Source of the DNA: a virus
IMG/VR virus record: IMGVR_UViG_3300045988_183322
Length of the DNA stretch: 64,000 bases
Strand: one strand, 5' to 3'
The notes below the pieces were generated by a model. The model saw only the letters and a list, made by a program, of their open reading frames with translations, had not been told where the DNA came from and made no database searches. Below, piece by piece: positions 1 to 64,000 of this stretch. Positions within the stretch are counted from its first letter, which is position 1, and each line of letters begins with the position of its first letter. The position numbers and the translations under genes are program-made.

Positions 1-243
1 GTCATTGATACATCATATACAGGGGAAATTTTGTGTAGATTCAGATATAATTATTCTCCGAAAGATTTTAAAATATTCAATGATAGATTCTATTTCATGA
101 TTGATGAAGATAAAATTTATCATGCGGGAGATAAAATTGCTCAACTTGTCTTCATAGAGAAAACAAATGTTGATTTTAAGCTAGTTGATGAATTATCTTT
201 GACTTCTCGAAATGATGGAGGATTTGGCTCTACTGGAAAATAA
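1..243 (+). CDS. dut: dUTPase, 5'-truncated at window edge (frame is open from base 1)
   Basis: Conserved dUTPase motifs: IDTSYTGEI (motif 3), KIAQL (motif 4), RNDGGFGSTGK (motif 5). Confidence 0.75.
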   Translation, partial: VIDTSYTGEILCRFRYNYSPKDFKIFNDRFYFMIDEDKIYHAGDKIAQLVFIEKTNVDFKLVDELSLTSRNDGGFGSTGK

Positions 244-277
244 TTTATGAAAGGTCTTAAATACCTAAGTTAAGTAT

Positions 278-862
278 ATGAAACCCAAAGGCATTTTACT
301 TATATCTGGAAACGCTACTTCTGGAAAAGATACATTTTTTCGCGGATTAAGATTGATTTTTGGTAAATCTGTAGAACGTTTTGCCTTCGCAGATTCTTTA
401 AAAAACGACACAGATATCCTAGCGGAGCGTATTTTTAATAAAAAGATAATTTTATTATCAAAAGAAGAAAAAGAGATATTTAGGCCAATTCTTGTCGATT
501 ATGGTAATATTATGAGGAAAGTTAATCCTCTGCATTGGGTTAAAGAAGTAAATAAGTCAATACAATTAAGTAATGATGATTTTGATTATGTTGTTATTAC
601 TGATTGCCGATATGAAAATGAATTAGTTTTTTTTCAGGAAAACTACTCTTGCCCCGTTAAATTGTTGTATCTTGAACGATATGATTGCTTGGGAAATACT
701 ATTCCACCAGCAAATGAAATAGAAAAAGAAAATAACATTAAATTAAAAACTATAGCCGACTTCTTTTTCTCTTGGATTACTATTGGGGAAAATAATGAAA
801 TTATGAAAACTTTAGTAAAAGATTATGTCAAGTTCAATATGCAAAACTTTTTTAAGCCATAA
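278..862 (+). CDS. P-loop kinase resembling phage deoxynucleoside monophosphate kinase (T4 gp1-like)
   Basis: N-terminal ILLISGNATSGKDTF P-loop plus FADSLKN and VVITDCRYENE blocks mirror T4 dNMP kinase LIFLSGVKRSGKDTT / LAGPIKDA / YIVPDTRQDHE. Confidence 0.5.
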   Translation: MKPKGILLISGNATSGKDTFFRGLRLIFGKSVERFAFADSLKNDTDILAERIFNKKIILLSKEEKEIFRPILVDYGNIMRKVNPLHWVKEVNKSIQLSNDDFDYVVITDCRYENELVFFQENYSCPVKLLYLERYDCLGNTIPPANEIEKENNIKLKTIADFFFSWITIGENNEIMKTLVKDYVKFNMQNFFKP

Positions 863-1475
863 AGAAATAAATTCGCTTGTTCTCAAACTCAAAAATGAGT
901 TTGATGAAAAAAAATTTAATATTATTGTAGAAAATACAAAAAGAATTTATTTTAAGAGAATAGAATCTTACTTTAGATGCAAAAATTTTCTTTCAGAATT
1001 AGAAAAAGATAACCTGAAAGATGAGTATAAATCATTCATATATAACGCAATATATACATATGATTCTTCAAAAATGACCAGTTTTACAACTTATCTTCAT
1101 AATCTAACAAATTATACGCTATATACATTATATACTGTTGAGTTCAAAGAGGAAAGAAAAAAAAACGCAGAATGGTCTATTGCCTATGAAGGAAAAATAA
1201 ATGATGGGGATAATTTGTTAAATCAACTCTATAAAAAAGAAGAGTATTTCTTTGTCAAAGAAATTTTGAAAAACTGTTTAGATAAGTTTCATGACAAAAG
1301 AATAAAAAAAATACTTGACATACGATTTAATACATACGAGCATAAAAACGCTCCTTGGAAGGAAGTGTCTGAGAAAATTGGTTGTTCTAAACAATACTGT
1401 CATTTCCTCTTAGAGCAATTTTTTAATCGGCTAAGAATTGAACTTAAAAAATATTCATATGTCAGCACTAAATAA
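825..1475 (+). CDS. sigma-70 family sigma-factor-like protein (possible phage transcription factor)
   Basis: MTSFTTYLHNLTNYTLY resembles sigma region 2 (FSTYA...). C-terminal KRIKKILDIRF...WKEVSEKIGCSKQYCHFLLEQFFNRLR resembles the region-4 HTH. Overlaps the upstream ORF by 38 nt. Confidence 0.4.
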   Translation: MSSSICKTFLSHKEINSLVLKLKNEFDEKKFNIIVENTKRIYFKRIESYFRCKNFLSELEKDNLKDEYKSFIYNAIYTYDSSKMTSFTTYLHNLTNYTLYTLYTVEFKEERKKNAEWSIAYEGKINDGDNLLNQLYKKEEYFFVKEILKNCLDKFHDKRIKKILDIRFNTYEHKNAPWKEVSEKIGCSKQYCHFLLEQFFNRLRIELKKYSYVSTK

Positions 1476-1956
1476 CGTATCTATTCAAGGTAGACTTTCC
1501 TGTGACCCTGAACTTCGCTATACGCAAAATGGAAAAGCGTATTGTTCTATCTCAATATTTCTTGAAAACTCATACCCAACAAAAGATAATACTGGCGGAT
1601 TCATCGATGTCATTTCTTTTGAACAAAAAGCAGAGTTTCTTGCAAAATATTTTTCTAAAGGAGATGCTATTTTAATTTGTGGTAGCCTTAAGCATGATTC
1701 TTGGATAGATAAAGAAAGTAATAAATCCAGAAGCAAGTGGAGTATTGTTGCAAATAGCATCCATTTTTGTGGAAAGCGAATGACAGAACAAGATAATAGG
1801 GAAGATTCTAACCCACAAGAACAATCTAATAGAAAGCAGAATAATTATCAACAGCCTCAATATAAACAACAATCTCAACAATATTCTTATAAGAGAAAAG
1901 AAGAAAACCCTCCAGCTTGGGATGATAATAGATTTGATGACGAAATTCCGTTTTAA
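1459..1956 (+). CDS. ssb: single-stranded DNA-binding protein
   Basis: OB-fold N-terminus MSALNNVSIQGRLSCDPELRYTQNG, Q/N/Y-rich linker and acidic C-terminal tail DDEIPF typical of SSB. ORF track starts at 1438; the MSALNN start at 1459 looks more SSB-like. Confidence 0.85.
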   Translation: MSALNNVSIQGRLSCDPELRYTQNGKAYCSISIFLENSYPTKDNTGGFIDVISFEQKAEFLAKYFSKGDAILICGSLKHDSWIDKESNKSRSKWSIVANSIHFCGKRMTEQDNREDSNPQEQSNRKQNNYQQPQYKQQSQQYSYKRKEENPPAWDDNRFDDEIPF

Positions 1957-1986
1957 AATGTAATAAATGGACGCAGAGAGAAATCT

Positions 1987-2331
1987 TTGCGTCTTTTTAA
2001 TTCTAGCAAAATGAAGCATTTAGATATAATTGAAAAAAAAGAAAATAAACTTCAGTTTTTTTCTACAGGAGAAATAAGATATATTGGTCAAATTTTAAGT
2101 CATAATTCCGACCATAATGGATATGAATATACAAAAATCTGGATGGGTGACTTAGAGAAAGAGAAAATAAATGTAAAAGTTTCAGAGAATGGATTGATAT
2201 TTATTAAGTTCAATGTAGAAGATTCTGATTTATTGAAGAATATAGAAGTAAAACATGAAAAATGTTCTTTAGATAAATCCGAAGCTGTTTTATATGCTGG
2301 CGTTTTGACTATATTAACTAAATTTAAGTGA
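1987..2331 (+). CDS. hypothetical protein
   Basis: ORF in co-oriented early/replication block; no recognisable motif. Confidence 0.35.
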   Translation: MRLFNSSKMKHLDIIEKKENKLQFFSTGEIRYIGQILSHNSDHNGYEYTKIWMGDLEKEKINVKVSENGLIFIKFNVEDSDLLKNIEVKHEKCSLDKSEAVLYAGVLTILTKFK

Positions 2332-2681
2332 TGCCAAATTATCTTTTTCGCAAAGAAGATGGGAGTATTATAGAACTTTTTTTTTCAATGAAAGAAGCTC
2401 CAAGAATAGGAGAAAGAATAATTCTTGATGATTTCACAAAGGCTATTAGATTAGCTTCTATACCTTCATTCAAACAAGGTCTCCCCAATGATATTTATGA
2501 TATTGATAAACTAGCTCAATTTTCTACCCCTCATGAGACAATAGGAGATACTATGGAAAGAAGCAGGGAACTTTCTCATAAAAGAGCAGAAGAAAATGGT
2601 GGTATCGACCCAATAAAAAGAAAGTTTTTTGATAATTATTCAAAAGAAAGAAAAGGGAAGAAACATCCTAAAGATGTTTAA
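2328..2681 (+). CDS. hypothetical protein
   Basis: ORF with ATGA start/stop overlap with the previous gene. Confidence 0.35.
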   Translation: MMPNYLFRKEDGSIIELFFSMKEAPRIGERIILDDFTKAIRLASIPSFKQGLPNDIYDIDKLAQFSTPHETIGDTMERSRELSHKRAEENGGIDPIKRKFFDNYSKERKGKKHPKDV

Positions 2682-2710
2682 TGATTTACTTCTTTCTAAG
2701 AAGTAATCGG

Positions 2711-2733
2711 AGTTAAGTATATAGGACCCATAA
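2711..2733. repeat. degenerate copy (20/23) of the 23-26-bp cassette repeat, direct orientation
   Basis: agttaagtatataggacccataa vs acttaagtatataggttccataa at 7548-7570; contains its own gtatat...atatac mini-palindrome. Confidence 0.5.
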
Positions 2734-2750
2734 TATACCTGTAAAGCACC

Positions 2751-2912
2751 ATGAATACAAATAACATAATGTTAAGTACAGATGAAGAAATTCGTCCCGA
2801 AGGGAAAGAAGCATTAAATCGTCTTTATAAAAATAATAAAAATCTTTCTCTGGATGATAAGATAAATATGGAACCTATATACTTAAGTAGCCTTGTCGGT
2901 AAAAGACAGTAG
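2751..2912 (+). CDS. small ORF (53 aa) flanked by inverted repeat copies; coding status uncertain
   Basis: ATG at 2751; MNTNNIMLSTDEEIRPEGKEALNRLYKNNKNLSLDDKINMEPIYLSSLVGKRQ; below the ORF-track cutoff. Confidence 0.2.
   Translation: MNTNNIMLSTDEEIRPEGKEALNRLYKNNKNLSLDDKINMEPIYLSSLVGKRQ
2867..2892. repeat. left copy of perfect 26-bp inverted repeat (tatggaacctatatacttaagtagcc)
   Basis: Exact reverse complement of 7546-7571 (ggctacttaagtatataggttccata). Confidence 0.75.
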
Positions 2913-2925
2913 AATAGAGCAATGA

Positions 2926-3861
2926 TTATTTTTTCGTTTCTTCTTCCGTAGAATTTTCTAACAGTCTAATTTGAGAATACTCAATTATCTCTGGAAGATA
3001 AGGCAATGCTTTTTTGTCTTTTTTATCAAAATAACTTATCATCTTTTCCGGAATCCAGACTGTATAAAAATGTTTTCTAAAGTCCGCTAAAAGTCTATTA
3101 GGATAAAGCTTGGCCCGTACAACTCTTCCGTCCTCATAGCGATGATTATAAGTAGGAAAATCATTAGGCTCTTCACCATTTTGACGTAGCCAACGACAAA
3201 ACATTTTGCCTTGAGAAATATCGGGTACAAGATTTTCAGGAAGCTCATAACCTTTGTCTTCTAAGGGAGCAATCAAATTGAATGTAAGTTCGTTCAGTAT
3301 AGAGAAATGCGTCGGAGGTATTTCAGAACGGTTAGCTAAATAACGCCTCAAATGGTAAGGTAATTCTGCTTTTCCTTTTATACTTCCTGTCATCCATTCA
3401 CGAACCCATCTTGAAACTGCAACGGCGAATTTCGGAGAACACCATTGAGCTAGATGAATTGCTACGTCAGGATGAACCCATGTACCTTGTTGCCACTTGT
3501 TTCCTGCCTGTTTTTGAATGATAAGGGTCGTTACGGGAATTCCCGTAACGATAACCAACTCGTTAAGAAACTCTTTTGTATATTTAAGCCTAGAATAGTC
3601 ATTAAACTTTTTCCCTACGGCCTGACACATTGCGGTAGCATTAACGTATCCATCTGCCATTCTTTGGGGAATCAAGTCACCGTCTACTTCATGGGGGATA
3701 ATACGTAAATCGAGTAGGCTTTGGCCGTTTTCTTCCTGTAGTATTTTTCTTGTACGACCAATTTGTTCTTTTTCAGAACTTACAGAATCAGTAATCTTTT
3801 TTGTTACGTCATCAAAACTCGCCTCAATAGGCTGAATCTCTTCCTTATTTTTACGTGCCAT
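2926..3861 (-). CDS. KilA-N domain protein (Bro/KilA-like)
   Basis: N-terminal block DGYVNATAMCQAVGKKFNDYSRLKYTKEFLNEL...GTWVHPDVAIHLAQWCSPKFAVAVSRWVREW is a typical KilA-N/APSES DNA-binding domain; about 40% GC. Confidence 0.7.
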   Translation of the reverse strand: MARKNKEEIQPIEASFDDVTKKITDSVSSEKEQIGRTRKILQEENGQSLLDLRIIPHEVDGDLIPQRMADGYVNATAMCQAVGKKFNDYSRLKYTKEFLNELVIVTGIPVTTLIIQKQAGNKWQQGTWVHPDVAIHLAQWCSPKFAVAVSRWVREWMTGSIKGKAELPYHLRRYLANRSEIPPTHFSILNELTFNLIAPLEDKGYELPENLVPDISQGKMFCRWLRQNGEEPNDFPTYNHRYEDGRVVRAKLYPNRLLADFRKHFYTVWIPEKMISYFDKKDKKALPYLPEIIEYSQIRLLENSTEEETKK

Positions 3862-4870
3862 AATTTATTAATCGGTCAATTCTTTATAGGAAATATGCTT
3901 TCCATACATCATTTCGAAGGTTCTGTCAATGAAATTCATTGTTTCCCAAGACGCTGTATTATGTCTGAAAGCGAATTCTTGAATGTAGCGTTCAAGATGC
4001 TTGGAACTCATAAAATGATAAATGCCGTAATATCCTCGCTTTAGTAAAGCCCAAAAGCTTTCTATGCCGTTAGTATAGGCTTTCTGGTTAACATATTCAC
4101 CTACGGAATGGTTTACGGATAAATGATTGTATTTGTTTAAGCCTCGATAGGATTTGAAATCATCAGTATAGACGGTGGCCCCTACTACAACGTTATCTTC
4201 AATGAAACCATGAAGAGTTTTGGCAGTTACGTCCGGGGCATGCTTAACAACAACTTCTCCATTTCGTTGTTTGATACCAATAACAACCGCTTTCCCAACA
4301 CTGCCCCTGCCTTGCCTAAGTTTCTTCTTAGAATGCTTGTTGCTTTCCTTACCGCCAATGAAAGTTTCATCTACTTCCACTTCTCCATCAAGCTTATCGG
4401 AATCAGAAGATTCCTCGGTTTGTTTATTTAGCCATGCCTCCCTGATTCTCTGTGCCAAAAACCATGCTGATTTTTGCGTGATGCCAAGTTCTTTTGCCAT
4501 TTGAGTAGAAGGAATACCTTTCCGAGAGGAAGTCATCATGTAAATAGCGAGAAGCCATTTCTTAAGAGGAAGCCGCGATTCTTCTAAAACTGTTCCAGTT
4601 CTAACAGAGAAATGTTTTCGGCATTCTTTGCATCTATAAGGCATCGGCTTATGATTTTTGCATTCGGAAACTTTATGGCTTCCACAATGAGGACAGACAA
4701 TTGAGCCATTCCATCTTTTCTTTTCCAAGTAAAGACGGGCGGCTTCTTCATCTGGAAACTTCTGAAAGAAATCGTAGATGCTGACTATCTTCATGATGTT
4801 TACCTCCTTGTTTATCCAAAGAATAGCATAATATCATGGGTAGTCAAGTATTTTTTGGCTAGTTAAGTTC
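3862..4870 (-). mobile_element. IS1595-family (ISXO2-like) insertion sequence; termini not resolved
   Basis: Single transposase ORF. A partial copy of the cassette repeat (ggctagttaagt, 4857-4868) lies in its upstream region. The KilA-N ATG is only 6 nt after the transposase stop, so the right end is ambiguous. Confidence 0.5.
3868..4794 (-). CDS. IS1595-family transposase (ISXO2-like, DDE with N-terminal zinc ribbon)
   Basis: CPHCGSHKV...YRCKECRKHFSVRTGTVLEESRLPLKKWLLAIYMMTSSRKGIPSTQMAKELGITQKSAWFLAQRIREA is the hallmark ISXO2/IS1595 N-terminus; the downstream DDE region is conserved. Confidence 0.85.
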   Translation of the reverse strand: MKIVSIYDFFQKFPDEEAARLYLEKKRWNGSIVCPHCGSHKVSECKNHKPMPYRCKECRKHFSVRTGTVLEESRLPLKKWLLAIYMMTSSRKGIPSTQMAKELGITQKSAWFLAQRIREAWLNKQTEESSDSDKLDGEVEVDETFIGGKESNKHSKKKLRQGRGSVGKAVVIGIKQRNGEVVVKHAPDVTAKTLHGFIEDNVVVGATVYTDDFKSYRGLNKYNHLSVNHSVGEYVNQKAYTNGIESFWALLKRGYYGIYHFMSSKHLERYIQEFAFRHNTASWETMNFIDRTFEMMYGKHISYKELTD

Positions 4871-4908
4871 TCAATGTATTTCTTCATCTAAAGTAAGATA
4901 AAGAAAGG

Positions 4909-5841
4909 TTATTTTCCTTGACGTAATTTTCTGACTTCATTGACCTTCTGTTTGCTGAGAGGCCGACTTTCCAAAGAGAGATTAGCCATGAAGCCTTCCC
5001 AATAGTGGGTAAACTCTCTTGTATATCGGAAATCCACCCTTTTTGCCTCGTTCTTAAGTGTCGCTTCCCCCTTGAAGCAGTTAATATTCTTTTTGTCATT
5101 CACGACTTTCAGAGGGGTATCAGGAAGCAACATTTTCGTAATTACCAAAGCTTCTTCCTTGCTAATGCAAAACTCTTTTACTCCCTTGCGAATCTCAAGT
5201 CTGAAGCAAATATTCGATTTCGGAGTGAACAGGGCTTCTACCTTAAAAAATTCCCAGTCATCATTGCCCCAATGAAGCTTTGTAAGTCCTTCCTCTGTCT
5301 TGGATTTTTTCCCTCCCGGAAATTGAGCTTCTATTTTTTCGAGAGTCTCGCCTAATAGAGGAGAAGCCGGGAGTTTGATATCTTTTTCCGTGATGGTTTT
5401 CCCTATTTGCTGGGTTTTCAATAGAAGGTCATTATCTTTGACGGTAACTTTTTTCTCTTTTACAGAATAGTAGGTCTCAATGAACTTCGATTGATTTCTA
5501 GAACGCCCCTTGAACCCGTCGTCTTTCAATGAATATTGGAATTTGAAATCACCAGCAATATGCTCCTTTAGTAGATTCAAAGCTCCCGCTCTATTAGAAC
5601 AGTTGAAGAACTCCATTTTGAAGCATTTGTTCTGGAAGGTGAAATAGGCCTTTAGTTCCACTCCTTCCTTTTTCCATGTGAGGGTTTTGAAATCATGAGT
5701 GCCTCCGGCTTTTCCTTCCTTCCCTTCTCCCCACTTCTCATTCATTTTCTCAGGGGAATCTCCCAAATCGGCCTTAGCAGAAGGAAAAGCTGATAACAAA
5801 AGAGTTATCAAAATTGCGATATGATATGTTATTTTTTTCAT
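4909..5841 (-). CDS. secreted protein of unknown function (signal peptide, no lipobox Cys)
   Basis: N-terminus MKKITYHIAILITLLLSAFPSAKA reads as a signal peptide; Lys-rich mature part; about 40% GC. Confidence 0.5.
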   Translation of the reverse strand: MKKITYHIAILITLLLSAFPSAKADLGDSPEKMNEKWGEGKEGKAGGTHDFKTLTWKKEGVELKAYFTFQNKCFKMEFFNCSNRAGALNLLKEHIAGDFKFQYSLKDDGFKGRSRNQSKFIETYYSVKEKKVTVKDNDLLLKTQQIGKTITEKDIKLPASPLLGETLEKIEAQFPGGKKSKTEEGLTKLHWGNDDWEFFKVEALFTPKSNICFRLEIRKGVKEFCISKEEALVITKMLLPDTPLKVVNDKKNINCFKGEATLKNEAKRVDFRYTREFTHYWEGFMANLSLESRPLSKQKVNEVRKLRQGK

Positions 5842-5926
5842 GCGTATAGCGGAGTTGTTTCTTTCGAATAAAAAACGCCCCTTCTTCCAAAATCAGAAAA
5901 AGGGACGTTCAGTCATGCTTTGAGAA

Positions 5927-6565
5927 TTAAAAATCCCAGCTAAATCCTGCCTCAATGGCATGCCATACAAGAGCATTTGAACCCGCAATCATACACTCGT
6001 ACCCTAGCACGAATTTTACATGTTCGCTGATTGCAAAATTGAATCCTGCATTAGCAGTAAACATTCCCACAATCTGGCTTACCTTCGCTCCTTTGGTCAA
6101 ATTAAAGCTTCCCCGGCTCTCTATACTCGTAAAGGCTATGCCTCCTTTCACGCCAAGATAGAAAGAAGCGGCGTCAGACATGGGAAGGTAGAGAGTATAT
6201 CCACCCAAAACAGGAATCAGTTTTCTCTTCTGATGAAGGGTTCCATAGTAGGTAGCTTCAAAATTATCACTCCCTGTCATATAACCTGACATTAATGAAA
6301 ATTGATGAATAACAGATTCAGTAGCTACGTTTTGATGAATGTCCAAGAGAGCACCCGCTAAGTTCGGTTGGTACAATTCAGAAGTCCAAGCATAAACCCC
6401 TTTTACTCCTATACCAAAACCGGATTGTTCGTAAGCTTGACTGTAAGACCTCGATTTCTTCTGAGAACTACCAGCCCAATAGTATTCCCAAGGATTATCA
6501 TAAGCGTGTGCGGTACATGAGAGGCCCAGAAGCCCCAAACTGGCTATGATGGTTTTCGTGTTCAT
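5927..6565 (-). CDS. small outer-membrane beta-barrel protein (Lom/Ail/OmpX-like moron)
   Basis: Signal peptide MNTKTIIASLGLLGLSCTAHA, alternating amphipathic strands, C-terminal GFSWDF with terminal Phe typical of OMP barrels; 212 aa; about 42% GC. Confidence 0.6.
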   Translation of the reverse strand: MNTKTIIASLGLLGLSCTAHAYDNPWEYYWAGSSQKKSRSYSQAYEQSGFGIGVKGVYAWTSELYQPNLAGALLDIHQNVATESVIHQFSLMSGYMTGSDNFEATYYGTLHQKRKLIPVLGGYTLYLPMSDAASFYLGVKGGIAFTSIESRGSFNLTKGAKVSQIVGMFTANAGFNFAISEHVKFVLGYECMIAGSNALVWHAIEAGFSWDF

Positions 6566-6720
6566 GATGTTTTTAGGTCAATATGTTCTCTGAATACGGC
6601 CTCACAATAGAAGAATCCATATCTTCATTGAAGGCTAATGTCATTCATTGTGGTTAAATTAGACATTCATTGAGCGATTGTCAATCATGCTATGCTCAAA
6701 ATCTTTGATTCATCATCACA

Positions 6721-7095
6721 ATGAGCAAAGTTCCTTACATGGAAGAACCTCTTGTGAATATTTTAGAGTTAGGACGTTGGATGACGGAAAATCAGATAAG
6801 CCGAGCAACATTGGCTTCGGCTATTGGCATGAACAGAAGTGCCATTGATAACTATTTTGTCCGTAAAAAGCTTCCTAGGCACGCTCAAATCCTCATTAAA
6901 AGATTCATGGACGGTCAGGAAGCCGTCTTTGCCTCAAATGAGATAACTTCCCTCATTACTATCCCTCTTAGCAACCGAGTAATTAATCTTGCCATGAAAG
7001 CCGCCGTTGAAAAAAACGTCACGATGGAAGAGTTTGTGGGGTGGGCTGTTGAAAGGACGGCAAAGAAAATTGTGGAGGGAAGCGGGTGTAATTAG
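6721..7095 (+). CDS. two-domain transcriptional regulator: N-terminal HTH plus C-terminal ribbon-helix-helix (Arc/CopG-like)
   Basis: HTH LASAIGMNRSAIDNYF. RHH fold ITIPLSNRVINLAMKAAVEKNVTMEEFVGWAVERTAKKI (beta strand plus two helices). Paralog of 51807-52271. Confidence 0.55.
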   Translation: MSKVPYMEEPLVNILELGRWMTENQISRATLASAIGMNRSAIDNYFVRKKLPRHAQILIKRFMDGQEAVFASNEITSLITIPLSNRVINLAMKAAVEKNVTMEEFVGWAVERTAKKIVEGSGCN

Positions 7096-7175
7096 AAAGA
7101 AAGGGGGGCTAATTTCTATGTCTGCAGTTAAGCTTTTTAGATTGAATCACTCTAAAAGCTAGTATAGAAGAACGC

Positions 7176-7451
7176 ATGACTATTACTGCGGCGTTTATGC
7201 AAAAACAAGGGATAAATTTCGTAGTTATCCCTGTTAAATATAGGGCGATGGATACTCCTGAAAAAGCAAAAAGAACTATTGAGGGATTTCGTTCAGCGAT
7301 AGCAAATTTTTCAGAGCTTCCTCTGATTTTAGCCACTCAGAATTCACATGGAGACTCTGTATATTGGGGAGAACCGCGCGTGGTAAGGATGCTTCGGAAC
7401 ATGTCTGTTTCTGAATTTTCTTGGAAGGAGTACAAACTCGAACGTAGATAA
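7176..7451 (+). CDS. hypothetical protein
   Basis: ORF only. Confidence 0.25.
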   Translation: MTITAAFMQKQGINFVVIPVKYRAMDTPEKAKRTIEGFRSAIANFSELPLILATQNSHGDSVYWGEPRVVRMLRNMSVSEFSWKEYKLERR

Positions 7452-7545
7452 AATCATCTTCTTTACATTCAACCATAGCAATTCCCAAATCTTTATCTCC
7501 ATCTATATTACACCAAAAGGTGCATAAGCATATCTCATGATGCGC

Positions 7546-7571
7546 GGCTACTTAAGTATATAGGTTCCATA
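7546..7571. repeat. right copy of perfect 26-bp inverted repeat; itself part of a 10-bp-stem hairpin (7551-7582)
   Basis: ggctacttaagtatataggttccata; cttaagtatat...atatacttaa flanks the aggttccataa loop. Confidence 0.75.
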
Positions 7572-7742
7572 AATATACTTAAAGAACGTCTTTATTCTGA
7601 CTTTACTTATTGTTTCTTTGATGGAGATGCGTCATTAACACCTGATAAAGCGAAAGAGAGAATTGTCGCAAATTTAGAATTTGATTATTTAGTTAAAGAA
7701 GGATTGGCAGCAGTTGTAGAATTATAATAAGATGCCTTTAGT

Positions 7743-8237
7743 ATGCAATCTATCATGTCCAATAATGCGTATAGAACTTATGTTGAAGTTATGAAGGACG
7801 CACCAAAGAATGCGTATTTTTATAATGATTCTACAGACGATGCAAAAATTGTTTTAGCTCAATTCATCAATGCGGCCACATTTTCTGTTCGTATTTTTGC
7901 TCGAAGCTTGAACCATGAAATTTATGCTGATAAGGGTGTATTTTTAGCTATTAAACGCGCTCTCAAAAAAGGCGTCCGTTTTACAGTAATGATTCAGGCT
8001 GAACAAGCAGATGCATTAAGTTCTAAGCTCATTAATTTATTTTGTAAGTTTAAGGACTCGGTTGATTATCAAACAAAAAAGGGAGTAGGTTTATCCGCTA
8101 ATGTTTGTACTGTCGATGACAGAATGTTTCGATATGAGTATGCTCCTGATAAACGCAAAGCTAAAGCTTCTTGGAATGATAGAGATACAGTAAAGAAACT
8201 CAATCTTGCCTTGGATAATATTAAGCAAGCTATTTAA
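7743..8237 (+). CDS. hypothetical protein
   Basis: 164-aa ORF, no recognised motif. Confidence 0.4.
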   Translation: MQSIMSNNAYRTYVEVMKDAPKNAYFYNDSTDDAKIVLAQFINAATFSVRIFARSLNHEIYADKGVFLAIKRALKKGVRFTVMIQAEQADALSSKLINLFCKFKDSVDYQTKKGVGLSANVCTVDDRMFRYEYAPDKRKAKASWNDRDTVKKLNLALDNIKQAI

Positions 8238-8294
8238 TATCATAAATAACCCGGATTCTTCCATTCATCATCCTGATAGGAGAAAATTGCCCGC

Positions 8295-8498
8295 ATGGAC
8301 GAGAAACGCCCGCTGGATATTCAGACTTTGGGAAGGTGGTTAGAAGAGAACAAAGTGTCTCGCACCGAACTCGCTTTACCATCGGAAGCAATCATTTTCA
8401 ACTGTACGATTTTTTCGTACAGTTGACTAAACCCTTCTTCATGATAAAGAATTTTCTTATTGATAAGAACTCTCTTGGCATTCTTCTCCACTAGGTGG
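8295..8498 (+). pseudogene. frameshifted remnant of an HTH-domain regulator gene (paralog of the 6721 N-terminus), GC-rich
   Basis: ATG 8295 gives MDEKRPLDIQTLGRWLEENKVSRTELAL, matching EPLVNILELGRWMTENQISRATLAS of 6721-7095. After a -1 shift near 8380 the frame continues IGSNHFQLYDFFVQLTKPFFMIKNFLID, matching AIGMNRSAIDNYFVRKKLPRHAQILIKRFMD. 8290-8400 is about 55% GC vs 30% for the genome. Confidence 0.45.
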
Positions 8499-10739
8499 TT
8501 CACTTCCCTTATAAACTAATTTCCATTCATCAATAGCTTCTTCATCAGAAGAAAACTTTTTATATCCTAATTGAGATGCATTTTTTGAATCACAAAAAAT
8601 TTCATCTGCTCTTAAAATTTGCCACCTTCTCCCATATTCGTCTTCGTATTCTCCCCCATCATATTCTTGTTTTTTGAACCAAGACGGTTTTTCTTCTTTT
8701 AAGATTGCCCTTTTTGCTCTCGAAGAATTTTTAAAAGGATTATATGGAGTCATCCATGTCATATTAACTTGCCACCCTCTTCCCGTGGCTTGTTGTATTG
8801 CTTCTAACACACTTTGATTCTCTTTATAAGTATTTTCCATGCCCAACGTAAGAATCCATTTAGCGCTTGTCCCTAAAGATGTATCTTTTTGTTGTAGACT
8901 TTTGAGAATGCTTACAGCGGAAGGTAAATCAACTCGGCAATTGATGAATGCATTAGTTCCATCTATTAAATTTGGCAAAGTGAGATATTCATAAATACCA
9001 CTTCCGTCAGTATTTTTAGCTTGCGGTCTTCCGCTCACATATATGCAATTCCCATCTTCATCTATTGGGTATCTAAATGTTCTTATAAAAGCATATCCAA
9101 AAGCATTACTTGCATATTTTACAAGAGGAAAAGGAGAATTAAACTCTTTCATTTTTTCTGAATGAAAAAGGAAATTATTTATATTTGATATCTTAGTTGT
9201 ATTATGCTTAAATTCAGTAAAACCACATCTCTCTCCCATATAGCTTAAAGAGGTGATATTACTGAAATCCATATCTATTTTTTGAAGTTTAGCGCATATA
9301 TAAGCTAACGTTGATGCAGAAGTGGAATTATGCCTCTTAATAATTAATTTTTTAAGAGATGTACAATTTCTAAATAAACTATTGATATTAGTACACTTCG
9401 GTAGGTCTACTATAGCTTCTTCAATCGAAGTACATGGATAAAACATTTCATTCGCTGTAGTACAATTTGGAAGATATAAACTAATTTTCTTTAAATTATT
9501 TGCGCCCCTAAACATTCTATTAGCATTCACTAATTTTGGGCATGAACTAACGAACTTTTCTAATGTATTTTCGCTTGGATATGTTAGATAATCAAATAAA
9601 GAAGTTCCATTTTCTAAATTATCAAGTTCCCAATCCCAAACTCCATTTTGTAAATCTGTTCTATAACTTTCATTAATATTTAGAATTTCACTTCTATTTT
9701 TAGCTGGAATATATTTTTCATATCTTTTTCTTGTGGTAATCCCCTTGCGAATATCACTAATTGTTTCTGTTGGTACTACAACATTAAAACTGTAAGATAT
9801 ATTCATAAGTCCATCAACATTTTCTTCAATACTAACACTATTTAATGTCGTATTATAAAAATTTATAGATGTTCGTATTGGAGCATTATTTTTAGATGGT
9901 TCATCATGTATTATTCGGAAGTCCTTCAATAAAGATTTTGCATTTCTTAAATATTCCGTAGTAAAATCTTTGCTTTTTAAATCACTTACGGTATTAATAG
10001 TTAAAGTACAATTCGATGAACTTTCTGCTTTATTAATTTTTGGGGCCAAAAAATTATTTGTACTATTTGGAATGTCTATTTTTCTTGAAAAAGTATATTT
10101 TATTTTTCTATCGATATTTAAGTCAATTGAAAAAGAAGATACTGGTTGATTAAATAATCCATCAGAGCTATATAAATTAAGTTTATAAGCTAATCCAATA
10201 TTTTTAGGCACTAAGCTTAAATTATTTTCAGCATCTTCTTTAATTTCTATTCTTTTCCCTTCAATATTACTTCCTGAAAATCCTAAATTATGATTTATTA
10301 AACCTCCAGCCTCAATAGAAAGAGAATAAGAATTAATGTAGCAATTATCAATTTTTAATCCGTATACATCATGTTTTTCTCCCATAGAAGCCATTTCGAC
10401 TGCTCTGATTAAATCATCATAATCATTTGTATCATTTAATAAAATAAAAATATTTATTGGAGAATTAATATCATTGAAAATTTGACGTTCTATCTCATTT
10501 GGAGAATTAAAAAAATATAATTCTTCATTTATTATATTATCTTTACCTAAAATTTCGATGGAAGTTTCGACCGTGGGGGCAGTCAGTACCTCTTGCCTTT
10601 TTTCGTAAGTACCAGATTGACTGATGGTTGATACATTCGTACTTACATTCACATCCAAAGATTGAACTAATGGAACATAATATTGTATTCCATCGTTCCC
10701 CCAAGCTACTAATATATCATCTCTTCTCGTAAATTTCAT
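8457..10739 (-). CDS. tail fibre / receptor-binding protein with BspA-type leucine-rich repeats
   Basis: Last gene of the tail operon. Repeated ...ANNLKKISLYLPNCTTANEMFYPCTSIEEAIVDLPKCTNINSLFRNCTSLKKLII... units are typical of the BspA-like LRR family. Confidence 0.55.
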   Translation of the reverse strand: MKFTRRDDILVAWGNDGIQYYVPLVQSLDVNVSTNVSTISQSGTYEKRQEVLTAPTVETSIEILGKDNIINEELYFFNSPNEIERQIFNDINSPINIFILLNDTNDYDDLIRAVEMASMGEKHDVYGLKIDNCYINSYSLSIEAGGLINHNLGFSGSNIEGKRIEIKEDAENNLSLVPKNIGLAYKLNLYSSDGLFNQPVSSFSIDLNIDRKIKYTFSRKIDIPNSTNNFLAPKINKAESSSNCTLTINTVSDLKSKDFTTEYLRNAKSLLKDFRIIHDEPSKNNAPIRTSINFYNTTLNSVSIEENVDGLMNISYSFNVVVPTETISDIRKGITTRKRYEKYIPAKNRSEILNINESYRTDLQNGVWDWELDNLENGTSLFDYLTYPSENTLEKFVSSCPKLVNANRMFRGANNLKKISLYLPNCTTANEMFYPCTSIEEAIVDLPKCTNINSLFRNCTSLKKLIIKRHNSTSASTLAYICAKLQKIDMDFSNITSLSYMGERCGFTEFKHNTTKISNINNFLFHSEKMKEFNSPFPLVKYASNAFGYAFIRTFRYPIDEDGNCIYVSGRPQAKNTDGSGIYEYLTLPNLIDGTNAFINCRVDLPSAVSILKSLQQKDTSLGTSAKWILTLGMENTYKENQSVLEAIQQATGRGWQVNMTWMTPYNPFKNSSRAKRAILKEEKPSWFKKQEYDGGEYEDEYGRRWQILRADEIFCDSKNASQLGYKKFSSDEEAIDEWKLVYKGSEPPSGEECQESSYQ

Positions 10740-11698
10740 TATTTATAATTTCTTGGAGCGTGGTTTTGATTAATTGATATATTTAAGGAATGATAATCAC
10801 CAACATTCCATACATGAGTCCATTTTTGAGTATTCCACCAATATGAATCATTTTCTATTTGTGGAATTCTAAAATTTTTATATCCGTATTGATGTTCCAA
10901 AAAATGAAGGCAACAAAGAAGCTGTTTCTTCTCTAAAGAAGGGATGTTTACAGATACATCTTGAAAATCGTATGTTTGTTCTCCTTTCCATGCTCGGACA
11001 GGATAGGATTCTTTGAAATCATTAATGTAATAATCAGGCGATAATTGTCTTTCAAATGGGGTGATGACTTCCAAAGGAAGAACATACTTTTTTCCTTCTG
11101 CTTTAGCCGCATCTACTATATCTCCATTATATTTTTCTATCAAATCTGTATCAATTACTTCATCAAGCATATAATAAAATACTTTATCTGAATAAACTAT
11201 ATCATATTTTTCAAGATTATTTTTTGTTCCATTATCATTTTCATCAAAAGTGCGCACATTTATAAAAAATGAATCTCTCCATTTTGTTATAGTTGAAGCA
11301 GTATCAGTGACTAAAGCTAATGATAAATTTATTCTCCCATTTTCTGCATTAGTTATTGTTAAATTATCTATGTATAAAAGCATTTCTTTCAGAATCCCAC
11401 TTGGGTCGATATAAGAAGATGGGGTCATCACCGTATTAACTTGATTCATTTTAAGATTGTGAATCATATTATCTGCCTCATCTTCTGATAAATCAAAAGT
11501 TAAATTAGCATTTATTCTAGTAGAGTTTACCCCTTGAGCTGAAATTTGATATGATTTATCAAAAATATTTGACGAGAATACCCCACAGAACCAATTAAAC
11601 TCTGCTTGGACAGGAACTAGTCTATAATTATAATCTTTTGATACTAAAAATCCTACTTTATTATCTTTATTATCGATTGGATTTAATGGGGTTGTCAT
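10739..11698 (-). CDS. tail tip / tail-associated protein (Tal-like position)
   Basis: Position between the distal tail protein and the RBP; ATGA overlaps at both ends. Confidence 0.35.
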   Translation of the reverse strand: MTTPLNPIDNKDNKVGFLVSKDYNYRLVPVQAEFNWFCGVFSSNIFDKSYQISAQGVNSTRINANLTFDLSEDEADNMIHNLKMNQVNTVMTPSSYIDPSGILKEMLLYIDNLTITNAENGRINLSLALVTDTASTITKWRDSFFINVRTFDENDNGTKNNLEKYDIVYSDKVFYYMLDEVIDTDLIEKYNGDIVDAAKAEGKKYVLPLEVITPFERQLSPDYYINDFKESYPVRAWKGEQTYDFQDVSVNIPSLEKKQLLCCLHFLEHQYGYKNFRIPQIENDSYWWNTQKWTHVWNVGDYHSLNISINQNHAPRNYK

Positions 11699-12564
11699 TA
11701 TACTATAGTTTTACTTCCTAAAAAATCTATTCCAAATAGTAAATAATCTGAATCAGAAATACTCGTGCTCAAACTATTTAATTTAGAATTCTTCAAAAAA
11801 TAGTCATTATTTTCATCAAATTTTTCTGATTGTATTCTCACTCCTAAAATTTCATTCCGCTGATTTAAATACTTTTCAATTAAATCTATATTTCCTCTAA
11901 ATGGGAAATCTGAAAGAGAAGAAGTATATCCAGATGCCGAAAATTGTTGATTTATTAGTGGAGATTCAAGAACAATCATTTTGTCTTTCCAATTTATCGG
12001 CCATCTTATAAGAACATTTTTCCTTTCAGAAAAATTCATAGTAAAAATTGCTTCATCATCAAATATATCTAAGTATGGGATTATCCTATCCATCTTAGGT
12101 ATTTCCTTCTCTTCTGTTTCCGAGTTTCTTTTAAGAATTGCCGTCCATTTCTCTGGGGCATAAACCTTTTTTCCCACGAATGATGCTGATAATAATGGAA
12201 TTTCTCCCGGGTTCAATGATAAAGAATACTCAGTCATTACTACATCAAAATTAGCCCCATTCACATTCATTAGTGTTTCGCCTTGGATTAAATCATCAAA
12301 AGATGCTTCTACTAATGCGGCGGTATGTTGACCTATGAAATAATCCAGCAATTTTTCATTGAATGTTAATGGTTTTTCTATAGAAAAGCTTATAGTTGGC
12401 GCCCCATTTGGAATAGTTTGTGATAATCCTCCTAATAAAGCACCTGTTGAATTAGAAAAGTCATTAGTCATCGATATGACATTAACATCTTTCCAAAAAT
12501 CGGAAATTTCCCCATTTTCTTCCCCAATGCAAAATATTATATTATTGATATTTAACGCATTCAT
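11698..12564 (-). CDS. distal tail protein (Dit-like position)
   Basis: Immediately downstream of the tape measure with start/stop overlap; size 288 aa. Confidence 0.4.
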   Translation of the reverse strand: MNALNINNIIFCIGEENGEISDFWKDVNVISMTNDFSNSTGALLGGLSQTIPNGAPTISFSIEKPLTFNEKLLDYFIGQHTAALVEASFDDLIQGETLMNVNGANFDVVMTEYSLSLNPGEIPLLSASFVGKKVYAPEKWTAILKRNSETEEKEIPKMDRIIPYLDIFDDEAIFTMNFSERKNVLIRWPINWKDKMIVLESPLINQQFSASGYTSSLSDFPFRGNIDLIEKYLNQRNEILGVRIQSEKFDENNDYFLKNSKLNSLSTSISDSDYLLFGIDFLGSKTIV

Positions 12565-15500
12565 TATGCCTTAGTCGTGTTCAACATGCCACCTACTCTT
12601 TTTTCCTCAAGTATAGTGCTTCGGACAACTTCCTTAATCCTTTGGGCAAGTCTTTGATTATCTTCTGATGTCTCGCCCTGTTGAGATTCTTGGGTTCCAC
12701 CTGTGCTATTGTCTGTTATATTGATTGTAATATTTCCAGTTGAAGTTTCGAAAGCTTCTTTGACAACTGTAATCATTTCATCAAATTTATCAATAAGCTT
12801 CGAAAAATCCATTCCAACAGGCCCAGAAGTTTGACTTCCTCCATCATTAGCAAATGATACACGGTTATTGTTCAAAGCATCTAAGAATGGCGTTCCAATG
12901 TTACGAGCGACATCTCTACTGATAACGTATTCGCCATTCATGGCATTTATAGGCGTAGTATCACGCCCAGCAGTTCCAGATGTAATAGGACCACCAGAAG
13001 CTCTCTGTTTTTCAAGCTTCTTCATGCCAAAAATTCCTCGAAGTATATTAACTTGGTCACTCCCTCTTGGCCCATTACCAAATGCCCCTTGAAACTCTTG
13101 AATTCCTTTCCCCCAAGATGAATTACCTCCACCAAAAAGTCCAGCTAATCCCCATGTGCTATTGCCTCCTATCCCGCCAGTAATATAATTAAGACCAATC
13201 ATAGCCCCCATGCCTATAATTGATTTCCACATGCTTTTCTTACGTTTTTTTCTTTCTTTCTCTAAAGCATCAGCTTGTTTCTGTTCTTGGTCTGCAAGAT
13301 TAAATGCTTCACGCTTATCAGCTTCCGTAGTTTGATTTTCTACTGTATCGGCATTTCTTCCATACGCAGAAATTCTCCAGCTCTCATTTTCTAATCCAAT
13401 CACTCCACCTGTGTCATTTTGCTTGATAACATCGTATTGACCAGACGTAAATGATTGAGTAGCAAATGATTTTAAATTATTTCTTCCTACAATCGAACCA
13501 TAACCATATTTTCCGGGAGAATAAAATCCATTATTTCCACCAGTATTGCTTTTACTTGTATCAGTAGGATAACCGCCATTATCTAAATACCATCTTTCCG
13601 AGTTTCTTCCTTTAACATAGCCACCAGTAGCAAACTTGCTGACTTTACCAGAATTGAGCATGTCTAAATAATCTTTACCAACTCTGGAAACTACGTCTTT
13701 CTTTAAAACATATTCGCCACCAGTCAATAAAGCTGGAACATCATCTCTTACGCCAGAACCTCCGACGACTTGGCCGCCCTCAGCAAAAAGATTAGTCAAC
13801 CAACTAAATATTCCTCCTCCCATACCACTTTGAGAAGAATAAATAGCGGGTGTCGATTGTTGACCCCCACTTCCTAATCCAGCCACCCCGCTAAACATAT
13901 TGGAAATTAAACTATTTAAACCATGCTTAATTATTTGGTTGGCTACATTCGTAACCATATCTGTCATAGCATCTTCGAAGCTTTTCGCGCCAGTAATAGC
14001 ATCTGTGAAAACATCAACAAAACCATCTTTAATTGTTCCAATCATTTTACCCATATTTTCTTCTAGCCGTTTGGCATCATCGGACATTTGGGCTAATGAT
14101 TCGCTCCAACCTTCGTTGAATGTTTTGAACTCCAATCTTTTATTAAATTGTTCTTGAATTTTTAATAAATCTTCTTTTCCTGCATCTCCTTTCTTCAACG
14201 CCTCTTCCATAGCCTGTTGATAGGTCATATTTTCATAACCTTTAATATTTTTAGGCCCTTCATTATTAATATTTACTTGTCGTTGATAAGAATATTTTTC
14301 TGCCGCTGTAGCCGCAGTGATAGCTTTATTTCCTATAATCGTAAATCTCTCTAAGAATTTTTGAGCTTCATTAACAGCCTTTTTGTAATTAATTTGTGCT
14401 TCTGTAGCTTTAGTGGTAGCATCATTATTTTTTAACAAATCAGCATTGGCCTTGCCAAGTGCATCAATTTGTTCCTCTGTTTTTTCTTTTTGTTTAGATA
14501 CTATTTCTGTGGCTTTAGTGGTAGCATCTGTTAAATCAGACATAGCTACCGCTGTTGTCTCTACATCTTCTATATAACCTTCAAATGGGTTCAAATCATC
14601 ATCAGAAGGAATGTCCGTTGGTCCTCCTGCATTAACAATTCCTATTCCATTATACGAAGTTTGAGAGTTTCTTTCTCGTGCAAGCGATTGAATAGAAGAA
14701 CCTCTTATATTTTCCAATTCTCTTGGATTTTTATCTACAATTTTATCTACGGCCTTATCAAATTCATTGATAGCCGTTTTAAATATCTCATTAAATTTCC
14801 CAAAATCATCAACTGAACTCTTAAAAATATCGGTTGATTTTAATCCCAATACTTCCTGTTCTGCTAAAGCTCTACCAATTATATTGGCTAATTCATCATT
14901 AGATTTTCTACTATCAAATTGTTGTACTATTTCAGCGCGTTTTCCGACATCTTCTATTCTATTAGTAGCCTCCAGAAGACTTCTCCGTTGTTCAAGATTG
15001 GCTTGAGCAACCTCCATTTGTCCAATAGCTAATTCTTTATTAGCTTTATTTAATAAATCAAAGCCTCGAACAACTTCTTTAACCTCATCCGGTAAAAGAA
15101 GTATATCTGATTCTAAATCAACATCTTCTTTTTCCATATTCAAACGCATTTTAGTGATAGCATCAGAAGTTTGTTTAATTTTTGCCGAGAAACTAGTAAG
15201 TTGAATATTGACTCTCTGATTTAATGCGTTTCCTAGTAAAGTAAATTGCTCTTGGAGCTTTTTAATAGATTCTTGAGCTTTTTGAGTACTTATATCATAA
15301 GTTTTCCCGTACATAGAAAAACTTTGTTGTCTTCTAGCATTCTCTTCGATAGAATTGGGCGTTACAATATTAAGAGTCTTATCAAAAGCTTTTTGTAATT
15401 CTGACAATAAACTTTGTGAGAATTTTGTAATATTATCTCCTTCAAAACTTCTCTTGCCACTAAGGGTATTTGTAACAGAAGGGAGATTTTTTAATAAACT

Positions 15501-18500
15501 TGGTAGTATATTTTGGACAGAAATCTTAGCTTGTCTATTGTTTAACTGTTCTTGAATGGCTTTTGACGTTTGCTCAGCGGCACTTAATTGAATATTAGCC
15601 GCTTTATATTGCATATCAGCACTTCTAAGTTCTTGTATAGCTAAAGCTAATCTTTGTCTATTCTCTTGTAGGGAAGCTTCTTCTTCCGCTTTTGCTATTT
15701 TCCCAATTAGAGCACTCACCTCTTGAATGTCTGAGAATCCCCCTTCGGAACGCCTAATTCCATTAACAATATTCATGAGTTCATCTCTATCTTGAGAAGA
15801 ACTGAGATTAGATATCCTTTGAACTACTTCTTTCTCAACTTCGGCAAAATATCTTTGCTGTTCCAACATTATTTTTCTCATATTAGATTCATAATCTAAT
15901 TGAGATTTTTGGGCTTCAATTCCAGTACTTAATGATGGGCTAATAGTTTTTCTTGCAGAAAGAATTGTTTGCTGTATTGTATTATTATAATCAATATTTT
16001 TAATTCTTGCTGTGAACTCATTAATTTGAGTTTCTAAATTATTTAATGCTTCTTTGAATCTTGTACTAGAAAAATATTTGTCGAATTCACCTAAAGCTGT
16101 TGAAGCCTTATTTATAGAATCTTTTAATTCTTTTGATGCAGTTTCTAAATCTTTATTTTCAATCGTCCTAAAAAAATCTTTGGCTTTTTGTGCCGCTTCA
16201 TGATTTAAGTTTTGAAATTGCTTACCCCATTTTCCTATCTCAATGAATATATTTTGTATTTCATTAGCTGATGTAGCTTGGTTTATTTTTCTAAGAGTTT
16301 CATCAAGGTTATCTTTCGAAAATCCAGAGCCTAAACTTGTTAAATTTTCTTTCAAAAATTTTGCGGCTAATTCCCTTATGGAGAGGATATTAGAAGTCCT
16401 TTCTCTTAATATATTTCTTTGCTCTATAGAGCCTTGAGCTTGAATCTTCTCTGCCGCAGAACCATAAATATTTTTTCTTATTAGAGATGAATCTAATTCT
16501 GTTGGAATATTATTTAATATTGATGTCTTTTTTAATATATCTCCTATGTCAGATATAAAATTCTTAATCTTAGTTACTATACTAATTTGTATCTCTCTTA
16601 TTTTTTTGGCATCTTTATCTGATATCCCTAGTTTTTTTAATTCATCCTCTCCCATTATTGGAGCCTTTTTTAAAAATTCTACTAGGCTCCTATAAGCCCT
16701 ATCAGATGATAATGCGGCCTCATCTCTATATTTTTTAGTTTCTGTAAATGCTTCTATTAATTTATCAACTTCTGCGGCATAAATTATATCTGCTTCATTT
16801 GATATTTTTTTTAAATATTCAGGAATCTCTGCTATTCTTCCAGAAGTTCTTAATTTTGTTATTTCTTCTTGTACCTCTTGAGATTGAAGTTTTTGCGCTT
16901 TTCTCTGTTGAATATATATATCTGCCGCTAATTTTGCTGAACCAGCGTTATCTCTAAGAGATTCATAACTGATATTTCCTCGCGTACTATAAGTTGCCCC
17001 AGCCCCAGCATAAGGCCCAAGTTCTGCCGTTATTGCCGTTCCTTTATACACGTTCTCCCAATCGCCTTGCTCAACAGCCTTCGAAATACGGTTTTTTATA
17101 CTTTTATTTATTTCATTTTGAAGTTCTGGAGTTATTCGAACTCTAGACCATTGATTAGTTATCCGAACATTTTTCAATACTTCATCTAAAATAGCATTTG
17201 TTAATGATTTAGGTGTCCCCACAGAAGATTTTAGAACTTCTTCTATTGATTTATTGATAAGTTCGTCCCCTGTTTTTACCTCTTCATATGCCTTTTTATC
17301 TTTAGTAATATTAGAAACTCTATAATTTTCTATAGCTTTCTCAATATTCTTTGCAATATCTTGACCTGAAATTCCTTCTGTAGCTTTAGCTGATTGAATC
17401 GCTAATTCTTCCAAAGATTTCGCCGCTCTATCTGCGGGCGTTTCTAACAGTCCAAATGATTTTTTGAATCTATTTATAATAGAATCTTGCCATCTGTCTG
17501 GCATTAGTTGCCAAGCAGTTGCAACCCAACCTATAATTGGTAAGAATTTAGTAAATGCTCCAATAACCCCTTTCAGAACAGGCCCAAGAGTTTTGAAACT
17601 ATTAAGAATGAGGGAAATAGTTTTTGTGTCGCCAGCTCGCCAAGACGCCATATTAGACTTTCCTATTTCCCTCGCTTTACTAAATCCTCCAAGAAAACTT
17701 TTTGCTGATTCCAATGGAGCATTTATCACATCTTTTCCAGACATTCCAAACCCAAAAGCGGAAGAAGCCATTTTCATTGTGATAAAAGTAGAAAGCGCTT
17801 TCCCTAGTTTAGAAAAAACAATTGCTGTAGTACTAGCTCCTTCTGATACATCTAATAATGCTCCATTTAAGAAAGAAGCGGCTATAGACCATTTTATAAG
17901 TCCTGTCAAACTTTTTTCTCTTTCCACAGAATCTTTAGATATAGCTTTTGATAAGTTCTCTGTTGAACCAGCGGCCTTATCTGCTACTCCGCTCAGAGCA
18001 TTTATTTTATTTATAACACCTTTCGTTATATCTCTTGTTATAAATGCTTCTCCAATTGGATTAAACTTGCTACTTTCTCTAATACTTCCCTTCGCGAAAT
18101 TTTTAGAGTTAGTAAGTTCTTTTATTTGATTCCTATTTAATATTTTGTATTTCCCATTTCCAGCGTCAACAATAAGTTCGTCAGTATTAGCGACAACAGT
18201 TTGTTTTATTCCATCTAATGGAAAATTATTCATAATGACGGGAGAAGCATTTTTTCTAGCACCACCTATCCCCATTTGAATAGCTTTTTGTTCTTTAACA
18301 AAAGCATTATCTCCGCTTGCTCTATTTTTGACAAATTTTCCCTTTTGATATGCCCCGATATTAGCTTGAGAAACATTCAATGTTGTCATTGAAGTCATTG
18401 TCGCCGCAATTTCAGCGTATATTTTTGCTAAAGTTTGACTTTTGGCAACTTCTGCATCAAGAAGAGAAATTACTTTTTGAGCTTGAGCCGTTCTACTAAT

Positions 18501-20249
18501 AGTTTTGTCAGTTATAACTGCTTGAATATCAGCATTATTCTGATATAAATTATTTAAAAGCTGTTCATACTGAACTTGCCTTTGAGAGGCTTTGTTTAAA
18601 TTCATGAAAGAAACCCATGAATCCTTAGTTTGCATTGCCATATAGGAAATACCTTTCCCTATTGTTGCAATAGCTAAAACCAATCCTGGTCCAGTCAAAA
18701 TAGAACCGATTCCTTGAACCACATTTTCAAGAAATGCCAAAGAACCTTCTCCTTTAATACCATCTGTTATTTTTTCAAGTAAATTATTAACTGTAGATAA
18801 TCCACTCGTCAAATCATCTAGAAAAGCCGTGTTGCCAAAAGCAGAACCTAATTCAATGCCCGTTGTTTTAAGTTTTTGGATTTGCGCATCCAATGTTTGA
18901 TTTAATATTGCATTTTTTTGGTAAGCTTCATCTACAGCTTGATTAGCATTTAATAAATTTCTATCATAACGAGATACCCCTTTTTCTACTTCTTTATAAA
19001 GTTGTTGCAATTTACTTTTTTGCGCCTCATCAGAAGTATTTTTAATTTGAATAGAAATTTCTTTAAGGACATCAACTCCTTGTTTTAATCCATCTGGCCC
19101 ATTTAAAGAAAGCCCGAATGAATTTAAAGAGTTTTCGATTTCCTTTATTTTTTCTTCAGGAAGACTTTCTAAACTTCTTCCTAAATCATTCATCAAGGAG
19201 GTCAGTTTATCAATTTGATAAAGCCCCGACATTTCTTTTAAAAATTTAACTAATTCTGACCTATCTCCGAATACTTGAACGCCTCCTAAACCATTGATAG
19301 TTTTAGCCATATTTTTCAATATGTCCATTGTTTCAAGCAATTCCCCATTATCAGATTCTACTTTAATTCCAAACCCTTTTAAAGTTTGCAATTTTGAAGG
19401 GTCAATAATTCTAGTGAATATTGATTTAGCAGAGTTGCCTAAGACACCACCTTGAAGACCTGTCGTTTCTTGTAATGTTGCAATAAATGCGGCTAATTCT
19501 CGGAACGAAACCCCTGCTGAACGCGCGGCAGAAGCAGAGCGCGCCATACCTTGAATGATACCATCAGTAGAAGCCGCCGCCGCTAAGTCGATAGCAGAAA
19601 GTGCATTCAGAATTTCACTAGAAGATAAATCTTCGTTGGAAAATGCGTTGATGGTGGCAGTTAAACCATTAATAGCTTCATCAAGACTGATACCCGTAAG
19701 GCGCATCATAATCATGGTATCATTAGTTCTCTCAATGATTTGATTCATGGCTAGGCCTTGTCTAGAAAACTCTAATGCCGCTTTTGCCGCATCTTTAAAT
19801 GAAGTTGCTGTATTTCTTGCTACGTCGAAAAGCCGATTTCCATATTCTACAATTTCAGAATTAGATGCTTCCGAAATGACTTGAAGTTCTTTTAATGCTT
19901 TTTGAACATCAATAGTAGAATCTAATAAGCTTGAAAAAGCTCTTTCTACCGCGCCCACAGAAGCGACGGAAGCCCCGAAAGCAAGGACTCTAGCATTAGA
20001 TGCGGCTAAACTCTTATCGAAGTCATTGACGAGTCCATTTATTTTTCCTAGTGGTGCTTCATAATCTCTGAATGCTCGAGATGGCATGTTAGCTCTGATA
20101 AGTTTAGTCACATCAACTTGGCTTGCTAAGCTAGCTATTTCTCTCTCTACAGTTTTTACTGCCCTCCTAGCCTGTTGTTGTAAAGACTTAGAGTTCAGGC
20201 TAACATTTAATTCAGCATCAATTTTTACTTTGTTATTATTTCCTGCCAT
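12564..20249 (-). CDS. tail tape measure protein (2561 aa)
   Basis: Very long coiled-coil-rich protein with hydrophobic central segments and Gly-rich C-terminal region with duplicated GEYV(L/I)..DV..(I/V)G..(Y/F)LD.LN motif; sits between tail genes. Confidence 0.7.
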   Translation of the reverse strand: MAGNNNKVKIDAELNVSLNSKSLQQQARRAVKTVEREIASLASQVDVTKLIRANMPSRAFRDYEAPLGKINGLVNDFDKSLAASNARVLAFGASVASVGAVERAFSSLLDSTIDVQKALKELQVISEASNSEIVEYGNRLFDVARNTATSFKDAAKAALEFSRQGLAMNQIIERTNDTMIMMRLTGISLDEAINGLTATINAFSNEDLSSSEILNALSAIDLAAAASTDGIIQGMARSASAARSAGVSFRELAAFIATLQETTGLQGGVLGNSAKSIFTRIIDPSKLQTLKGFGIKVESDNGELLETMDILKNMAKTINGLGGVQVFGDRSELVKFLKEMSGLYQIDKLTSLMNDLGRSLESLPEEKIKEIENSLNSFGLSLNGPDGLKQGVDVLKEISIQIKNTSDEAQKSKLQQLYKEVEKGVSRYDRNLLNANQAVDEAYQKNAILNQTLDAQIQKLKTTGIELGSAFGNTAFLDDLTSGLSTVNNLLEKITDGIKGEGSLAFLENVVQGIGSILTGPGLVLAIATIGKGISYMAMQTKDSWVSFMNLNKASQRQVQYEQLLNNLYQNNADIQAVITDKTISRTAQAQKVISLLDAEVAKSQTLAKIYAEIAATMTSMTTLNVSQANIGAYQKGKFVKNRASGDNAFVKEQKAIQMGIGGARKNASPVIMNNFPLDGIKQTVVANTDELIVDAGNGKYKILNRNQIKELTNSKNFAKGSIRESSKFNPIGEAFITRDITKGVINKINALSGVADKAAGSTENLSKAISKDSVEREKSLTGLIKWSIAASFLNGALLDVSEGASTTAIVFSKLGKALSTFITMKMASSAFGFGMSGKDVINAPLESAKSFLGGFSKAREIGKSNMASWRAGDTKTISLILNSFKTLGPVLKGVIGAFTKFLPIIGWVATAWQLMPDRWQDSIINRFKKSFGLLETPADRAAKSLEELAIQSAKATEGISGQDIAKNIEKAIENYRVSNITKDKKAYEEVKTGDELINKSIEEVLKSSVGTPKSLTNAILDEVLKNVRITNQWSRVRITPELQNEINKSIKNRISKAVEQGDWENVYKGTAITAELGPYAGAGATYSTRGNISYESLRDNAGSAKLAADIYIQQRKAQKLQSQEVQEEITKLRTSGRIAEIPEYLKKISNEADIIYAAEVDKLIEAFTETKKYRDEAALSSDRAYRSLVEFLKKAPIMGEDELKKLGISDKDAKKIREIQISIVTKIKNFISDIGDILKKTSILNNIPTELDSSLIRKNIYGSAAEKIQAQGSIEQRNILRERTSNILSIRELAAKFLKENLTSLGSGFSKDNLDETLRKINQATSANEIQNIFIEIGKWGKQFQNLNHEAAQKAKDFFRTIENKDLETASKELKDSINKASTALGEFDKYFSSTRFKEALNNLETQINEFTARIKNIDYNNTIQQTILSARKTISPSLSTGIEAQKSQLDYESNMRKIMLEQQRYFAEVEKEVVQRISNLSSSQDRDELMNIVNGIRRSEGGFSDIQEVSALIGKIAKAEEEASLQENRQRLALAIQELRSADMQYKAANIQLSAAEQTSKAIQEQLNNRQAKISVQNILPSLLKNLPSVTNTLSGKRSFEGDNITKFSQSLLSELQKAFDKTLNIVTPNSIEENARRQQSFSMYGKTYDISTQKAQESIKKLQEQFTLLGNALNQRVNIQLTSFSAKIKQTSDAITKMRLNMEKEDVDLESDILLLPDEVKEVVRGFDLLNKANKELAIGQMEVAQANLEQRRSLLEATNRIEDVGKRAEIVQQFDSRKSNDELANIIGRALAEQEVLGLKSTDIFKSSVDDFGKFNEIFKTAINEFDKAVDKIVDKNPRELENIRGSSIQSLARERNSQTSYNGIGIVNAGGPTDIPSDDDLNPFEGYIEDVETTAVAMSDLTDATTKATEIVSKQKEKTEEQIDALGKANADLLKNNDATTKATEAQINYKKAVNEAQKFLERFTIIGNKAITAATAAEKYSYQRQVNINNEGPKNIKGYENMTYQQAMEEALKKGDAGKEDLLKIQEQFNKRLEFKTFNEGWSESLAQMSDDAKRLEENMGKMIGTIKDGFVDVFTDAITGAKSFEDAMTDMVTNVANQIIKHGLNSLISNMFSGVAGLGSGGQQSTPAIYSSQSGMGGGIFSWLTNLFAEGGQVVGGSGVRDDVPALLTGGEYVLKKDVVSRVGKDYLDMLNSGKVSKFATGGYVKGRNSERWYLDNGGYPTDTSKSNTGGNNGFYSPGKYGYGSIVGRNNLKSFATQSFTSGQYDVIKQNDTGGVIGLENESWRISAYGRNADTVENQTTEADKREAFNLADQEQKQADALEKERKKRKKSMWKSIIGMGAMIGLNYITGGIGGNSTWGLAGLFGGGNSSWGKGIQEFQGAFGNGPRGSDQVNILRGIFGMKKLEKQRASGGPITSGTAGRDTTPINAMNGEYVISRDVARNIGTPFLDALNNNRVSFANDGGSQTSGPVGMDFSKLIDKFDEMITVVKEAFETSTGNITINITDNSTGGTQESQQGETSEDNQRLAQRIKEVVRSTILEEKRVGGMLNTTKA

Positions 20250-20279
20250 CTCTCTTTAATTTACACAGAGGTCTTAATA

Positions 20280-21236
20280 TTAAAGTGTGGACAAATCTTT
20301 AATATCTAACTTGCCACCTTTTTTCCTTAATAAATCAACTAGTTTTATTTTACTTGATTCAGGCTCTAAAGTATCTAAATCTTCTTTAGTGCTTCCGACA
20401 TAAGATTTCATCGTGTGAGAATCGTCTTTCTCTTTATTTTTACTATTTTCTTTTTTTACGAATGCAATAATTCTTTCATAATCATGAACTATTGACTCTG
20501 GTATTTGATAATTTTTGAATATGTTCGTATATGTTTTTGCTAAACTAACTAAACGAACTTGAAAAGATGTTAATTCAAATACATTTTTGCCGAAAAATGC
20601 TGTTGGGTCTTCGGCTATGATTAAATAGGAAGAAAAAAATTCGCTTACTACTAATTCATTTAATTTAGCTTCTGATATAGACTCTTTAATTCTTTTGAAT
20701 ATTTTAAATATTTCTTCTACTTCATCAGTTTCTAATAATTCAATATCTTCTTCTGAAAAAAGAGGTATCGAAAGCTTTTCGTCTTTATAAAGAAGAGAAA
20801 GGACAAATTTTTCATATCCTTTCGCATTTGCAAAATCTTCTGCTGTTCTCCCTAATAAATCTTTTCTTTTTCTCTCCATCCTGATAAGGTTAAAACGTTC
20901 CTTATCTATTGTTTTTTGTTGCTCTTTTTTTTGTGATGGAAGAATAGTTTTCTCTTGTGTTAAAATTAAAGATTCAACAAATCCTCTTTGTTTGATGACT
21001 TCATCTTCTTCTTTCTGACTCCATGCTCCATTTTTATAAGCTATTTCTAAAGCTGTTTTTTCAAGAGGCATACCTTGCCTAACACATTCGTTTATTATTC
21101 TTTGTGTTTCTTCTGGAATAATACTTCTCTCATAGTCAGAATAATGTTTGAGGTATGCAGTCGTCCCACATACCTCAACAATAGAATATCCTGACACGAT
21201 TTCCTTCAATAGAAAAGCCGCATCATGTTCTTTCAT
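20280..21236 (-). CDS. hypothetical Glu/Lys-rich protein upstream of tape measure
   Basis: ORF in the same frame as the upstream ORF, separated only by one TAA (21237-21239). Confidence 0.35.
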   Translation of the reverse strand: MKEHDAAFLLKEIVSGYSIVEVCGTTAYLKHYSDYERSIIPEETQRIINECVRQGMPLEKTALEIAYKNGAWSQKEEDEVIKQRGFVESLILTQEKTILPSQKKEQQKTIDKERFNLIRMERKRKDLLGRTAEDFANAKGYEKFVLSLLYKDEKLSIPLFSEEDIELLETDEVEEIFKIFKRIKESISEAKLNELVVSEFFSSYLIIAEDPTAFFGKNVFELTSFQVRLVSLAKTYTNIFKNYQIPESIVHDYERIIAFVKKENSKNKEKDDSHTMKSYVGSTKEDLDTLEPESSKIKLVDLLRKKGGKLDIKDLSTL

Positions 21237-22244
21237 TTAAGCTCCTTCAAGTTTATCTTCTTTTTTTCTTCTTCTCTTTGGCCTCTCTTGTTTTTTTTCT
21301 AAATTTGAAGAATTAGAAACGGCTTCCTCGTTAGATTTCTTTTCTTCTCCCTTAGCCTTTGCTTCTTCGATTTTTTGTTTCATCTCTAATTTTTGAGCTT
21401 TTTCTCTCAAATCCTTTTCTTTTTGCTCATTTTTTTCAAGAAGCTCCATTGCCTCTGTAAATTGTTCTTTAGTGAGAACATCAGCGCGATAGAAATACAA
21501 ACCATACACCTTTTGAACTTTTTCTAGAATTTGGAAATAAATAGGGTCATCTTCATCTTCCAAATCAAGATACTTTTCTACTTGGTCATTGAACTCAATC
21601 TTTTTTGTGACTGTATCAACAGGAACTTCATATAAATCTTTATAATCTTCTTCTCCCGGATTCTTTATTTGAGTTCCTTTAATAATAAAGTATCTTAATT
21701 TATGATTTTCCGCTAGTTTATCAGCAGTATGAGTAAATAAGGTGTCATATTCACTCTCAATTTCTAAAATTCGCTGATAATTTTTCCCATATTCAGGAAT
21801 TAGTTTCTGCAATTCCTGAATCTTATTTTTCTCTTCTTCTGTCAATTCGTCATCTTCTTTGTCGGATAATGTTGAACTTAGCAGAGTGAATAATTCTTTT
21901 ATTTCCACTTGACGCTCATATCTTTCAGTAAGTTCTTTGAAAATTTCATTTGTATAAAGACCGCCTGTATCTGTGTATTTTTTATACAGCATTTGCTTTG
22001 TCATGATACCCATATTGAGACATTCAGATAACTTCAAAGAATATTGAAATTCTGCTTCTTCAATATTTTTTCTTGTTGGTCTTAAACATCTTATGTTAAT
22101 TTCTTCAACTGTTTCAACCTTCTTTTTTCGAACAATTTCTTCTCCTGTCTCAGTATCTTTTTCGGAAATTTCGATTGTCTTTTCTACAGGTTTTTTTATA
22201 ATAAACTCATAAAGAACTCTGTCTTTTTTGGCTGTCTTGAGCAT
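21237..22244 (-). CDS. hypothetical Glu/Lys-rich protein (first gene of the minus-strand tail operon)
   Basis: ORF with basic C-terminal tail KKQERPKRRRKKEDKLEGA. Confidence 0.35.
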   Translation of the reverse strand: MLKTAKKDRVLYEFIIKKPVEKTIEISEKDTETGEEIVRKKKVETVEEINIRCLRPTRKNIEEAEFQYSLKLSECLNMGIMTKQMLYKKYTDTGGLYTNEIFKELTERYERQVEIKELFTLLSSTLSDKEDDELTEEEKNKIQELQKLIPEYGKNYQRILEIESEYDTLFTHTADKLAENHKLRYFIIKGTQIKNPGEEDYKDLYEVPVDTVTKKIEFNDQVEKYLDLEDEDDPIYFQILEKVQKVYGLYFYRADVLTKEQFTEAMELLEKNEQKEKDLREKAQKLEMKQKIEEAKAKGEEKKSNEEAVSNSSNLEKKQERPKRRRKKEDKLEGA

Positions 22245-22261
22245 ATGTGTAATAAATTAAG

Positions 22262-22708
22262 ATGTTATTGAATGATTCTCAGAAAGAAGCTATCAGAAGT
22301 AAATTGACTATTCTTCATAATGAATTATCGAGAGATATTACAATTTTTCAAGCAGAAAAAATACTTTTTATTTCAACAGACGATTCTTATTCTGGTGCAT
22401 ATAAACATAGTCTTTCTCAAAAAGAAGTTGTATATACAGAAAATAATGTAAAAGCCCGCATCTATTATAATAATACGGACTTCAATAGTTTGAATACATT
22501 AGATTCTAATATCCATGCAAATTTAGTTGATGGTAAATGTGTTGTGCGTGTTGATAAAGAAGGCTATGAATTATTGAAAAATGCAGAAAAAGTTATTATT
22601 GATGGTAAGGAAATGACTTTAACTTCAAGTTCGAAACCAGTTGGCAACGGAGTATTTAATGGATTATTTTGGGATTTCATCTTAAGCCCTGACACATCAG
22701 AAGTTTAA
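22262..22708 (+). CDS. hypothetical protein (tail/baseplate region)
   Basis: ORF; first of a 4-gene plus-strand block ending in a tail-collar-domain protein. Confidence 0.3.
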   Translation: MLLNDSQKEAIRSKLTILHNELSRDITIFQAEKILFISTDDSYSGAYKHSLSQKEVVYTENNVKARIYYNNTDFNSLNTLDSNIHANLVDGKCVVRVDKEGYELLKNAEKVIIDGKEMTLTSSSKPVGNGVFNGLFWDFILSPDTSEV

Positions 22709-23340
22709 TGAAGGTCAATACAAAATCTGTAAGAATAAATTATAAAGCCTCCATTATAGAAAGTGGCTCATTGACGACAATAGATAGGTCCATTACCCCA
22801 AAACTTAAAGATTATATAGCAATTGCAAAGGACGAACTCCTTCAACAATTTAATTCTCATCCTGTTACACAAGAGATAGATATGGGTCCAAATGGGAGTA
22901 ATATATCAGGAACATTAAGCGGGTATGGATGTCTTTTTTCTTTCATTGGGTTTGATAGTGGCGACAATCCTACTGATATCATACGGAGAAAAATAAAAAA
23001 TATTCAACTTCGTATTTATCAAAAAGGTTCAAAAGTAGATTATAAAATAATTGCCCCATCTATAGAGAATATCTATCGCGATACCCCTTTACCTTGGGCA
23101 AAGGGAAGAAGTTGGGTTAGAGGAATAGAGCATGGATTGCCTAATATTGCTCAATATAAGCATAGTAAAGAAATATCTTCTTATTCTCGTTCTGGAACAG
23201 GCCTTTTAATTAAAGAACCCAAAACATTCGCTCTAAAAAGTCATATAAGAAGATTTAAAAATACGCCGTATGTAACAATGATGCTTCGGGATTTTGATGA
23301 AAAAATGAAATCATATATTAATTTTATTCTAAAATCATGA
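22708..23340 (+). CDS. hypothetical protein
   Basis: ORF with start/stop overlap with neighbours. Confidence 0.3.
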   Translation: MKVNTKSVRINYKASIIESGSLTTIDRSITPKLKDYIAIAKDELLQQFNSHPVTQEIDMGPNGSNISGTLSGYGCLFSFIGFDSGDNPTDIIRRKIKNIQLRIYQKGSKVDYKIIAPSIENIYRDTPLPWAKGRSWVRGIEHGLPNIAQYKHSKEISSYSRSGTGLLIKEPKTFALKSHIRRFKNTPYVTMMLRDFDEKMKSYINFILKS

Positions 23341-24164
23341 AAAAACAATTCATTCATAAATTTTCTACTTCTTATCTGTTATGGTTTGAGAATTTCCTTA
23401 ATAAGAAAGGAGAAATATATTCCACTGAAGAAGTTGAATTTAAATATTCAGGAAAATCTTCTTTTTATATTGGATTAGATGAATGGCAATCACCATATGA
23501 ATCAATTATTTATGATTCTTCTCTAAAAAATGTTTCAGTAACCCCTAAGATATTATTAGATATTTTCAAAGCAAGAGTTCAGTTCGCTGGTGGTAATATA
23601 TTATGTCAACCAGTACATAAAGATAGCATAAAATTACTTTGCTCACCTCAAGAATGCTCTGTTTCTTTCTCTAATTTAACAGAAGGCGAGATTATTACGA
23701 ATGTAGTAGAAGAAGCTCAGGAAAAAAGAAAAAAGAAAAAAAATATATTTTTAACTCCTAAAATTATTTTATGTATAGATGATTTTACAAATGAGCCATT
23801 TGCCTTTGGTGGCATGATGAACAGCAAAATAGCCTGTAAAGCGGTCATTTTCTCTCAAGACCAATACTTTTTAGATGGTGTTCTATCAATCTTTAATGAT
23901 TCTAGAGATGAAATATTTGTTGAGATTGATGATGAAAATTATCCTTTGAATGAAATGGGAGTTTTTAAGGAAAAATTTATTGAGTTAGGCGAATTTAATT
24001 ATGACAATATTTCTAAAGAATCTGTGCAAAATAAAAATAATATTTTTTATATAGAAAATGTTTTTTGCTCTAAATCTAATGATAAGATAAGCAGAGAAGC
24101 TACCGCTAATTTATATATTGGGTTCATAGAATTTGACATAAATTGCGAAAGATATAGAGAATGA
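23337..24164 (+). CDS. hypothetical protein
   Basis: ORF with start/stop overlap with neighbours. Confidence 0.3.
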   Translation: MKKQFIHKFSTSYLLWFENFLNKKGEIYSTEEVEFKYSGKSSFYIGLDEWQSPYESIIYDSSLKNVSVTPKILLDIFKARVQFAGGNILCQPVHKDSIKLLCSPQECSVSFSNLTEGEIITNVVEEAQEKRKKKKNIFLTPKIILCIDDFTNEPFAFGGMMNSKIACKAVIFSQDQYFLDGVLSIFNDSRDEIFVEIDDENYPLNEMGVFKEKFIELGEFNYDNISKESVQNKNNIFYIENVFCSKSNDKISREATANLYIGFIEFDINCERYRE

Positions 24165-24838
24165 AAAAAAATCCTTACGAAAGAATTAAGCATGGATTCG
24201 ATAGGTTTCCCACATCTCCTCCAATCGCGACTACAGATAGAGTAGGTGGCTTCTTGTTAGAAGAAAATGGAGATTTTGTCCTTGATAAACTTGGTCATTT
24301 GAAATTAGCAAACTCAGGTGGTGGAGGCGGTGGAGGTAGCTCTAGCGATTCTGGCAGAGTAGGTGATATTGTTTTCACTTTTAATCCTTCCATTGAACTC
24401 GGTGGGTATTGGCTTGAAAGTGCTGGGCAAAGTATGAGCAAACGAGAATATCCAGAGCTTTTTGAAGTTATTGGCTATAAATATGGTGGTCAAGGAGATA
24501 ATTTCCTTCTTCCTAATTTTAAACAAAATCAATGGTTTGTTCGTTCTTATAGCTCCGATAATCCAATCGGCTCAACTCAAATTGATGCGATTAGGAATAT
24601 TACTGGTAAAGTTACATTGTTAGGTACTGGTGGGTCCTATCTATGGGGAGGTGCTAAATCTGGCGTTTTTGATTTTGAAAAATACGATAATTTCAGCAAA
24701 TATTCCGTTCCTTCTACGTCTTCTCAATATAAAGGACTCGTTCAAAATATCACTTTCGATGCTTCTAAAAGTGTCACAACTGCAAATGAAAATAGGCCTG
24801 TTAATATAGCAATGAGAGTATTGATTAAAGTGAAATGA
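24161..24838 (+). CDS. tail fibre protein with phage tail-collar domain
   Basis: KREYPELFEVIGYKYGGQGDNFLLPNFKQN matches the tail-collar motif (Y..LF..IG..YG.GDG.T.F.LPD). Gly/Ser linker GGGGGGGSSSDSG. Confidence 0.6.
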   Translation: MKKNPYERIKHGFDRFPTSPPIATTDRVGGFLLEENGDFVLDKLGHLKLANSGGGGGGGSSSDSGRVGDIVFTFNPSIELGGYWLESAGQSMSKREYPELFEVIGYKYGGQGDNFLLPNFKQNQWFVRSYSSDNPIGSTQIDAIRNITGKVTLLGTGGSYLWGGAKSGVFDFEKYDNFSKYSVPSTSSQYKGLVQNITFDASKSVTTANENRPVNIAMRVLIKVK

Positions 24839-25056
24839 TGAATTATTTTTCAAAAAAGAATCTAAGTTACAAAAAAGAGGGGTTAATTGTTAAACGGGAT
24901 GCTAAAACTGGTAAAGTTAGTGTTTCTGTAAAACTTCTTGATAGAGAAAAAACAGCTAGTGATTTTTTCGTAGAATATGAAGAAAAAAGTCATAAACGCG
25001 CAATGGCTACAATGAGAGAAATATTGAAATCTAGGAATAAAGATATTAAATCATAG
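24835..25056 (+). CDS. small hypothetical protein
   Basis: ORF only. Confidence 0.25.
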   Translation: MMNYFSKKNLSYKKEGLIVKRDAKTGKVSVSVKLLDREKTASDFFVEYEEKSHKRAMATMREILKSRNKDIKS

Positions 25057-25132
25057 TTCTTTAATTTTTAATAATTTTTTCGTTTGAATGTAAAGATATT
25101 AGAAACGCAGATTAATTTCATAAAATTTTGTT

Positions 25133-26335
25133 ATGGCTAAAAGAAAAAATAGACTCATTTATCAGTCTTTAGGTATTCAGGTTCTCCCAATTGGGGCTGA
25201 TGGAACGACTGCCGATAATTTAAAACAACTTTATCGCGTTCAAAGCTTTTCCACAACTTCTTCTATCTCATTCCAAGACATTAATGAGTTTGGTCAGTTA
25301 GCCGCTATTGATAGAATCAACTTAGAGGCTCCTACAATTAGTGGCACTATTGAATATTATATCACAGAAGGATTCAACGAGGAAGCTCTTGGTTTTACAG
25401 TAAATAGAGGGACAAAGACCGGTGGGGCATGGCCTACAAACAACTCCTTTATGGGAGATATGCTTGAAGATACGTCTGGTGGATTGGACTTTTTTGAAGG
25501 TATCGCTGATGAAGGTGTTGACCTCAACCAATTTTATGCAACTAACATTGAACCTTGGTCTTTAGCTGCTGGTTCTCAAGAGACGGTTGGTATTCTTGGA
25601 TTTGGTAATGTTTACGTTACTGATTACACAGTCAATTTTTCTGTTGGCGAATTACCTACTGCATCAATTTCCATTGAAGGTTCAAATGCTAATGGTGTTT
25701 TGGTGAGTGGTGGAGAAGAAGCTGTAAAAGTCGAGGCTACTTCCCCTGAGGTTAGCCTCGAAGACGGAACAGCAAGTACTGATAAAGTCCAACTGAATAC
25801 TTTCCAAAAATATAGGAAAACAGAAGCTCCTGCTATTTCGGCTTTGCGTCCCGGAGATATTAATGTGAAGATAGTTGAAGCTGGGACAGATACCGAACAA
25901 AAGAAAACTTTAATTGACTTTTCCCAAATTGGCTCTACTGGCTCTTATATTCAGAGCGTAAGTATTTCTGTTCCTCTTGCTCGTGAAGGCTTGCAAAGAT
26001 TGGGGACTAAGTATTTCTATGCGCGTGTTGTTACTTTCCCGTTGACAGCTACAGTTTCTATCTCTGCTCTTGTTAATGGAGTTAATAGTAATGTTTCCAT
26101 TGCTGATATCTTATCTACTAATCCAAAGGTTGACGTTATTGTTTCTATTAAGAATCCAAACGATGATTCTAAAATTGCTTTAGAATATCGAATCAAAAAT
26201 TGCACTATTGATGAACAACCTATTAACGCTTCTATTGGTAGTAATACTACAGCTGATTTGACCCTTTCTACTCAAATTGGCTCTAAGACTGACACTGATA
26301 ATGGCGTATTTGTTTATTCTGAATATACTCTCTAA
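25133..26335 (+). CDS. major tail protein (putative)
   Basis: 400-aa Thr/Ser/Gly-rich beta protein, isolated highly expressed-looking gene followed by a strong terminator; adjacent to the tail module. Confidence 0.4.
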   Translation: MAKRKNRLIYQSLGIQVLPIGADGTTADNLKQLYRVQSFSTTSSISFQDINEFGQLAAIDRINLEAPTISGTIEYYITEGFNEEALGFTVNRGTKTGGAWPTNNSFMGDMLEDTSGGLDFFEGIADEGVDLNQFYATNIEPWSLAAGSQETVGILGFGNVYVTDYTVNFSVGELPTASISIEGSNANGVLVSGGEEAVKVEATSPEVSLEDGTASTDKVQLNTFQKYRKTEAPAISALRPGDINVKIVEAGTDTEQKKTLIDFSQIGSTGSYIQSVSISVPLAREGLQRLGTKYFYARVVTFPLTATVSISALVNGVNSNVSIADILSTNPKVDVIVSIKNPNDDSKIALEYRIKNCTIDEQPINASIGSNTTADLTLSTQIGSKTDTDNGVFVYSEYTL

Positions 26336-26368
26336 TCAGTAATTTAGCTTCAAAACTATTATAAGACA

Positions 26369-26404
26369 TAAGACCTTACTTTTTAAAAGTAAGGTCTTAT
26401 TTTA
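26369..26404. terminator. intrinsic terminator (12-bp stem, T-tract) between convergent genes
   Basis: taagaccttact-ttttaaa-agtaaggtctta then ttttat. Confidence 0.6.
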
Positions 26405-26559
26405 TATGCTAGTACTCGCAGATAGCTCTAATCTTTCTTGAAATGATATGCTCTATTGATTTTAATGTACTAATCTAAACTAAATAAGACAGCCACATTT
26501 TCGCTCAAAATGAGCAAAAGATGTGGCTGAATAGAATGTCGCTTTTTAATCTAGCACGA

Positions 26560-27039
26560 CTAAGATTCGAAACTCAAATATGGTGGGATAGCTGGTATTT
26601 GGACTATTTGATAAGGCATAAGTTTATGCATTTTATAAGAATTTATTAGATTATCGAGATAGGTTTTGCTTGAATCATATAGACTCTTATAAGATTTCGA
26701 TACTTCGTTCTTATTTTGAAATGTCACAGAAGAAGTTCCATCTTTAATAGAAAGAATAGTTGATTCACCAGAAGATGTAATAACCCCATCTAAAGCCTTT
26801 CTCACTAATCCGTTGAAATATTTGCAAAAGTACATGGCCTTAAATACAGCTTGAGCTAACAAATCTTCGGCTAAATCTTCTTCTGTTAAATTTTCTAAAA
26901 TATTGAGATTTAATACTTGAAGATTATATTTTAACCATTCTGATACTTGAGCCTCATTTAAGGAATCATCCCCTAATTCGGCTATAATTTCTCTGGCTAA
27001 AACATCAAAAATTGTTTCATTCATCCCTACTTCGGACAT
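26560..27039 (-). CDS. hypothetical head-tail joining region protein
   Basis: Position downstream of the capsid gene; overlaps the upstream ORF by 23 nt. Confidence 0.3.
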   Translation of the reverse strand: MSEVGMNETIFDVLAREIIAELGDDSLNEAQVSEWLKYNLQVLNLNILENLTEEDLAEDLLAQAVFKAMYFCKYFNGLVRKALDGVITSSGESTILSIKDGTSSVTFQNKNEVSKSYKSLYDSSKTYLDNLINSYKMHKLMPYQIVQIPAIPPYLSFES

Positions 27040-27430
27040 ACATCAAGTCTCTAATTTCATCTCTATCATCCTCACTTAAATCATCAAAATTTTTTGTTCT
27101 TTTGATTTCATCAAGAGAATATTCCTTTTTCGAAGTCCCATATCTTTCAACAAACTCTCTTTTAAGAGTTGCAACAATTCGTTGAGAAGGTTGACGAACA
27201 TTAATACCCAATTTCCGAGCAAGTTCTATCATATCTTCATATTTCATTGTTTTAAGATTTTCTTCAAAAACTTCTAAATCTCTCGTCCCAAATATGTTTG
27301 TTATATTTTCTCCAAGAAGTTCTTCTGTTTCACGAACCTCTTGTCTTCTCGCTGAATCTAAATTTTTTCTCGCTCTCATTTTCTTATTATTTAAGATAAA
27401 AAAAGGAGGTCTCCTGAGAGACCTCCTCAT
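27017..27430 (-). CDS. hypothetical protein
   Basis: ORF only. Confidence 0.3.
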   Translation of the reverse strand: MRRSLRRPPFFILNNKKMRARKNLDSARRQEVRETEELLGENITNIFGTRDLEVFEENLKTMKYEDMIELARKLGINVRQPSQRIVATLKREFVERYGTSKKEYSLDEIKRTKNFDDLSEDDRDEIRDLMYVRSRDE

Positions 27431-27442
27431 AAATTGTCTCTT

Positions 27443-28552
27443 TTAGACAATTATAGCAGTTAATGCTCGGTCGTCAAGAATAATTCTTCCTTCGTCCTTG
27501 TAACCATACCAACCAATCTTGCCAGAACGCCTTGTATATTGGTCATCAGGTTCAAATGTCATCGTTCTACCATCACCATTGGTGGAAGCGAAACGATACA
27601 TAGAATCGACAGAATTATCAATACCTAAGATAATTTGAGAAGTAGCTTCCTCAAACTTCGAGCCACCGAATTCTGTTTCTCCAGCTAATTTAGCAAAAAG
27701 TTTATTATACTTTTGACCGATACCGAATTCATTATATTCATGGAATGTCACACCAAAGAATGTCGGGTCGCCAGCAGTAGAATATAATTGTCTTCGGATT
27801 TCATCAGGGGCGCCAATGCCATTTTTAATAGCGCCTTCCATAGGCGCGGCTTCGGTGTTGACCGGATTGTAAGCCATTTTGCGAATATCGCCCATAGCTT
27901 CTGGAGACAAGAACAAATCAGTAAATCCAGCTTTACTTGGTCCTTCTGGGGTGCCCCCAGCCCAAGATTTGTAAAGCCTCTTCGAGAATGTCTTCAAATT
28001 ATTGAAATCATCAAGAGTAATTCTTCCTGACACTACAGAGCGTACCACATGTTGTTTGCCATTAGTGACTGCTTTGGCAAGTGCGGTAAAAATCATGGTG
28101 GCAGATAAAGTTTCATCTTTTACAAGCATCTCTTGAGCCATACGTTCAAATGCTTTAGCTACCACATCAATTTGCCCTTGAGCGATATATTTTTTATGGA
28201 AGTTCTGCGCCGAATCAATTTTAGATAAGGTGATTTTCAGTTCTCCCGTGACAGGACGGATTTCATTGGATGGGAGGCCCCCATCAACAGCTTGAGTCCA
28301 AACAGAAAAATAATTTTCGTCTGTTATGTCTCTGTAAGCATCAAGAGGAATAGATGGATTAGCTCCTTCATCAAAAGTCTTTAGCTCGAATAAATTAGAA
28401 AGGACAGGGGCTTGATTTGCCTGAACTTCGAGAACTGGCCCTACTATTTCCGCAATAGCGATTTGAGCATCCCAAACTTCATTTGGATTCTTGCTTGCAA
28501 GAGCCTTAATCAGTTCAAGGGATTCATTGCTTCTTTCGATAGTGATTTTCAT
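27443..28552 (-). CDS. major capsid protein (putative)
   Basis: 369-aa protein in the canonical position after portal and protease/scaffold. Confidence 0.45.
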   Translation of the reverse strand: MKITIERSNESLELIKALASKNPNEVWDAQIAIAEIVGPVLEVQANQAPVLSNLFELKTFDEGANPSIPLDAYRDITDENYFSVWTQAVDGGLPSNEIRPVTGELKITLSKIDSAQNFHKKYIAQGQIDVVAKAFERMAQEMLVKDETLSATMIFTALAKAVTNGKQHVVRSVVSGRITLDDFNNLKTFSKRLYKSWAGGTPEGPSKAGFTDLFLSPEAMGDIRKMAYNPVNTEAAPMEGAIKNGIGAPDEIRRQLYSTAGDPTFFGVTFHEYNEFGIGQKYNKLFAKLAGETEFGGSKFEEATSQIILGIDNSVDSMYRFASTNGDGRTMTFEPDDQYTRRSGKIGWYGYKDEGRIILDDRALTAIIV

Positions 28553-28568
28553 ATCTTAACTTAAAATC

Positions 28569-29189
28569 TTACTTAATTCCAAATTGTACACGATAATAAG
28601 GCTGAGCTTCTTCATTCTGAGAAGTGCCCTTAGCCCGCACGATACCAATTACCTCATCTCCTTCCTCAGCAACGGCAAACTTACCAGCTGTATTTGTAGC
28701 AAGAGTAAGTTTCGTGTTAAGGTTAATACCCGGATTTGCTTCATCATCGACCTCAAAGCAATCAAGAGAAAAATCAAGCCATCCACGAGTAAGAACAGGA
28801 ACGGTTTGACCCGGAAGCACAGCATGATTTGCCCCTAAAAGGTCGCGTTTATTGATAAGCTTTTCTCCATTGTCATCGTATTTGCAAGTTTGCCATAAAG
28901 TTACCCCGAAGAAAACGTCTCCCTTTTTAGCGGGTTTAAATTGCAATGGATTGATTGGATAAAGATTAGTTGTACCTAAATGTTTCGCTTTCGTTTTGCC
29001 AAGATAGGCGTTATCTTCCCACATAATAGTAGGATTATCTAAATCTGCTTTGGAGATAGTAACGAGTACACCAATATCTCCACTTCCTGTAGAAATTTGG
29101 TCTTCATTAGCTAACTCAGGTTCAAGAGCATACATATTGATTAAATCATGCTCTTCATAGTTTTGGAATGGACGGATTCTTATTGCCAT
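28569..29189 (-). CDS. hypothetical head protein (decoration-like position)
   Basis: Position between scaffold/protease and capsid genes. Confidence 0.3.
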   Translation of the reverse strand: MAIRIRPFQNYEEHDLINMYALEPELANEDQISTGSGDIGVLVTISKADLDNPTIMWEDNAYLGKTKAKHLGTTNLYPINPLQFKPAKKGDVFFGVTLWQTCKYDDNGEKLINKRDLLGANHAVLPGQTVPVLTRGWLDFSLDCFEVDDEANPGINLNTKLTLATNTAGKFAVAEEGDEVIGIVRAKGTSQNEEAQPYYRVQFGIK

Positions 29190-29199
29190 AAAATTATAA

Positions 29200-30741
29200 T
29201 TAGTTAATTTTGATTGTCACTCCACCAGCAAGCTTTTTGAACTTTTCACGAAGTTCTTCTTCATCTCCGATAGAGTTAGGAACTTGTTTATCAATAGAAG
29301 CTTTAGCTTCTTCTAGCTTTTTCTTGTCATTCTTTTCTATTTCAGTTTTATTCTTCCATAAAACAGACATTTCTGATTCAAAAACATTAAAGTCTTCTTC
29401 GGAAGCTATGGTAGAAAGTCTTTTCGCAATGACTTCTCTTTCTGCATCATCCATAGCATATTTCCCCTCAAAGTGGCTCATTCTCTGATTAAAAATTTCT
29501 TGAACTTCGGCTTCCTTCTGTTTCTCTTGAAGTTCTGAAACCTGAGCTTCTAAATCCGCTATTTTTGCATTAGATTCCTCTTGAGCTTTTTGTGCTTTTG
29601 CTAAAGCTTCTTCTTTATCTTTAATATCTTGAAGATATTTTTCATTACCTTCTCTTAATACATTTGTACAAGCTTGAAAAAGAGAGGAAGCAGTAGCTTC
29701 TTCAATAGTCACATTTTTTTCTTTCAAAAGCTTAATAAAATCTTCTTGAGTCATATTATTTAAATTGAAGTCTTCTAAAGTGTTTACATTAAATGCAACT
29801 GTTTTGTTTATTTTTTTAATTTTATCTTTCGTTATTTCTATATTTTCTTCTTCTTTTCCTTCGCTCTTCTCTTTTTTTTTAATTAAATATTCTTCTCTCG
29901 CTTCATTATATAATTCCGATGCGGCGACTTCATCATAAATAACTTCTGTGAAGAATTGATAATTTTCATTTTCTTCTTTCGGTTTAAATTCTTGAATAGG
30001 TTCTACATCAGCCGCTGGATTTTCTGTAAATCCAATTCCTAAAAATACAGCTTCTTTAAGAATCCTTTTCACCATTCTCCCATCTCTCAATCTTCCAGAA
30101 CCTCCATTAGCTCTCAATCTCCAAGAATATTCTCTGTACAAATCATTATCGGACGATATTCTTTCGCAAGTATAAATATCATCCTCTTCTGAATTGCAGA
30201 TTGCAATATCATAATCAGAGAATCCAACTTCCCAACTTGCGGAAATTCCTAAATAATTATCGCTATCCGGGTCAGTAGAACGGATAATATTGTATACATC
30301 CCATGAATAAACTCTTTTGTAAATAACGGAAGCTAGAGATATATCAAAAATTTTAGCTTCTAAAGCTTCTTCCGGGGTAAATATTCTGTCTCCTTCATAT
30401 TGAGTGAACCCATAATTTACGATATGTCCAACTATATTGTTAGAATCATGTCCGTAATTACATGGTTTATGAATGAAGGAATCTGCAATACTTACAGCCT
30501 CTTGGGCATCAATACCATCATCGTTTGCGTTGAATATTCCGACCACAGCGGCATCAAAAACAACTCCAAATAAATCATTATTTGTCTGGAAGTCTACCCC
30601 TTCTGGCATAAGAGAGGAAAGCTCTTTACTCGCCTTAGCCAAAAATTCTTGATTTATTGGTCTACATTTAAAATTAAGTGGTATATGCGCTATTGAATAC
30701 ATAGTTATTGTTCTGAATGATATAGAATTAAAGCTCCCCAA
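29200..30741 (-). CDS. head maturation protease / scaffolding protein (putative fusion)
   Basis: Globular N-terminal half plus long Glu/Lys coiled coil (EEALAKAQKAQEESNAKIADLEAQVSELQEKQKEAE); located between portal and capsid. Confidence 0.35.
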   Translation of the reverse strand: MGSFNSISFRTITMYSIAHIPLNFKCRPINQEFLAKASKELSSLMPEGVDFQTNNDLFGVVFDAAVVGIFNANDDGIDAQEAVSIADSFIHKPCNYGHDSNNIVGHIVNYGFTQYEGDRIFTPEEALEAKIFDISLASVIYKRVYSWDVYNIIRSTDPDSDNYLGISASWEVGFSDYDIAICNSEEDDIYTCERISSDNDLYREYSWRLRANGGSGRLRDGRMVKRILKEAVFLGIGFTENPAADVEPIQEFKPKEENENYQFFTEVIYDEVAASELYNEAREEYLIKKKEKSEGKEEENIEITKDKIKKINKTVAFNVNTLEDFNLNNMTQEDFIKLLKEKNVTIEEATASSLFQACTNVLREGNEKYLQDIKDKEEALAKAQKAQEESNAKIADLEAQVSELQEKQKEAEVQEIFNQRMSHFEGKYAMDDAEREVIAKRLSTIASEEDFNVFESEMSVLWKNKTEIEKNDKKKLEEAKASIDKQVPNSIGDEEELREKFKKLAGGVTIKIN

Positions 30742-32732
30742 TCATTTAGGCCATCATGTTCATTTAATATTTCTTTAATTCCTTCTAAAGGCTCTAATAA
30801 GAATAGGTTTTCTGGATTTTTTACACATTCTAATGTTTTTTTCTTCCAATCTTCCATAGGGCAAGCCATTCCTACTGTTGTCAAAATGGAATAAACTTTA
30901 TCGCAAATAACTTTTTCATCCTTTGACCTAAAGAACTCCCTCCCTTCTTCGATACAAGATTCCGCTACTTTATTAAAATAATCACATATTGGTTTTATTT
31001 TTTTGATGCTATAAGATTTCTCTTGAGACGCATTTGATGAACCTTGTGGCCTTCCTGCTTGATTAGGAGTTTTATTTTCTTCTTCGGTGGGAATATTAGA
31101 TGATAAATTATTTTCTTTTATATTTAATTTCAATTGTTCTTTTGAAATTTTTATTCTCTCTTGCTCGCTCCTAGAGGCAATCATAGGAACCCCGCCAACG
31201 ATAGGATTATAGAATCCTTTCTTTCTGTCTTCTATAAATTCTTCTTGACTATCTTTTATTTCCTCCCCAAGAGGATAGATTCCATTATCGAATACTTCCA
31301 TGAGTTGTTGTGGGGTTATTGCCCCAAGTTCATACAATCGCAGAGCTACTCGTTGCAGAGCTTCTTTATTTTCGAAATCTATTTCTTTAAACTTAGGCTC
31401 TGGAATTTTTTTAAATCCAAGTCTTTCTCCAATTAACTCCATTTGAGGCTTTAAGAAATCAGTTAAGAACCTTCTTCTCCCCTCTTGAAGTGTCTTCATA
31501 AAAATTTTTAATTTTGTACTTAATCCACTATATGTTCCTTCTAAATTAAGTATATTTTGAAGTCCTTCTTTAATATCTTGATTCAAAACTTCGTACTTTT
31601 CCTTTCCAAGAACTTTATTTAAATCTGGAATAAGGAAATCTGCTTTCGTTGTCCAATCAGAGACTAAAACTCTTCCTACGCTCCCATTAGCCAAAAGTTC
31701 TTTCAGCTCTTTCATGTATCTATCATTTACTCCGCCCTTATCTGGTTCTGCCCCCATTGTTATGAGTAAAACTATCTGGTCAACCATCCTCATAGCGGCG
31801 GCATCAAGTTTCTTCATCTCTATTTTCATATTGACATCTCTCAAAACAGGCCATACCATAGGAATAGCAAACGGTTCGTAATCCTGTTTTTTATAAAATG
31901 ATAATATTAAATTAGATGGTTCTAATGGATAGAAGATTTGAGCCTCAAATCCGTTTGAAGAATCTATTCTTTTTAAGACATCTTTTGGCAGACTATTCCT
32001 TAGATTTTTATCTTTATCTGTGATAGGAGATTTCAATCTTCTTATTTCTTTGCTAGAAAGCACTTTCCCATAAGAAGTTATAGAGAAACTTAAATCTCCA
32101 TTGCAAGATATGTCATAAGGATTTAATAATGTATATTTTAAAGGAATTTTTACTCTTATATTTTTTAATTTTGACGGATATTTATCAAAAGAATCGAATT
32201 TTATTTCTCCATCAATCCGATAGAAGAAAACGTTGCCAGATTTGTAATATTCTCTAAAATATTGTTCTTTACATGAGTCTAAATCGATTGTTTCAAACCA
32301 AGCTGTAAAAAAGTCTCGCGCACGTTTAGTCCCACCATCTAAAAAAATACCGTCATTTGCTAATTCTGCTTGAACATCAATAGCATTTTTGATAATTCCA
32401 ACTGCTCCATAGGCTCTTTGCACAATATCAATAGCCTCTTTAATATCATAATAATTTCCTTTATTATTATAATGATAAGGGAGAACAGAATTTTTAATTT
32501 GATTAAATTGGCCCCATTCTATCCCAATTGCAGAAGTATTAACTTTAGATGATGAGTTTCTAGAGCCTCTTCTACTTTTTTCTTCTGCTATAGCCTCATT
32601 TGAGAAAGAAATATTAAAGAATTCTGGCATCCCATTTAATGGAAGTTCTTGCGCTATTACTCTTTCAGCGACAGAAGATATCTTCTTTCTATTTTCCCAA
32701 TAAGGACTCTTTTTATTATATTGGCGGGCCAT
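30705..32732 (-). CDS. portal protein (putative)
   Basis: 675-aa protein directly downstream of the large terminase. Confidence 0.45.
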   Translation of the reverse strand: MARQYNKKSPYWENRKKISSVAERVIAQELPLNGMPEFFNISFSNEAIAEEKSRRGSRNSSSKVNTSAIGIEWGQFNQIKNSVLPYHYNNKGNYYDIKEAIDIVQRAYGAVGIIKNAIDVQAELANDGIFLDGGTKRARDFFTAWFETIDLDSCKEQYFREYYKSGNVFFYRIDGEIKFDSFDKYPSKLKNIRVKIPLKYTLLNPYDISCNGDLSFSITSYGKVLSSKEIRRLKSPITDKDKNLRNSLPKDVLKRIDSSNGFEAQIFYPLEPSNLILSFYKKQDYEPFAIPMVWPVLRDVNMKIEMKKLDAAAMRMVDQIVLLITMGAEPDKGGVNDRYMKELKELLANGSVGRVLVSDWTTKADFLIPDLNKVLGKEKYEVLNQDIKEGLQNILNLEGTYSGLSTKLKIFMKTLQEGRRRFLTDFLKPQMELIGERLGFKKIPEPKFKEIDFENKEALQRVALRLYELGAITPQQLMEVFDNGIYPLGEEIKDSQEEFIEDRKKGFYNPIVGGVPMIASRSEQERIKISKEQLKLNIKENNLSSNIPTEEENKTPNQAGRPQGSSNASQEKSYSIKKIKPICDYFNKVAESCIEEGREFFRSKDEKVICDKVYSILTTVGMACPMEDWKKKTLECVKNPENLFLLEPLEGIKEILNEHDGLNDWGALILYHSEQ

Positions 32733-32777
32733 TACTAAAAATGTTTACACTAAAGTGACTTTAAGTGACTTTCAACT

Positions 32778-35700
32778 TTAAATTAAAAATGGACTAAAAG
32801 TAGATGAAGTCTTTTCTTTCTTTCGATTCATCATATCAAAATATAGATGTATTCCCCAATTCCCCAAAACCAAAGTAGAATAAGAATCTTTTCGCGCTTT
32901 ATTTGGAGAACGGCTTTTCCGTAAATTTTCTGGTAAATCAAAAGTTTGCGTTCCTGATGCACTTTGCCTAGGATTTATCATTGTGCACTCTGTTTTAGTC
33001 ATTTCAATGACTTCCTTTTGGCGTTCAATAAAATCAACAATTGATGGAGATTCAATATTTCTTGAAAATTTTAAGTTTTTGAGTTCGGGTATTCTCATTT
33101 TACTCATTGTCCTGAAATCTTCATCTATTGCGGCGGCGGCAAAATAAATACCTTTATGGTCGAAAGCACTCTGCAACATTTCATTAGCCTGTCTAATCCA
33201 TTGAGTGCTTTGCTTTCTAAGATGACAGATTTTCTTTTCTTCTAAATTATATTCATTTCTCAATTTATATAATTCATCATTATATTTTGTTTGGTCTTCT
33301 GCGTCAAACTCTAAAAGGCCAATATCTATTTTTGCGTCTTTAAACTCTTGGCTTTGATTACAAGCTTTAATAAATTGTAAACCACCATTGTAGTCGCCAA
33401 CAACCATAACAACATTAAAATGTTCTAAAACATATTTGAAATATAGTATATGTTTATGTAGAGGCGTTCCCGGAATAGCATATGCATGGACTAAAACTCC
33501 TTTCTTTTCTTCTTCTAATAATCTAAACACTTGTATAGAAAAGTTATCAGAAGATTCTGATTCTGACCAAGACGGGTCGATAGATACTAAATATTTTGCT
33601 TTGGGGTCTCCTACAATTTCTACGCAATATCCATCTCCTTCTTCAAAAGTACATTGAATCATTTTGGACATTTTAAAATATCCAGCAGAATCATCCGTAA
33701 ATACGGAACCAAACTCTCTAGCAAATTGAGCTTCTGACATGGTTTCTTGAGATTCTTTAATCAATTTCTCGTCATAAATACCAGTAGGAATTATTTTGTA
33801 TGAAGTATGGAATATCGCCCTAGTAGCATCATCTCCGTCTTCATATTTCTGTTTTTCGGCCATTATCAATTTTTCATATTCACAATAGACTTTATATATA
33901 TATTCAAACTTAAATCCTGCTGATGATAACAAAATAATTTTGTTAGAAGAGAACTTTGTCCTTTCTTCTTCTTTCATTTTTCCCGTAGCAACTAACTCGT
34001 CTTCTAATGCTTTGATAGACGCAATTTTTGTTGGGTCTGCATTCGCCGCCAAGAAAGGTTTAATGACTTCATTGTAAATTCTTTCAGGCATTAATAAGAA
34101 TTCGTCAATAATAACTACATTGAATCGGAAGCCTCTCAATTTTTGACCATCTCCCAATGGAATAGCCATAATAGAGCTTTTACCAATATCAATGCTCCAT
34201 TGGTCGGTTCCTTTGTTTACCCCTTTTGTATTTACCGCTTGATGGAATAAAGTAGCTTCTTTTGTGAGCATTATATCTTCAAGCTTTTTAATAATTGTTT
34301 TCGATTGTCTAAAGGATGCGGAAATGATACCTATTTTAACGCCTTGTTCGAAAATCGCATATAGTGCGGCAAAAATAGCCGTGGAGAAAGAATTATGATT
34401 GATGATACCATCGGAAACATAACAATGTTCATCAGCTACTTGAATATCCACTGTTATATCTTCACTCTCAAACGTTTCTTTCACTTCTTCGAAGAAAAAA
34501 TCTTCTCTTGCCAATTGGGAAATTTTTTCAAAATCTTCTGTATCAACAAAGCTCCATTTCTTAGACTGCTCTAACAAATTTCTCAAGCCTCTTTGTGGAT
34601 GGAATTTTCTAAATGTCAGTTTATAATGCTCTGAATGCCCAAATGCAAACTTACTGAAAGCTGATTTTTTATATTTCTTTTTAAGATAAGGCCCAACATA
34701 AGGGACGTAATCACAAAAATAATCTTTGCGCTCTCTAGTAACAAATTTATTTAATCGTTCTATTTTTCTTTGGGTAGCAAATCCAATTTGTTCATTAAAC
34801 TTTATCACATCGGAATAACCAGTGATAGAAATAGTTTTTGCTGGTAAACAATCATAAACTTTATCATTTCCAAACTTAGATTTTCCTCCTTTGAATGAAA
34901 TATAAGTTCGCGATTTAATCCCGAACATTAGCAATAAATTTTTGACAAGCTCTATCAGTTCTTCTGATGTAGAAGTAAAACCTATTGTTCCATTAAACCG
35001 CTTTTCTGTACCCCTATTCCTACTTCCTAAAGAGCAATATCCATCTGTATCATACAAGCCCCTTATAAAGGCCGTCAGACATTCTTTTGAGGCATTGGTC
35101 AAAGGGAGAGGAAGAGACTTCTCATTCGCTTTAACAATTCTAAAACCAATCTTTTCTAAAAATTGAACAAATATTTTACTTGTCGCTCTTATCTCATAAG
35201 TATTGTTTCCTTTATCAATTTTATTATAATGGAGACTTAATTTGTTGAAAAACTCTTCGAGAAAAACAATAATTTCTGGCTCTTGATTTGTTATCGAAAC
35301 CAAGTTTTCGCTCATGCACCCATCTCCAAGAAGTAATCCAAAGAAATAATACCAATCCTCTAAGGAAGCATTTTTAGGATAGAACTGTTTCGCATTAAAA
35401 TGAATGTCTTTTTCATTTTCGTCTCTAAAATCCCATCCAATAGAAGGAAACTCATATCCTCCTTTCTTCATCACCAAAACTTCCCCAACCTTAATGTCTT
35501 TGACAAATTTCCACTCTGCTTCAAGAGTTTCTGGATTCAGTATTTGAACTCGGTGATAATCTAATCCCTCGCATTCATATCCACCTTTAGTTCTAACGCC
35601 ATAAGTTTTTTCTTTTGGATTAACAACTTTATCCTCGACTAAATTATATCCATTTTTAGAAAGAATCTTATCGCCAACTTCAATATCAATAATTCGTTTT

Positions 35701-35990
35701 AATCCTTTATCTGATTGCACTAAACCATTATGTTTAAGACATTTAGAACTTGCTCGACTAAGAATTCCCATGAAATAATCAGTATTAAACATCCCCTTAA
35801 TCAACATATGTTGAAATGGAAAAAGTTTAACTCCTAAAAGAATATTTGAGGCAAAAGTAGGGTCATTTCTTAAAAACTCTGTTAAAGTTACTTTAGCTGT
35901 TTTATCATCTAAAAAACCTTCGAGTTTTTTTGCTTCTTCTAAAGTATTAACAATAGGTGTCCTTTTTTGATTTCCTTCAATCCAACTCAT
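32778..35990 (-). CDS. terL: terminase large subunit, interrupted by an intein
   Basis: Exteins carry the ATPase P-loop GILSRASSK|[intein]|SFS, Walker B VVIIDEF and the C-terminal nuclease region. Without the intein the protein is about 620 aa. Confidence 0.8.
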   Translation of the reverse strand: MSWIEGNQKRTPIVNTLEEAKKLEGFLDDKTAKVTLTEFLRNDPTFASNILLGVKLFPFQHMLIKGMFNTDYFMGILSRASSKCLKHNGLVQSDKGLKRIIDIEVGDKILSKNGYNLVEDKVVNPKEKTYGVRTKGGYECEGLDYHRVQILNPETLEAEWKFVKDIKVGEVLVMKKGGYEFPSIGWDFRDENEKDIHFNAKQFYPKNASLEDWYYFFGLLLGDGCMSENLVSITNQEPEIIVFLEEFFNKLSLHYNKIDKGNNTYEIRATSKIFVQFLEKIGFRIVKANEKSLPLPLTNASKECLTAFIRGLYDTDGYCSLGSRNRGTEKRFNGTIGFTSTSEELIELVKNLLLMFGIKSRTYISFKGGKSKFGNDKVYDCLPAKTISITGYSDVIKFNEQIGFATQRKIERLNKFVTRERKDYFCDYVPYVGPYLKKKYKKSAFSKFAFGHSEHYKLTFRKFHPQRGLRNLLEQSKKWSFVDTEDFEKISQLAREDFFFEEVKETFESEDITVDIQVADEHCYVSDGIINHNSFSTAIFAALYAIFEQGVKIGIISASFRQSKTIIKKLEDIMLTKEATLFHQAVNTKGVNKGTDQWSIDIGKSSIMAIPLGDGQKLRGFRFNVVIIDEFLLMPERIYNEVIKPFLAANADPTKIASIKALEDELVATGKMKEEERTKFSSNKIILLSSAGFKFEYIYKVYCEYEKLIMAEKQKYEDGDDATRAIFHTSYKIIPTGIYDEKLIKESQETMSEAQFAREFGSVFTDDSAGYFKMSKMIQCTFEEGDGYCVEIVGDPKAKYLVSIDPSWSESESSDNFSIQVFRLLEEEKKGVLVHAYAIPGTPLHKHILYFKYVLEHFNVVMVVGDYNGGLQFIKACNQSQEFKDAKIDIGLLEFDAEDQTKYNDELYKLRNEYNLEEKKICHLRKQSTQWIRQANEMLQSAFDHKGIYFAAAAIDEDFRTMSKMRIPELKNLKFSRNIESPSIVDFIERQKEVIEMTKTECTMINPRQSASGTQTFDLPENLRKSRSPNKARKDSYSTLVLGNWGIHLYFDMMNRKKEKTSSTFSPFLI
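34392..35741 (-). other. intein (450 aa) with LAGLIDADG homing-endonuclease domain inside the terL P-loop
   Basis: Starts with Cys (CLKHNG...) right after Walker-A Lys; LAGLIDADG blocks LLGDGC and LYDTDGY; ends VSDGIINHN followed by extein Ser+1. Confidence 0.75.
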
Positions 35991-36921
35991 GAATAAAATT
36001 ATTGTCTATAAAGTATTGTAAATCTACATTCCATAATTTATCCCCTAATTTCAATATTTTGGGAATTAGAGTTCTACTATTCTTTCTACCACCAGAGAAA
36101 ACGAATTGACAACAATCTGAAAACTCATGTTGTAGAGTTCTCATATTATGAAAAATATAATTTAAATTAGAGGTATGTTTTCCAAAATGGTTATTTTGCT
36201 CAAGAACATCAAACTTAGTTTCGACTAATATATATAGAAAACAACCTAATGTTCTACAACGCTCTAATTCTTTTCTAAATCTATTATATCCAGAAGATAA
36301 AGTTCCTTTAAAATCTGATTCAGATTTTCTATCTATGAATGTATTTGTAAAGTTTTCTCTCGGTAAAGTATAATCTCCGATATCTAACTTGCAAACCTCC
36401 TCATTTTTGAATGAGAGGGGTTTTTGTTCCCTAGTATCAATGAGTATTTTTTCGCTGGAATAATCATTGTTTATTTCTTCTGTCATTTTCTTTGACAATA
36501 GCATGGGAACATTTATCAGTTTGCAAACTTTCCCATACGAACCAAACATCTTAATGTAAGTTTCTAATTTTGGCAATTTTAACGATTTTATTTCTAACGA
36601 TGTTGGGGCAAAAGTTAGTTTTTTATTTTTTATTCTTCTCTTTAACATTTCTAAAGCTATATTTTTAGCTTCTTCTGAATCCCAATATTTCTCAAAATAT
36701 TGTTCCATATGGAAATCCGAATAAAAGAAGGAAGAGAAGTATTCTTCATAATTTTTATATGGAATATTCAATCCGCAAAAAGGGCATTTTCTAGGAAAAT
36801 ACTTTTCATAATAATCTTTTAAAAAAATTTTATGCCCTTTTATATGAGAATGAAGAGACTTTTGCGAAGTAAAAAAATCTCCGCATATTTCGCATTTTAT
36901 ATTCTCATTATTAAATGACAT
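35977..36921 (-). CDS. C2H2 zinc-finger plus ERCC4-type (XPF/Mus81/Hef-like) nuclease domain protein
   Basis: N-terminal CEICGDFFTSQKSLHSHIKGH. C-terminal IDTRE...DIGDYTL...IDRKSESDF matches the ERCC4 nuclease signature (V.D.RE...GDY...ERK...D). Immediately upstream of terL. Confidence 0.5.
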   Translation of the reverse strand: MSFNNENIKCEICGDFFTSQKSLHSHIKGHKIFLKDYYEKYFPRKCPFCGLNIPYKNYEEYFSSFFYSDFHMEQYFEKYWDSEEAKNIALEMLKRRIKNKKLTFAPTSLEIKSLKLPKLETYIKMFGSYGKVCKLINVPMLLSKKMTEEINNDYSSEKILIDTREQKPLSFKNEEVCKLDIGDYTLPRENFTNTFIDRKSESDFKGTLSSGYNRFRKELERCRTLGCFLYILVETKFDVLEQNNHFGKHTSNLNYIFHNMRTLQHEFSDCCQFVFSGGRKNSRTLIPKILKLGDKLWNVDLQYFIDNNFIHELD

Positions 36922-38008
36922 CTTCTCTTCTCAAGCCTAAAATTCGTGCAGTAAAATCGTCCATTGCAGTAAACTCGTCTACTTCTTTAGAAACAGTAAT
37001 AGCGCGACGTTCTGAGAGTTTAATCATCTCTTGCCTCGTCTTCTCGTCCTTCCAAGCCTCAACAATATTTAAGATACTAGCATTCTCTTTATTTCTTAGT
37101 TTGATTCTCTCTGCGCGATTACCCTGCAATTTAGTGGTTAAATCCTGTATGGATTTGTAACAATCTTTGTATGCAGAATCTAATGATTTAATTGATTCAG
37201 AAAGATTTTTGGAGAATTCAACATCTTCATCTAAACTCTCAATCAAGAGGTCAATTTTATTTTGCTGACTAGATATTGTTTCTAAGCGTGCTATATTTTT
37301 ACAAAGTAAAATATACAAATTCACTTCTTCTGGTGTTAGGTCATCTTTATCCCAAGTTTGTTTCACAAATTCTTGTTTAAAAAGTTCTTTATCTGACGCA
37401 TCTGAATAGCCATTAATGACGCGAATAAAGCGAACTGTGTTCATATTACGCATCATTTTTTCTATAGCTATAGTTTCTTTTCTCTTAATCTTTTCTTCTT
37501 CCAAAACTATGCCTGTAGCTTCTTCTATCAGCCTAATTGCTTGCAGAAATGTTTTTGGTGGTTTGTATTCATATAAAATACCTCCGTTTTTGACGCTTTT
37601 AGGGTCAACATTATTTTTCTTTAGAGCATACAATATATATCTACAGAACTTTCCAAGAGGTTTATAAAAACTTTCGTCTTGATTGGGCCAAATTAATTTA
37701 GCTATTTGAACTGTGCTTGCGCCATCCTCAGCTTCTTCTAAAATGAGCTGTTCTTCCTGTTCTGTAAAAGGATAAAAATAAGGGTCTTTTTCATCGTCGT
37801 TAGGGGGGTCTCCTTTTTTTCTTTTTTTTAAATCTCTTTTATCCTTTAAATATTTTTTTATAGCTCTAACTTCATCACTAGCGTTATCTAATTTTTGACC
37901 ATCAAAAACTTTTGATGTTAATTCTAGAATGTCTGTTATATTACTGATATTAGCATCAACTATTTTCTCTTGAGAAATAGTTAGTTTAAGGAATTCTTTT
38001 TTAGCCAT
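36911..38008 (-). CDS. hypothetical protein (candidate small terminase by position)
   Basis: Position upstream of the nuclease/terL; no motif support. Confidence 0.25.
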   Translation of the reverse strand: MAKKEFLKLTISQEKIVDANISNITDILELTSKVFDGQKLDNASDEVRAIKKYLKDKRDLKKRKKGDPPNDDEKDPYFYPFTEQEEQLILEEAEDGASTVQIAKLIWPNQDESFYKPLGKFCRYILYALKKNNVDPKSVKNGGILYEYKPPKTFLQAIRLIEEATGIVLEEEKIKRKETIAIEKMMRNMNTVRFIRVINGYSDASDKELFKQEFVKQTWDKDDLTPEEVNLYILLCKNIARLETISSQQNKIDLLIESLDEDVEFSKNLSESIKSLDSAYKDCYKSIQDLTTKLQGNRAERIKLRNKENASILNIVEAWKDEKTRQEMIKLSERRAITVSKEVDEFTAMDDFTARILGLRREDVI

Positions 38009-38014
38009 ATCTAT

Positions 38015-38725
38015 TTATTTGATATCATATATCTTTTTCAATAAAGCCGCGCCGTCCTTCTTCATTTCTCGTCTTCTGCTTTTGAGGGTACTTAAAGTTA
38101 TTTTTTTATTGAAACGTTTTTTTGCCTCTTGTATAATTTCTTCATCATTAGCAGATGATATAAAGAATTTTTTGAATAAGAAAAGCTCTAATGGTTCATA
38201 TTCCTTTTCAAGAAGAAGAAGAAATTCATTCAATATCAAATCTTCCATCCCTTCTCCTTCAACTTGTGGAGATATTTCTTCTTCATGGTCAGTCATAGAA
38301 TACGAGACTTTTAAGTCAATGGCATACCTCTTTCCTCTCATCCATTTTTTATACATTGGACATTCAGGTCCAATATTGCCAGAGCGTAAATTACCACACA
38401 ATTCATCTCCTTTATAAAACTCGCATTTTAAACATGGCCGTGCATAATTAGACCAATTGTTTCTAACAATGTTCTTTATTTGGTTAATTGTAATAGTATT
38501 AATCCAAGGTTCCAATGGCTTTGTAGCGTCCCACATATGCCATTTTTTATATATATGAATTCTTATAATTTGTTCAACATCTTCCCATCCCATCCATGTT
38601 ACCCCTTCTAATTGATACCTACGCTTATTTTTTTCTATTACGGCATTAATGCGTGGGTACATAGATTCGTAAGAAGGTTTTTCTTCTTCCATATCAAATT
38701 TTAAATGTGGGATTTTTTCCATCAT
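38015..38725 (-). CDS. hypothetical Cys-containing protein
   Basis: ORF; CLKCEFYKGDELCGNLRSGNIGPECPMY cluster. Confidence 0.3.
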   Translation of the reverse strand: MMEKIPHLKFDMEEEKPSYESMYPRINAVIEKNKRRYQLEGVTWMGWEDVEQIIRIHIYKKWHMWDATKPLEPWINTITINQIKNIVRNNWSNYARPCLKCEFYKGDELCGNLRSGNIGPECPMYKKWMRGKRYAIDLKVSYSMTDHEEEISPQVEGEGMEDLILNEFLLLLEKEYEPLELFLFKKFFISSANDEEIIQEAKKRFNKKITLSTLKSRRREMKKDGAALLKKIYDIK

Positions 38726-38933
38726 CTTTAGCGGATATTTTTATCCTTTTAGAAATATCTCTAATAGACCTTGGATTTCTTCTACGTGCAATATTCTCTT
38801 CTTTCGCTTCGCCTATGTTAATTTTAGGCAAAGAAGCGGCTGATAAATCCTTATTGCATTTATAACAAGCAATAGGTTTCTGAAGAGTATATTCTATTTT
38901 CGCGCCACAATTTCTACAATATAAAATACTCAT
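38694..38933 (-). CDS. small zinc-ribbon protein
   Basis: CRNCGAKI...CYKCNKDL motif pair. Confidence 0.3.
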   Translation of the reverse strand: MSILYCRNCGAKIEYTLQKPIACYKCNKDLSAASLPKINIGEAKEENIARRRNPRSIRDISKRIKISAKDDGKNPTFKI

Positions 38934-38961
38934 TTCTTAATTATATAGAAAATATATATTT

Positions 38962-39801
38962 TTAAACAAGAATTGAGTTTAAATTTAATGAACCTGTTAT
39001 AAATCCTCCTTCATCAACACTTAATTGTTGTGAGCTACAGACACATGGCAAATAACCAGCCTCAGATAAATCAGTAGTATCAATCAATAAACTATTTAAT
39101 GAAAAACATAATTGATTATTAGAAGTTCTGACAACTGTTTCTAAATAAATTTGTTTCCCTTTATAATCAATAAATTCTCCAACTCCACCTACAGCTATTT
39201 GAGCAGTAAGTTCGCTACTAGTTAAGTTGCAACGCATTGGAATTATTTGGCCCGGGGCATAATAAATTTCTCTATTACTATTGATAGTTATTCCTGCTTC
39301 CAAAATATCTAATGATTCACCAATACCATCTAAATGAACCTCAGATTTTGCCCCATTAGCAATATCAAAAACATTTTCGTTTATTGATGTACTTGGTATA
39401 AGGGAAATAGATTCAACATCGTAAGCTTTACAAGCTACAGACAATATTACAGGTTGAAATGGTGAAACTGTATAATTTACAGAATCAATGTAGCAATAAT
39501 TAATTATAGTTTCTCCTATCTTCAAAGAAAAACCATTATCTTGTTGCGCTAGTTTGCATAAAAGTATTATAGTGTCCAAAGATGGGTCTATATAAAGATT
39601 CATGGAAATAGATACCTCTTTATTAGCAGTCGGCGTATATTGAACATGATGAGTTTTCTTCCCCAAAATTCTATATTGATTAATAGATGCTGTATTCTCA
39701 AAAGAGAAATCTTTCGCTAAAGCGAAACTCCTTTTTGTGCTTCCATTAGGATTTGTTGTTATAATGTAGATTGGTACATTAGTATATTTTTCAAACGCCA
39801 T
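38962..39801 (-). CDS. hypothetical protein
   Basis: ORF only. Confidence 0.3.
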   Translation of the reverse strand: MAFEKYTNVPIYIITTNPNGSTKRSFALAKDFSFENTASINQYRILGKKTHHVQYTPTANKEVSISMNLYIDPSLDTIILLCKLAQQDNGFSLKIGETIINYCYIDSVNYTVSPFQPVILSVACKAYDVESISLIPSTSINENVFDIANGAKSEVHLDGIGESLDILEAGITINSNREIYYAPGQIIPMRCNLTSSELTAQIAVGGVGEFIDYKGKQIYLETVVRTSNNQLCFSLNSLLIDTTDLSEAGYLPCVCSSQQLSVDEGGFITGSLNLNSILV

Positions 39802-39802
39802 T

Positions 39803-40429
39803 TTATAATCCTATTTTTTCGTTTTCTGCAATCAGGGACAAAATATTAAATTCTCTTTCGTTATCAATTTGCAAATTATAAGGAAATTCATTTTCTACTA
39901 TAGACATTTTTTCTGTGAGAAGAAATCTTTCTTTCCTATAATCTTCTACATTTCTACAAATTATATTTCCATCATGAAAATAAAAATATTTTTCTGTTTC
40001 TTCACTTAAATCATTCCGATAAATTTTTCCTCCTAATAACCCAACGAGTTTTATTTTTTGAACAGTGAAATTTCCGTATTCTCCAATCTCATTCATCATT
40101 TTTTTTAAGAGTCCCTGTTTTCTAATTGGAGAACTTGGTTGGAGAAGACAAAATTTTTTAATTTTATTGTGCTCACTCAATACTTCATCAATAAGATATT
40201 CCATTCGAAAATCTTCATGTTTACTTTCTTTGAAACAGGGCAATCCTTCTCTGCGTGCAGTCCTCAATATATCTTCATTTTCAGAAACTACTAGTGGCAT
40301 AATTCCCTCTCGGATTGCATAATAAGCACTTTTTAAAAAAATAGGAATACCATTATGTTCTCTTATATTTTTATTATGGCATCTTCTAGAAAATCCTTTT
40401 GCAGGAATAATAGCTACTGTTTCCATCAT
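39803..40429 (-). CDS. CMP-sugar cytidylyltransferase (NeuA/KdsB/PseF family)
   Basis: N-terminal AIIPAKGFSRRCHNKNI matches the acylneuraminate/CMP-Kdo cytidylyltransferase signature IIPAR.GSK.I..KN. Confidence 0.6.
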   Translation of the reverse strand: MMETVAIIPAKGFSRRCHNKNIREHNGIPIFLKSAYYAIREGIMPLVVSENEDILRTARREGLPCFKESKHEDFRMEYLIDEVLSEHNKIKKFCLLQPSSPIRKQGLLKKMMNEIGEYGNFTVQKIKLVGLLGGKIYRNDLSEETEKYFYFHDGNIICRNVEDYRKERFLLTEKMSIVENEFPYNLQIDNEREFNILSLIAENEKIGL

Positions 40430-40512
40430 GGGATATTACACTAATATTAAAAGATGTCTAAACTCAGTTTATTTACATAAAAACTGCTATTTCTGTAATC
40501 AATAATAGTGTT

Positions 40513-41175
40513 ATGGCTTATAATATCTTTATCCAAAAACAAAAAAACAAATATTGTGTAGTTTTTCCTAAATGTGGATGGACTTTATTCCATACTCATT
40601 GCAGGGGGCAAGCAAATTTTATATATGTCAATAGCAATCAATTTCCTGCGCAAAAGGTGCACATAGACGCTTTTTTTATCAGACATCCAGTAGATAGAAT
40701 TATTTCAGGATTTAAAAATAAGTATTTAGATAATCCAGATAAAGATATATGGACAAGAGACTGGCTAATAAAAATAATGAATTTACAGACGAAAGAGCAA
40801 ATTAAGAATATATCATTCGACCAATTTTTAGATAGATTACAAGAATTAGTTTTTTTTGGTCAAAATGATTTCAAGACTGTTTTTTTTAGAAGTAATGCTC
40901 CTGATAATTATTGGGACACCCATTTCTGTCCATTATCTTACCAATTAAGATTCTTTCCACAAAAAGAAATGAACTTTTTTGATATTAGAAAAGATTTAGA
41001 TTATCTAGATTATTTAGGAATAAATTACTCTATTAAACATAATTCGTCTTCTCATATTGCTTTTGAAGCAACACCTGAACAAAAAAAAAGAATAGAAGAA
41101 ATTTACAAAGATGATATGATATTATATAAAAAATATGAAAAAGATAGAGCTAATCGGCAAATAATAAGCTCATAA
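40513..41175 (+). CDS. sulfotransferase (PAPS-dependent)
   Basis: 5'-PSB-like VVFPKCGWTLF (PKSGTTW) and 3'-PB-like RHPVDRIISGF (RNPKDVAVSYY) motifs. Confidence 0.6.
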   Translation: MAYNIFIQKQKNKYCVVFPKCGWTLFHTHCRGQANFIYVNSNQFPAQKVHIDAFFIRHPVDRIISGFKNKYLDNPDKDIWTRDWLIKIMNLQTKEQIKNISFDQFLDRLQELVFFGQNDFKTVFFRSNAPDNYWDTHFCPLSYQLRFFPQKEMNFFDIRKDLDYLDYLGINYSIKHNSSSHIAFEATPEQKKRIEEIYKDDMILYKKYEKDRANRQIISS

Positions 41176-41194
41176 AATTTAAGAATCCATAACA

Positions 41195-42007
41195 ATGAAA
41201 GATATAGAAAAAATAGCTTTTGATGTGATAACAGAAGCTTATAGAAAAGCTTCTAATTTAACCCTGCTATGTTCTTTTGGGAAAGATAGCCAAGTATTAC
41301 TTCATATGTTGGAAATGCATGATTTTCTTAAGAGAACGAAAATATTGTACATAGATTCAACCTTTGAATTCAAGGAGCTTTATGAACATAAAGATTTCTT
41401 ATTGAAAAAATATGATATTTCCTATAGGAATTTTATCGTAGCAAAAAATAAAGAATCTATTGCTGATGGATTAAATTATGATAATACTTCTATTTTTGAG
41501 CTGACAGAAAAATTAAAAACGATACCTCTCAATCAATCAATCAATCAACATAATATTGACTTTCTCATTACTGGAATAAGAAGAGATGAAGAAGGTTCTC
41601 GAGCTAAAGAAAGATATTTTAGCGTTCGTGACGAAAATGGAAGATATAATCCTATTGACAATAAGCCGGAGTTTTTCCCAATCTTAGGCAAAAACTTATA
41701 TCCTCTCAAAAATGGCGGTCATTATAGAGTTAATCCTCTTCTTGACTGGACGGAATATGATATATGGGAATATATTAACGAATATGGATTGAAGGTGTGC
41801 CCTTTGTATTTTTCGGAGAATGGTAAAAGGTATCGGTCTTTAGGAGATGCCCCTGTGACAACTCCTATAGAATCTAATGCTTGCACCCCAGAAGAAATTA
41901 TATTAGAATTGGCGGCAACAAAAACGCCAGAAAGAGCGAGTAGAGCACCCCAAGACAATGCTACTCCTTATTGTATGGAAAAATTAAGACAAAATGGATT
42001 TTGTTAA
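41195..42007 (+). CDS. cysD: sulfate adenylyltransferase subunit 2 (CysD/NodP-like, PAPS reductase fold)
   Basis: PP-loop LCSFGKDSQVLLHM and GIRRDEEGSRAKERYFSVRDENGRYNP...W matching the CysD core RRDEE.SRAKER.FSFRD. Confidence 0.8.
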   Translation: MKDIEKIAFDVITEAYRKASNLTLLCSFGKDSQVLLHMLEMHDFLKRTKILYIDSTFEFKELYEHKDFLLKKYDISYRNFIVAKNKESIADGLNYDNTSIFELTEKLKTIPLNQSINQHNIDFLITGIRRDEEGSRAKERYFSVRDENGRYNPIDNKPEFFPILGKNLYPLKNGGHYRVNPLLDWTEYDIWEYINEYGLKVCPLYFSENGKRYRSLGDAPVTTPIESNACTPEEIILELAATKTPERASRAPQDNATPYCMEKLRQNGFC

Positions 42008-42711
42008 TGAGAAAGAAAATTTATATAGTAGTTTGCGGATTAGTCGATAGCGGAAAATCTTCTTTCATTAGAAAGGCGACGGAGTTTATTGCTGGTAGAG
42101 AATTGAATCCTGATGCACTCTGTGTCGAACAAGAAACTGGAAAAACGATAGTTAATACAAAGGTATCTTGCCCTCTTAATAACAAAGAAGAAATAGTATT
42201 TATTGATTGCCCCGGGCATTTGGAATATTATCCAGAAATAATTTCCGCCTTTTGCATGGCTGATGCGGCTATTCTCATTAAAGATGGAAAGAGATTGGAA
42301 GAATCAGAAGATTATCTGGAAGAAATTAGGTTAGATTTATTGAAGCTTAATATCCCTATCATTGGAGAATATACTTCTCACTCTTTATTCCATGATAGAT
42401 ATTCTTATGAAATTGAAGAAGAAATTACCTTTTCAAAAGTTTGCAATGATTTTCTCAAAAAAATAGATATATTTACAAATGATTTTAATGTGGTATTTTT
42501 TGAAGATAATTGGGGAATAAATAAAAAGGTATGTTTGTACTCTGAGACTGGAATAATTATCTCCGATATAGCTTGGGGTGATTGGGAAGATATCAAATAT
42601 GCAGTTCAAGAGTTTGATATTTCATCTGAAAAAAATGTATCTCGAAGAATATTAGTTTGCGATGCAGAAGATAAATCTAAAATATTGGGACTTATAATTA
42701 TTCGACGATGA
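42007..42711 (+). CDS. CysN/EF-Tu-like GTPase, G-domain only (truncated sulfate adenylyltransferase subunit 1 homolog)
   Basis: G1 VVCGLVDSGKSS, G3 DCPGH; only about 235 aa (no domains II/III); TAATG overlap with cysD stop. The ORF-track start 41971 is upstream. Confidence 0.55.
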   Translation: MRKKIYIVVCGLVDSGKSSFIRKATEFIAGRELNPDALCVEQETGKTIVNTKVSCPLNNKEEIVFIDCPGHLEYYPEIISAFCMADAAILIKDGKRLEESEDYLEEIRLDLLKLNIPIIGEYTSHSLFHDRYSYEIEEEITFSKVCNDFLKKIDIFTNDFNVVFFEDNWGINKKVCLYSETGIIISDIAWGDWEDIKYAVQEFDISSEKNVSRRILVCDAEDKSKILGLIIIRR

Positions 42712-43172
42712 TTCTACTTTTAACTGGGAAAAGCGGTGCTGGTAAAACTACTATAGCGAAAGGGATGGCTTGTATTTATCAGAATGTTGTGCTTTTAGAT
42801 GGGGACGAACTAAGAGAGGGCTTAAATTCTGACCTTGGATTTTCTGATGAAGACATAATGGAAAATATGAGAAGAGTTTCTTCTTTAGCGAAACTTCTTT
42901 CAGAACAAAAATATTTTGTTGTTGTCTCTATGATTGCGCCCCTTTTAGAGGGAAGGAAAATGTTTAAGGGGGAAGACTCTTGGGAAATCCTTATTCAACA
43001 ATCAAAATGCGAAGAAAGGGACGTGAAAGGGCTTTATAAGAAAGGAACCCAATTTAGAGAATATGAAATGGGCGGTGCAGACTACGTTCTCAATGTGGAT
43101 GAAAAATTTGTTCGAGATTGTATTTGGGAAATAGAAGTAAATACTTTTGGTAGTGAAAAATCTGACTGGTAA
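42708..43172 (+). CDS. cysC: adenylylsulfate (APS) kinase
   Basis: LLLTGKSGAGKTTIA P-loop and LDGDELREGLNSDLGFSDEDIMENMRRV, characteristic of CysC. Confidence 0.8.
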   Translation: MILLLTGKSGAGKTTIAKGMACIYQNVVLLDGDELREGLNSDLGFSDEDIMENMRRVSSLAKLLSEQKYFVVVSMIAPLLEGRKMFKGEDSWEILIQQSKCEERDVKGLYKKGTQFREYEMGGADYVLNVDEKFVRDCIWEIEVNTFGSEKSDW

Positions 43173-43422
43173 CGAAAGACGATATTATAGAATAAAAAAC
43201 TCTCTTAGTTGGTTAAATGAACCACCCGGTGCGATGTTGGAGCAACTAAGAAGAAATCACAAAGAATTCAAAATTCTTGGAAAGATTCCAGAAAATAATT
43301 TCGGCAAAAAAGTTCCTCCTGAATTTAAACGTTTAATGCAAGAGTTGAGAGATGATATGGAAAAAGCACAAAAGTTTGTTAAGGAAATGGAAGAGAAAGG
43401 GTATGGGGTGGATAAAAGATAG
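43147..43422 (+). CDS. hypothetical protein
   Basis: ORF only. Confidence 0.25.
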   Translation: MVVKNLTGNERRYYRIKNSLSWLNEPPGAMLEQLRRNHKEFKILGKIPENNFGKKVPPEFKRLMQELRDDMEKAQKFVKEMEEKGYGVDKR

Positions 43423-43590
43423 AATAGATGATTTATTGTTCCCTTTTAAAAGAAAGAAAAATAATTCAACAAATGATAGATGGATTAAAAAGGAAATACG
43501 CAATAAACCTTACAAAAAGAACGATGAAGATTCTTAGAGTCTTGGTATGCTATTGAATTTTTCTATAAAATTTTAGCACTACGTATTCTA

Positions 43591-43941
43591 TCATGGACGC
43601 TGAATTACTTCTACAATATGCTCTTGAGCATTAATAGTAATAATAAGATTTGCTTTTCTATAGTCTTTAGTGGCATTAGCTTGATAGTCTATGTTTAACG
43701 CATAATAATGAAGATTATCCATATCTGACCCACCTAGTAGCTCTATTTTAAGCCAACTTTCCGAAGATACAGCAGTAATATCTGTACAGTCAGATGTCAA
43801 AGTTTGGGAGATTGACCCGGAGTAACGAGATAACTCAGGAATCGTGGGTGTTTCAACAAATCCATCAATGATGACTATATCTAAATTCCCTTTGTCAGGA
43901 TGTTGAATAATTCCTTCTTTTTTCAAATTTTCGTATCTCAT
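43591..43941 (-). CDS. hypothetical protein
   Basis: ORF only. Confidence 0.3.
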   Translation of the reverse strand: MRYENLKKEGIIQHPDKGNLDIVIIDGFVETPTIPELSRYSGSISQTLTSDCTDITAVSSESWLKIELLGGSDMDNLHYYALNIDYQANATKDYRKANLIITINAQEHIVEVIQRP

Positions 43942-43999
43942 GATTTAAAATATATAAACTAAATCTTTCTTTTCTTTGATATTCGTGTTGTTGGGAGAA

Positions 44000-44194
44000 T
44001 TATCGCGGCTGTTCCGTTTGGGCGGAGCAGGAACAGGGGCGGCCCGGTTCCACGAAGTGGACGCGGTCATGAAACTCGCCCTGTTTGCCGGCGTTGAAAG
44101 TTTCCACAGGGCGGTGATAGCCCATGACGCGCGTGTAAACGGTGCAGCGGGTCCGGTCCTGTGCGTATTTGCTTAATATTTCCTGTTTGGTCAT
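44000..44194 (-). CDS. small protein resembling the C-terminal glycyl-radical domain of anaerobic ribonucleotide reductase NrdD (GC-rich island)
   Basis: TRVMGYHRPVETFNAGKQGEFHDRVHF fits the NrdD C-terminal consensus RV.GY......N.GK..EF..R..H (glycyl radical site). About 60% GC over 43985-44175 in a 30% GC genome. Confidence 0.35.
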   Translation of the reverse strand: MTKQEILSKYAQDRTRCTVYTRVMGYHRPVETFNAGKQGEFHDRVHFVEPGRPCSCSAQTEQPR

Positions 44195-44445
44195 TGTCGT
44201 ATTAATGGTTGGGTTTGAAGTCGGGCATCTATTAAAAAAAGGATTTTTTTGTCAAACTTTTTTAGATGCACTAAGTATTTTTCTAGTTTCTTCAGATTGA
44301 CTTTTTCTCGTAGTTTCAGTTTTAATTCTTTTATGGAAACTTCTTCTAATGGCTCTTCTGATTTATTTAGAGAATCGTAGCATATAGCTTCTACAACAAC
44401 ATATTCGCCTTCCTCATACTCTACGTCATTTATTTCAACTTTCAT
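44191..44445 (-). CDS. hypothetical protein
   Basis: ORF only. Confidence 0.25.
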   Translation of the reverse strand: MKVEINDVEYEEGEYVVVEAICYDSLNKSEEPLEEVSIKELKLKLREKVNLKKLEKYLVHLKKFDKKILFLIDARLQTQPLIRQ

Positions 44446-44455
44446 ACTAATATGA

Positions 44456-44854
44456 TTACATTATCCATGAAGGTTTTTTCACCTCTGTAACAACAATAGT
44501 TTGTAGCCATTCAGGCGGCTCTATTTGATTCCAATGATGCTTTATCCAAACAGGTTCAATATTGGTATATTTTTTCAAATTAATACATAACTCAAAGTCA
44601 TCATCAAAATGTTTTGTTACAGGAGTATTTAAATGAGTGAGCCAAAAAACTTTAGATTCTCTTCCAGTAGCGAATATTCTTATGTCAGGGAAAAATTCTC
44701 TGACTATACTTAATTCATATTCGTATCTATACGTCGTAATACAAAGTTCCGCTCCAGTTTTCTTCATATTAGAGAAAAGCTTATAAGTATTTCCTATAAG
44801 ATTCTCCTTGTGTGGATTGTATAAAGTATAATCAAAATCCCAAGAAATCATCAC
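44456..44854 (-). CDS. HAD-superfamily hydrolase-like protein (possible 5'(3')-deoxyribonucleotidase)
   Basis: N-terminal ISWDFDYTL matches HAD motif I (DxDxT); small size typical of phage NT5C-like enzymes. Confidence 0.4.
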   Translation of the reverse strand: MMISWDFDYTLYNPHKENLIGNTYKLFSNMKKTGAELCITTYRYEYELSIVREFFPDIRIFATGRESKVFWLTHLNTPVTKHFDDDFELCINLKKYTNIEPVWIKHHWNQIEPPEWLQTIVVTEVKKPSWIM

Positions 44855-44891
44855 TTAAATCTTTTAGTTTTAAAGTTGTTCCTCATATGAA

Positions 44892-45470
44892 CTATTCATT
44901 TCTAATTAAAAAATCTTCTATCATCGAAGTTGTGGCAACAAAAATATCTGTTCCATTTTTCTTTAAAATACTGGATATATCTTCTCGATAGTGTTCTATT
45001 TTTATTAAAGGAAATAATACTTCATTAATAGATTTTTCAATATTTTTAAAAGCTAATTTGCATTTCTTTAAATATCCTTCGTCGCGTTTATAGTAATCCT
45101 TAACCGTTTTTTTTGAAATAGAAAAAGGACAATTTATTGTAAAAGAATATTCTTTAATATTATCATTTTCGAAATTTAAAGAAAAACCTTTTAAAGAATC
45201 AGACTCGTCATCTCTATAATGAATTCCTGCCCGACCGAATCCATTATATTTATCTAAGATTTCAAGAGCAATAGACTCAATTAAAATTACTTCTTCTTTA
45301 TTATTAAAAGTTTTAACTTTTTCGCTCGAATTGAATTCTTGAAGAAATTTTTCCCAAAAATTCGTTCTCACTTCATAGATTTTTATGAGTTTTTCAATTC
45401 TTTCTTCTGAATCGGCAATATATCTTTTTGCCCATTCGTCTTTTTCAATTTTCATTTTTCCAGTATTCAT
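44892..45470 (-). CDS. hypothetical protein
   Basis: ORF only. Confidence 0.3.
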   Translation of the reverse strand: MNTGKMKIEKDEWAKRYIADSEERIEKLIKIYEVRTNFWEKFLQEFNSSEKVKTFNNKEEVILIESIALEILDKYNGFGRAGIHYRDDESDSLKGFSLNFENDNIKEYSFTINCPFSISKKTVKDYYKRDEGYLKKCKLAFKNIEKSINEVLFPLIKIEHYREDISSILKKNGTDIFVATTSMIEDFLIRNE

Positions 45471-45681
45471 TTATACGATTGATAACTTCTTCATTATTAT
45501 TTTTCGACATTTCAAAACACAATTCTTCATCAGATAAAGATTTAAAGATTAGATTGCATCCATCTTTTTCGACTAAATAAAATTGCTCTTTATTAAAATT
45601 TGCCTCAATTTTTTTATTTCTTATATTGACCCAAAAATAGGTTCCATCTTTTAAGTATATTTTTAATTTATTATTTTTCAT
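45445..45681 (-). CDS. hypothetical protein
   Basis: ORF only. Confidence 0.25.
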   Translation of the reverse strand: MKNNKLKIYLKDGTYFWVNIRNKKIEANFNKEQFYLVEKDGCNLIFKSLSDEELCFEMSKNNNEEVINRINEYWKNEN

Positions 45682-45913
45682 GATTTGCTGGGCACATTGA
45701 ATTCTTTTGGATTGGTTTGTTTATATTAAAGAAACAACCTCTACATTTATCGGTTAAATGTTTACACAAAGTGCATCGTATTGCGCTAAAAATAGAAAGA
45801 ATAAACATAACAAATGAAATAAGTAAGATAACCCCTATTTCTAATGCTAATATAACTACCGATATGAAGGAAAATATCTCCACTATATCTCCTATTATAT
45901 CTAGAAATACCAT
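45671..45913 (-). CDS. small membrane protein with C-terminal CxxC...CxxC
   Basis: Hydrophobic stretch; CTLCKHLTDKCRGC. Confidence 0.3.
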   Translation of the reverse strand: MVFLDIIGDIVEIFSFISVVILALEIGVILLISFVMFILSIFSAIRCTLCKHLTDKCRGCFFNINKPIQKNSMCPANHEK

Positions 45914-46248
45914 TATCTCATTATATTAAATCTCTTAATCAAAGAATCGTTTGAAATATAATCTTCTTCTCTCTCTAAAAAGAAGAGAAGTTCCTGTAAA
46001 GCCTCAGCAATATCTTTTCCTAAACTACAATGCGAATCTTTGTTCTTATTAAAAATTTGTTTGAGTTCTTCAATATTAGGTTTGAAAGATTCTACGCTTT
46101 TTGAATTTAAATAAACTTCATTTCTTTCTGTCTTATAAAGAAACAAAAGATACAAGCAGTCTAAAATATACTGAGGATAAGAAGGGTTAGGCTCTTCTAC
46201 AATCCATTCATAACTAACGATTAAGTCTTTAATTTTTTTAATTTCCAT
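45913..46248 (-). CDS. hypothetical protein
   Basis: ORF only. Confidence 0.3.
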   Translation of the reverse strand: MEIKKIKDLIVSYEWIVEEPNPSYPQYILDCLYLLFLYKTERNEVYLNSKSVESFKPNIEELKQIFNKNKDSHCSLGKDIAEALQELLFFLEREEDYISNDSLIKRFNIMR

Positions 46249-46264
46249 GCTATTGATAATTATA

Positions 46265-47383
46265 TTATTTCTTTTCCAATAAAAACAAGTATTCAGCTAT
46301 CTTGGCGGCTCTATTTCGAAGATTGCGGCAAGCACGGAATGTATTATATACTGTTTCGAATGAGGTAACTTTACCTATTTTGGAGAGGAAGTTGATAAAG
46401 TCGTTGTATTTCACAAATCCCTCTGAATTATAAGATATTAGGATGAACTTTGCGGGGCAGGCTTGGACGGTTGAAAACAATTCATTCTGAGCTGATTGGC
46501 GTTTATTATAGAGAGAACGGTTCCAGTCGTCAGGGATTCCAGAAACTCGGGAAAATGACAGTGGTTTTTTATTATTTGCTATTAAATTGAGCATGAAATA
46601 ATTTGAGCCATAGGGGTGTTGGTTATAAGGAGGGTCCATGTAAGCCAAATCTATTTCTTGAATACTTTTCACAGCTCTTGCCGCATCCATTTGTGTTACT
46701 TTGTATTCGCATTCAAAATTAGAAAATACGGGTAATTCGAGGCAAATATCCTTCATTATTCTAGTTAGTGCATTTTTCCCATGTCCCCCAAACTGCCCAA
46801 TCCCTTCGTGATTTTTATAGAACCCCTTGAAAACACCTGATGTATTGTTGTGCACAGAGGCTTCATACAACAGTGGAGCTAAAAAATATTTTTTAAGTTT
46901 TTGTGGTAATGTTTCAATAATACTTCTGGCCGTGTCAATATACATTGCATTTCTTCTTGTATAAAAAACACGGTCGTATTTATTTATATCATTTTCATCT
47001 TTAGGTGCGTATAAATCAGTAATAAATCCCTCCTTCCACTCTTTTTTAATTCTCTGTTTCACATCGATAAGAGTGCTTTCTAATAAATTCCAGTCAATAG
47101 TACTACGATTAGACAAGTAACATTTGTTAATTAAATATGAATAGTCCTCTAAATCATTTGCATAAATTGTCTGCGAATGCTGTTTCAGAAAACGCGCTAC
47201 AATTCCCGAACCGGAGAAAACATCAAAAAACGTCAATTTACTTTTGCCTAACCTTTTCTTTACTTCGTCTACAGCGTTTCCAATAAATGGCAATAGAGAC
47301 CTCTTATTCCCTATATAAGTAATAATTTGTTTCGTTAAATATTCCTCGTTTTCCATAGAATTTAGGTGCGGACAAGTTGCCAT
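46265..47383 (-). CDS. DNA N6-adenine methyltransferase (Dam-like, D12 class)
   Basis: YIGNKRSLLPFI, FDVFSGSGIV (AdoMet motif I) and AYMDPPY (DPPY catalytic motif). Confidence 0.75.
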   Translation of the reverse strand: MATCPHLNSMENEEYLTKQIITYIGNKRSLLPFIGNAVDEVKKRLGKSKLTFFDVFSGSGIVARFLKQHSQTIYANDLEDYSYLINKCYLSNRSTIDWNLLESTLIDVKQRIKKEWKEGFITDLYAPKDENDINKYDRVFYTRRNAMYIDTARSIIETLPQKLKKYFLAPLLYEASVHNNTSGVFKGFYKNHEGIGQFGGHGKNALTRIMKDICLELPVFSNFECEYKVTQMDAARAVKSIQEIDLAYMDPPYNQHPYGSNYFMLNLIANNKKPLSFSRVSGIPDDWNRSLYNKRQSAQNELFSTVQACPAKFILISYNSEGFVKYNDFINFLSKIGKVTSFETVYNTFRACRNLRNRAAKIAEYLFLLEKK

Positions 47384-47494
47384 GTTTATACAAATTCGGT
47401 TCTCTTCTTCTGCTTCCTACCAATTATAAAATTTTTCTTGGGAAAGAGACTTATCATGAATGAAGCATATACCATCTTTTCTGAAAGTCAACAA

Positions 47495-48319
<825 letters not shown>

Positions 48320-48321
48320 AC

Positions 48322-48639
48322 CTACTTCATGAAATCAACTATTGTCTTTAAAGCGTTCTTTTTCGAAAAAAGGACTTGCGCTCCTATCTTTTCTTGTTTT
48401 CTTTCTAGAATTCTCAGAAAATATTCATATGCGGATTTAGTATATGTTCCAAGTTGGAAAATCTTTTCCTCTTCCTTCGTCCCTGTAATAATCAAATGAC
48501 ATATAGTCAAATTATGTTCAATTTCTAATTGAAATGGATATTTATCATTCTTTACTATAATCTTATGAAGGCCAAAGGCATATCTGTCTTCGTCTGGAAA
48601 AATGATTGCGCTTTCTCCATCTTGAATCATTTTTCTCAC
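48322..48639 (-). CDS. hypothetical protein
   Basis: ORF only. Confidence 0.3.
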   Translation of the reverse strand: MRKMIQDGESAIIFPDEDRYAFGLHKIIVKNDKYPFQLEIEHNLTICHLIITGTKEEEKIFQLGTYTKSAYEYFLRILERKQEKIGAQVLFSKKNALKTIVDFMK

Positions 48640-48685
48640 ATAATAGAAATGGGTCTTATATACTTAACTTAGAAACAACTTGAAA

Positions 48686-49417
48686 TTAGTTAAGCCAATC
48701 ATTATCGAATGATATTTTTGATAACAGCTCTTTTCCCTGAAATGTAATCATCATTAAACCCATAGGTAATTGGGATTTCTCATCCTGATATTGAGATACA
48801 TATATGCTCTCTCCATTTTCGGTAAGTACCCTTTCTGTGTAAACGCGCCTATATAGCAATCCTAAAGACTCCAAATGTTCAATATAAAAATGAACATCTA
48901 AATTTTTATCATTAGTTTTACAGGAAAATAGAGTAGAATTTTTATTTTCGAATTCTCTACGCTTATCAGGATTAGATTCTAGAAAATATCTAAGCACAAT
49001 AATTTCAGCATCATTTACCTGCCGCAATAAATTGAGAAAATAATTCTCATTCTGAATCTCCAATTGCGATTTCGAGATTCCTTGAGCAACAAGAGAAGCT
49101 AGATAGGCTCGACGTTCAAAAGAAGATGAATTTGCCGCTTGCTGAATAGATTCTTCCATTAAACGGCTTTTAGCTTCATCTTCTAGCATGATTTTATCTA
49201 TAGTAGTCTCTAACCTTATCAGTTTTTTATTTAGCTGTTTAAGAAATTCTGCAATCCTATCTATCCTTTGCCTAGGAATAATATCTGTAACAAATTCAGC
49301 GATGATTGGTCCGAGGCAAGGAATAACTGAAACACCGCATTTCACAGAACGAGCAACGTAATCTCTTACTGTGTTTCCAAACTCGTTTTCATCAATAGAA
49401 TTTTCTTTTTCAAGCAT
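48686..49417 (-). CDS. hypothetical protein
   Basis: ORF only. Confidence 0.3.
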   Translation of the reverse strand: MLEKENSIDENEFGNTVRDYVARSVKCGVSVIPCLGPIIAEFVTDIIPRQRIDRIAEFLKQLNKKLIRLETTIDKIMLEDEAKSRLMEESIQQAANSSSFERRAYLASLVAQGISKSQLEIQNENYFLNLLRQVNDAEIIVLRYFLESNPDKRREFENKNSTLFSCKTNDKNLDVHFYIEHLESLGLLYRRVYTERVLTENGESIYVSQYQDEKSQLPMGLMMITFQGKELLSKISFDNDWLN

Positions 49418-49705
49418 TTATTAATTTTATGATTTTATATAGTTGAGTTCGAGTGATTCCGTAAAATCTAATATACTATCTTAAAAACAGCTGCATTTAA
49501 TCCTTTATTTCATTTAAATCAGTATCTTCAATAGAGGAAAAATAGTCATAATGGTCTTTTGCATATATAACCCAAAAATCAAATTTTGATGTTACTTTTT
49601 TTAATATATTTTTGATTTTAGAATTTTTTTTATTTAAAAAAAATCGGAACTATATACTTTAGTCTTGTCTCCCTACTTGGTAGGGGAACAAAAAAGCTCC
49701 TTCCA

Positions 49706-49734
49706 AAGAAGGAACTTTTTTATTCAGAAAAGTC
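49706..49734. terminator. bidirectional intrinsic terminator (A-tract, hairpin, T-tract)
   Basis: aaaaaagc-tccttc-caaa-gaagga-ac-ttttttatt; preceded by a second hairpin ccctac-ttg-gtaggg. Confidence 0.55.
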
Positions 49735-49745
49735 TATACTCTTAT

Positions 49746-50729
49746 TCAGGAATTAGTCTCTTTAATGCTATTACAAGAGATTGTACACACTATTTGATAA
49801 CCCTCTTTTGGACAAGGAGCAGTTATAGTCAAAGGTTGTGTAATTGAACTATCAGATATATTATCAAAATTATTTTGATTAACTTCCTTTTTATCAGAAA
49901 TCAAAGAATGGGTATTCGAGTGGCACATGTTACAATTACCTTTATTACATGTATCAGTTTGATTACAAAGAGGACAAGCAGGGTTATGCGCACACAAGGA
50001 TTTAAGCCATTTTTTCAATCTTAAAAGAAAATTAAATTTAAAATCAAATTTAAATATAAATTTTCCTATAGATATAAACACGCTAAACAATAAGCACGGC
50101 AGAATAATAATTAATTCCACAATAATTAGAGGAATCAATGATATAAACAATTTTGCATATAGGATAACTCCTAAAAAATAATTGCCTTTACTGTTTTCTT
50201 TATAAGAAGAAGGAAGAGTGTTGATTTTTTCTTTATGTAAATTTAATAGTGCTTCCGTCTCAAATTTAGATATCCAATTTAAATATATAATTCCTATAGC
50301 TAAGCCCCAAGAAACTATCAGCAATACAAACCATATAGCAAAAGGAATCCAAGCTAAATATGTCCACTCAATTTCTAAGGAAGATAATTTTTTTTCGTAA
50401 ATTTGGCAATAACAATGGATAATAAAAGAGACAACTAACCCTAATGAAATAAATTTCATTAGAAATTTAAATCCCAACAAAATATTATCCCTAAATAAAT
50501 TATGGAAATAATAGATAATTGGTTTTCTAAAAAATTGACATATTCTATTTTGTTTTAAAGTATATAGATTTTGAGTATAAATTTTTCCCGAATCTTTATC
50601 TTGAAGGTCCGAACAAGTAATGGTTGCTTTTTTTATAAAAGAGAAAAAACCATCATGCCATGTCGTTAAAACGCTAATAGCTAATGCAGTTTGAGCAATA
50701 ATCAAACTATAATCCCACTCTTGAGACAT
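49746..50729 (-). CDS. polytopic membrane protein with Cys-rich C-terminal tail
   Basis: Multiple hydrophobic segments; C-terminal CAHNPACPLCNQTDTCNKGNCNMCHSNTHS. Confidence 0.4.
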   Translation of the reverse strand: MSQEWDYSLIIAQTALAISVLTTWHDGFFSFIKKATITCSDLQDKDSGKIYTQNLYTLKQNRICQFFRKPIIYYFHNLFRDNILLGFKFLMKFISLGLVVSFIIHCYCQIYEKKLSSLEIEWTYLAWIPFAIWFVLLIVSWGLAIGIIYLNWISKFETEALLNLHKEKINTLPSSYKENSKGNYFLGVILYAKLFISLIPLIIVELIIILPCLLFSVFISIGKFIFKFDFKFNFLLRLKKWLKSLCAHNPACPLCNQTDTCNKGNCNMCHSNTHSLISDKKEVNQNNFDNISDSSITQPLTITAPCPKEGYQIVCTISCNSIKETNS

Positions 50730-50744
50730 TGTGAAGAAAAAAAG

Positions 50745-51272
50745 TTATTGACAACACACTTTATTAAATTCTTCTTCCCAAGCAGAAGCTACATCAGGGC
50801 AATGAATACCAGCAAATGCCTTTCTATTAGGCTTCCCATCAAGAATAGGAGTAGGCTCTATGCGATAATGTCTTTTATCTACAATGAGAATATTTGCAGA
50901 AATATTACTTACATTTTCAAAATTATTGTATGAAGCTTTTCCATTTTTTAGATATTCCTCAATTTTACTAAAAAATTTATTCTCTCCGGATGAAGTATCT
51001 ACAAAATTCCTTGTTATAACATCAACCCGAGCTCCATTTTTAATGGCAGCATCAAGAGCATTCAAAACTCCTTGTGTACACCATACATCTTGACCTAAAT
51101 GATTACATAAAATGCACACTCTAGATTTTGCTCTTTTAATAAATTCTTCATCAATAATAATAGTATGGTCCGGACCTGGGTTTTTGAACCCATCAACTCT
51201 TATATTATTATCAAGAGCTACAATTATACCAACTCTATACTTATCCTGTTCGTTTTTAGGTTCTTTGAACAT
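50745..51272 (-). CDS. hypothetical protein
   Basis: 175-aa ORF, no confident motif. Confidence 0.35.
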   Translation of the reverse strand: MFKEPKNEQDKYRVGIIVALDNNIRVDGFKNPGPDHTIIIDEEFIKRAKSRVCILCNHLGQDVWCTQGVLNALDAAIKNGARVDVITRNFVDTSSGENKFFSKIEEYLKNGKASYNNFENVSNISANILIVDKRHYRIEPTPILDGKPNRKAFAGIHCPDVASAWEEEFNKVCCQ

Positions 51273-51563
51273 GATTAGAATTTTGGATTAATGTATGAAA
51301 TCATATAGAATGAAAATGTGACCGCAAAATTATGTATAGCATTCAAATCTGGTCAAGCTTTTCCTGTTATTTTTATGACGTTTAGAATGTTTGCTCTCTA
51401 AAAAATTACACTCTTTATCAATTTCATTTGATAGCATTTTGTTCCTGTTATTCCTGTTGGATTTGACTCTTATTGAATGCTATCCGTTCATCTGATGCCA
51501 GAGATATGTTCTTATGTTTCAAATGGCTTTCTAACAAATAATAAAAATCGTTTCTAAGACCGC

Positions 51564-51731
51564 TTATTGTAGGGACTTTCTCCCTCCTAATCTCTCTTCC
51601 ACCGCCCTCAAAATCCATTCCTCCACGGACAATCTTTCTTTGACAGCCCTCTTGACTACCTCGTTCAGGGTAGAATTTTTCATTCGAACGGCAATTTGAA
51701 ATTCCAATTCCGAAGGATAATCAGCACTCAT
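51564..51731 (-). CDS. standalone ribbon-helix-helix (Arc/CopG-like) protein, 55 aa, sub-threshold ORF in a locally GC-rich stretch
   Basis: MSADYPSELEFQIAVRMKNSTLNEVVKRAVKERLSVEEWILRAVEERLGGRKSLQ. About 13/27 identical to the RHH domain of 51807-52271 (NKILNLAVRAAVQKDMSVEEFVVWATE). Not in ORF track (<60 aa). Confidence 0.4.
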   Translation of the reverse strand: MSADYPSELEFQIAVRMKNSTLNEVVKRAVKERLSVEEWILRAVEERLGGRKSLQ

Positions 51732-51806
51732 TAGATGACGCAAGGTGTCCTACACATTGAGAACCCCTAGATACCTAGATAGCTACTCATTTTCAAGCCT
51801 TTCTTT

Positions 51807-52271
51807 CTAATTACACTTATTCCCTTCCACAATTCTTTTCGCCGCCCCTTCTGTGGCCCAAACCACAAACTCTTCAACGCTCATATCCTTCTGAACCGCC
51901 GCTCGAACGGCCAAATTGAGAATTTTGTTAGGGATAGGAACGCTCAGTTGAGAAACAAAGTCATTGTTGGAAGCAGGTTCCCGTCCTTTCATATAGCGGG
52001 AAATCAGTATCTGGACGTGCTTCGGAATACTGCCCTTGGAGAAATAGTTATCAATGGTGCTTCTGGCTAGACCTAGGGAGGAAGCAAGTTCAAGACGATT
52101 TATGCTATTGTATATTTCTAAAAGGAATGGAGAAGCTTCGTCGAATATTTTGTTTTTTTTAATGCCAACGCATTTACTCTTTAATAAATGTTCAGCATAA
52201 TTAAGTATTTTTGCTCCCATAATATCCGGTTTTTCTAGATATTGAGCATATTTTTCAATAATATTTTCCAT
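51807..52271 (-). CDS. two-domain HTH plus RHH transcriptional regulator (paralog of 6721-7095)
   Basis: LASSLGLARSTIDNYF HTH and LSVPIPNKILNLAVRAAVQKDMSVEEFVVWATEGAAKRI RHH. About 50% identity to 6721-7095 over the C-terminal 110 aa. Confidence 0.55.
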   Translation of the reverse strand: MENIIEKYAQYLEKPDIMGAKILNYAEHLLKSKCVGIKKNKIFDEASPFLLEIYNSINRLELASSLGLARSTIDNYFSKGSIPKHVQILISRYMKGREPASNNDFVSQLSVPIPNKILNLAVRAAVQKDMSVEEFVVWATEGAAKRIVEGNKCN

Positions 52272-52272
52272 C

Positions 52273-52710
52273 TTAAAGTCTACTAATTAGTTCAAAAAAA
52301 TACTTTTTCCTTCCTTCCAATTCTTTCTTTTGAGCCTTTTTTATAAGTTCATTTAAATAAATATCTCCATCCTCGGTCAAAAAAGCTTGCGCGACAAAAC
52401 TCGAAGAGAAGCTCGGTTCTTTTGAGACTACATGCAAAGTAGGGATTGGTTGCGGCTCATTTGAAGTGAGTTTCACCGTATCAAAATGCACAGAAAAAGG
52501 CAGGGAGTCATGAGAGATAGAATAAACTACTTGCCGCATGTTATAGCTCTTTCTACTAATTTTTACTCCCGTGATTCTTTTCAGCAATGTTTCCGCATAA
52601 TAAAAAGCACCAATACTTTCAGTATCATCGGCAACGTCTAAAATAAATTTTCTGTATTTATCGAATAGCTCTTGTTTCTTAAAAGATATTTCGTCTTCTG
52701 GTTCTGGCAT
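52273..52710 (-). CDS. hypothetical protein (operon with regulator)
   Basis: ORF; its stop abuts the regulator start. Confidence 0.3.
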   Translation of the reverse strand: MPEPEDEISFKKQELFDKYRKFILDVADDTESIGAFYYAETLLKRITGVKISRKSYNMRQVVYSISHDSLPFSVHFDTVKLTSNEPQPIPTLHVVSKEPSFSSSFVAQAFLTEDGDIYLNELIKKAQKKELEGRKKYFFELISRL

Positions 52711-52737
52711 AAAATTTCGAGTATCGAAAGAAGATTC

Positions 52738-53103
52738 CTAACGTGATTTCATTATTTCTATCTCAGCAAGAAAACTTTCCGTCATTTCTCGCTCTTCTTT
52801 TTTAGCCAGCAATCTCATTTTATCATTAATATGAAGTAGTTCGTGGCTGTTCAATTCTAAAAAATATAAGTCTTTAAAAAGAAATGCTCGCGCGTTATTG
52901 TTATCTTCTAAAATAATGGAAAATTCTCCATCCCACGAATTAGATGCGAGAGCAGAGAATCGAAAATCCTTGTTCCTTATTACGTCAAAATTATTTCCTT
53001 CTTCGTCTCTAATCAGACTTGATAGAATTTCTGTGCCATTAGCATCTAACAATTCATTAAGATAGTAAAGAGCGTCTTCTCTTTTGATTTCATGTTTTTC
53101 CAT
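52738..53103 (-). CDS. hypothetical protein (first gene of regulator operon)
   Basis: ORF whose ATG lies 9 nt downstream of a consensus -10. Confidence 0.3.
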   Translation of the reverse strand: MEKHEIKREDALYYLNELLDANGTEILSSLIRDEEGNNFDVIRNKDFRFSALASNSWDGEFSIILEDNNNARAFLFKDLYFLELNSHELLHINDKMRLLAKKEEREMTESFLAEIEIMKSR

Positions 53104-53112
53104 ATGAGCTAT

Positions 53113-53141
53113 ATGATAAGTGATTCAAAATCGTTTGTCAA
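53113..53141 (-). promoter_or_regulatory. sigma70-type promoter (TTGACA-17-TATCAT) giving a near-leaderless transcript for 53103<-52738
   Basis: Minus-strand reading ttgacaaacgattttgaatcacttatcat then atagctcatATG. Confidence 0.4.
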
Positions 53142-53444
53142 GCTCAAATGATGGAAGTTTATACTGTCCGCCACTGTATTTTGATTAAATATCAATGGAT
53201 TATGTATTTTTCGTCCCAATCAGTCCGCCACCCGGAATTTTTTATTCCTAAATCTGTTTTTTGAAAACAAGATTGATAATTATATTCAAAAATCAGGGGG
53301 TATAGAAATAAATAAGTAGTTCCATTTTCTTATGTGAAGTAATACCGCTAGCGACAAATCGGTTGTACAGTATTTAACTCACAGCTAAAAAAGTTTCTGT
53401 TGTAATTACTTTTTTGGGTTTAACACATCTAAACCCCATGCATC

Positions 53445-54062
53445 TCAGCCATCGACTTTTCTTCTAGCGAAAAGCTCTATTCTCCGTTGTTTTGGAAACA
53501 TTTTGGTAATGTCATCCATTACTTGTTGAGGTTTTACACTATGGGCTTGTCTGGGAGCGCGGACTAACTGTTGTATGTTTCTAGCTCCTCTTGGCTTAGG
53601 AATTTTCCCCCTTTTGAAAACCAAACAAAGTTCACAATTAGATAGTGTATATTGTCCGGGATTGTGAGACATCTTATCCCAAACAAAGGCAACTGTTTTA
53701 TAATCAAATCCCCATGCTACGCCAAGTTCTATTGCTTGTTGTAGATGGGGGCTGGAAGTCCACATAAATAATAAACAATCTTCGTTAGCAATACTTGCTA
53801 CATTCAGTTTTTTAAGTTCCGATGTTTTTAATGTAGGATATATAAAAGATGCAGAGCTGATGAATATTTTTTTATTTAAGTCTATCTTATCTTTACTTAC
53901 GCTAGACTTGTCATACTGCATTTTCCCACCATAATCCCACGGCGGGTCTGCATAAATTACATCATATTTTTCAGATGGAAGATTGGGATAAAGCTCTTCT
54001 AATGGATTTTGTCGAGTGCGTTTTTTTGCCTCTTTATTATATATGGAATAACCAGTTGTCAT
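53445..54062 (-). CDS. MT-A70 family DNA N6-adenine methyltransferase
   Basis: YDVIYADPPWDY (DPPW catalytic motif) and overall MT-A70 layout. Confidence 0.75.
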   Translation of the reverse strand: MTTGYSIYNKEAKKRTRQNPLEELYPNLPSEKYDVIYADPPWDYGGKMQYDKSSVSKDKIDLNKKIFISSASFIYPTLKTSELKKLNVASIANEDCLLFMWTSSPHLQQAIELGVAWGFDYKTVAFVWDKMSHNPGQYTLSNCELCLVFKRGKIPKPRGARNIQQLVRAPRQAHSVKPQQVMDDITKMFPKQRRIELFARRKVDG

Positions 54063-54320
54063 AAATCAAAATATTTTCAAATTAGTCTCTTGGATTAATT
54101 TTCGGGCATCTATTTCTTGGATTAGTATCGTAAAAGGGACCGGGGGTCTGATTCTGAAAAATCGATTCAAATATTATATTCAAAAATGGGGGGGTTATCA
54201 ACACTAAAATCGGACATAATGAAAAATCGGCTTTGTTTTGAAGAGCACACCGAACAAAAAAATAAGACGATGCAATCTTGCAATAAGGGCGGGAAAAAGA
54301 ATCTTTTTCTAAAAAATTAT

Positions 54321-54348
54321 TTGACATTATAACACAATTTGTTAATAT
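54321..54348 (+). promoter_or_regulatory. consensus sigma70 promoter P1 (TTGACA-N16-TGtTAATAT) with upstream A-tract
   Basis: aaaaaattatTTGACAttataacacaatttgtTAATATaaaagcaccgaaagga; leader shared with P5. Confidence 0.6.
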
Positions 54349-54373
54349 AAAAGCACCGAAAGGAACACAAGAC

Positions 54374-54634
54374 ATGAAAGAAAAAACGTACTACATTAGA
54401 GAATGTTTTAGAGACAATGAAATAGAAGTAACTTTCGCCGGTGGAGAAAGTTATGAATGGATACATGAAGACGGAGTTTTTATGTTTTCCTGCCTTGTTG
54501 AAAATGTTGAAACGGGGGAAATAGGTAAATGTTACGGGGAAATTACAAAGCGCGACTATAACAACGGCGTGGACGTGGATGACATTTTAGACAACCCGGA
54601 AGAATATCACGCATGCGTTGAATTTGACTGCTAA
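54374..54634 (+). CDS. small highly acidic early protein
   Basis: 86 aa, Asp/Glu-rich (EYHACVEFDC, DVDDILDNPEE); first gene after P1 with aagga RBS. Confidence 0.45.
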   Translation: MKEKTYYIRECFRDNEIEVTFAGGESYEWIHEDGVFMFSCLVENVETGEIGKCYGEITKRDYNNGVDVDDILDNPEEYHACVEFDC

Positions 54635-54638
54635 GGCA

Positions 54639-54657
54639 CGGGGGGATTTATCCCCCC
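54639..54657 (+). terminator. GC hairpin (gggggg-atttat-cccccc) after early gene; weak U-tract
   Basis: Hairpin seen in sequence; stands out in AT-rich context. Confidence 0.35.
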
Positions 54658-54792
54658 TCAATTAAAAATCTCAATAAAATATTAAGTCATGATTATGTTT
54701 GCTTTTAAATTCGCCGTTTCTAGCCTTATCATATTTCTTTATTCAATAATTTTTCTTGGCGCTATGGGAGTAGATTTTTTCTAAAAAATTAT

Positions 54793-54820
54793 TTGACATC
54801 ATAGCAGGATTTGATAATAT
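54793..54820 (+). promoter_or_regulatory. consensus sigma70 promoter P2
   Basis: aaaaaattatTTGACAtcatagcaggatttgaTAATAT. Confidence 0.6.
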
Positions 54821-54855
54821 ATTTCTATCTTAAAAAAATAAGGATAAACTCAATT

Positions 54856-55221
54856 ATGGATATCATTAGAACGACGTACATTGAACAAGCAATTGTTTTT
54901 TCCCTTTATGAGAATAAAGGCGGGGAACTCACACTATTTATTTTTAGGGAAGACGGAATTTATAGTGAAGCTTTATGCTGTGTTGAAAATATCGCACCTG
55001 AAAACGTGGAGTCTTGCCTTTTAAATCTTAAAGACTGGCCTTCATGGGGCGGTAAAATCACGGGGAAAAAAGAAATTAAACTTATTGAGCAACGCATAAA
55101 AAACACCGTTGAATGCGCTACGTTTGCCGCTGGCACGGCTATCGAAAACGGCAAAATAATCGGAATTATTGCCAGCAATGCAGGGGAATCTTCAAAAAAG
55201 GCTCTTGCTAATTTTTCATGA
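54856..55221 (+). CDS. hypothetical early protein
   Basis: ATG 54856 (MDIIRTTYIEQ) preceded by aaggataaa. The ORF-track start 54811 lies inside the promoter. Confidence 0.4.
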   Translation: MDIIRTTYIEQAIVFSLYENKGGELTLFIFREDGIYSEALCCVENIAPENVESCLLNLKDWPSWGGKITGKKEIKLIEQRIKNTVECATFAAGTAIENGKIIGIIASNAGESSKKALANFS

Positions 55222-55239
55222 AATTATTTTTAAAAATAG

Positions 55240-55267
55240 TTGACAACTGAAAAAGTTTTGCTAATAT
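55240..55267 (+). promoter_or_regulatory. consensus sigma70 promoter P3
   Basis: aaaaatagTTGACAactgaaaaagttttgcTAATATaaatgcatcttaaggg followed by GC hairpin leader. Confidence 0.6.
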
Positions 55268-55335
55268 AAATGCATCTTAAGGGCAAACGGGCCGCCAGAA
55301 GGCCCGCAATTTAACAAATAAACGAGCGAACAAAA

Positions 55336-55851
55336 ATGAATACAAAAATTGAAAAAGTCCAATATGCGCAATTACTCAATAACGGATTAACCACTTTACA
55401 TTTTGCGGAAGGTCTGGAAAAGTACCCTATTGCGGGGGAAATTGCTGGCGCGCGATTAGGCACAATTCATACTATCGCCTATAAAAGTTTTAGCAAAGAC
55501 GTTCCGGGACTTGTCACATATAAAAAAATTAGGATGCGTTTGACTAAGTACGCCGCACAAAAAGCGGTGAAGGAAGCTTGGAGCAGTGGCACGTTAAAAA
55601 AAACGGATAGAGTAGATAATAGGGTGCATTTTAAAAATAATCTTGCCTACAATATCAAAACCGGAAAATTTACTTTTTCTTTTGTGCCTTATGAAAAATT
55701 ACAAGAAAAATTTGTGTTCAACGGGTTTGAAATTTCTCCTGAAAAAGCGCATGAAATGATTGAAAAGGCTAGGCAGGGCAAGCCTAAAAGGCCCGCGCCC
55801 CTGATTCCGTGGAGAACGGTTGAACTTTCAAACATTATTGCCTTTAATTAA
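55336..55851 (+). CDS. hypothetical early protein
   Basis: ORF downstream of P3. Confidence 0.35.
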   Translation: MNTKIEKVQYAQLLNNGLTTLHFAEGLEKYPIAGEIAGARLGTIHTIAYKSFSKDVPGLVTYKKIRMRLTKYAAQKAVKEAWSSGTLKKTDRVDNRVHFKNNLAYNIKTGKFTFSFVPYEKLQEKFVFNGFEISPEKAHEMIEKARQGKPKRPAPLIPWRTVELSNIIAFN

Positions 55852-55907
55852 TTCCGAAAAAATCTTAAACAAAAAAAGGGGGGCATTTGCCCCCCTACAA
55901 TAAAACC

Positions 55908-56630
55908 ATGAAATTCTTTTCTGAAAGGTCTGCTCATAACTATAAATCAGAAAAAACAAGGCTAAAGTTTAAAAATATCAATCACTATATTCTTTATCTA
56001 TACCCAACTTTCACAAAAGAAATAAATACTTGCCCCTTTGCTTCATCTGCTTGCAAAAAAGCTTGCTTAGTTAATTGTGGAAGGGGCGCATTGAAAAATG
56101 TAATTGAAGCGCGGAAAAATAGAACACAAAAAATCGCTACAGATTTTGAACAATCCTGCAAACAAATAATTGCGGAAATTGCATCATTAACGATTTATAA
56201 TAAAATGTCAGGGGGGGGGCAATCAGTTTTCAGGATTAATGGCACTTCTGATTTGGATTTTTCTTGTATTTGGAACAATCCAGAACTTGAAAATCTCGGT
56301 GCTATTTTTTGCGAGTACACGAAAAACCCGTTTAGGATGAATGATTTTTTGAATAGCGCATTTTCTCCTAATGTCCACTTTACCTTTTCTTATTCTGGTA
56401 AAAACTGGAATTTCTGTAAACTTGTTTTGGATAGGGGCGGAAATGTTGCCGTTCCTTTTACGTGCGAAAAATTGCCGAAAGTTTACAAAGGATATGAAGT
56501 GATAAATGGAGACGAGCATGATTTACGCTATATGGACGGCAAGAAAGGCGTCATTGTAGGTTTAATAGCTAAAGGGAATAAAGAAAAAATAAAAAATGGA
56601 GTAAAGCAAGGTTTTTTTGTAGCATGTTAA
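55908..56630 (+). CDS. hypothetical Cys-rich early protein
   Basis: ATG 55908 (MKFFSERS). The track ORF starts at TTG 55887. A gggggg-catttg-cccccc hairpin sits immediately upstream. Confidence 0.35.
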   Translation: MKFFSERSAHNYKSEKTRLKFKNINHYILYLYPTFTKEINTCPFASSACKKACLVNCGRGALKNVIEARKNRTQKIATDFEQSCKQIIAEIASLTIYNKMSGGGQSVFRINGTSDLDFSCIWNNPELENLGAIFCEYTKNPFRMNDFLNSAFSPNVHFTFSYSGKNWNFCKLVLDRGGNVAVPFTCEKLPKVYKGYEVINGDEHDLRYMDGKKGVIVGLIAKGNKEKIKNGVKQGFFVAC

Positions 56631-56676
56631 GTTTTTTTGCGCACTAGGAATCGTTGGTTTAATAATCAAAAAATAG

Positions 56677-56704
56677 TTGACATTTTGAGCTAAAATGATA
56701 ATAT
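56677..56704 (+). promoter_or_regulatory. consensus sigma70 promoter P4
   Basis: aaaaaatagTTGACAttttgagctaaaatgaTAATATaaagacatgttaagggg. Confidence 0.6.
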
Positions 56705-56759
56705 AAAGACATGTTAAGGGGCCGCGCCCCTTACAACAAAAAAAAAGAAAGGAAATAAA

Positions 56760-57101
56760 ATGCTACTTATAAAAGAAAAATACCGGGTAAAGGGCCGCGA
56801 TTTTAGGCGGGTAATTAGTCAAGCGCGTAAAATATTTGATGAAAATTTTAAGAATAAAAATGAGCTTTTCGCTAAAAAATTTTCTTTAAGTTATATTTTA
56901 CATGATTATCGCTTGGAAGATAAAGCCTCAAATCCGCTTTTTATGAAAAGTGATTCTGAAATTTATTGTGAATTTTATTCTGAATGCGAGCTAGGAATGA
57001 AAATGATTCATGCGCTGGAAATTGCAATAATTAAATGCGGCATGGCATTTGATTTTAGGAGAACTGGGGAATCAATTAAAATTATTCTACGTTATAGGTA
57101 A
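56760..57101 (+). CDS. hypothetical early protein
   Basis: ORF with aaagaaaggaaat RBS after P4. Confidence 0.4.
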   Translation: MLLIKEKYRVKGRDFRRVISQARKIFDENFKNKNELFAKKFSLSYILHDYRLEDKASNPLFMKSDSEIYCEFYSECELGMKMIHALEIAIIKCGMAFDFRRTGESIKIILRYR

Positions 57102-57133
57102 ATGTTCCACGTGGAACAAATTTGAGATAAAAA

Positions 57134-57601
57134 ATGAATGTTGAACAGTATAAAATGGCGGCGATTGGAAAACTTGCGGAAATGGTTAAAAGAAAAAATT
57201 ATGAGCCGGAAAAATTAGATTTTGATAATTATAATGATTTTGTTGATACAAGGGAGGCAATTTTAAATTCTATCATTAACATTTCAAAAAGGGGAAATAT
57301 TCTACCTATAGAAATATTCAGCATTCTTTTTGAATCTTACTTCATAGATAAAATTAAAGAAAGGTTCCCGGCGTGGATTGTTAAAGTGCCATGCCACACA
57401 ATCAATCTTGCGTATACTTTTCAAACAATTGAATTTGACGACTTCGGGACAAGAATTTTTAGAAAATTAAATATTGATGAAATAAATACTTCATTTTTTG
57501 ATGAATTCGCGGAGTTCATAAATTTTAATGAAACTACTTTCAGCCTTGAACTTTTGGCAACGTCAGAAGGCAAATTTATTGCAAAGATTAAAATGAAATA
57601 A
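57134..57601 (+). CDS. hypothetical early protein
   Basis: ORF only. Confidence 0.35.
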   Translation: MNVEQYKMAAIGKLAEMVKRKNYEPEKLDFDNYNDFVDTREAILNSIINISKRGNILPIEIFSILFESYFIDKIKERFPAWIVKVPCHTINLAYTFQTIEFDDFGTRIFRKLNIDEINTSFFDEFAEFINFNETTFSLELLATSEGKFIAKIKMK

Positions 57602-57603
57602 TT

Positions 57604-58179
57604 ATGGAAAATACAACAAAAAAACGCACACGCAATTTTTACGGGTTGGAAACATACTTGGATTTTCCGCGCATGAATTGGATAGGCAACCCTGATTTGC
57701 AAACTTTTGCAAAAAAGAATGAATTGGTTGACTTTTTGAATGCAACCTCCGGCGAAAAAATTAAAAGAATCAAAGTAAACGGAAGCCGGGCATTAACTTA
57801 CGGGAAGCGCACCAATTGGAGACCGAAAAACGTTTTTGGGGAAATGGTAAGATTAGATGCAAATATCCAATACCAAATTCAAGAACTTCGAAAAGCGGGA
57901 AGGGTGAAAATTGGTGTAAAACCCTTTCTTTCTTGGAAATGTGGCAAAATTCATCTTCCCCCGCTTTCTTATCCGCTTAATATCAAAGACATTATGAAAA
58001 TAATCGCGATTTATTCCCGAACTTTATTTGACGAAAAACCGAAAGTGCTTCCGCCGATAAAATTTGAATGCCGGATAATTGGCGCGTTTAATTTAAGAGA
58101 TTTTACAAACGGCAATGACTGTCAAACCGTTTTTTACTCTACCGATTTTTCACCTTCTCTTTTTTTAATGGATAAATAA
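57604..58179 (+). CDS. hypothetical early protein
   Basis: ORF only. Confidence 0.35.
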   Translation: MENTTKKRTRNFYGLETYLDFPRMNWIGNPDLQTFAKKNELVDFLNATSGEKIKRIKVNGSRALTYGKRTNWRPKNVFGEMVRLDANIQYQIQELRKAGRVKIGVKPFLSWKCGKIHLPPLSYPLNIKDIMKIIAIYSRTLFDEKPKVLPPIKFECRIIGAFNLRDFTNGNDCQTVFYSTDFSPSLFLMDK

Positions 58180-58196
58180 TTTTTTTGAAAAATTAT

Positions 58197-58224
58197 TTGA
58201 CAATACAATTAAATTTGTTAATAT
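58197..58224 (+). promoter_or_regulatory. consensus sigma70 promoter P5
   Basis: gaaaaattatTTGACAatacaattaaatttgtTAATATaaaagcaccgaaagga; leader identical to P1. Confidence 0.6.
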
Positions 58225-58256
58225 AAAAGCACCGAAAGGAAAACCACACAAAAAAA

Positions 58257-58934
58257 ATGAATACAAAATTGACAGAACGGGAAAAATTGGACGAAGTTTT
58301 AGACCTTATCCGCGCCGCATATGGGAAAAATTATGAAGAGTACAAAGTAATAGGAAGAAAATTGATTGTTCCTGATAATAGCAAAACTTATTCAAGAGTT
58401 TTCGATATTCCTTCCGTTTTGGCGGGCATGACTAGGAGCCGGAAGGGCCGTTCAACGTTTGGCTTTTTTATTCCGCGCGGCCGCATTTCATACCTACCAT
58501 ATAATGAGCTTTGCCTTTCTCTTTTGGAAGAATATAACACGGAAAAAATTAGAAAAAATTATGCCGCCGAAAAGAAAAAGGAAGATTTGAAAAATAAGGA
58601 ATTTGGCGTTTACAAACCCGGGGGAATTTATTATACTTCATACGGTTATGACGAAACACACTACTGTTTTTATATTTGCAATAAAATTGTAGGGCAAACT
58701 ATTTATTTGCAAAAGTTGGGGAAAATCGTTCAAGATTTACCGGGTTGTAGGGGGCAATATCAGAATTCAAGGCCTGATATTAATTCTAAAATTGGAGAAG
58801 AGTTTACAAGAAGAATTGTTTTTGTTAACAATTATTATAAACAAAATTGGCAGGTTATGGTAGACCGCGATATACTTTCCCCGGTCAACCCCGAAGAATG
58901 GCATTGTGAGACTGGCCCCTATGGGGGGCGTTAA
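58257..58934 (+). CDS. hypothetical early protein
   Basis: ORF downstream of P5. Confidence 0.35.
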   Translation: MNTKLTEREKLDEVLDLIRAAYGKNYEEYKVIGRKLIVPDNSKTYSRVFDIPSVLAGMTRSRKGRSTFGFFIPRGRISYLPYNELCLSLLEEYNTEKIRKNYAAEKKKEDLKNKEFGVYKPGGIYYTSYGYDETHYCFYICNKIVGQTIYLQKLGKIVQDLPGCRGQYQNSRPDINSKIGEEFTRRIVFVNNYYKQNWQVMVDRDILSPVNPEEWHCETGPYGGR

Positions 58935-58957
58935 AATCTAACAAAAAAATAGAAATA

Positions 58958-59167
58958 ATGGACGTCCCAAAAATGGAAAATTTGCGAGAAATTAAAGAAA
59001 ACATGGAGGGCGATTGGATTGTTTGCAATTGGTGCGAGTGGAAAGGCCTTGTGCCTTATTATGCGGAACGTTGCCCCAATTGCGGAAAGTTAGGCTCGCT
59101 TATGTTTATTGATGACGACGAAAAAACCAAAGCCGGAACTGTTTACATTCCAAAAAGAAATTGTTAG
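58958..59167 (+). CDS. small zinc-ribbon early protein
   Basis: CNWCEWKG...CPNCGKLG. Confidence 0.35.
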   Translation: MDVPKMENLREIKENMEGDWIVCNWCEWKGLVPYYAERCPNCGKLGSLMFIDDDEKTKAGTVYIPKRNC

Positions 59168-59469
59168 CCATGACTCACTTATTCAAAAAAATAGAACCGC
59201 TAACGTTCTACGGCTATGATTCAAACGGAAAGAAAACCGTGGTTTTCAAACCGCTGGAAAATGGGGCGTTGCAAATAGGCGATACTATTAAAAGTATAGA
59301 GCAGTGGGACGACTATTTCAAGAAAAATTTAAGTCATGAAGATTTAAATTGTAGAACGTTGGTTTTAGAAAATGTTTGTTTATATGAGGCGATACGCGCT
59401 TATATGACCGCAAGCGGAATTTTAAAAAATGGAGGCGCAAGGGAATTTTTACGTATATCTAACTTTTAG
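59161..59469 (+). CDS. hypothetical early protein
   Basis: ORF only. Confidence 0.3.
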   Translation: MLAMTHLFKKIEPLTFYGYDSNGKKTVVFKPLENGALQIGDTIKSIEQWDDYFKKNLSHEDLNCRTLVLENVCLYEAIRAYMTASGILKNGGAREFLRISNF

Positions 59470-59683
59470 AAAAAAAAATAAACCCGGCTTTACGGCAATC
59501 GTTAAATTTAAATCGAAAGAAAAAGCGGAAGAAATAAGAAAAAAATGGGACGGCTATATACTTTCAGGAAGTATGGTGAAGTTAAATATTTCTAACTTTT
59601 CATGCATTTATGAAGACGATTGCCGCGCATGGTTAGAATCAATTTTTGGCGAAGACTCTAAAACATACGTAAAAATTGAATAA
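59429..59683 (+). CDS. hypothetical early protein
   Basis: ORF overlapping previous by 41 nt. Confidence 0.25.
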   Translation: MEAQGNFYVYLTFRKKNKPGFTAIVKFKSKEKAEEIRKKWDGYILSGSMVKLNISNFSCIYEDDCRAWLESIFGEDSKTYVKIE

Positions 59684-59720
59684 TATTGTCCGATTTCCGA
59701 TTATTTTTTTAAAAAAATAG

Positions 59721-59748
59721 TTGACAATTTGAGCCGAAATGATAATAT
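59721..59748 (+). promoter_or_regulatory. consensus sigma70 promoter P6
   Basis: aaaaaaatagTTGACAatttgagccgaaatgaTAATATgaacacatcttaagggg. Confidence 0.6.
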
Positions 59749-59800
59749 GAACACATCTTAAGGGGAAAACCCTAAGCAAAAAACGAAAAGAAAGGAAAAT

Positions 59801-60058
59801 ATGAAAGCTAAGTATTTATGGTCTATATCCACCTTTTGCAATGACTGCGTAAAAGGGGAAGCGGATTCAGTTGACAACGCAATCAAAGAGATAGCGAAAA
59901 CCCCGCTTTTTCCCGGGGATTGGATTCAAACGGTCATCATCTCAAAAAACGGAGACAGCGAGCATCCAATTATGGCTTGTCGCGGAAATTACAACGAAAA
60001 ATTTTGCCAACATGGGGCCTATAACGTCCCTGAATTAAATATTTTAATGAATCGATAA
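59801..60058 (+). CDS. hypothetical early protein
   Basis: ORF with aaagaaaggaaaat RBS after P6. Confidence 0.4.
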   Translation: MKAKYLWSISTFCNDCVKGEADSVDNAIKEIAKTPLFPGDWIQTVIISKNGDSEHPIMACRGNYNEKFCQHGAYNVPELNILMNR

Positions 60059-60059
60059 T

Positions 60060-60332
60060 ATGAAAATAGTTGAAGCTTTAGAAGTTTTGAATAAAGACAA
60101 GGAAGAGCGTAAATTAATTTATGGAATGAAAATTGAAAAAGTATTTAATGAAGTACGCTTAGATATTTTAATAGATAAAGCAGCGGCCGCGAGCTACAGA
60201 GCATATCTTATCATGATGCTTGGCGTTAGACCTTGTAAATCTGAAAAAATCGGGTGGAATTTGCCGCTTGAATTTGTAGAAGAAAAATATTCTGATGCGG
60301 TAGAATTAACCTTTAAATTTAAAGAAAGCTAA
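60060..60332 (+). CDS. hypothetical early protein
   Basis: ORF only. Confidence 0.3.
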   Translation: MKIVEALEVLNKDKEERKLIYGMKIEKVFNEVRLDILIDKAAAASYRAYLIMMLGVRPCKSEKIGWNLPLEFVEEKYSDAVELTFKFKES

Positions 60333-60339
60333 CAAAAAA

Positions 60340-60630
60340 ATGCAAGTAGAAAATAATCAAAAATGGGCCTTTTTTTGCCATATAAAGTGCATGACAGAAA
60401 AACGGCTTGCCTATAAAATGTGCAAACGGGTTTTGTTTATTTTGACAGGAAAACAAATAAATAAATTACCGGAAAACCATATTGTGCGCCGCATGTTGGA
60501 AGATTTGCAATATAGCGCGGATTCACTTTTACGTTGCTCTAATCCCGAAGCCGCTATTAAACTTTACCAAAAAGTAATCAATTCATCTTGCGAAAATGTC
60601 AAAGAGAAAATTAATGAATTAATTATTTGA
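60340..60630 (+). CDS. hypothetical early protein
   Basis: ORF only. Confidence 0.3.
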   Translation: MQVENNQKWAFFCHIKCMTEKRLAYKMCKRVLFILTGKQINKLPENHIVRRMLEDLQYSADSLLRCSNPEAAIKLYQKVINSSCENVKEKINELII

Positions 60631-60638
60631 TATTTTTG

Positions 60639-60666
60639 TTGACAATATAACGCGATTTGTTAATAT
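60639..60666 (+). promoter_or_regulatory. consensus sigma70 promoter P7
   Basis: tatttttgTTGACAatataacgcgatttgtTAATATatgttcacgcc. Confidence 0.6.
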
Positions 60667-60706
60667 ATGTTCACGCCTGAAAGCAAGGCAAAACAGAAAA
60701 AAGAAT

Positions 60707-60937
60707 ATGAATAGCACAAATAAACATGAATTAGCCGTTGAACTTATTGGAACCACGTTTCAGGATATCATAGGCGCGCCGCTTAGCGATTTTCCTGATA
60801 CGCCGCTAACGCTGGAAATTTTTGATAAAATGGAGGAATACATTGATAAGTTTAAAAATGATACGGAAAAATTAAAAATTGTCGCGGGCGTTTTGGTACG
60901 CCATTACATGGAAGATATTTTAGCGGGCAATTGGTAA
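60707..60937 (+). CDS. hypothetical early protein
   Basis: ORF downstream of P7. Confidence 0.3.
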   Translation: MNSTNKHELAVELIGTTFQDIIGAPLSDFPDTPLTLEIFDKMEEYIDKFKNDTEKLKIVAGVLVRHYMEDILAGNW

Positions 60938-60970
60938 AATAAAAAAAATAAACAAATAGAAAAAAATAAA

Positions 60971-61420
60971 ATGAGCACAAGAAGTAATATTATCGCAAAA
61001 ACAAAGGAAGGCTACAAGGTTATTTATTGTCATAGTGACGGCTACCCGGAATGGGTAGGAGCCACTCTAAAAAAACATTATACAAAACCGGAAGCGGTGG
61101 AATGGCTTTTTGAAAAAGGGGACGCTTCATCATTGGGCCTTCCCTTTCGGGAAAGAAAATGGGAAGATGATTATGACGAAGAAAGATGCCTTTTTTATCG
61201 TTCCCGCGGAGAAACGGGAATTGATTCTCAATTAGTTACAAAAGAATACTTTGAAAGTTTGGGGGAATCATGGATAGAATACCTTTATTTTTTTGACGGC
61301 TTTGACTGGTACGGAGTCACCAATATTCCACGGAAATATGCGGGCAAAAAGGGAGAATATGAAGATGCTGGATTGAAAACCATTGAAGTTGATAAACTTG
61401 CAAGCGTCATCCTAGGATGA
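60971..61420 (+). CDS. hypothetical acidic early protein
   Basis: ORF; acidic patches WEDDYDEERC, EYEDAG. Confidence 0.35.
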   Translation: MSTRSNIIAKTKEGYKVIYCHSDGYPEWVGATLKKHYTKPEAVEWLFEKGDASSLGLPFRERKWEDDYDEERCLFYRSRGETGIDSQLVTKEYFESLGESWIEYLYFFDGFDWYGVTNIPRKYAGKKGEYEDAGLKTIEVDKLASVILG

Positions 61421-61436
61421 TTTGCGCCTCAATTAT

Positions 61437-61461
61437 GGCCGCCCTTAGGGGCGGCCTTTTG
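61437..61461 (+). terminator. intrinsic terminator (ggccgccc-ttag-gggcggcc-tttt)
   Basis: 8-bp GC stem plus T-tract directly after the 60971-61420 stop. Confidence 0.65.
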
Positions 61462-61496
61462 CTTGCATTTGTAAAAATAAATGATAAAATAAATAT

Positions 61497-61805
61497 ATGG
61501 ACGAAAACAAACATAAAAGCCTCTGCTGGTTCATTGTTTTGCTGGAAAAATGGCCCGCAAATAAAGATTATCATTCCGTGAAATATAGGCTTCGCAAATT
61601 TTTTGAAAGGTATAATTTTTTGAAAATGGCAAGCAATATATACGCAACTCAAATTTTTGAAGAAAAGTTTGAAGAATGGCGTTCTAAAATTCAGTACCGC
61701 CTTCCTAAGGACGGAACCGCAAACGGCATTTTCGTTACTTGCGAACAGTGGGAAAATATGAAAGTTTACCCGGCGTTAGATAAATTCAAGAAAAAATCTC
61801 AATAA
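61497..61805 (+). CDS. hypothetical early protein
   Basis: ORF only. Confidence 0.3.
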   Translation: MDENKHKSLCWFIVLLEKWPANKDYHSVKYRLRKFFERYNFLKMASNIYATQIFEEKFEEWRSKIQYRLPKDGTANGIFVTCEQWENMKVYPALDKFKKKSQ

Positions 61806-61856
61806 ACCCGTTCAAATATTCTCAATTAGAAGAGACCTGCCATTTAATCATTCAAC

Positions 61857-61881
61857 GCCCCTTAATTGGGGCATTTTTTTT
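61857..61881 (+). terminator. intrinsic terminator (gcccc-ttaatt-ggggc-attttttttg)
   Basis: Hairpin plus 8-T run after the 61497-61805 stop. Confidence 0.65.
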
Positions 61882-61938
61882 GCACCTATGAAGAAAAACG
61901 GTTGATTATTCAATGAAAAATGCTAATATAATCTCGCT

Positions 61939-62187
61939 ATGAAAGAATACACCCAATATGAACACATTATAGAAAACGTAGAAAAATTTATCCATGATTA
62001 TGGAATGATTTTAAACGGAAATCCTAGGGTTGAAATGCAAGAGAAATACATGGCGCGCGGCTCTTACGAAGCCTTCTATTTTCGCATCCTTTCCGAAAAA
62101 TCAAAACCCTACAGGCGCGGCATATTTTTTGAAGTGGCAAGACACGAAAACGGGCTTTATTCTCTTCATATTTCATTTGATTGGTAG
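61939..62187 (+). CDS. hypothetical early protein
   Basis: ORF followed by hairpin aggggcgg-cttc-cgcccct (62195-62213). Confidence 0.3.
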   Translation: MKEYTQYEHIIENVEKFIHDYGMILNGNPRVEMQEKYMARGSYEAFYFRILSEKSKPYRRGIFFEVARHENGLYSLHISFDW

Positions 62188-62358
62188 TTTTCAAAGGGGC
62201 GGCTTCCGCCCCTAACTCTCGACCTATTGTTAGTCCAAACTAACTTAGCCGCGACTAATTAGTCTTCTCTAAGTTAGGCCATTCTAACTTATTTGCCCGC
62301 CCGCTGTGCATGCGGAGGCATCGGAATGGAATCAAAAGCGCATATTACGCATTTCTCA

Positions 62359-62472
62359 AAAAATACGGGGGACTTTTCAACATCTTGCATATTAAGGGTT
62401 TTGCGAAAATTACGGGGGATTTCCCCGGAAACACTATATTAAGCGATATTGAAAATTTCCGGGGGGATTTCA
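62359..62472. repeat. three direct repeats gaaaat(t)acggggga(t/c)tt at about 46-bp spacing plus nearby CTAACTTAG-type short repeats and a 9-bp inverted repeat cccctagcc/ggctagggg
   Basis: 62359 aaaaatacgggggactttt; 62405 gaaaattacgggggatttcc; 62451 gaaaatttccggggggatttc; 62484-62517 IR. Confidence 0.55.
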
Positions 62473-62914
62473 GGCAAAGAAAACCCCTAGCCCTTAAAAT
62501 TATCTAAAGGCTAGGGGCGAACGTGAATATGAATACAATAATTGAACTAATTAACAAACGGATGCTTCACAGCATTCTACCTTTCTTCCCATCAGAACAC
62601 AGGAGGAAAATTGGAGTCGCTAAGTTTTTTATTCTTTTTCCCCACGAAATCGAACAAGCGCACTTAGCTTTTGCTAGCCTAAACCAACTCAATTCTCAAA
62701 AAACAATTCTTAAAGAATAATCTTTTTTCGAATAGCGCCATTAATCTTCCTTAATGAAGGCTCTGATAGCTATATCCCATAGGATTCACCCAAACTTCTA
62801 CTATTTTTTATTGGTTTTATATTATTTATGATTGATTCCCTTACTCACTTAAGTAATTTCCTCAATCGCTGGGCTTAATATACTATAATAATAGATTTTT
62901 GTCAAGAGAAAACT

Positions 62915-63262
62915 TTAATTAAGAGAATCATTTTCGATTTTCCATTCGGAAAGTTTTTGGGCAAAAATATCGCCCAATACAAACCCTTCGCAACTGGCAA
63001 ATTCATCAATCGCAATATCGCCCGTTTTGAACTCTCTCTTTAATCCATTTGCGCAAATTTCGCCATCAGAAGCCGCAGAAATAAACTTTCCACGCATTTC
63101 TGTATGTAGGGCTGGAAACTCAGTGACGTTAGGATTATTGACAGAGACAGAAGCTATCTTTTCGCCACAAGAATAATAAGTCATTTTATCTGAATCTATA
63201 AGAACGCCATTATTGATTTTCAAATCTTTTCCTAATGTTCCTATAAATCTAATACAACTCAT
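62915..63262 (-). CDS. hypothetical protein
   Basis: ORF only. Confidence 0.3.
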   Translation of the reverse strand: MSCIRFIGTLGKDLKINNGVLIDSDKMTYYSCGEKIASVSVNNPNVTEFPALHTEMRGKFISAASDGEICANGLKREFKTGDIAIDEFASCEGFVLGDIFAQKLSEWKIENDSLN

Positions 63263-63264
63263 AA

Positions 63265-63504
63265 TTAAAATCCAAAAATAGTTTTGAGACCAGAAGTGAA
63301 AACGATTTGAAGAGCAACAATAAAATTAGCAAACATTAAAAGGAAAGGGATAAACAAAATGAATTGCAAAGAAGGAGAATCTTTCCACTTGAAAATATTT
63401 TTCAAAAAAAGAATAGCGATAAAAACACATCCAATCCAAACCGCCTGAGAAAATAGATAACCGTAAATTATTTGAAGTTCTCCCGCTGTAATATTAAAAA
63501 TCAT
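63265..63504 (-). CDS. small membrane protein (2-3 TM; holin-like size)
   Basis: 79 aa with hydrophobic segments; no other support. Confidence 0.3.
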   Translation of the reverse strand: MIFNITAGELQIIYGYLFSQAVWIGCVFIAILFLKNIFKWKDSPSLQFILFIPFLLMFANFIVALQIVFTSGLKTIFGF

Positions 63505-63533
63505 TATGTATATTATATATTATATATTATATA
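63505..63533. repeat. 7-bp tandem repeat (TATATTA) about 3.5 copies
   Basis: tatattatatattatatattatatatg. Confidence 0.6.
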
Positions 63534-63637
63534 TGTCAAGCTCAGAATTAGACAATTGGATTTTTTGGTGGTCAATTTAATCAAAAACTTCATTTGCTCA
63601 AAAATTGAAAAAACAAAATGATTAATTCGTTCGGGTC

Positions 63638-63772
63638 CATTTTCAAAAATGGGGAGGTCTTATTCATTTATACTGATTTTGAAAAATGGGTGGGTCTATT
63701 TTCGTTTTGTTCAAATTAGAAAATGGGGGAGTACATTTAGGATTATTTGATTTTTCAAAAATGAGGGGATTG
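63638..63772. repeat. four iteron-like direct repeats (consensus aTTTTcAAAAATGGGGaGGTc) at about 37-bp periodicity
   Basis: 63638 ccattttcaaaaatggggaggtc; 63675 gattttgaaaaatgggtgggtc; 63714 aattagaaaatgggggagtac; 63748 gatttttcaaaaatgaggggattgg. Related copies at 53281-53305 and 54175-54198. Confidence 0.6.
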
Positions 63773-64000
63773 GTTCAAACCATACAATATATTGTGGTTT
63801 TTATATATTTGGGCAATAAGAAACCCCCTGTTTCCCAACAGGAGGCTCTTATTTATTCTTATGAATAAAATAAATTAATATAATAGTTTATTATTCCCTG
63901 CACTCACAAGGAACGCCATTATTATATTTAATTCATACCATTTGTCAAGAAATATTATTCTGAAAAGTTTTTTGCCAGAAAATAAATACGTTCATCATAA

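What the first reader, a model, noticed from the sequence alone, without database searches (positions are those of the whole stretch)
2711..7582. About 4.7-kb higher-GC moron cassette bracketed by a perfect 26-bp inverted repeat, with two further related copies
tatggaacctatatacttaagtagcc (2867-2892) is the exact reverse complement of 7546-7571. A 20/23 copy sits at 2711-2733 and a 12/13 partial copy (ggctagttaagt) at 4857-4868 in the transposase promoter region. The enclosed DNA is about 40% GC versus about 30% outside and carries non-phage-like cargo: a KilA-N protein, an IS1595 transposase, a signal-peptide protein, a Lom/Ail-like OMP and an HTH+RHH regulator. The right copy is part of a 10-bp-stem hairpin. 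The repeats could be terminal IRs of a composite transposable unit or MITE-like element, or operators/recombination sites for the cassette regulator.
Basis: seen in the sequence. Interest (0 to 1): 0.65.

Follow-up and report, generated by a model that had tools for sequence, protein, structure and literature searches.

The report
Akkermansia defence transposon inside a phage
The "cassette" is a 4.7-kb jumping gene from the gut bacterium Akkermansia muciniphila, carrying an anti-phage gene, that recently hopped into a phage genome; this is an ordinary kind of element, but it ties an uncharacterised phage to its host.

Summary
Window 2870-7568 (4,699 bp) is one IS1595-family transposon. It has perfect 23-bp terminal inverted repeats (GGAACCTATATACTTAAGTAGCC) and an 8-bp target-site duplication (ATAAATAT).

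At least 12 closely related phage genomes (98.8-99.8% identical) lack exactly this segment. They carry one ATAAATAT and an intact 89-aa gene.

The same element, up to 100.000% identical over all 4,699 bp, sits at nine other sites in Akkermansia muciniphila chromosomes, each with its own AT-rich 8-bp duplication.

It is not composite, not a MITE, and the repeats are not operators. The partial copy at 4857-4868 is a disabled ancestral end: the conserved 2-kb core is transposase plus a BstA-like abortive-infection gene, and the regulator/porin/secreted-protein arm lies beyond it. The copy at 2711-2733 is not part of the element; it is a fixed phage sequence, one of three that resemble this IS clade's ends, and is unexplained.

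About a quarter of assemblies of this phage carry the insertion, and some have lost one end.

By-products: a covarying dyad inside KilA-N genes, and a leader-tagged second gene across this IS clade.

Verdict: new member of a known kind, moderate interest.

The parts
2862..2869 (.). Left copy of the 8-bp target-site duplication, ATAAATAT
   Evidence: The sequence is present once in the empty-site phages and twice here, directly abutting both IR termini.
2870..2892 (.). Terminal inverted repeat next to the bstA-like gene (GGAACCTATATACTTAAGTAGCC; 23 bp, perfect)
   Evidence: The same perfect end is found in 10 other loci.
2926..3861 (-). BstA-like abortive-infection gene (311 aa): clade-specific N-terminal leader, KilA-N domain, BstA_C domain. 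It starts 6 nt after the transposase stop codon.
   Evidence: KilA-N 4.7e-26. phrog_6287 BstA 1e-59. PADLOC BstA 6.1e-19. PF26567 BstA_C on record. 30% identity over 134 aa to BTP1 BstA, E 5e-11. Identical to WP_186268851.1 of A. muciniphila.
3528..3551 (.). 24-nt perfect palindrome TCGTTACGGGAATTCCCGTAACGA inside the KilA-N coding region, centred on the G-I-P codons
   Evidence: It is the longest perfect palindrome in the window. A dyad is conserved, with compensatory changes, at the same codons in 11 KilA-N genes.
3868..4794 (-). IS1595-family DDE transposase (308 aa) with an N-terminal zinc ribbon
   Evidence: PF12762 2e-43 and PF12760 4.3e-11. The exact protein is listed in 330 assembly blocks.
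4820..4847 (-). Sigma-70-like transposase promoter (TTGACT, 16-nt spacer, TATTCT, TG-extended)
   Evidence: Consensus scan. The -35 CTTGAC aligns with the same motif just inside the left IR of distant relatives. This is consensus evidence only.
4857..4879 (.). Disabled ancestral inner IR. The inner 13 bp (GGCTAGTTAAGTT, i.e. AACTTAACTAGCC on the transposase strand) are kept; the terminal 10 bp are replaced.
   Evidence: It aligns with the left IR plus promoter of relatives, which lies at the same distance from the transposase ATG. The module shared by all Akkermansia variants ends at 4878.
4909..5841 (-). Secreted 310-aa protein of unknown function (Sec-type signal peptide)
   Evidence: No family or solved relative. 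It is 29% identical, in two stretches, to the 181-aa protein of variant B.
5873..5910 (-). Terminator-like hairpin after the OMP gene (17 pairs followed by a T run)
   Evidence: consensus scan only.
5927..6565 (-). Small outer-membrane beta-barrel protein (212 aa)
   Evidence: PF13505 6.2e-7, 30.2 bits against a cut-off of 28.7. It is 41-43% identical to the OMP of variants B and C.
6721..7095 (+). Small putative DNA-binding regulator (124 aa), divergently oriented from the OMP gene
   Evidence: Weak HTH hit, phrog_2967 5.9e-4. It is 31-33% identical to the 116-aa counterpart that occupies the same position in the other variants.
7176..7451 (+). 91-aa protein of unknown function
   Evidence: phrog_23950 7.9e-14. 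Annotated as a hypothetical protein in A. muciniphila genomes.
7546..7568 (.). Terminal inverted repeat at the cargo-arm end (GGCTACTTAAGTATATAGGTTCC)
7569..7576 (.). Right copy of the 8-bp target-site duplication, ATAAATAT
2751..2869 (+). 5' part of the phage gene split by the insertion. Here it is fused to 13 IR-encoded codons, giving the 53-aa ORF 2751-2912.
   Evidence: The gene is an intact 89-aa ORF in empty-site phages. The chimeric 53-aa ORF is listed in 39 assembly blocks.
7577..7727 (+). 3' part of the split 89-aa phage gene
   Evidence: It is contiguous with 2751-2869 in the empty-site genomes.
2711..2729 (+). NOT part of the transposon. A phage-resident sequence resembling an IS end (AGTTAAGTATATAGGACCC), 22 nt upstream of the split gene's ATG. 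Sister copies lie at 268-286 (+) and 48651-48669 (-).
   Evidence: It is identical in 10 phage genomes, including the empty-site ones. The exact 12-mer is over-represented. It matches the IS-clade IR consensus at 17/17 specified positions.

Best explanation
Window 2870-7568 is a single 4,699-bp IS1595-family unit transposon resident in Akkermansia muciniphila. It transposed recently from the host chromosome into the genome of an uncharacterised, roughly 73-kb, low-GC tailed phage during infection.

Mechanism. Its zinc-ribbon/DDE transposase (3868-4794) recognises the two perfect 23-bp terminal inverted repeats. It inserts the element into an A/T-only octamer through a staggered 8-bp cut, leaving the duplication ATAAATAT and splitting a dispensable 89-aa phage gene.

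Structure: an old core plus an added arm.
- The core (2870-4879) is an ancestral 2-kb IS made of the transposase and, 6 nt downstream, a BstA-like abortive-infection gene.
- The core's original left end survives only as a disabled 13-bp remnant at 4857-4879, beside the transposase promoter.
- Transposition now uses a replacement end 2.7 kb further out. That mobilises an arm encoding a small regulator, an outer-membrane beta-barrel protein, a secreted protein and a 91-aa protein.

What is shown: the boundaries, IRs, duplication and empty site; multiple independent insertions; identity to chromosomal copies; the host; the family assignments; and the homology of the inner remnant to the relatives' left end.

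What is inferred: the chemistry of transposition (from family membership), the direction host to phage, and any benefit to the phage.
For: Empty site and duplication.
- Related phage contigs align to window 1-2869 (99.6%) and 7569-12000 (98.8%) and skip 2870-7568.
- They overlap by 8 bp, which is the single ATAAATAT.
- Nine further empty-site genomes carry an intact 89-aa ORF, and a twelfth comes from JGI data.

Ends. The terminal IRs are 23 bp and perfect.

Transposase. DDE_Tnp_IS1595 2e-43 plus Zn_ribbon_IS1595 4.3e-11.

Mobility.
- Nine bacterial contexts have the same perfect ends and nine different AT-rich 8-bp duplications.
- Across 18 sites of the clade, the duplication has no G or C at positions 2-3 and 6-7.

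Recency and source.
- The phage copy is 100.000% identical over 4,699 bp to chromosomal copies L009 and L015.
- The cargo proteins are annotated in complete A. muciniphila genomes.
- A 98%-identical transposase is found in an Akkermansia sp. genome.

Polarity. Empty-site phages differ from one another by 0.2-1.2%, whereas filled ones are at least 99.87% identical to the window.

Core plus arm.
- Only window 2870-4878 is shared (99.5%) among the three size variants.
- The remnant at 4857-4879 aligns with the left IR and -35 of relatives at the same distance from the ATG.
- The arm genes are homologous between variants but only 29-43% identical.

Viability. The filled junction is listed in 39 assembly blocks from independent samples and assemblers.
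Against: - No experiment shows transposition, and IS1595-family chemistry is itself poorly characterised.
- One chromosomal copy (L011) has an imperfect duplication.
- The host-to-phage direction and the host assignment of a 33%-GC phage to a roughly 55%-GC bacterium rest only on the shared transposon.
- The one Akkermansia CRISPR array examined has no spacer against the phage.
- The element is 39.6% GC, foreign in composition to both partners.
- Nothing shows that the cargo is expressed or useful in the phage.
Confidence: 0.95

Rival explanations
1. The segment is a classical phage moron or accessory island acquired by illegitimate or homologous recombination. The repeats would then be operators or recombination sites for the cassette's own regulator.
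For: The segment is absent from relatives, has a higher GC content, and contains a small divergently oriented regulator.
Against: The repeats are terminal and inverted, and are flanked by an 8-bp duplication of a sequence present once in empty sites. The same unit with the same ends lies at nine unrelated chromosomal sites with different duplications. Variants B, C and D have a regulator only 31-33% identical yet the same ends. No integrase or recombinase is present.
Confidence: 0.02
2. The segment is a composite transposon (two IS copies bracketing cargo), or a MITE-like non-autonomous element mobilised in trans.
For: An internal IR-like sequence (4857-4879) divides the element into an IS-like part and a cargo part. 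That is what a decayed composite might look like.
Against: There is one transposase gene, no second IS copy, and only 23-30 bp are shared at the outer cargo end. The inner IR lacks its terminal 10 bp in every Akkermansia variant. At 4.7 kb and with its own transposase, the element is not a MITE. A composite origin in the distant past is not excluded.
Confidence: 0.03
3. The insertion is ancestral in this phage lineage, and the 'empty sites' are precise-excision revertants.
For: Precise excision between 8-bp duplications flanking inverted repeats is known to occur by replication slippage (established knowledge). Selection for the 89-aa gene or for genome size could favour revertants.
Against: Empty-site genomes are more numerous (about 165 against 39 assembly blocks) and far more diverse (98.8-99.8% identity) than filled ones (at least 99.87%). 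The phage copy is still 100% identical to chromosomal copies. The deletion derivatives observed are imprecise.
Confidence: 0.04
4. The junctions are an assembly artefact: a repeated chromosomal element wrongly joined into phage contigs.
For: The element is multi-copy in the metagenomes, and repeats do cause chimeric contigs.
Against: Both junctions carry a clean target-site duplication. The same junction recurs in at least 24 contigs from different samples and assemblers, with phage sequence on both sides. Derivatives with secondary deletions exist.
Confidence: 0.01

Closest known systems
IS1595-family insertion sequences that carry passenger genes ('transporter IS'; the extended groups listed by ISfinder and described by Siguier et al. 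2009). The subgroup names and that paper are recalled from memory and were not checked here.
   Same: The transposase has the IS1595 DDE domain and an N-terminal zinc ribbon. The element has short terminal IRs that start with GG, an 8-bp target duplication, and extra genes inside the IRs.
   Different: The element appears to be unnamed: sources call the protein only 'transposase-like protein'. Its core includes a fixed second gene that abuts, or in relatives overlaps, the transposase gene and has a clade-specific leader. An inner end has been disabled and replaced by one 2.7 kb further out. One copy sits in a phage genome. No paper in the searchable library links IS1595 with KilA-N (0 papers) or describes defence cargo (no relevant title).
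BstA/aba prophage abortive-infection system (Owen et al. 2021, PMC8585504)
   Same: It has the BstA_C domain and an N-terminal KilA-N-type DNA-binding domain. Homologs 56-61% identical sit directly after cI in lambdoid Proteus and Escherichia phages, the canonical BstA position.
   Different: Here the gene is carried by a transposon, not a prophage. The protein has an extra N-terminal leader (45 positions in the alignment) that the phage homologs lack. Its N-domain is the PF04383 type, whereas BTP1 BstA matches only in the C-domain. No aba element has been identified and no phenotype tested.
Phage morons (extra transcription units that close relatives lack; recalled from memory as the Hendrix/Juhala concept)
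   Same: It is extra DNA of deviating GC between conserved phage genes, absent from close relatives, with its own promoter-like and terminator-like signals.
   Different: The acquisition mechanism is explicit DDE transposition, with IRs and a target duplication. The insertion interrupts a gene instead of lying between genes.
IS-driven mobilisation of adjacent DNA through a substitute distal end (for example ISEcp1-type units; recalled from memory)
   Same: One transposase moves a longer unit because the end next to its gene is not used and a more distant end is.
   Different: Here the distal end is a perfect copy of the IR, not a weak surrogate. The proximal end has been physically truncated. 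The arrangement is stable across variants whose arms have diverged to 29-43% identity.

Membership tests
IS1595 family transposable element | DDE transposase with the IS1595/ISXO2-like catalytic domain | tested here: met
   PF12762 E 2e-43, 148.5 bits against a cut-off of 27, full-length profile match.
IS1595 family transposable element | N-terminal zinc-ribbon DNA-binding domain | tested here: met
   PF12760 E 4.3e-11, residues 14-61.
IS1595 family transposable element | Terminal inverted repeats | tested here: met
   23 bp, perfect, at 2870-2892 / 7546-7568. The ends are identical in 10 other loci. Relatives show the consensus GGGnnCTATATACTTAACTAGCC.
IS1595 family transposable element | 8-bp target-site duplication | tested here: met
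   ATAAATAT here. 16 of 18 clade insertions have a perfect 8-bp duplication, each different and AT-rich; L011 is imperfect and L025 has one mismatch.
IS1595 family transposable element | Evidence of mobility: the same element at different loci, and an empty site | tested here: met
   Nine chromosomal contexts plus the phage. At least 12 empty-site phage genomes.
IS1595 family transposable element | Transposase-dependent transposition demonstrated | not testable with these tools
   This needs a mating-out or papillation assay.
Composite (compound) transposon | Two complete IS copies flanking the cargo | tested here: not met
   There is a single transposase ORF. Apart from the two 23-bp terminal IRs, only a 13-bp internal IR remnant is present.
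MITE | Small non-autonomous element without a transposase gene | tested here: not met
   The element is 4,699 bp and carries an intact 308-aa transposase gene.
BstA abortive-infection proteins | C-terminal BstA domain | tested here: met
   PADLOC BstA 6.1e-19, residues 167-284. PF26567 on record. blastp to BTP1 BstA E 5e-11, 30% over 134 aa. phrog_6287 1e-59.
BstA abortive-infection proteins | N-terminal KilA-N(-like) DNA-binding domain | tested here: met
   PF04383 4.7e-26. It is a different subtype from BTP1's N-domain, which did not align.
BstA abortive-infection proteins | Encoded by a prophage, typically next to the repressor gene | tested here: not met
   Here the gene lies inside a transposon directly after the transposase gene. 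Homologs 56-61% identical do lie after cI in lambdoid phages.
BstA abortive-infection proteins | Cognate aba self-immunity DNA element within the locus | tested here: inconclusive
   No similarity to the BTP1 aba was seen. The 181 nt around the gene start (80 nt upstream, 101 nt into the gene) were printed and read by eye only, with no systematic direct-repeat search. A conserved dyad inside the gene is a candidate only, and BTP1 bstA lacks such a dyad.
BstA abortive-infection proteins | Abortive-infection phenotype / block of phage DNA replication | not testable with these tools
   This needs expression in Akkermansia or a surrogate host and a phage challenge.
Ail/Lom family outer-membrane proteins | Match to the Ail/Lom family itself, not just to the generic small beta-barrel model | tested here: not met
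   Only PF13505 OMP_b-brl was hit (6.2e-7, 30.2 bits against a cut-off of 28.7). There was no Ail_Lom hit at E <= 0.01.
Phage moron | An autonomous extra transcription unit that close relatives lack | tested here: met
   It is absent from at least 12 relatives. Promoter-like and terminator-like signals are present but not above chance. The label describes the outcome, not the mechanism.

The most novel reading that the evidence does not exclude
This IS1595 clade may be a self-mobilising anti-phage unit. The transposase is coupled to a second gene that has a clade-specific N-terminal leader and interchangeable phage-type bodies (KilA-N/BstA, RhuM or P63C).

The Akkermansia phage that captured the unit would thereby have acquired the cognate self-immunity determinant of the host's own BstA. 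The candidate for that determinant is the covarying dyad inside the KilA-N coding sequence. The phage would then escape abortive infection in transposon-bearing hosts.

This would explain why about a quarter of assemblies of the phage carry the element, and why some lineages have fixed it by losing one end. It would be a natural counterpart of the engineered P22-bstA immunity of Owen et al. 2021.
Probability: 0.15. Interest if true: 0.75.

Novelty: new member of a known kind. Interest (0 to 1): 0.5.

Why it matters
1. Host link. A transposon copy identical over 4.7 kb gives a hard physical link between an uncharacterised, roughly 73-kb, 33%-GC gut phage and Akkermansia muciniphila. The searchable literature turned up no described phages for this health-relevant bacterium.

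2. Rare event in progress. IS insertions in phage genomes are uncommon (from memory). Here empty, filled and secondarily truncated states coexist in public metagenomes.

3. Testable counter-defence. The cargo is a BstA-type abortive-infection gene. Experiments on the canonical system showed that a phage given a bstA locus becomes immune to that BstA (PMC8585504). This natural case therefore offers a direct test of defence capture as counter-defence.

4. Two by-products for follow-up. One is a conserved covarying dyad embedded in KilA-N coding sequences across unrelated phages. The other is an IS clade whose second gene swaps KilA-N/BstA, RhuM and P63C bodies behind one leader peptide. I could not find either in the literature. 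Either may bear on how BstA-type proteins recognise self from non-self DNA.

Tried and rejected
Near-identity and exact-match searches
- Megablast of window 1-12000 against GenBank phages and of 2700-7600 against plasmids found no match.
- An exact scan for the 26-mer in IMG/VR found no match, although IMG/VR does hold empty-site relatives.

CRISPR host evidence
- The 30 spacers of the Akkermansia type I-C array next to the element in L006 gave only 11-12-nt chance hits to the phage.

The IR as a genome-wide phage repeat
- Rejected. The 19-20-mers occur only at the two ends and at 2713.

The 'hairpin' or IR-like flank as a target requirement
- Rejected. There is no flank consensus across 18 sites.

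The phage IS-end-like motif as a pervasive promoter
- Not supported. Only three strong copies occur in about 69 kb of phage sequence.

A phage protein descended from the transposase DNA-binding domain that might bind those motifs
- None was found by tblastn; all hits were chance-level (E >= 3).

The dyad as a BstA-specific (aba) feature
- Weakened. BTP1 bstA lacks it, and KilA-N genes without BstA_C have it.

Other negative results
- Solved-structure relatives of the BstA-like, secreted and regulator proteins: none.
- Rfam families and tRNAs in the window: none.
- Promoter and terminator consensus counts in the element are not above shuffled expectation.
- Literature searches linking IS1595 with KilA-N, defence cargo or Akkermansia found nothing relevant.

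Not done
- A deep homology search for the leader peptide. 20-25 conserved residues are too few for a database of that size.

Full report
1. THE OBSERVATION

The inverted repeat is real. The repeat finder reports arms at 2862-2892 and 7546-7576 (31 nt, 94% complementary), with a perfect 26-nt core. The 19-20-nt cores occur only at these two places, plus a 2-mismatch copy at 2713. The expectation from shuffles is 0.02-0.03.

The enclosed DNA is 39.6% GC against 32.9% for the rest of the window, and 28-31% in the immediate flanks.

- a KilA-N protein (4.7e-26);
- an IS1595 transposase (DDE domain 2e-43, zinc ribbon 4.3e-11);
- a 310-aa secreted protein with no family;
- a small outer-membrane beta-barrel protein (PF13505, just above its cut-off);
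- a weakly HTH-like 124-aa protein;
- a 91-aa protein.

2. WHAT IT IS

No near-identical genome is in GenBank phages or plasmids. Proteins flanking the segment found IMG/VR contigs that are 97-99% identical at the protein level.

Empty site.
- blastn of window 1-12000 against those contigs gives two blocks: 1-2869 (99.6%) and 7569-12000 (98.8%).
- The blocks abut in the relative and overlap by 8 bp.
- Base by base, the relative reads ...GATAAG ATAAATAT ACTTAAAG....
- The window reads ...GATAAG ATAAATAT [4,699 bp] ATAAATAT ACTTAAAG....

So the insert is 2870-7568. It ends in perfect 23-bp inverted repeats (GGAACCTATATACTTAAGTAGCC) and is flanked by an 8-bp target-site duplication.

The insertion splits a phage gene. 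That gene is an intact 89-aa ORF in nine further empty-site genomes from independent samples and in a JGI contig.

3. WHERE IT CAME FROM

The exact transposase protein is listed in 330 assembly blocks. Ten contexts were fetched.
- One is the same phage from another sample.
- Nine are bacterial chromosome contexts at 49-54% GC. Each has the same perfect 23-bp ends and its own AT-rich 8-bp duplication; L011's duplication is imperfect.

The phage copy is 100.000% identical over all 4,699 bp to chromosomal copies L009 and L015.

The host is Akkermansia muciniphila.
- A 98%-identical transposase lies in an Akkermansia sp. genome. The next-nearest relatives are only 44-66% identical, mostly Alphaproteobacteria.
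- The exact BstA-like protein is WP_186268851.1 of A. muciniphila, seen on 788 contigs including complete 2.8-Mb genomes.
- The OMP, secreted protein, regulator and 91-aa protein are all annotated in A. muciniphila.

Direction and age.
- Empty-site phages differ from each other by 0.2-1.2%.
- Filled ones are at least 99.87% identical to the window.
- The filled state is therefore a recent, derived event in one sub-lineage, and the direction was host to phage.

4. ANATOMY: AN OLD CORE AND AN ADDED ARM

Akkermansia holds size variants of 4,699, 3,849 and 3,282 bp and a fourth, more divergent one (L016). Only window 2870-4878 (2,009 bp) is shared at 99.5%: one end, the BstA-like gene, the transposase gene and its upstream region. 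The other end shares only about 30 bp.

The distant relatives are complete 2.0-3.4-kb elements with their own 8-bp duplications. Aligning the transposase upstream regions of those relatives shows:
- their left IR (GGGnnCTATATACTTAACTAGCC) lies 80-100 bp before the ATG and is followed by AAAAAnnnCTTGAC;
- the window has AACTTAACTAGCC-AAAAAATACTTGAC at the same place, but the terminal 10 bp are replaced.

So 4857-4879 is a disabled ancestral end beside the transposase promoter (TTGACT-16-TATTCT). The present unit uses a replacement end 2.7 kb further out.

The arm between the two has the same architecture in every variant: regulator on one strand, OMP on the other, and optionally a secreted protein. 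The variants are only 29-43% identical at the protein level. The arm is therefore an old, diversifying module and not a random capture. Its function is unknown, and I found no family or solved relative for the secreted protein or the regulator.

5. THE KilA-N GENE IS A BstA-TYPE DEFENCE GENE

It hits phrog_6287, 'BstA abortive infection system', at 1e-59 and the PADLOC BstA model at 6.1e-19. PF26567 BstA_C is on record for it. It aligns to BTP1 BstA over the C-domain only (30% over 134 aa, E 5e-11).

Full-length homologs at 56-61% identity lie directly after cI in lambdoid Proteus and Escherichia phages, the canonical BstA location.

Owen et al. 2021 showed three things (PMC8585504):
- BstA blocks replication of infecting phages.
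- Moving a bstA locus into phage P22 makes that phage immune to that BstA.

A phage that captures this transposon could therefore gain immunity to transposon-bearing hosts. This is an inference. No aba was identified here.

6. POPULATION DATA

The 53-aa chimeric ORF exists only at the filled junction. It is listed in 39 assembly blocks, against 165 for the neighbouring phage gene. Roughly a quarter of assemblies of this phage therefore carry the element, always at this site.

Derivatives exist.
- In L057, L058 and L060, window 6579-8238 is replaced by 92 bp. That region holds the regulator, the 91-aa gene, the right IR, the rest of the split gene and a 164-aa phage gene. One IR is left, so the element is immobilised there.
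- L061 carries a further rearrangement with a different 313-aa IS1595 transposase.

The transposon-bearing phage is thus viable, spreading and evolving.

7. THE 'THIRD COPY' AT 2711-2733

It lies outside the element and is identical in every phage genome examined, filled or empty. It is not a product of this insertion.

The exact 12-mer AGTTAAGTATAT occurs three times in the phage proper, at 268 (+), 2711 (+) and 48658 (-). Counting up to one mismatch there are six matches against 0.69 expected; two of these are the transposon ends, and one more is a one-mismatch site at 31544.

Position and orientation of the three copies:
- All lie in gaps between genes or at gene starts, and all are co-oriented with the downstream gene.
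- Two are 21-22 nt upstream of an ATG.

Read on the other strand they are GGGTCCTATATACTTAACT, GGGTTTCATATACTTAACT and GGGTCTTATATACTTAACT. These match the IS-clade IR consensus at 17, 15 and 16 of its 17 specified positions. That is a better fit than to the Akkermansia element's own ends. The exact 19-mer also occurs as a bona fide clade end in an unrelated high-GC contig.

Possible explanations:
- relics of earlier insertions;
- phage regulatory sites that happen to resemble the ends (the phage encodes one or two sigma-like proteins);
- sequences that attract the transposase.

By my estimate, about 3 x 280 bp of a roughly 73-kb genome lies within 140 bp of a copy, so a random insertion would land that close about 1% of the time. 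That figure is inflated if few sites tolerate an insertion. The chromosomal insertion sites have no such motif nearby, and no transposase-derived protein is detectable in the phage. I leave this unexplained.

8. TARGET CHOICE AND THE 'HAIRPIN'

Across 18 insertions of the clade, the 8-bp duplication never has G or C at positions 2-3 and 6-7. There is no flanking consensus. A 33%-GC phage is therefore a very permissive target.

9. BY-PRODUCTS

(a) A dyad inside KilA-N genes.
- The longest perfect palindrome in the window is TCGTTACGGGAATTCCCGTAACGA (3528-3551). It lies inside the KilA-N coding region, on the G-I-P codons.
- At the same codons, 11 KilA-N genes pair at 9-13 of 14 positions with different arm sequences. 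They come from Akkermansia, an alphaproteobacterial IS, Escherichia, Proteus, Planktothrix, Synechococcus, Nodularia and Bacteroides phages, and an environmental phage.
- PaV-LD differs from the window by two synonymous changes that are complementary to each other.
- Formal count: 91.7% of cells paired against 75.7% in shuffles (0/500) and 29-49% when slid. Seven of 12 pairs changed on both sides. The covariation score is 0.495 against 0.181.
- Synonymous-codon shuffles rarely regenerate the dyad.
- BTP1 bstA, which has the other N-domain type, lacks it. So do two KilA-N genes without G-I-P.
- I found no report of it.

(b) A leader-tagged second gene.
- In the distant IS relatives, the ORF directly after (often overlapping) the transposase gene is KilA-N/BstA-like, BTP1-type BstA-like, RhuM (1e-62 to 1e-101) or P63C (1e-20 to 1e-25).
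- All begin with the same leader of about 25 residues (...EIxPIDAxFDDV...).
- The leader is conserved as a peptide through synonymous changes.
- It is absent from the phage-borne homologs.

10. COMPARISON AND VERDICT

The element meets every sequence-testable criterion of an IS1595-family transposon with passenger genes. It fails the criteria for a composite transposon and for a MITE. It is 'moron-like' only in outcome.

It appears to be unnamed, and I found no description of IS1595 elements with BstA-type cargo or of this phage.

As a kind of thing it is known: a new member of a known kind. Three things lift it to moderate interest:
- the host link;
- the live polymorphism, with an experimentally testable defence-capture hypothesis;
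- the two by-products.

Noticed in passing
window 3528-3551; homologous codons in L014, L021, L045-L048, L064-L067: A dyad of 9-12-nt arms centred on the G-I-P codons of KilA-N genes is conserved with compensatory (partly synonymous) changes in 11 genes from very different phages and IS elements. 91.7% of cells are paired against 75.7% in shuffles, and 7 of 12 pairs changed on both sides. It is absent from BTP1 bstA and from KilA-N genes that lack G-I-P. I did not find it in the literature. Whether it acts as a DNA site or an mRNA hairpin is unknown.
   Followed up: yes
window 3787-3861 (first ~25 codons of the BstA-like gene); L016-L025 second genes: Across this IS1595 clade, the gene directly after (often overlapping) the transposase gene starts with the same ~25-residue leader (...EIxPIDAxFDDV...). 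The leader is fused to interchangeable bodies: KilA-N+BstA_C, BTP1-type BstA, RhuM or P63C. It is conserved at the peptide level and is missing from phage-borne homologs.
   Followed up: partly
window 268-286 (+), 2711-2729 (+), 48651-48669 (-): Three phage-resident sequences match the terminal-IR consensus of this IS clade (GGGnnCTATATACTTAACT) at 15-17 of 17 specified positions. All lie just upstream of, or overlapping, gene starts and are co-oriented with them. They could be relic solo ends, a phage regulatory motif, or transposase landing sites; this is unresolved.
   Followed up: partly
L057, L058, L060 (window 6579-8238 replaced by 92 bp); L061: Some transposon-bearing phage genomes have lost the regulator, the 91-aa gene, the right IR and the neighbouring 164-aa phage gene, which leaves the element immobilised. 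L061 has a further rearrangement involving a different 313-aa IS1595 transposase in the opposite orientation.
   Followed up: partly
L006 11926-13964: In one Akkermansia genome the transposon is inserted 4 bp from the terminal repeat of a 31-repeat type I-C CRISPR array, at the end distal to cas2. None of the 30 spacers matches this phage.
   Followed up: yes
window 40513-42711: The phage encodes a sulfotransferase-family protein, a PAPS-reductase/CysD-like protein and a CysN-like GTPase in a row. This is a possible sulfur-activation or sulfation module in a phage of a mucin-degrading host.
   Followed up: no
window 825-1475 and 38015-38725: Two phage proteins have weak sigma-factor similarity (phrog_351 1.8e-4; Sigma70_r2 3.9e-5, just below the cut-off), so the phage may use its own promoters. 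No integrase was seen among the ORFs examined, but lifestyle was not tested exhaustively.
   Followed up: no
window 48283-48310 (- strand), 5' end of ORF 47495-48319: An (AAGA)n run directly after the start codon varies between phage genomes: 7 units here and in L049, 4 in L050 and L051. The 12-nt difference is in frame and changes the length of a Lys/Glu-rich N-terminus.
   Followed up: partly
whole window vs L009-L015 flanks: The phage is about 33% GC, whereas its inferred host A. muciniphila contigs are 49-57% GC and the transposon is 39.6% GC. This is an unusually large gap between phage and host composition. The host assignment rests only on the shared transposon.
   Followed up: partly
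L002/L003 (IMGVR_UViG_3300045988_183135, 173 kb); L042, L050, L059 (141-143 kb contigs): Several contigs hold about two phage genome equivalents, and one has the region in both orientations, whereas many assemblies give contigs of about 73 kb. These are probably concatemer or assembly effects. The true genome ends were not determined.
   Followed up: no

What the first reader, a model, noticed from the sequence alone, without database searches (positions are those of the whole stretch)
6721..7095. Multi-copy HTH+RHH regulator family: two full-length paralogs, a standalone RHH ORF and a GC-rich frameshifted HTH remnant
6721-7095 (+) and 51807-52271 (-) are about 50% identical two-domain regulators (HTH ...RSAIDNYF plus Arc/CopG-like RHH). 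Immediately downstream of the second, a sub-threshold 55-aa ORF (51564-51731, -) encodes only the RHH domain (EVVKRAVKERLSVEEWILRAVEE vs NLAVRAAVQKDMSVEEFVVWATE). At 8295-8498 (+) a frameshifted remnant matches the HTH half (LGRWLEENKVSRTELA vs LGRWMTENQISRATLA; after the shift, LYDFFVQLTKPFFMIKNFLID vs IDNYFVRKKLPRHAQILIKRFMD). The remnant and the RHH mini-gene sit in locally GC-rich DNA (about 50-55%). This looks like an immunity or anti-repressor style circuit (compare P22 Arc/Mnt) that has been duplicated, split and partly degraded. The fragments could also be domain-swap spare parts.
Basis: seen in the sequence. Interest (0 to 1): 0.65.

Follow-up and report, generated by a model that had tools for sequence, protein, structure and literature searches.

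The report
Host transposon regulator genes inside a phage
The four related "regulator" sequences are not a duplicated phage immunity switch: they are whole and broken copies of a small Akkermansia-specific DNA-binding protein gene, brought into this gut phage by host cargo transposons that also carry anti-phage defence genes.

Summary
The family relationship is real. regA (6721-7095) and regB (51807-52271) are 50% identical over 101 aa. The 55-aa ORF (51564-51731) is a true homologue of their C-terminal ribbon-helix-helix (RHH) domain. 8295-8375 is a true N-terminal fragment. The supposed frameshifted second half of that remnant is spurious: it is the translation of a hairpin palindrome.

None of this arose by duplication within the phage. 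regA lies in an intact 4.7-kb IS1595-family cargo transposon (2870-7568). It has inverted repeats and an 8-bp target duplication, and sister phages show the empty site.

regB is a chimera: 63 codons of a phage gene are fused, at a 9-nt microhomology, to codons 28-118 of an Akkermansia regulator gene (X). That fusion begins a 3.4-kb transposon relic (48651-52091), 99.94% identical to a chromosomal transposon.

The RHH mini-gene is the 3' end of a third paralogue (Z), cut off when transposon modules recombined.

The 8240-8376 fragment is an older, separate acquisition of an X-type 5' end. It is also present in sister phages that lack the regB fusion.

Among reference genomes the family was found only in Akkermansia, usually paired divergently with an outer-membrane beta-barrel gene. 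Subtype-specific repeats lie between the two genes.

Likely role (inferred): local repressor of that divergent promoter region.

The parts
2870..7568 (.). Tn-A: an intact IS1595-family cargo transposon of 4,699 bp. It is flanked by the 8-bp target-site duplication ATAAATAT at 2862-2869 and 7569-7576.
   Evidence: Inverted repeats at 2862-2892 and 7546-7576 (31 nt, 94% complementary) with the duplication on both sides. Sister phages L017-L021 and L047 join window 2869 directly to 7569 with an 8-nt overlap, which is the empty site; L016 carries the element. GC is 38-41% against 28-30% in the flanks.
2926..3861 (-). Tn-A cargo: a BstA-type abortive-infection protein (KilA-N domain plus BstA C-terminal domain).
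   Evidence: Pfam KilA-N 4.7e-26. PADLOC BstA 6e-19. BstA_C is on record for the identical gene in L016.
3868..4794 (-). Tn-A transposase of the IS1595 family.
   Evidence: DDE_Tnp_IS1595 2e-43 and Zn_ribbon_IS1595 4e-11. It is 45% identical to the transposases of the L001 and L010 elements.
4909..5841 (-). Tn-A cargo: a 310-aa protein with a hydrophobic N-terminus suggesting secretion, function unknown.
   Evidence: No significant Pfam family. A 71%-identical homologue lies next to the beta-barrel/regulator pair in an Akkermansia MAG, L040.
5927..6565 (-). Small outer-membrane beta-barrel gene, transcribed divergently from regA. This is the conserved partner of the regulator family.
   Evidence: OMP_b-brl 6e-7. 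The divergent beta-barrel/regulator pair recurs in L001, L002, L010-L015, L022 and L040-L046.
6566..6720 (.). Divergent control region. It holds three direct TTCATTG repeats (about 6624, 6644 and 6666) and an inverted copy, giving TCATTGA-N7-TCAATCA at 6667-6687. This is the candidate operator.
   Evidence: Sequence and alignment. The 22-mer 6666-6687 is unique in the window. It overlaps the only promoter-like site that faces regA, 6660-6688. The motif type tracks the regulator subtype across 15 loci.
6721..7095 (+). regA: an intact 124-aa regulator with a Cro/XRE-type HTH domain and an RHH domain.
   Evidence: It is 90% identical in DNA (606 nt) to the element in L001/L002. pN/pS against L001 is 0.16.
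7176..7451 (+). Tn-A cargo downstream of regA: a 91-aa protein of unknown function.
   Evidence: PHROG 23950, 7.9e-14, no known function.
8240..8376 (+). R: an orphan 5' fragment of an X-type regulator gene. It comprises about 55 nt of leader with the ribosome-binding-site palindrome TCCTGATAGGA, then codons 1-27. The open frame runs on to 8426 (43 aa).
   Evidence: 98.4% identical to L010 9959-10082 and 95.7% to L046 7054-7191. 27/27 aa identical to P0047. HMM E 2.8e-5. Present in empty-site phages (L017, L047) and, in IMG/VR contigs, alongside an intact gene Y.
8398..8426 (.). Perfect 12-bp-stem hairpin between two convergent genes. It is the source of the false 'second half' of the remnant.
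   Evidence: Folding energy -20.4 kcal/mol, z -7.1. It reads QLYDFFVQL on one strand and QLYEKIVQL on the other.
48651..52091 (-). Tn-B relic: the right-hand 3.4 kb of an IS1595-family cargo transposon. It runs from inside regulator gene X to the right-end inverted repeat (48651-48667).
   Evidence: 99.94% identical over 3,445 nt to L046 7182-10626. In L046 the complete 5.4-kb element (5219-10622) has both inverted repeats and the duplication TTTTTTTG. The inverted repeat abuts phage DNA exactly. Sister phages L008, L009, L035 and L037 carry 1.8 kb of other DNA between window 52083 and 48653.
48686..49417 (-). Tn-B cargo: a 243-aa Abi_alpha-like protein.
   Evidence: Pfam Abi_alpha 5.4e-6, 27 bits against a cut-off of 29.
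49746..50729 (-). Tn-B cargo: a 327-aa protein with long hydrophobic stretches, probably a membrane protein.
   Evidence: No family hit. It always follows PLD175 in L027, L029 and L044-L046.
50745..51272 (-). Tn-B cargo: a PLD-like 175-aa protein (PLD175).
   Evidence: Weak PLDc_2, DrmC and Mko hits. The exact protein is in 432 blocks of the collection; 125 of those have their longest contig at 0.2-1 Mb. 28% identical to the phage gene 7743-8237.
51564..51731 (-). Standalone RHH gene (55 aa). It is the 3' 40% of a third regulator paralogue, Z, and starts at Z's internal Met.
   Evidence: It corresponds to residues 64-118 of the 118-aa Z protein in L044, differing at 4 of 55 residues (my count from the printed sequences). 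DNA homology to L044 begins at window 51743. 22 homologous clusters. pN/pS 0.23 against L010. HMM E 2e-6.
51807..52271 (-). regB: a chimeric 154-aa ORF. Codons 1-63 (52271-52083) come from phage gene Y. Codons 64-154 (52082-51807) are X codons 28-118. The junction lies in the microhomology GAACTYGCT (52083-52091).
   Evidence: AlphaFold2 model: the Y-derived helix 48-56 sits where HTH helix 1 would be, at pLDDT 74-83, while residues 1-45 are below 50. The exact protein occurs on only 3 contigs.
52273..53141 (-). Phage operon that now drives regB: p145 (52273-52710), p121 (52738-53103) and a strong promoter-like site (53113-53141).
   Evidence: ORFs. Promoter-like site matching 11 of 12 positions. 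The same genes precede intact Y in L007 and L008.
2713..2729 (+). Solo transposon-end-like inverted repeat, possibly the scar of a further insertion.
   Evidence: Perfect match to the inverted-repeat pattern. The pattern has 6 matches in the window against 0.7 expected. This copy is also present in empty-site phages.

Best explanation
The sequences belong to a small family of two-domain DNA-binding proteins found, among reference genomes, only in Akkermansia. Each has an N-terminal Cro/XRE-type HTH domain and a C-terminal RHH domain. The genes travel as passengers on IS1595-family cargo transposons, almost always divergently paired with a small outer-membrane beta-barrel gene.

This phage has received such DNA at least three separate times.

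1. Tn-A (2870-7568) is a complete, recently inserted transposon that is polymorphic in the phage population. It carries regA, the beta-barrel gene, a gene for a probably secreted protein, the transposase and a BstA-type defence gene.
2. Tn-B inserted at the target ATTTCTAT next to phage gene Y. A deletion between GAACTTGCT in Y and GAACTCGCT in regulator gene X then removed about 1.8 kb of phage DNA and the left 2 kb of the transposon. This created the in-frame Y(1-63)::X(28-118) chimera regB. It left X's 3' part, the RHH mini-gene and three cargo genes (PLD-like, probable membrane protein, Abi_alpha-like) under the phage p121-p145 promoter.
3. The 137-nt fragment R (8240-8376) is an older acquisition of an X-type 5' end. 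It is present in every sister phage that could be checked at this position.

The RHH mini-gene was itself made earlier, in Akkermansia. At that time an OMP-X module recombined into a third paralogue, Z, and cut off Z's HTH domain.

Inferred function: the intact regulators bind as RHH-mediated dimers or oligomers to subtype-specific repeats in the roughly 155-bp divergent region. For regA these are three TTCATTG repeats plus an inverted copy overlapping its promoter. Binding would repress the beta-barrel-side operon and their own operon. The standalone RHH could pair with them. regB may keep X's recognition helix, but its activity is unknown.
For: Transposon anatomy (shown):
- Inverted repeats and the 8-bp duplication of Tn-A.
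- Empty site in L017-L021 and L047.
- Transposase domains.
- The same type of element with different duplications in two chromosomal contexts, L001/L002.
- Complete Tn-B in L046 with both inverted repeats and a duplication, 99.94% identical to window 52091-48647.
- The Tn-B inverted repeat abuts phage DNA exactly at 48651.

Chimera and deletion (shown):
- Protein identities of both halves of regB.
- Sister phages are 99.9% identical up to window 52083 and again from 48653, so the flanks are collinear.
- Base-level junction.

R is older and separate (shown):
- Junction A and intact Y occur on the same IMG/VR contigs.
- Junction B is absent from IMG/VR.
- R differs from L046 at 6 of 138 nt, against 2 of 3,445 nt for the relic.

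RHH mini-gene is the 3' end of Z (shown).

Host range: all six genome-contig loci found in a collection of 185,579 species are Akkermansia. Where a source names the family's proteins, the name is Akkermansia.

Folds.

Operator inference: the upstream motif co-varies with regulator subtype. Five of five regA-type loci have 3-5 TCATTG and no TCCTAAT. Five of five X-type loci have the reverse. Z-type loci have a third motif. The regA-type motifs are kept even in chromosomal copies without a transposon (L004, L038, L039).

Purifying selection: pN/pS 0.09-0.23.
Against: - DNA binding, operator identity, oligomeric state and regulatory targets are all inferred. No expression or binding data exist.
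- The RHH assignment rests on weak sequence signals. The monomer AlphaFold2 model shows the putative beta-strand as coil.
- The intermediate (phage with a full Tn-B) was not found, so 'transposition then deletion' is the most economical path, not an observed one.
- R ends, and regB's X part begins, within the same 10 nt of X although the events are separate. My estimate of the chance probability is about 1%. This is unexplained.
- The contigs that carry the complete Tn-B (L044-L046) are not themselves named Akkermansia. That assignment is by gene content and by the family's distribution.
Confidence: 0.8

Rival explanations
1. One reading: a phage lysis-lysogeny immunity or anti-repressor circuit (P22 Arc/Mnt-like) that duplicated within the phage and then split and decayed.
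For: The folds are those of phage repressors: a Cro-type HTH and an RHH with a weak PHROG Arc-like hit at E 0.047. regB sits in an early-region operon next to a divergent gene block.
Against: Both loci are inside transposons bounded by inverted repeats, and their nearest relatives are in Akkermansia genomes or on bacterial chromosomal contigs. Tn-A is absent from most sister phages. regB exists on only 3 contigs, whereas sister phages carry the unrelated intact gene Y there. No antirepressor or integrase was found next to either locus. X-type operator motifs are not enriched in the phage, and the regA-type 22-mer operator occurs only at 6666-6687, in regA's own control region.
Confidence: 0.04
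2. The regulators chiefly control the variable downstream cargo, that is defence or toxin-like genes such as PLD-like/membrane/Abi_alpha or p91. They would act like antitoxin-type or defence-island repressors, not as regulators of the beta-barrel gene.
For: Each regulator heads a rightward operon of cargo. The RHH hits are to antitoxin families: TacA1, PSK_trans_fac, and JGI's 'HicB family' name. The cargo includes BstA, Abi_alpha-like and PLD-like proteins.
Against: The cargo differs between elements that share the same regulator subtype, whereas the beta-barrel partner and the intergenic repeats are constant. Chromosomal copies sit in polysaccharide or acyltransferase clusters with no toxin-like neighbour. 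The two roles are not mutually exclusive, because one operator region could serve both divergent promoters.
Confidence: 0.2
3. The regulators are transposition regulators, that is repressors of transposase expression or transposition co-factors.
For: They are a constant feature of this transposon group. In Tn-A the transposase lies in the leftward operon that starts at the regA-proximal promoter region.
Against: In L001, L010, L022 and L046 the transposase is on the other side of the beta-barrel gene and convergent with it, so it is not in that operon. Close homologues with the same upstream motifs occur in chromosomal loci without any transposase (L004, L024, L038, L039).
Confidence: 0.08
4. 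The two halves of X (R and regB's C-terminal part) are products of one event: a 43.7-kb inversion or a reciprocal exchange between X at locus A and Y at locus B.
For: The fragments lie on opposite strands and meet within the same 10 nt, GAACTCGCTT. The composite is identical to the L010 allele across the junction.
Against: Sister phages with intact Y are collinear with the window on both sides of the cassette. R co-occurs with intact Y. R differs from the allele that supplied regB's C-terminal part at 6 of 138 nt, against 2 of 3,445 nt. The DNA after junction A is not Y's C-terminal part and resembles nothing in the transposons.
Confidence: 0.03

Closest known systems
IS1595-family insertion sequences and transposons with passenger genes (Siguier, Gagnevin & Chandler 2009, as cited in PMC8101967)
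   Same: A transposase with the DDE_Tnp_IS1595 domain and an N-terminal zinc ribbon, terminal inverted repeats of about 23-31 bp, and 8-bp target duplications. PMC8101967 states that members are usually flanked by 8-bp duplications.
   Different: These elements are 3.8-5.4 kb and carry 4-6 passenger genes, whereas the family description cited gives a single transposase gene. The passengers form a conserved beta-barrel/regulator core plus variable cargo that includes anti-phage defence genes. Two copies sit in a phage genome. A commentary on prokaryote transposable elements reports that phages tolerate such insertions less well than plasmids (abstract of PMC3429520).
Cro/CI-type HTH repressors (Xfaso-1 Cro 3bd1; Pfam Phage_CI_repr, YdaS/P22_Cro, HTH_3)
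   Same: The N-terminal four-helix HTH domain. It is 28% identical to Xfaso-1 Cro, with profile E 9e-4 and Foldseek probability 0.99. The invariant recognition-helix motif is RS.IDNYF.
   Different: It is fused to a C-terminal RHH domain. It is not located at a phage switch region, and no partner repressor is present.
Ribbon-helix-helix repressors (CopG, Arc/Mnt of P22, TacA/HicB-type antitoxin DNA-binding domains)
   Same: A C-terminal beta-alpha-alpha pattern that aligns in register with CopG (E 3e-4) and Arc (E 0.012). Weak hits to TacA1, NikA-like and PSK_trans_fac, which are RHH families by my knowledge of them. Like Arc and CopG, the mini-gene product is a protein of about 50 aa consisting only of the RHH domain.
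   Different: In the full-length proteins the RHH domain follows an HTH domain, so it may serve mainly for dimerisation. There is no ant gene, plasmid copy-number locus or toxin partner. The standalone RHH arose by truncation of a two-domain gene.
BstA and Abi-type defence genes carried by prophages and other mobile elements (BstA: Owen et al. 2021, cited from my own knowledge)
   Same: Tn-A encodes a protein with KilA-N and BstA_C domains. Tn-B encodes an Abi_alpha-like protein.
   Different: Here the defence genes ride on a DDE transposon that has jumped from the host chromosome into a phage genome. Any self-immunity element (the 'aba' of BstA systems) was not sought.

Membership tests
IS1595-family transposable element | Transposase with the DDE_Tnp_IS1595 catalytic domain and an N-terminal zinc ribbon | tested here: met
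   ORF 3868-4794(-): DDE_Tnp_IS1595 2e-43 and Zn_ribbon_IS1595 4e-11. The Tn-B donor L046 has the same domains.
IS1595-family transposable element | Terminal inverted repeats and an 8-bp target-site duplication | tested here: met
   Tn-A: inverted repeats at 2870-2892 and 7546-7568, duplication ATAAATAT. L001 has TTCTGTTA, L002 has TAATTTTT and L046 has TTTTTTTG. Eight base pairs is the family norm (PMC8101967).
IS1595-family transposable element | Evidence of mobility: empty site, or the same element in different contexts | tested here: met
   Empty site in L017-L021 and L047. The L001/L002 element is 99.7% identical in two different chromosomal contexts.
Cro/CI (XRE-like) HTH DNA-binding domain | Helical bundle with an HTH motif, recognisable by sequence or structure | tested here: met
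   AlphaFold2 model with pLDDT 91-93 over residues 11-60 and four helices. Foldseek probability 0.99 to Cro, SinR, HigA and C.Kpn2I. PDB profile hit to 3bd1 at E 9e-4. Pfam Phage_CI_repr scores 21.6 bits for regB, just under the cut-off of 22. Remote relatives exceed the HTH_3 cut-off.
Cro/CI (XRE-like) HTH DNA-binding domain | Sequence-specific operator binding | not testable with these tools
   The only evidence is indirect: upstream repeats co-vary with regulator subtype.
Ribbon-helix-helix (Arc/MetJ/CopG) superfamily | A beta-alpha-alpha unit of about 45 aa, with sequence similarity in register to known members | tested here: met
Helices 85-97 and 102-120 are preceded by the conserved segment SLITIPL. 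Remote relative P0108 hits TacA1 at its cut-off. Direct Pfam and PDB profile searches with the C-domain were weak or empty.
Ribbon-helix-helix (Arc/MetJ/CopG) superfamily | Intertwined dimer whose paired beta-strands enter the major groove | not testable with these tools
   Only monomer prediction was available, and the strand appears as coil in that model.
P22 immI-type Arc/Mnt/Ant circuit | RHH repressors flanking and controlling an antirepressor gene in a temperate phage | tested here: not met
   The neighbours are a transposase, a beta-barrel gene, and BstA-type, PLD-like and Abi_alpha-like genes. No antirepressor hit was found. Both loci lie inside transposons.
Type II toxin-antitoxin antitoxin (HicB/TacA/HigA-like) | Adjacent cognate toxin gene in a two-gene operon | tested here: inconclusive
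   No HicA, TacT or HigB-type toxin was detected next to regA, X or the RHH gene. The downstream cargo is variable. p91 and the 327-aa protein are unannotated.
BstA abortive-infection defence (for the Tn-A cargo gene 2926-3861) | N-terminal KilA-N domain plus a BstA C-terminal domain | tested here: met
   KilA-N 4.7e-26. PADLOC BstA 6e-19 over residues 167-284. PF26567 BstA_C on record in L016. Function and any anti-BstA element were not tested.

The most novel reading that the evidence does not exclude
The regulator gene may be the preferred recombination joint of these mosaic transposons. Z was cut at codon 60 to make the RHH gene. X was cut at codon 27 twice, independently, to make R and regB.

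The phage may also exploit the captured pieces. The chimeric regB keeps X's recognition helix and is expressed from a phage promoter. It could repress the resident host transposons' beta-barrel gene, a possible receptor, or their defence cargo. The intact Tn-A would give the phage a BstA-type weapon against competing phages.

Under this reading, host cargo transposons act as exchangeable exclusion and counter-defence modules for an Akkermansia phage. The coincidence of breakpoints would reflect selection or a hot spot, not chance.
Probability: 0.12. Interest if true: 0.7.

Novelty: new member of a known kind. Interest (0 to 1): 0.45.

Why it matters
1. Host link. The result gives unusually direct evidence for the host of an abundant uncultured gut phage. 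One phage protein is found in 165 blocks of the public collection. The phage carries 3.4 kb that is 99.94% identical to a transposon on a bacterial chromosomal contig, and that transposon's regulator family was found only in Akkermansia among reference genomes. It also carries a second transposon of the same group that is polymorphic among sister phages.

2. Defence genes on the move. DDE cargo transposons carrying BstA-type, Abi_alpha-like and PLD-like genes have moved from a host chromosome into a phage. This is a route by which phages can acquire anti-phage weapons. It is of interest because transposable elements are reported to be poorly tolerated in phage genomes.

3. A new regulator family. 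It defines an uncharacterised HTH-RHH regulator family: 46 hits at E 0.001 or better among 1.84 billion representative proteins. It has an obvious testable operator and a conserved outer-membrane partner gene in a bacterium of medical interest.

4. A caution for annotation. Repressor-like paralogues in a phage were transposon passengers and recombination debris, not an immunity circuit.

Tried and rejected
- Megablast of both loci against 50,697 phage records gave no match.
- Inversion or reciprocal-exchange model for the split X gene: rejected. The flanks are collinear in L008, L035 and L037. R co-occurs with intact Y. The alleles differ.
- Idea that the minus strand 8503-8384 encodes a paralogue of Y's N-terminus (tblastn E 0.01): rejected. 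Protein shuffle p is 0.11 and DNA alignment p is 0.7. Part of that alignment was chance overlap with the reverse complement of R.
- The remnant's 'second half': no HMM hit, and shuffle p 0.1 against X.
- Search for similarity between the 84 nt after junction A (8377-8460) and any of the transposons or the replaced phage segment: nothing significant.
- Search for extra X-type or regA-type operators in the window: none beyond chance.
- Search for intact X in viral contigs: none.
- Search for junction A in 185,579 reference genomes, to test for a prophage: none.
- Search for the intermediate (phage target ATTTCTAT followed by the left inverted repeat) in IMG/VR and JGI metagenomes: 29 hits, all unrelated.
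- PDB profile search with the C-domain alone: no RHH hit.
- Literature searches on 'Akkermansia phage' and on IS1595 passenger genes turned up, among the titles and abstracts listed, no description of this phage or these elements.
Full report
WHAT THE WINDOW IS

The window is a low-GC (about 32%) tailed-phage genome segment. It encodes a tape-measure protein (12564-20249), a large terminase (32778-35990), DNA methyltransferases and an SSB. It has no close relative among deposited phage records. It is common in metagenomes: the exact product of 7743-8237 occurs in 165 blocks of the collection, mostly on contigs of about 73 kb.

CHECKING THE OBSERVATION

regA (6721-7095, +) and regB (51807-52271, -) align at 50% identity over 101 residues, E 2e-38.

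I built a profile from both proteins plus 42 database homologues and ran it against every stop-to-stop segment of the window in six frames (2,456 segments). It found exactly four significant matches:
- regA;
- regB;
- the small ORF at 51567-51749 (E 2e-6, C-terminal domain only);
- 8280-8423(+) (E 2.8e-5, first 30 profile positions only).

So all four sequences are related. It gets no profile hit, and a shuffle test against its true parent protein gives p = 0.1. The stretch is a perfect 12-bp-stem hairpin (8398-8426, -20.4 kcal/mol, z = -7). Its palindromic DNA reads QLYDFFVQL on one strand and QLYEKIVQL on the other.

Local GC is 42-48%, not 50-55%.

DOMAIN ARCHITECTURE

An AlphaFold2 model of regA (pLDDT 84) has four helices in residues 14-71, a linker, and two helices at 85-120.

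The N-domain matches Cro/XRE-type HTH proteins:
- Foldseek probability 0.99, rmsd 2-3 A over about 55 residues;
- PDB profile hit to Xfaso-1 Cro, E 9e-4.

The C-domain evidence is weaker but consistent:
- it gives weak hits to the RHH families TacA1, NikA-like and PSK_trans_fac.

A full HMMER scan of 1.84 billion representative proteins found only 46 relatives at E 0.001 or better. Among the distant two-domain ones, P0108 passes both the HTH_3 and TacA1 thresholds, and P0100 hits Phage_CI_repr plus NikA-like. The HTH+RHH reading is therefore supported. Dimer formation and DNA binding are not tested.

WHERE THE GENES COME FROM

Homologues of regA (75-97% identical) and of regB's C-terminal part (up to 100%) are hypothetical proteins. 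Where a source names them, the name is Akkermansia. A pattern scan of one genome for each of 185,579 species returned six loci, all Akkermansia.

In bacterial chromosomal contigs the genes lie in one of two settings:
- cell-envelope gene clusters with glycosyltransferases, Acyl_transf_3 or GtrA/UbiA;
- a recurring mobile unit made of an IS1595 transposase, a small beta-barrel gene on the opposite strand, the regulator, and variable downstream genes.

That unit is a real transposon. In L001 and L002 a 3.8-kb segment, 99.7% identical, sits in two different chromosomal contexts. Each copy is bounded by inverted repeats (GGGT.TTATATACTT...) and its own 8-bp duplication.

LOCUS A: AN INTACT TRANSPOSON

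The same kind of inverted repeat occurs in the window at 2870-2892 and 7546-7568, with ATAAATAT duplicated on both sides.

Sister phages L017-L021 and L047 join window 2869 directly to 7569 with an 8-nt overlap, which is the empty site. L016 carries the element.

Tn-A (4,699 bp, GC 38-41%) carries:
- a KilA-N/BstA-type abortive-infection gene;
- the IS1595 transposase;
- a 310-aa, probably secreted, protein;
- the beta-barrel gene;
- regA;
- a 91-aa ORF.

So regA is a transposon passenger that entered this phage recently.

LOCUS B: A TRANSPOSON RELIC AND A CHIMERIC GENE

regB's first 63 residues are 100% identical to a phage protein, Y (P0060/P0061). Y continues differently after ...RLELA. The remaining 91 residues of regB are residues 28-118 of the Akkermansia 118-aa protein X.

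Sister phages L008, L009, L035 and L037 are up to 99.9% identical to the window as far as position 52083, and again from 48653. In between they carry 1.8 kb holding Y's C-terminal part and four small genes. The window's replacement segment ends in a transposon inverted repeat that abuts phage DNA exactly (...AAGTATATAAGACCC|ATTTCTAT, outer end at 48651).

A 373-kb bacterial contig (L046) holds the complete 5.4-kb element with both inverted repeats and the duplication TTTTTTTG. Its gene order is transposase, beta-barrel gene, X, RHH gene, PLD-like 175 aa, 327 aa, and 243 aa Abi_alpha-like. Its right-hand 3,445 nt are 99.94% identical to window 52091-48647.

At the junction, Y reads GAACTTGCT|GTG and X reads GAACTCGCT|TCC. 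The window reads GAACTTGCT|TCC.

The simplest history is transposition of Tn-B next to Y, followed by a microhomology deletion. That deletion removed Y's 3' part, four phage genes and the transposon's left 2 kb. It placed the X remainder in frame behind Y's first 63 codons under the phage p121-p145 promoter, where a promoter-like site at 53141-53113 matches 11 of 12 positions.

This chimera is rare: 3 contigs. An AlphaFold2 model places a Y-derived helix (48-56) where HTH helix 1 would be, at moderate confidence. Whether it works is unknown.

THE RHH MINI-GENE

Its homologues form 22 clusters, 48-96 aa long; those read (16) almost all start MSADYPSELE... or a close variant.

L044 carries a full-length third paralogue, Z (118 aa), directly upstream of the same PLD-like gene. 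The mini-gene product corresponds to Z residues 64-118 and starts at Z's internal Met. DNA homology between the window and L044 begins at window 51743.

So the standalone RHH arose, already in Akkermansia, when an OMP-X module recombined into Z. pN/pS is 0.23 against the L010 copy (9 non-synonymous and 11 synonymous differences). This argues that it is still coding in at least some lineages, although the L010 copy has a shifted start.

THE N-TERMINAL REMNANT (R)

Window 8240-8376 equals the leader plus the first 27 codons of X: 98.4% identical to L010 and 27/27 aa identical. It starts immediately after the stop codon of the phage PLD-like gene 7743-8237 and ends at GAACTCGCTT.

I first suspected one event had split X into R and regB. 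Three results refute that:
- the flanks of locus B are collinear in phages with intact Y;
- two IMG/VR phage contigs contain both junction A and intact Y, whereas junction B is absent from IMG/VR;
- R differs from the allele that supplied regB's C-terminal part at 6 of 138 nt, while the relic differs at 2 of 3,445 nt.

R is therefore an older, separate acquisition, present in every sister phage that could be checked at this position.

It remains unexplained why R ends, and regB's X part begins, within the same 10 nt. By my estimate the chance of this is about 1%. One idea is selection. A full Tn-B would form a 138-nt inverted repeat with R, 43 kb away. Only deletions that remove all of that homology but keep HTH helices 2-3 would be both stable and functional. 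A hot spot or plain chance cannot be excluded. No intermediate was found.

HOW THE REGULATORS PROBABLY WORK (INFERRED)

The constant partner is the divergently transcribed beta-barrel gene, and the cargo varies.

The roughly 155-bp region between them carries repeats specific to each regulator subtype:
- regA-type loci (5 of 5, including chromosomal copies without a transposon) have 3-5 TCATTG motifs. In the window there are three direct TTCATTG repeats about two helical turns apart (roughly 6624, 6644, 6666), plus an inverted copy forming TCATTGA-N7-TCAATCA at 6667-6687. This overlaps the promoter-like site 6660-6688.
- X-type loci (5 of 5) have none of these. They have TCCTAATAGGA-type palindromes, one of which overlaps the ribosome-binding site.
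- Z-type loci have a third motif.

This co-variation is what is expected of an autoregulatory repressor and its operator. I therefore propose that RHH-mediated dimers or oligomers bind these repeats through the HTH domain. Binding would control both divergent promoters.

Alternatives are regulation mainly of the defence-like cargo, or of transposition. Both are less consistent with the variable cargo and with the transposase-free chromosomal copies.

The standalone RHH could heterodimerise with full-length proteins.

COMPARISON WITH KNOWN SYSTEMS AND VERDICT

The elements meet the defining features of the IS1595 family: transposase domains, inverted repeats and 8-bp duplications (PMC8101967). 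They are unusually cargo-rich.

The proteins combine two well-known repressor folds in a rarely seen order. They do not meet the defining feature of the P22 Arc/Mnt/Ant circuit, and no toxin partner was found.

The finding is thus real as a sequence observation, but its interpretation changes. It is not a decayed phage immunity circuit. It is three independent imports of host transposon DNA, one intact and two broken by recombination inside the regulator gene.

I rate it a new member of known kinds (an IS1595 cargo transposon and an HTH/RHH regulator). It has moderate interest because of the host link, the defence cargo moving into a phage, and the testable operator.

Noticed in passing
window 40513-43172 (+): The phage encodes a sulfation module: a sulfotransferase (Sulfotransfer_2, 7.5e-9), a CysD-like PAPS_reduct protein (2e-36), a CysN-like GTPase and an APS kinase (9.5e-28). 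Together these could make PAPS and use it. Nearby, 47495-48319(-) is a GT11 fucosyltransferase-like gene.
   Followed up: partly
window 2926-3861 (-), inside Tn-A: A BstA-type abortive-infection gene (KilA-N 4.7e-26, PADLOC BstA 6e-19) is carried by a transposon sitting in a phage genome. Any cognate anti-BstA self-immunity element was not looked for.
   Followed up: partly
window 7743-8237 (+) and 50745-51272 (-): The phage's own PLD-like 164-aa gene (exact product in 165 blocks) is a distant paralogue of the transposon-borne PLD-like 175-aa gene: 28% identity over 116 aa, E 1e-9. Both give only weak PLDc_2, DUF7931 or DrmC hits. The phage copy is immediately followed by the X-type fragment R.
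   Followed up: partly
window 8367-8376 and 52082-52091: Two independent recombination events have breakpoints in the same 10 nt (GAACTCGCTT) of regulator gene X. With the cut in Z that made the RHH gene, three rearrangement joints fall inside regulator genes of this family.
   Followed up: partly
window 2713-2729 (+): A solo transposon-end-like sequence (TTAAGTATATAGGACCC) lies 140 nt from Tn-A's left end. It is also present in phages that lack Tn-A and resembles the left inverted repeat of the L001-type element. It may be the scar of yet another insertion at this hot spot.
   Followed up: partly
window 2751-2869 plus 7569-7727 (approximate window positions, converted from L017): The Tn-A insertion splits an 89-aa phage ORF that is intact in the empty-site phages (L017 9716-9985). 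Its function is unknown.
   Followed up: no
window 32778-35990 (-): The large terminase ORF is 1,070 aa. Its N-terminal part gives endonuclease-like and helicase-like PHROG hits ahead of the terminase region, so it may be a fusion or contain an inserted domain.
   Followed up: no
window 8457-10739 (-): A 760-aa ORF ends next to the hairpin and follows the tail genes. It has no family hit, apart from a faint DUF285 mark on the identical gene in L021. It is a likely receptor-binding protein.
   Followed up: no
L004/L003/L005 10001-10378; L033 6001-6291; L024 10001-10354: Chromosomal members of the regulator family in Akkermansia sit beside Acyl_transf_3, glycosyltransferase or GtrA/UbiA genes. 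This hints at a role in controlling cell-surface modification.
   Followed up: no

What the first reader, a model, noticed from the sequence alone, without database searches (positions are those of the whole stretch)
34392..35741. 450-aa LAGLIDADG intein splitting the terminase large subunit P-loop
The intein begins with Cys1 immediately after the Walker-A lysine (GILSRASSK|C) and ends ...VSDGIINHN|S, with DOD endonuclease blocks LLGDGC and LYDTDGY. P-loop insertion is a recurrent intein hotspot in terminases, and splicing is required for packaging. The intact homing endonuclease suggests it is still mobile.
Basis: partly seen in the sequence, partly recalled or inferred. Interest (0 to 1): 0.55.

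Follow-up and report, generated by a model that had tools for sequence, protein, structure and literature searches.

The report
Homing intein in phage terminase P-loop
The DNA-packaging enzyme gene of this uncultured phage is interrupted, in the middle of its ATP-binding loop, by a typical self-splicing protein element (intein) carrying a homing endonuclease; this is a well-known kind of selfish element at its classic insertion site, so the finding is right but ordinary.

Summary
Window 34392..35741 (minus strand) encodes a 450-aa in-frame insertion in a 1070-aa ORF (32778..35990). It starts with Cys straight after the Walker-A lysine (GILSRASSK|C) and ends ...GIINHN|S.

It is a class-1 intein with a two-motif LAGLIDADG endonuclease. 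Supporting evidence:
- Pfam LAGLIDADG_3, E 8e-22.
- The AlphaFold model's best PDB matches are full-length inteins: TliVMA, PI-PfuI and PI-SceI.
- Hundreds of 616-629-aa homologues lack the insertion and read SRGxSK|S/T straight through.
- The spliced product models as a large terminase (best match T4 gp17).

The splicing and endonuclease residues are intact and invariant in the phage population. The one exception is the block-B Thr, which is Leu here (LxxH); the His is kept.

The intein evolves under purifying selection (dN/dS about 0.13-0.2). All sampled close relatives (72-100% extein identity) carry it, and no empty site was found. One relative has lost both endonuclease motifs. Current mobility is therefore plausible but not shown.

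Insertion between the P-loop Lys and Ser/Thr is the classic intein site already described for phage terminases. This is a new member of a known kind. The wider terminase family is an intein hot spot, with at least five sites and up to three inteins per protein.

The parts
32778..35990 (-). Gene for the terminase large subunit precursor (1070 aa, intein included)
   Evidence: Single ORF. The identical protein is encoded on 17 contigs read from several samples. Its 90% cluster has 63 members, and all 15 listed are 1070 aa.
35742..35990 (-). N-extein (TerL residues 1-83), ending in the Walker-A segment GILSRASSK
   Evidence: Translation. It aligns with the N-termini of intein-less homologues up to SRGxSK. 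In the model of the spliced product, strand 72-76, loop 77-82 and a helix starting at K83 give P-loop geometry.
34392..35741 (-). Intein, 450 aa (Cys1 to Asn450)
   Evidence: AlphaFold model pLDDT 83.3, pTM 0.85. Foldseek top hits are TliVMA intein 7qss (E 1.5e-21), PI-PfuI 1dq3 (4.9e-19) and PI-SceI 1vde (4e-14).
35442..35741 (-). N-terminal lobe of the HINT splicing domain (intein residues 1-100). It includes block A (Cys1, 35703..35741) and block B (GLDYHRV, 35547..35567, His63)
   Evidence: Beta-rich segment in the model. Sequence match to the gp41-1 intein, residues 7-58. H63 is invariant in A2. Coordinates checked by translation.
34782..35381 (-). LAGLIDADG homing endonuclease core (intein residues 121-320). 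Motif 1 is LLLGDGC (35316..35336, Asp140) and motif 2 is LYDTDGY (35037..35057, Asp233)
   Evidence: Pfam LAGLIDADG_3, two stretches. Alignment to I-Tsp061I 2dch pairs both motifs. Foldseek hits to I-DmoI and I-Tsp061I. dN/dS is 0.13 against P0002 and 0.20 against P0003.
34506..34781 (-). Helical region between the endonuclease core and the C-terminal splicing lobe (intein residues 321-412); partly low-confidence in the model
   Evidence: Helices 324-336, 349-365, 382-396 and 401-410, with pLDDT below 50 at 337-344 and 363-379. One of the two tracts that differ between the population haplotypes lies here (intein nt 1125-1201).
34392..34451 (-). Blocks F and G of the splicing domain: VDIQVADEHCYVSDGIINHN (Asp432, His439, His449, Asn450)
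   Evidence: Translation. HMMER alignment to the gp41-1 C-terminal segment ...IDIEVSGNHLFYANDILTHN. TIGR01443 intein_Cterm scores 13.5 bits, just under its 15.6-bit cut-off.
32778..34391 (-). C-extein (TerL residues 534-1070 plus stop). It begins with Ser534, which is both the +1 splicing nucleophile and the Walker-A Ser/Thr (34389..34391)
   Evidence: Pfam Terminase_6N. Intein-less homologues continue ...SK|S/T-F-x-T. Foldseek hits to terminase ATPase and nuclease domains.

Best explanation
The insertion is a canonical class-1 intein with an embedded two-motif LAGLIDADG homing endonuclease. It sits in the large terminase (TerL) gene of an uncultured, low-GC phage of roughly 140 kb.

The gene is translated as a 1070-aa precursor whose Walker-A loop is split (SRASSK | intein | SFST), so the precursor cannot be an ATPase. 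After translation the intein should excise itself by the standard four steps:
1. Cys1 makes a thioester at Lys83-Cys1, helped by block-B His63 and block-F Asp432.
2. The +1 Ser534 attacks the thioester to form the branched intermediate.
3. Asn450 cyclises, helped by His449 and His439.
4. An O-to-N shift gives a 620-aa TerL with an intact P-loop (SRASSKSFST), plus a free 450-aa intein.

The freed intein is expected to act as a site-specific endonuclease on intein-less terL alleles during co-infection, so that repair copies the intein in (homing).

Shown here: the anatomy, the fold, the catalytic residues, the intein-less homologues, purifying selection, and fixation in the sampled clade.

Inferred, not shown: actual splicing, endonuclease activity and present-day mobility.
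For: Anatomy and coordinates:
- Exact coordinates and junction residues.
- LAGLIDADG_3 E 8e-22 and Intein_splicing E 1e-6.
- Matches to the intein parts of several NCBIfam models.

Fold:
- The model (pLDDT 83, pTM 0.85) has full-length endonuclease-bearing inteins as its best PDB matches: 7qss E 1.5e-21 with TM 0.63/0.65, then 1dq3 and 1vde.

Exteins:
- The in-silico spliced 620-aa product finds hundreds of 616-629-aa homologues at 51-61% identity and 100% coverage. They are contiguous across the junction (SRGxSK-S/T-F-x-T).
- The closest of these (P0006) lies in a syntenic locus.
- Removing the intein raises Terminase_6N from 24.9 to 33 bits, and the match then spans the junction.
- The spliced model has P-loop geometry at the junction, and its top 41 PDB matches are all large terminases or phage packaging ATPases, with T4 gp17 best at E 3e-15.

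Constraint:
- dN/dS is 0.12-0.17 for the intein and 0.035-0.04 for the extein.
- dN/dS for the endonuclease core is 0.13-0.20.
- C1, H63, D140, D233, D432, H439, H449, N450, K-1 and S+1 are invariant among the 14 population variants.

Precedent:
- The Lys|Thr P-loop site is the 'classic' intein site, and mycobacteriophage TerL inteins splice and cut intein-less alleles (PMC5050341).
Against: - Block-B Thr is Leu (LDYH) in this clade. The Thr normally helps strain the scissile bond (PMC10663303), so splicing efficiency cannot be assumed.
- Pfam Intein_splicing and TIGR01443 both fall just below their curated cut-offs.
- No experiment was done; splicing and cleavage are inferred.
- No intein-less allele closer than 61% protein identity exists in 5.8 billion proteins, and the empty-site junction was not found. 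Homing therefore has no visible target in the sampled population.
- The P0004 lineage has lost both LAGLIDADG motifs, which shows the endonuclease is dispensable once the intein is fixed.
Confidence: 0.9

Rival explanations
1. A fixed, no-longer-mobile intein. It still splices, because it must for the phage to package DNA. Its endonuclease no longer homes, either because it is already inactive or because no empty target sites remain, and the element persists only by vertical inheritance on its way to becoming a mini-intein.
For: - All five 90%-identity clusters with 72-100% extein identity carry the intein at the same site, and none is empty.
- All 15 listed members of the window's own cluster are 1070 aa.
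- The empty-site junction has 0 hits, while the occupied junction has 4.
- P0004 has degenerate motifs (GMVLLCG, GIWSLCG) and a shortened 415-aa intein.
- Mini-inteins exist at other sites in the family, for example the 137-aa site-b intein of P0123.
Against: - The endonuclease core is under purifying selection (dN/dS 0.13 against P0002 at unsaturated dS 0.68).
- Both catalytic Asp residues are invariant in the population.
- Between distant TerLs, intein identity equals extein identity (44/46, 44/45, 41/39), although the intein evolves 2-3 times faster within the close clade. This fits past horizontal moves.
- Site-a inteins also occur sporadically in clades that are mostly intein-less, such as P0121.
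Confidence: 0.35
2. A regulatory intein. Splicing is conditional, for example on redox state, temperature or nucleotide or DNA status, and it times the appearance of active terminase during infection. The intein would then be retained for the phage's benefit rather than as a pure parasite.
For: - The position in the catalytic P-loop means packaging activity depends entirely on splicing.
- Biased retention of inteins in ATPase motifs has been read as a hint of regulation (PMC5050341).
- The non-canonical block B (Leu for Thr) could slow step 1.
Against: - Nothing in the sequence is specific to a sensor.
- Most family members (hundreds at 51-61% identity) do without any intein.
- The distribution and the endonuclease decay in P0004 fit the ordinary homing cycle.
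Confidence: 0.05
3. Not an intein. Instead it is a native inserted domain of this terminase, an assembly or frameshift artefact that fuses a free-standing homing endonuclease gene, or an intron-encoded endonuclease.
For: Two curated intein models fall slightly under their thresholds. The block-B Thr is missing.
Against: - The reading frame is continuous and identical on 17 contigs read from independent samples.
- HINT lobes flank the endonuclease on both sides, with Cys1, His63, Asp432, His439 and His-Asn|Ser in place.
- The exteins rejoin into a contiguous conserved motif exactly at the boundaries.
- The model superposes on whole inteins, not only on free endonucleases.
Confidence: 0.02

Closest known systems
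Mycobacteriophage TerL1-a inteins (Kelley et al. 2016, mBio, PMC5050341)
   Same: - A class-1 intein inserted between the invariant Walker-A Lys and the following Ser/Thr of a phage large terminase; that paper calls this the 'classic' P-loop insertion.
- The +1 nucleophile is the Walker-A hydroxyl residue.
- TerL inteins in that study spliced efficiently, and two cut intein-less alleles.
   Different: - The host protein is a different terminase family: Terminase_6N-like here against Terminase_1. In that survey Terminase_6 proteins carried inteins only at the C-motif site f.
- The host phage is an uncultured, 33% GC, roughly 140-kb phage, not an actinophage.
- No close sequence relationship between the inteins was detected here.
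- Block B is LxxH.
Archaeal and yeast full-length LAGLIDADG inteins with solved structures: TliVMA (7qss), PI-PfuI (1dq3), PI-SceI (1vde)
   Same: The overall two-domain architecture matches: a HINT splicing domain interrupted by a monomeric double-motif LAGLIDADG endonuclease. Foldseek E values run from 1e-21 to 1e-14, with TM about 0.5-0.65 over the whole chain.
   Different: - Sequence identity is only 12-18%.
- The host proteins differ (V-ATPase, ribonucleotide reductase).
- This intein has an extra, partly disordered helical region at residues 321-412.
gp41-1 intein (cyanophage-like, metagenomic; PDB 6qaz and 6riz)
   Same: It is the best sequence-level PDB match for the splicing domain. 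Residues 7-58 align to 10-61, and the C-terminal ...IDIEVSGNHLFYANDILTHN aligns to ...VDIQVADEHCYVSDGIINHN.
   Different: gp41-1 is a small intein without an endonuclease, in a helicase rather than a terminase. That it is naturally split is from my own recall, not tested here.
Site-a inteins in the same TerL superfamily from metagenomes (for example P0123, P0127, P0128, P0130, P0135)
   Same: The insertion point is the same (HMM position 83|84...SK|C ... HN|S/T), the size is the same (about 430-455 aa), and intein identity is 34-46%.
   Different: These are unannotated metagenomic proteins. Several carry additional inteins at other sites; P0123 and P0125 have three, and P0124 has two that are only six residues apart.

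Membership tests
Class-1 intein (HINT splicing domain) | Nucleophile (Cys/Ser/Thr) at intein position 1 | tested here: met
   Cys1 directly follows Lys83. It is invariant in A2 and in the 14 population variants.
Class-1 intein (HINT splicing domain) | Block-B histidine (the most conserved intein residue) | tested here: met
   His63 lies in GLDYHRV and is invariant in A2. Its role is described in PMC10663303.
Class-1 intein (HINT splicing domain) | Block-B threonine of TxxH (commonly conserved helper residue, not an obligatory one) | tested here: not met
   Position 60 is Leu. Other site-a inteins of this family have Leu, Lys, Val or Ile there, whereas the site-c inteins have canonical GTLNH or GTFNH. 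This is a deviation, not a disqualifier: the review describes the Thr as assisting step 1 and singles out the His as the most conserved residue.
Class-1 intein (HINT splicing domain) | Block-F Asp and His; block-G penultimate His and terminal Asn | tested here: met
   Asp432, His439, His449 and Asn450 lie in VDIQVADEHCYVSDGIINHN. The segment aligns with gp41-1 blocks F and G. All four are invariant in the population.
Class-1 intein (HINT splicing domain) | Nucleophile (Ser/Thr/Cys) at extein position +1 | tested here: met
   Ser534. Intein-less homologues have Ser or Thr at the same Walker-A position.
Class-1 intein (HINT splicing domain) | HINT fold formed by the N- and C-terminal segments | tested here: met
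   Beta-rich residues 1-100 and 413-450 in a confident model. The model has whole-chain Foldseek matches to solved inteins.
Class-1 intein (HINT splicing domain) | In-frame insertion absent from homologues, with exteins that rejoin into a contiguous conserved sequence | tested here: met
   Hundreds of intein-less homologues at 100% coverage, the alignment, synteny and the gain in Pfam score after in-silico splicing.
Class-1 intein (HINT splicing domain) | Autocatalytic protein splicing | not testable with these tools
   This needs expression of the precursor or of a reporter fusion.
LAGLIDADG homing endonuclease (monomeric, double-motif) | Two LAGLIDADG motifs, each with the metal-binding acidic residue | tested here: met
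   LLLGD140G and LYDTD233G. Pfam LAGLIDADG_3 matches in two stretches, E 8e-22. Both motifs pair with those of I-Tsp061I.
LAGLIDADG homing endonuclease (monomeric, double-motif) | Pseudo-dimeric alpha-beta-beta-alpha-beta-beta-alpha fold | tested here: met
   Secondary-structure order in the model, residues 127-320. Foldseek hits to I-DmoI and I-Tsp061I, TM about 0.65-0.69 on the target.
LAGLIDADG homing endonuclease (monomeric, double-motif) | Site-specific cleavage of the intein-less allele | not testable with these tools
   This needs an in vitro cleavage assay. The candidate substrate is the fused junction, and the nearest natural empty allele (P0006) shares 42 of 60 nt with it.
Phage large terminase (TerL, Terminase_6N / T4 gp17-like) | N-terminal ASCE ATPase domain with Walker A and Walker B | tested here: met
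   Terminase_6N scores 33 bits against a 22-bit cut-off on the spliced protein. SRASSK-S and the IIDEF motif are conserved. Foldseek matches T4 gp17 and the P74-26 ATPase domain.
Phage large terminase (TerL, Terminase_6N / T4 gp17-like) | C-terminal RNase-H-like nuclease domain | tested here: met
   Foldseek hits to the G20c and RB49 gp17 nuclease domains, TM 0.52-0.69 on the target. There is no Pfam hit for this domain.
Phage large terminase (TerL, Terminase_6N / T4 gp17-like) | Position in a head-morphogenesis module next to the portal gene | tested here: inconclusive
   The neighbouring 675-, 513-, 206- and 369-aa ORFs have no PHROG hit, and the 675- and 369-aa ORFs also have no Pfam hit. 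Gene order is conserved in relatives. A tape-measure gene and a tail-collar gene lie further along.

The most novel reading that the evidence does not exclude
The intein may not be a mere passenger. With its non-canonical block B (Leu for Thr) in the catalytic P-loop, it could act as a conditional switch that delays terminase activation.

Separately, this marine-type TerL family could be an unusually rich natural 'intein nursery'. It has at least five insertion sites in the ATPase domain and up to three inteins per protein. Two sites only six residues apart can be occupied at once, and tracts within the endonuclease are being exchanged between co-circulating haplotypes. Such a family could make intein site-switching and the homing cycle directly traceable in metagenomes.
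Probability: 0.1. Interest if true: 0.55.

Novelty: new member of a known kind. Interest (0 to 1): 0.25.

Why it matters
For annotation: this gene is labelled only 'hypothetical protein' by the sources that name it. It should read 'terminase large subunit, intein-containing', and the mature protein is 620 aa.

For biology it adds one more case, in an uncultured low-GC phage lineage and in a Terminase_6N-like protein, of the classic P-loop Lys|Ser/Thr intein site. It comes with a small natural series illustrating stages of the homing cycle:
- intact endonuclease (window, P0002, P0003, P0005);
- decayed endonuclease (P0004);
- mini-inteins and empty alleles elsewhere in the family.

It does not change any concept. 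Practically, an intein with a Lys at -1 and a Ser at +1 could interest protein engineers only if it proves fast.

Tried and rejected
- Nucleotide search of 10 kb around the gene against 50,697 GenBank phage records found no match, so the phage has no cultured close relative there.
- A word-indexed protein search with the intein alone returned only two hits and missed the identical precursor P0001. This is a limitation of the index, not biology; the exhaustive HMMER search found 3080 relatives.
- A profile of the spliced TerL against PDB sequences found nothing at E<=0.01. Terminase identity therefore had to be settled by Pfam, tblastn hits to annotated terminases and fold search.
- PHROGs gave no names for the presumed portal and capsid neighbours.
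- A search for a second intein in the window, using phmmer with four different family inteins against all six-frame ORFs, found none. The window has no tRNAs.
- I tested whether the alternative population haplotype of the intein was donated by the P0002 lineage. It was not: 23 sites agree with P0002 and 37 do not.
- I considered whether the high intein divergence between haplotypes proves recent homing, and rejected this as proof. Patchy divergence of similar kind occurs elsewhere in the 23-kb region, and both partners already carry the intein.
- The empty-site junction search returned nothing, but the positive control shows that few copies of this phage are in those collections (4 hits). That negative is weak on its own.
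Full report
**Observation.** The window carries one long ORF on the minus strand, 32778..35990, 1070 aa. Residues 84-533 of its product correspond exactly to 34392..35741 (1350 nt, 450 aa). The segment begins GILSRASSK|CLKHNG and ends SDGIINHN|SFSTA. GC content of the insertion (32.6%) is the same as that of the exteins (32.8%) and the window (33.4%), so composition gives no sign of recent arrival.

**Is it an intein?**
- Pfam gives LAGLIDADG_3 at E 8.3e-22 in two stretches. It gives Intein_splicing at E 1.2e-6, which at 28.8 bits is below the 35.8-bit gathering score.
- NCBIfam matches are all to the intein portions of intein-containing RpoA'', DnaB, GyrA, RNR, IF-2, RFC and VMA models. TIGR01443 (intein C-terminal region) scores 13.5 bits against a 15.6-bit cut-off.
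- Against PDB sequences the N-terminal lobe aligns with the gp41-1 intein. The C-terminal ...VDIQVADEHCYVSDGIINHN aligns with gp41-1 ...IDIEVSGNHLFYANDILTHN. The middle aligns with I-Tsp061I and PI-SceI, with both LAGLIDADG motifs in register.
- An AlphaFold model built on a nine-sequence alignment is confident (pLDDT 83.3, pTM 0.85). Its best Foldseek matches in the PDB are whole endonuclease-bearing inteins: TliVMA 7qss (E 1.5e-21, TM 0.63/0.65), PI-PfuI 1dq3 (4.9e-19) and PI-SceI (1e-14 and weaker). Free LAGLIDADG enzymes (I-Tsp061I, I-DmoI) follow for the core.
- The catalytic set is complete: Cys1, block-B His63, block-F Asp432 and His439, His449-Asn450, and +1 Ser. The endonuclease residues Asp140 and Asp233 are also present.
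- The only departure is block B, which reads LDYH rather than TxxH. The same Leu, or another non-Thr residue, is found throughout the site-a inteins of this family, whereas site-c inteins of the same proteins have GTLNH. A recent review describes the Thr as assisting the first acyl shift and the His as the most conserved intein residue (PMC10663303). I treat this as a minor variant, not a refutation.

**Is the host protein a large terminase, and is the P-loop really split?**
- Joining residues 1-83 to 534-1070 gives a 620-aa protein. It finds 1666 relatives at E<=1e-5. The best 120 are listed, and almost all are 616-629 aa, 51-61% identical and 100% covered.
- In the alignment they read ...YFLGIW-SRGxSK-S/T-F-x-T... 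without interruption, exactly where the window has SRASSK|intein|SFST.
- The nearest empty allele (P0006, 61% identity) lies in a locus with the same gene order as the window.
- In-silico splicing raises the Pfam Terminase_6N score from 24.9 to 33 bits (cut-off 22). The match then runs across the junction, residues 77-325.
- tblastn against GenBank phages aligns residues 30-320 of the spliced protein in a single piece to annotated terminases of Bacillus and Clostridioides phages, E down to 6e-26.
- A sequence profile found nothing in the PDB. However, the AlphaFold model of the spliced protein (pLDDT 74) shows strand 72-76, loop 77-82 and a helix starting at Lys83, which is P-loop geometry.
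- Its top 41 Foldseek matches are all large terminases or phage packaging ATPases. T4 gp17 3cpe is best (E 3e-15), followed by PhiV-1, D6E, Sf6 gp2 and P74-26, with separate hits to the G20c and RB49 nuclease domains.
- The insertion therefore sits between the Walker-A Lys and the Walker-A Ser, and that Ser doubles as the +1 splicing nucleophile.

**How it most likely works.** The precursor cannot bind ATP productively, because 450 residues separate the Lys from the Ser at the start of the P-loop helix. Standard class-1 splicing would restore SRASSKSFST and release a 620-aa TerL plus the free intein:
1. N-S shift at Cys1.
2. Trans-esterification to Ser534.
3. Asn450 cyclisation.
4. O-N shift.

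The freed intein's LAGLIDADG domain should then cut intein-less terL alleles in co-infecting relatives and be copied in by repair. The anatomy is shown; the chemistry and the cutting are inferred from family knowledge. There is precedent in phage TerL inteins that splice and cleave (PMC5050341).

**Evolutionary state.** Five 90%-identity clusters with 72-100% extein identity all carry the intein at the same site.

| Relative | Intein identity to window | Extein identity to window |
|---|---|---|
| P0002 | 84% | 94% |
| P0003 | 67% | 86% |
| P0005 | 51% | 72% |
| P0004 | 34% | 82% |

- P0004 has lost both LAGLIDADG motifs (GMVLLCG, GIWSLCG) and is shortened to 415 aa, but it keeps the splicing blocks. 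This is the expected decay of the endonuclease after fixation.
- In the window lineage, dN/dS is 0.17 and 0.115 for the intein against 0.035-0.04 for the extein. For the endonuclease core alone it is 0.13 (against P0002, dS 0.68) and 0.20 (against P0003). The endonuclease is therefore still constrained, though about four times less than TerL.
- Within the window's own 90% cluster (63 members, the 15 listed all 1070 aa, called only 'hypothetical protein') there are two intein haplotypes. They differ at 19-22 intein residues but at 0-2 extein residues, and every catalytic residue is invariant.
- At the DNA level the differences fall in two tracts, intein nt 606-813 and 1125-1201. The C-extein has no mismatch in 1.6 kb.
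- Similar patches occur elsewhere in the 23-kb comparison. I therefore read this as ordinary mosaic recombination that includes the endonuclease region, not as proof of homing.
- No empty allele closer than 61% identity was found among 5.8 billion proteins. The predicted empty junction has no exact match in IMG/VR or JGI metagenome contigs, while the occupied junction has four.
- At larger distances intein identity equals extein identity (44/46, 44/45, 41/39, 34/33), even though the intein evolves faster within the clade. Site-a inteins also turn up in clades that are mostly empty, such as P0121. Both points fit past horizontal spread.
- Net: the intein is fixed in this clade, its endonuclease is probably still functional, and present-day mobility is unproven.

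**Comparison with what is known.** Kelley et al. 2016 found TerL to be the commonest intein host in mycobacteriophages, with seven sites, all in the ATPase domain. [quoted passage not shown] A 2025 survey counts 293 TerL inteins in actinophages. The window's element works like these and sits at the same position of the motif. It differs in terminase family (Terminase_6N-like, for which that study saw only a C-motif site), in phage lineage, and in its LxxH block B. It is a new member of a known kind.

**The wider family.** Mapping HMM break points in the fetched homologues shows recurrent insertion points:
- 77|78, before SRG (site a').
- 83|84, the site used in the window (site a).
- 112|113, SFRQ|S (site b).
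- 162|163 and 164|165, PLG|DG|xKLRG (site c).
- About 182-186, next to the Walker-B IIDEF (site d).

P0123 and P0125 carry three inteins. P0124 has two inteins separated by only the six residues SRGSSK. This is a nice resource but again parallels the actinophage picture.

Noticed in passing
window 40513..43172 (+): A four-gene cassette: Sulfotransfer_2 (220 aa), a PAPS_reduct/CysD-like protein (270 aa, E 2e-36), an EF-Tu-type GTPase resembling CysN (246 aa) and an APS kinase (154 aa, E 1e-27). The phage thus seems to encode its own PAPS synthesis plus a sulfotransferase, which suggests sulfation of some phage or host molecule. The cassette is conserved in all contigs of this phage.
   Followed up: partly
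proteins P0123, P0124, P0125 (metagenomic relatives of the window TerL; no locus fetched): Relatives of this terminase carry several inteins. P0123 (1635 aa) and P0125 (1931 aa) have three. P0124 (1524 aa) has two inteins separated by only the six P-loop residues SRGSSK. At least five insertion sites recur in the ATPase domain across the family.
   Followed up: partly
window 34392..35741 compared with L012 10250..11599: Two co-circulating haplotypes of the intein differ by 65 nt (19-22 aa), concentrated at intein nt 606-813 and 1125-1201. The C-extein is identical over 1.6 kb. The donor of the divergent tracts is not the P0002 lineage.
   Followed up: yes
L009 3001..6096 (protein P0004): A relative with 82% extein identity has a 415-aa intein at the same site. 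Both of its LAGLIDADG motifs are degenerate (GMVLLCG, GIWSLCG) while the splicing blocks are intact, which makes it an example of endonuclease decay after fixation.
   Followed up: partly
window 35977..36921 (-): The gene just upstream of terL, overlapping its start by 14 nt, encodes a 314-aa protein. It has an N-terminal C2H2-like zinc finger and a C-terminal ERCC4-type nuclease domain (PHROG 3490, E 2e-11; Pfam ERCC4 just under its cut-off). It sits where a small terminase subunit would usually be expected.
   Followed up: no
L001 384..1301 and L013 40..966: Some contigs of the same phage carry an IS1595-family DDE transposase gene a few kb beyond the PAPS cassette. Other contigs (L002, L003, L012) have small ORFs there instead, so this is an insertion-sequence polymorphism within the phage population.
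   Followed up: no
L014 and L016 (IMGVR_UViG_3300045988_183135, 173,439 bp); also contig k141_3705 (272,390 bp; locus L003): The terL-intein junction occurs twice on one 173-kb IMG/VR contig. Most contigs of this phage end at about 137-144 kb. The longer contigs are therefore probably concatemeric or repeat-containing assemblies of a roughly 140-kb genome.
   Followed up: no
window 12564..20249 (-), 46265..47383 (-), 2926..3861 (-): Other recognisable genes: a 2561-aa protein with a PhageMin_Tail domain (probable tape measure), a D12-class N6-adenine DNA methyltransferase, and a KilA-N domain protein. Most structural ORFs near terL have no PHROG or Pfam match, which underlines how far this phage is from cultured ones.
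   Followed up: no
tool behaviour: The word-indexed protein search with the intein alone returned only two hits. It missed the identical precursor P0001 and its close relatives, which the exhaustive HMMER search and the extein query found easily. A negative from that tool on a sub-sequence query should not be trusted.
   Followed up: yes
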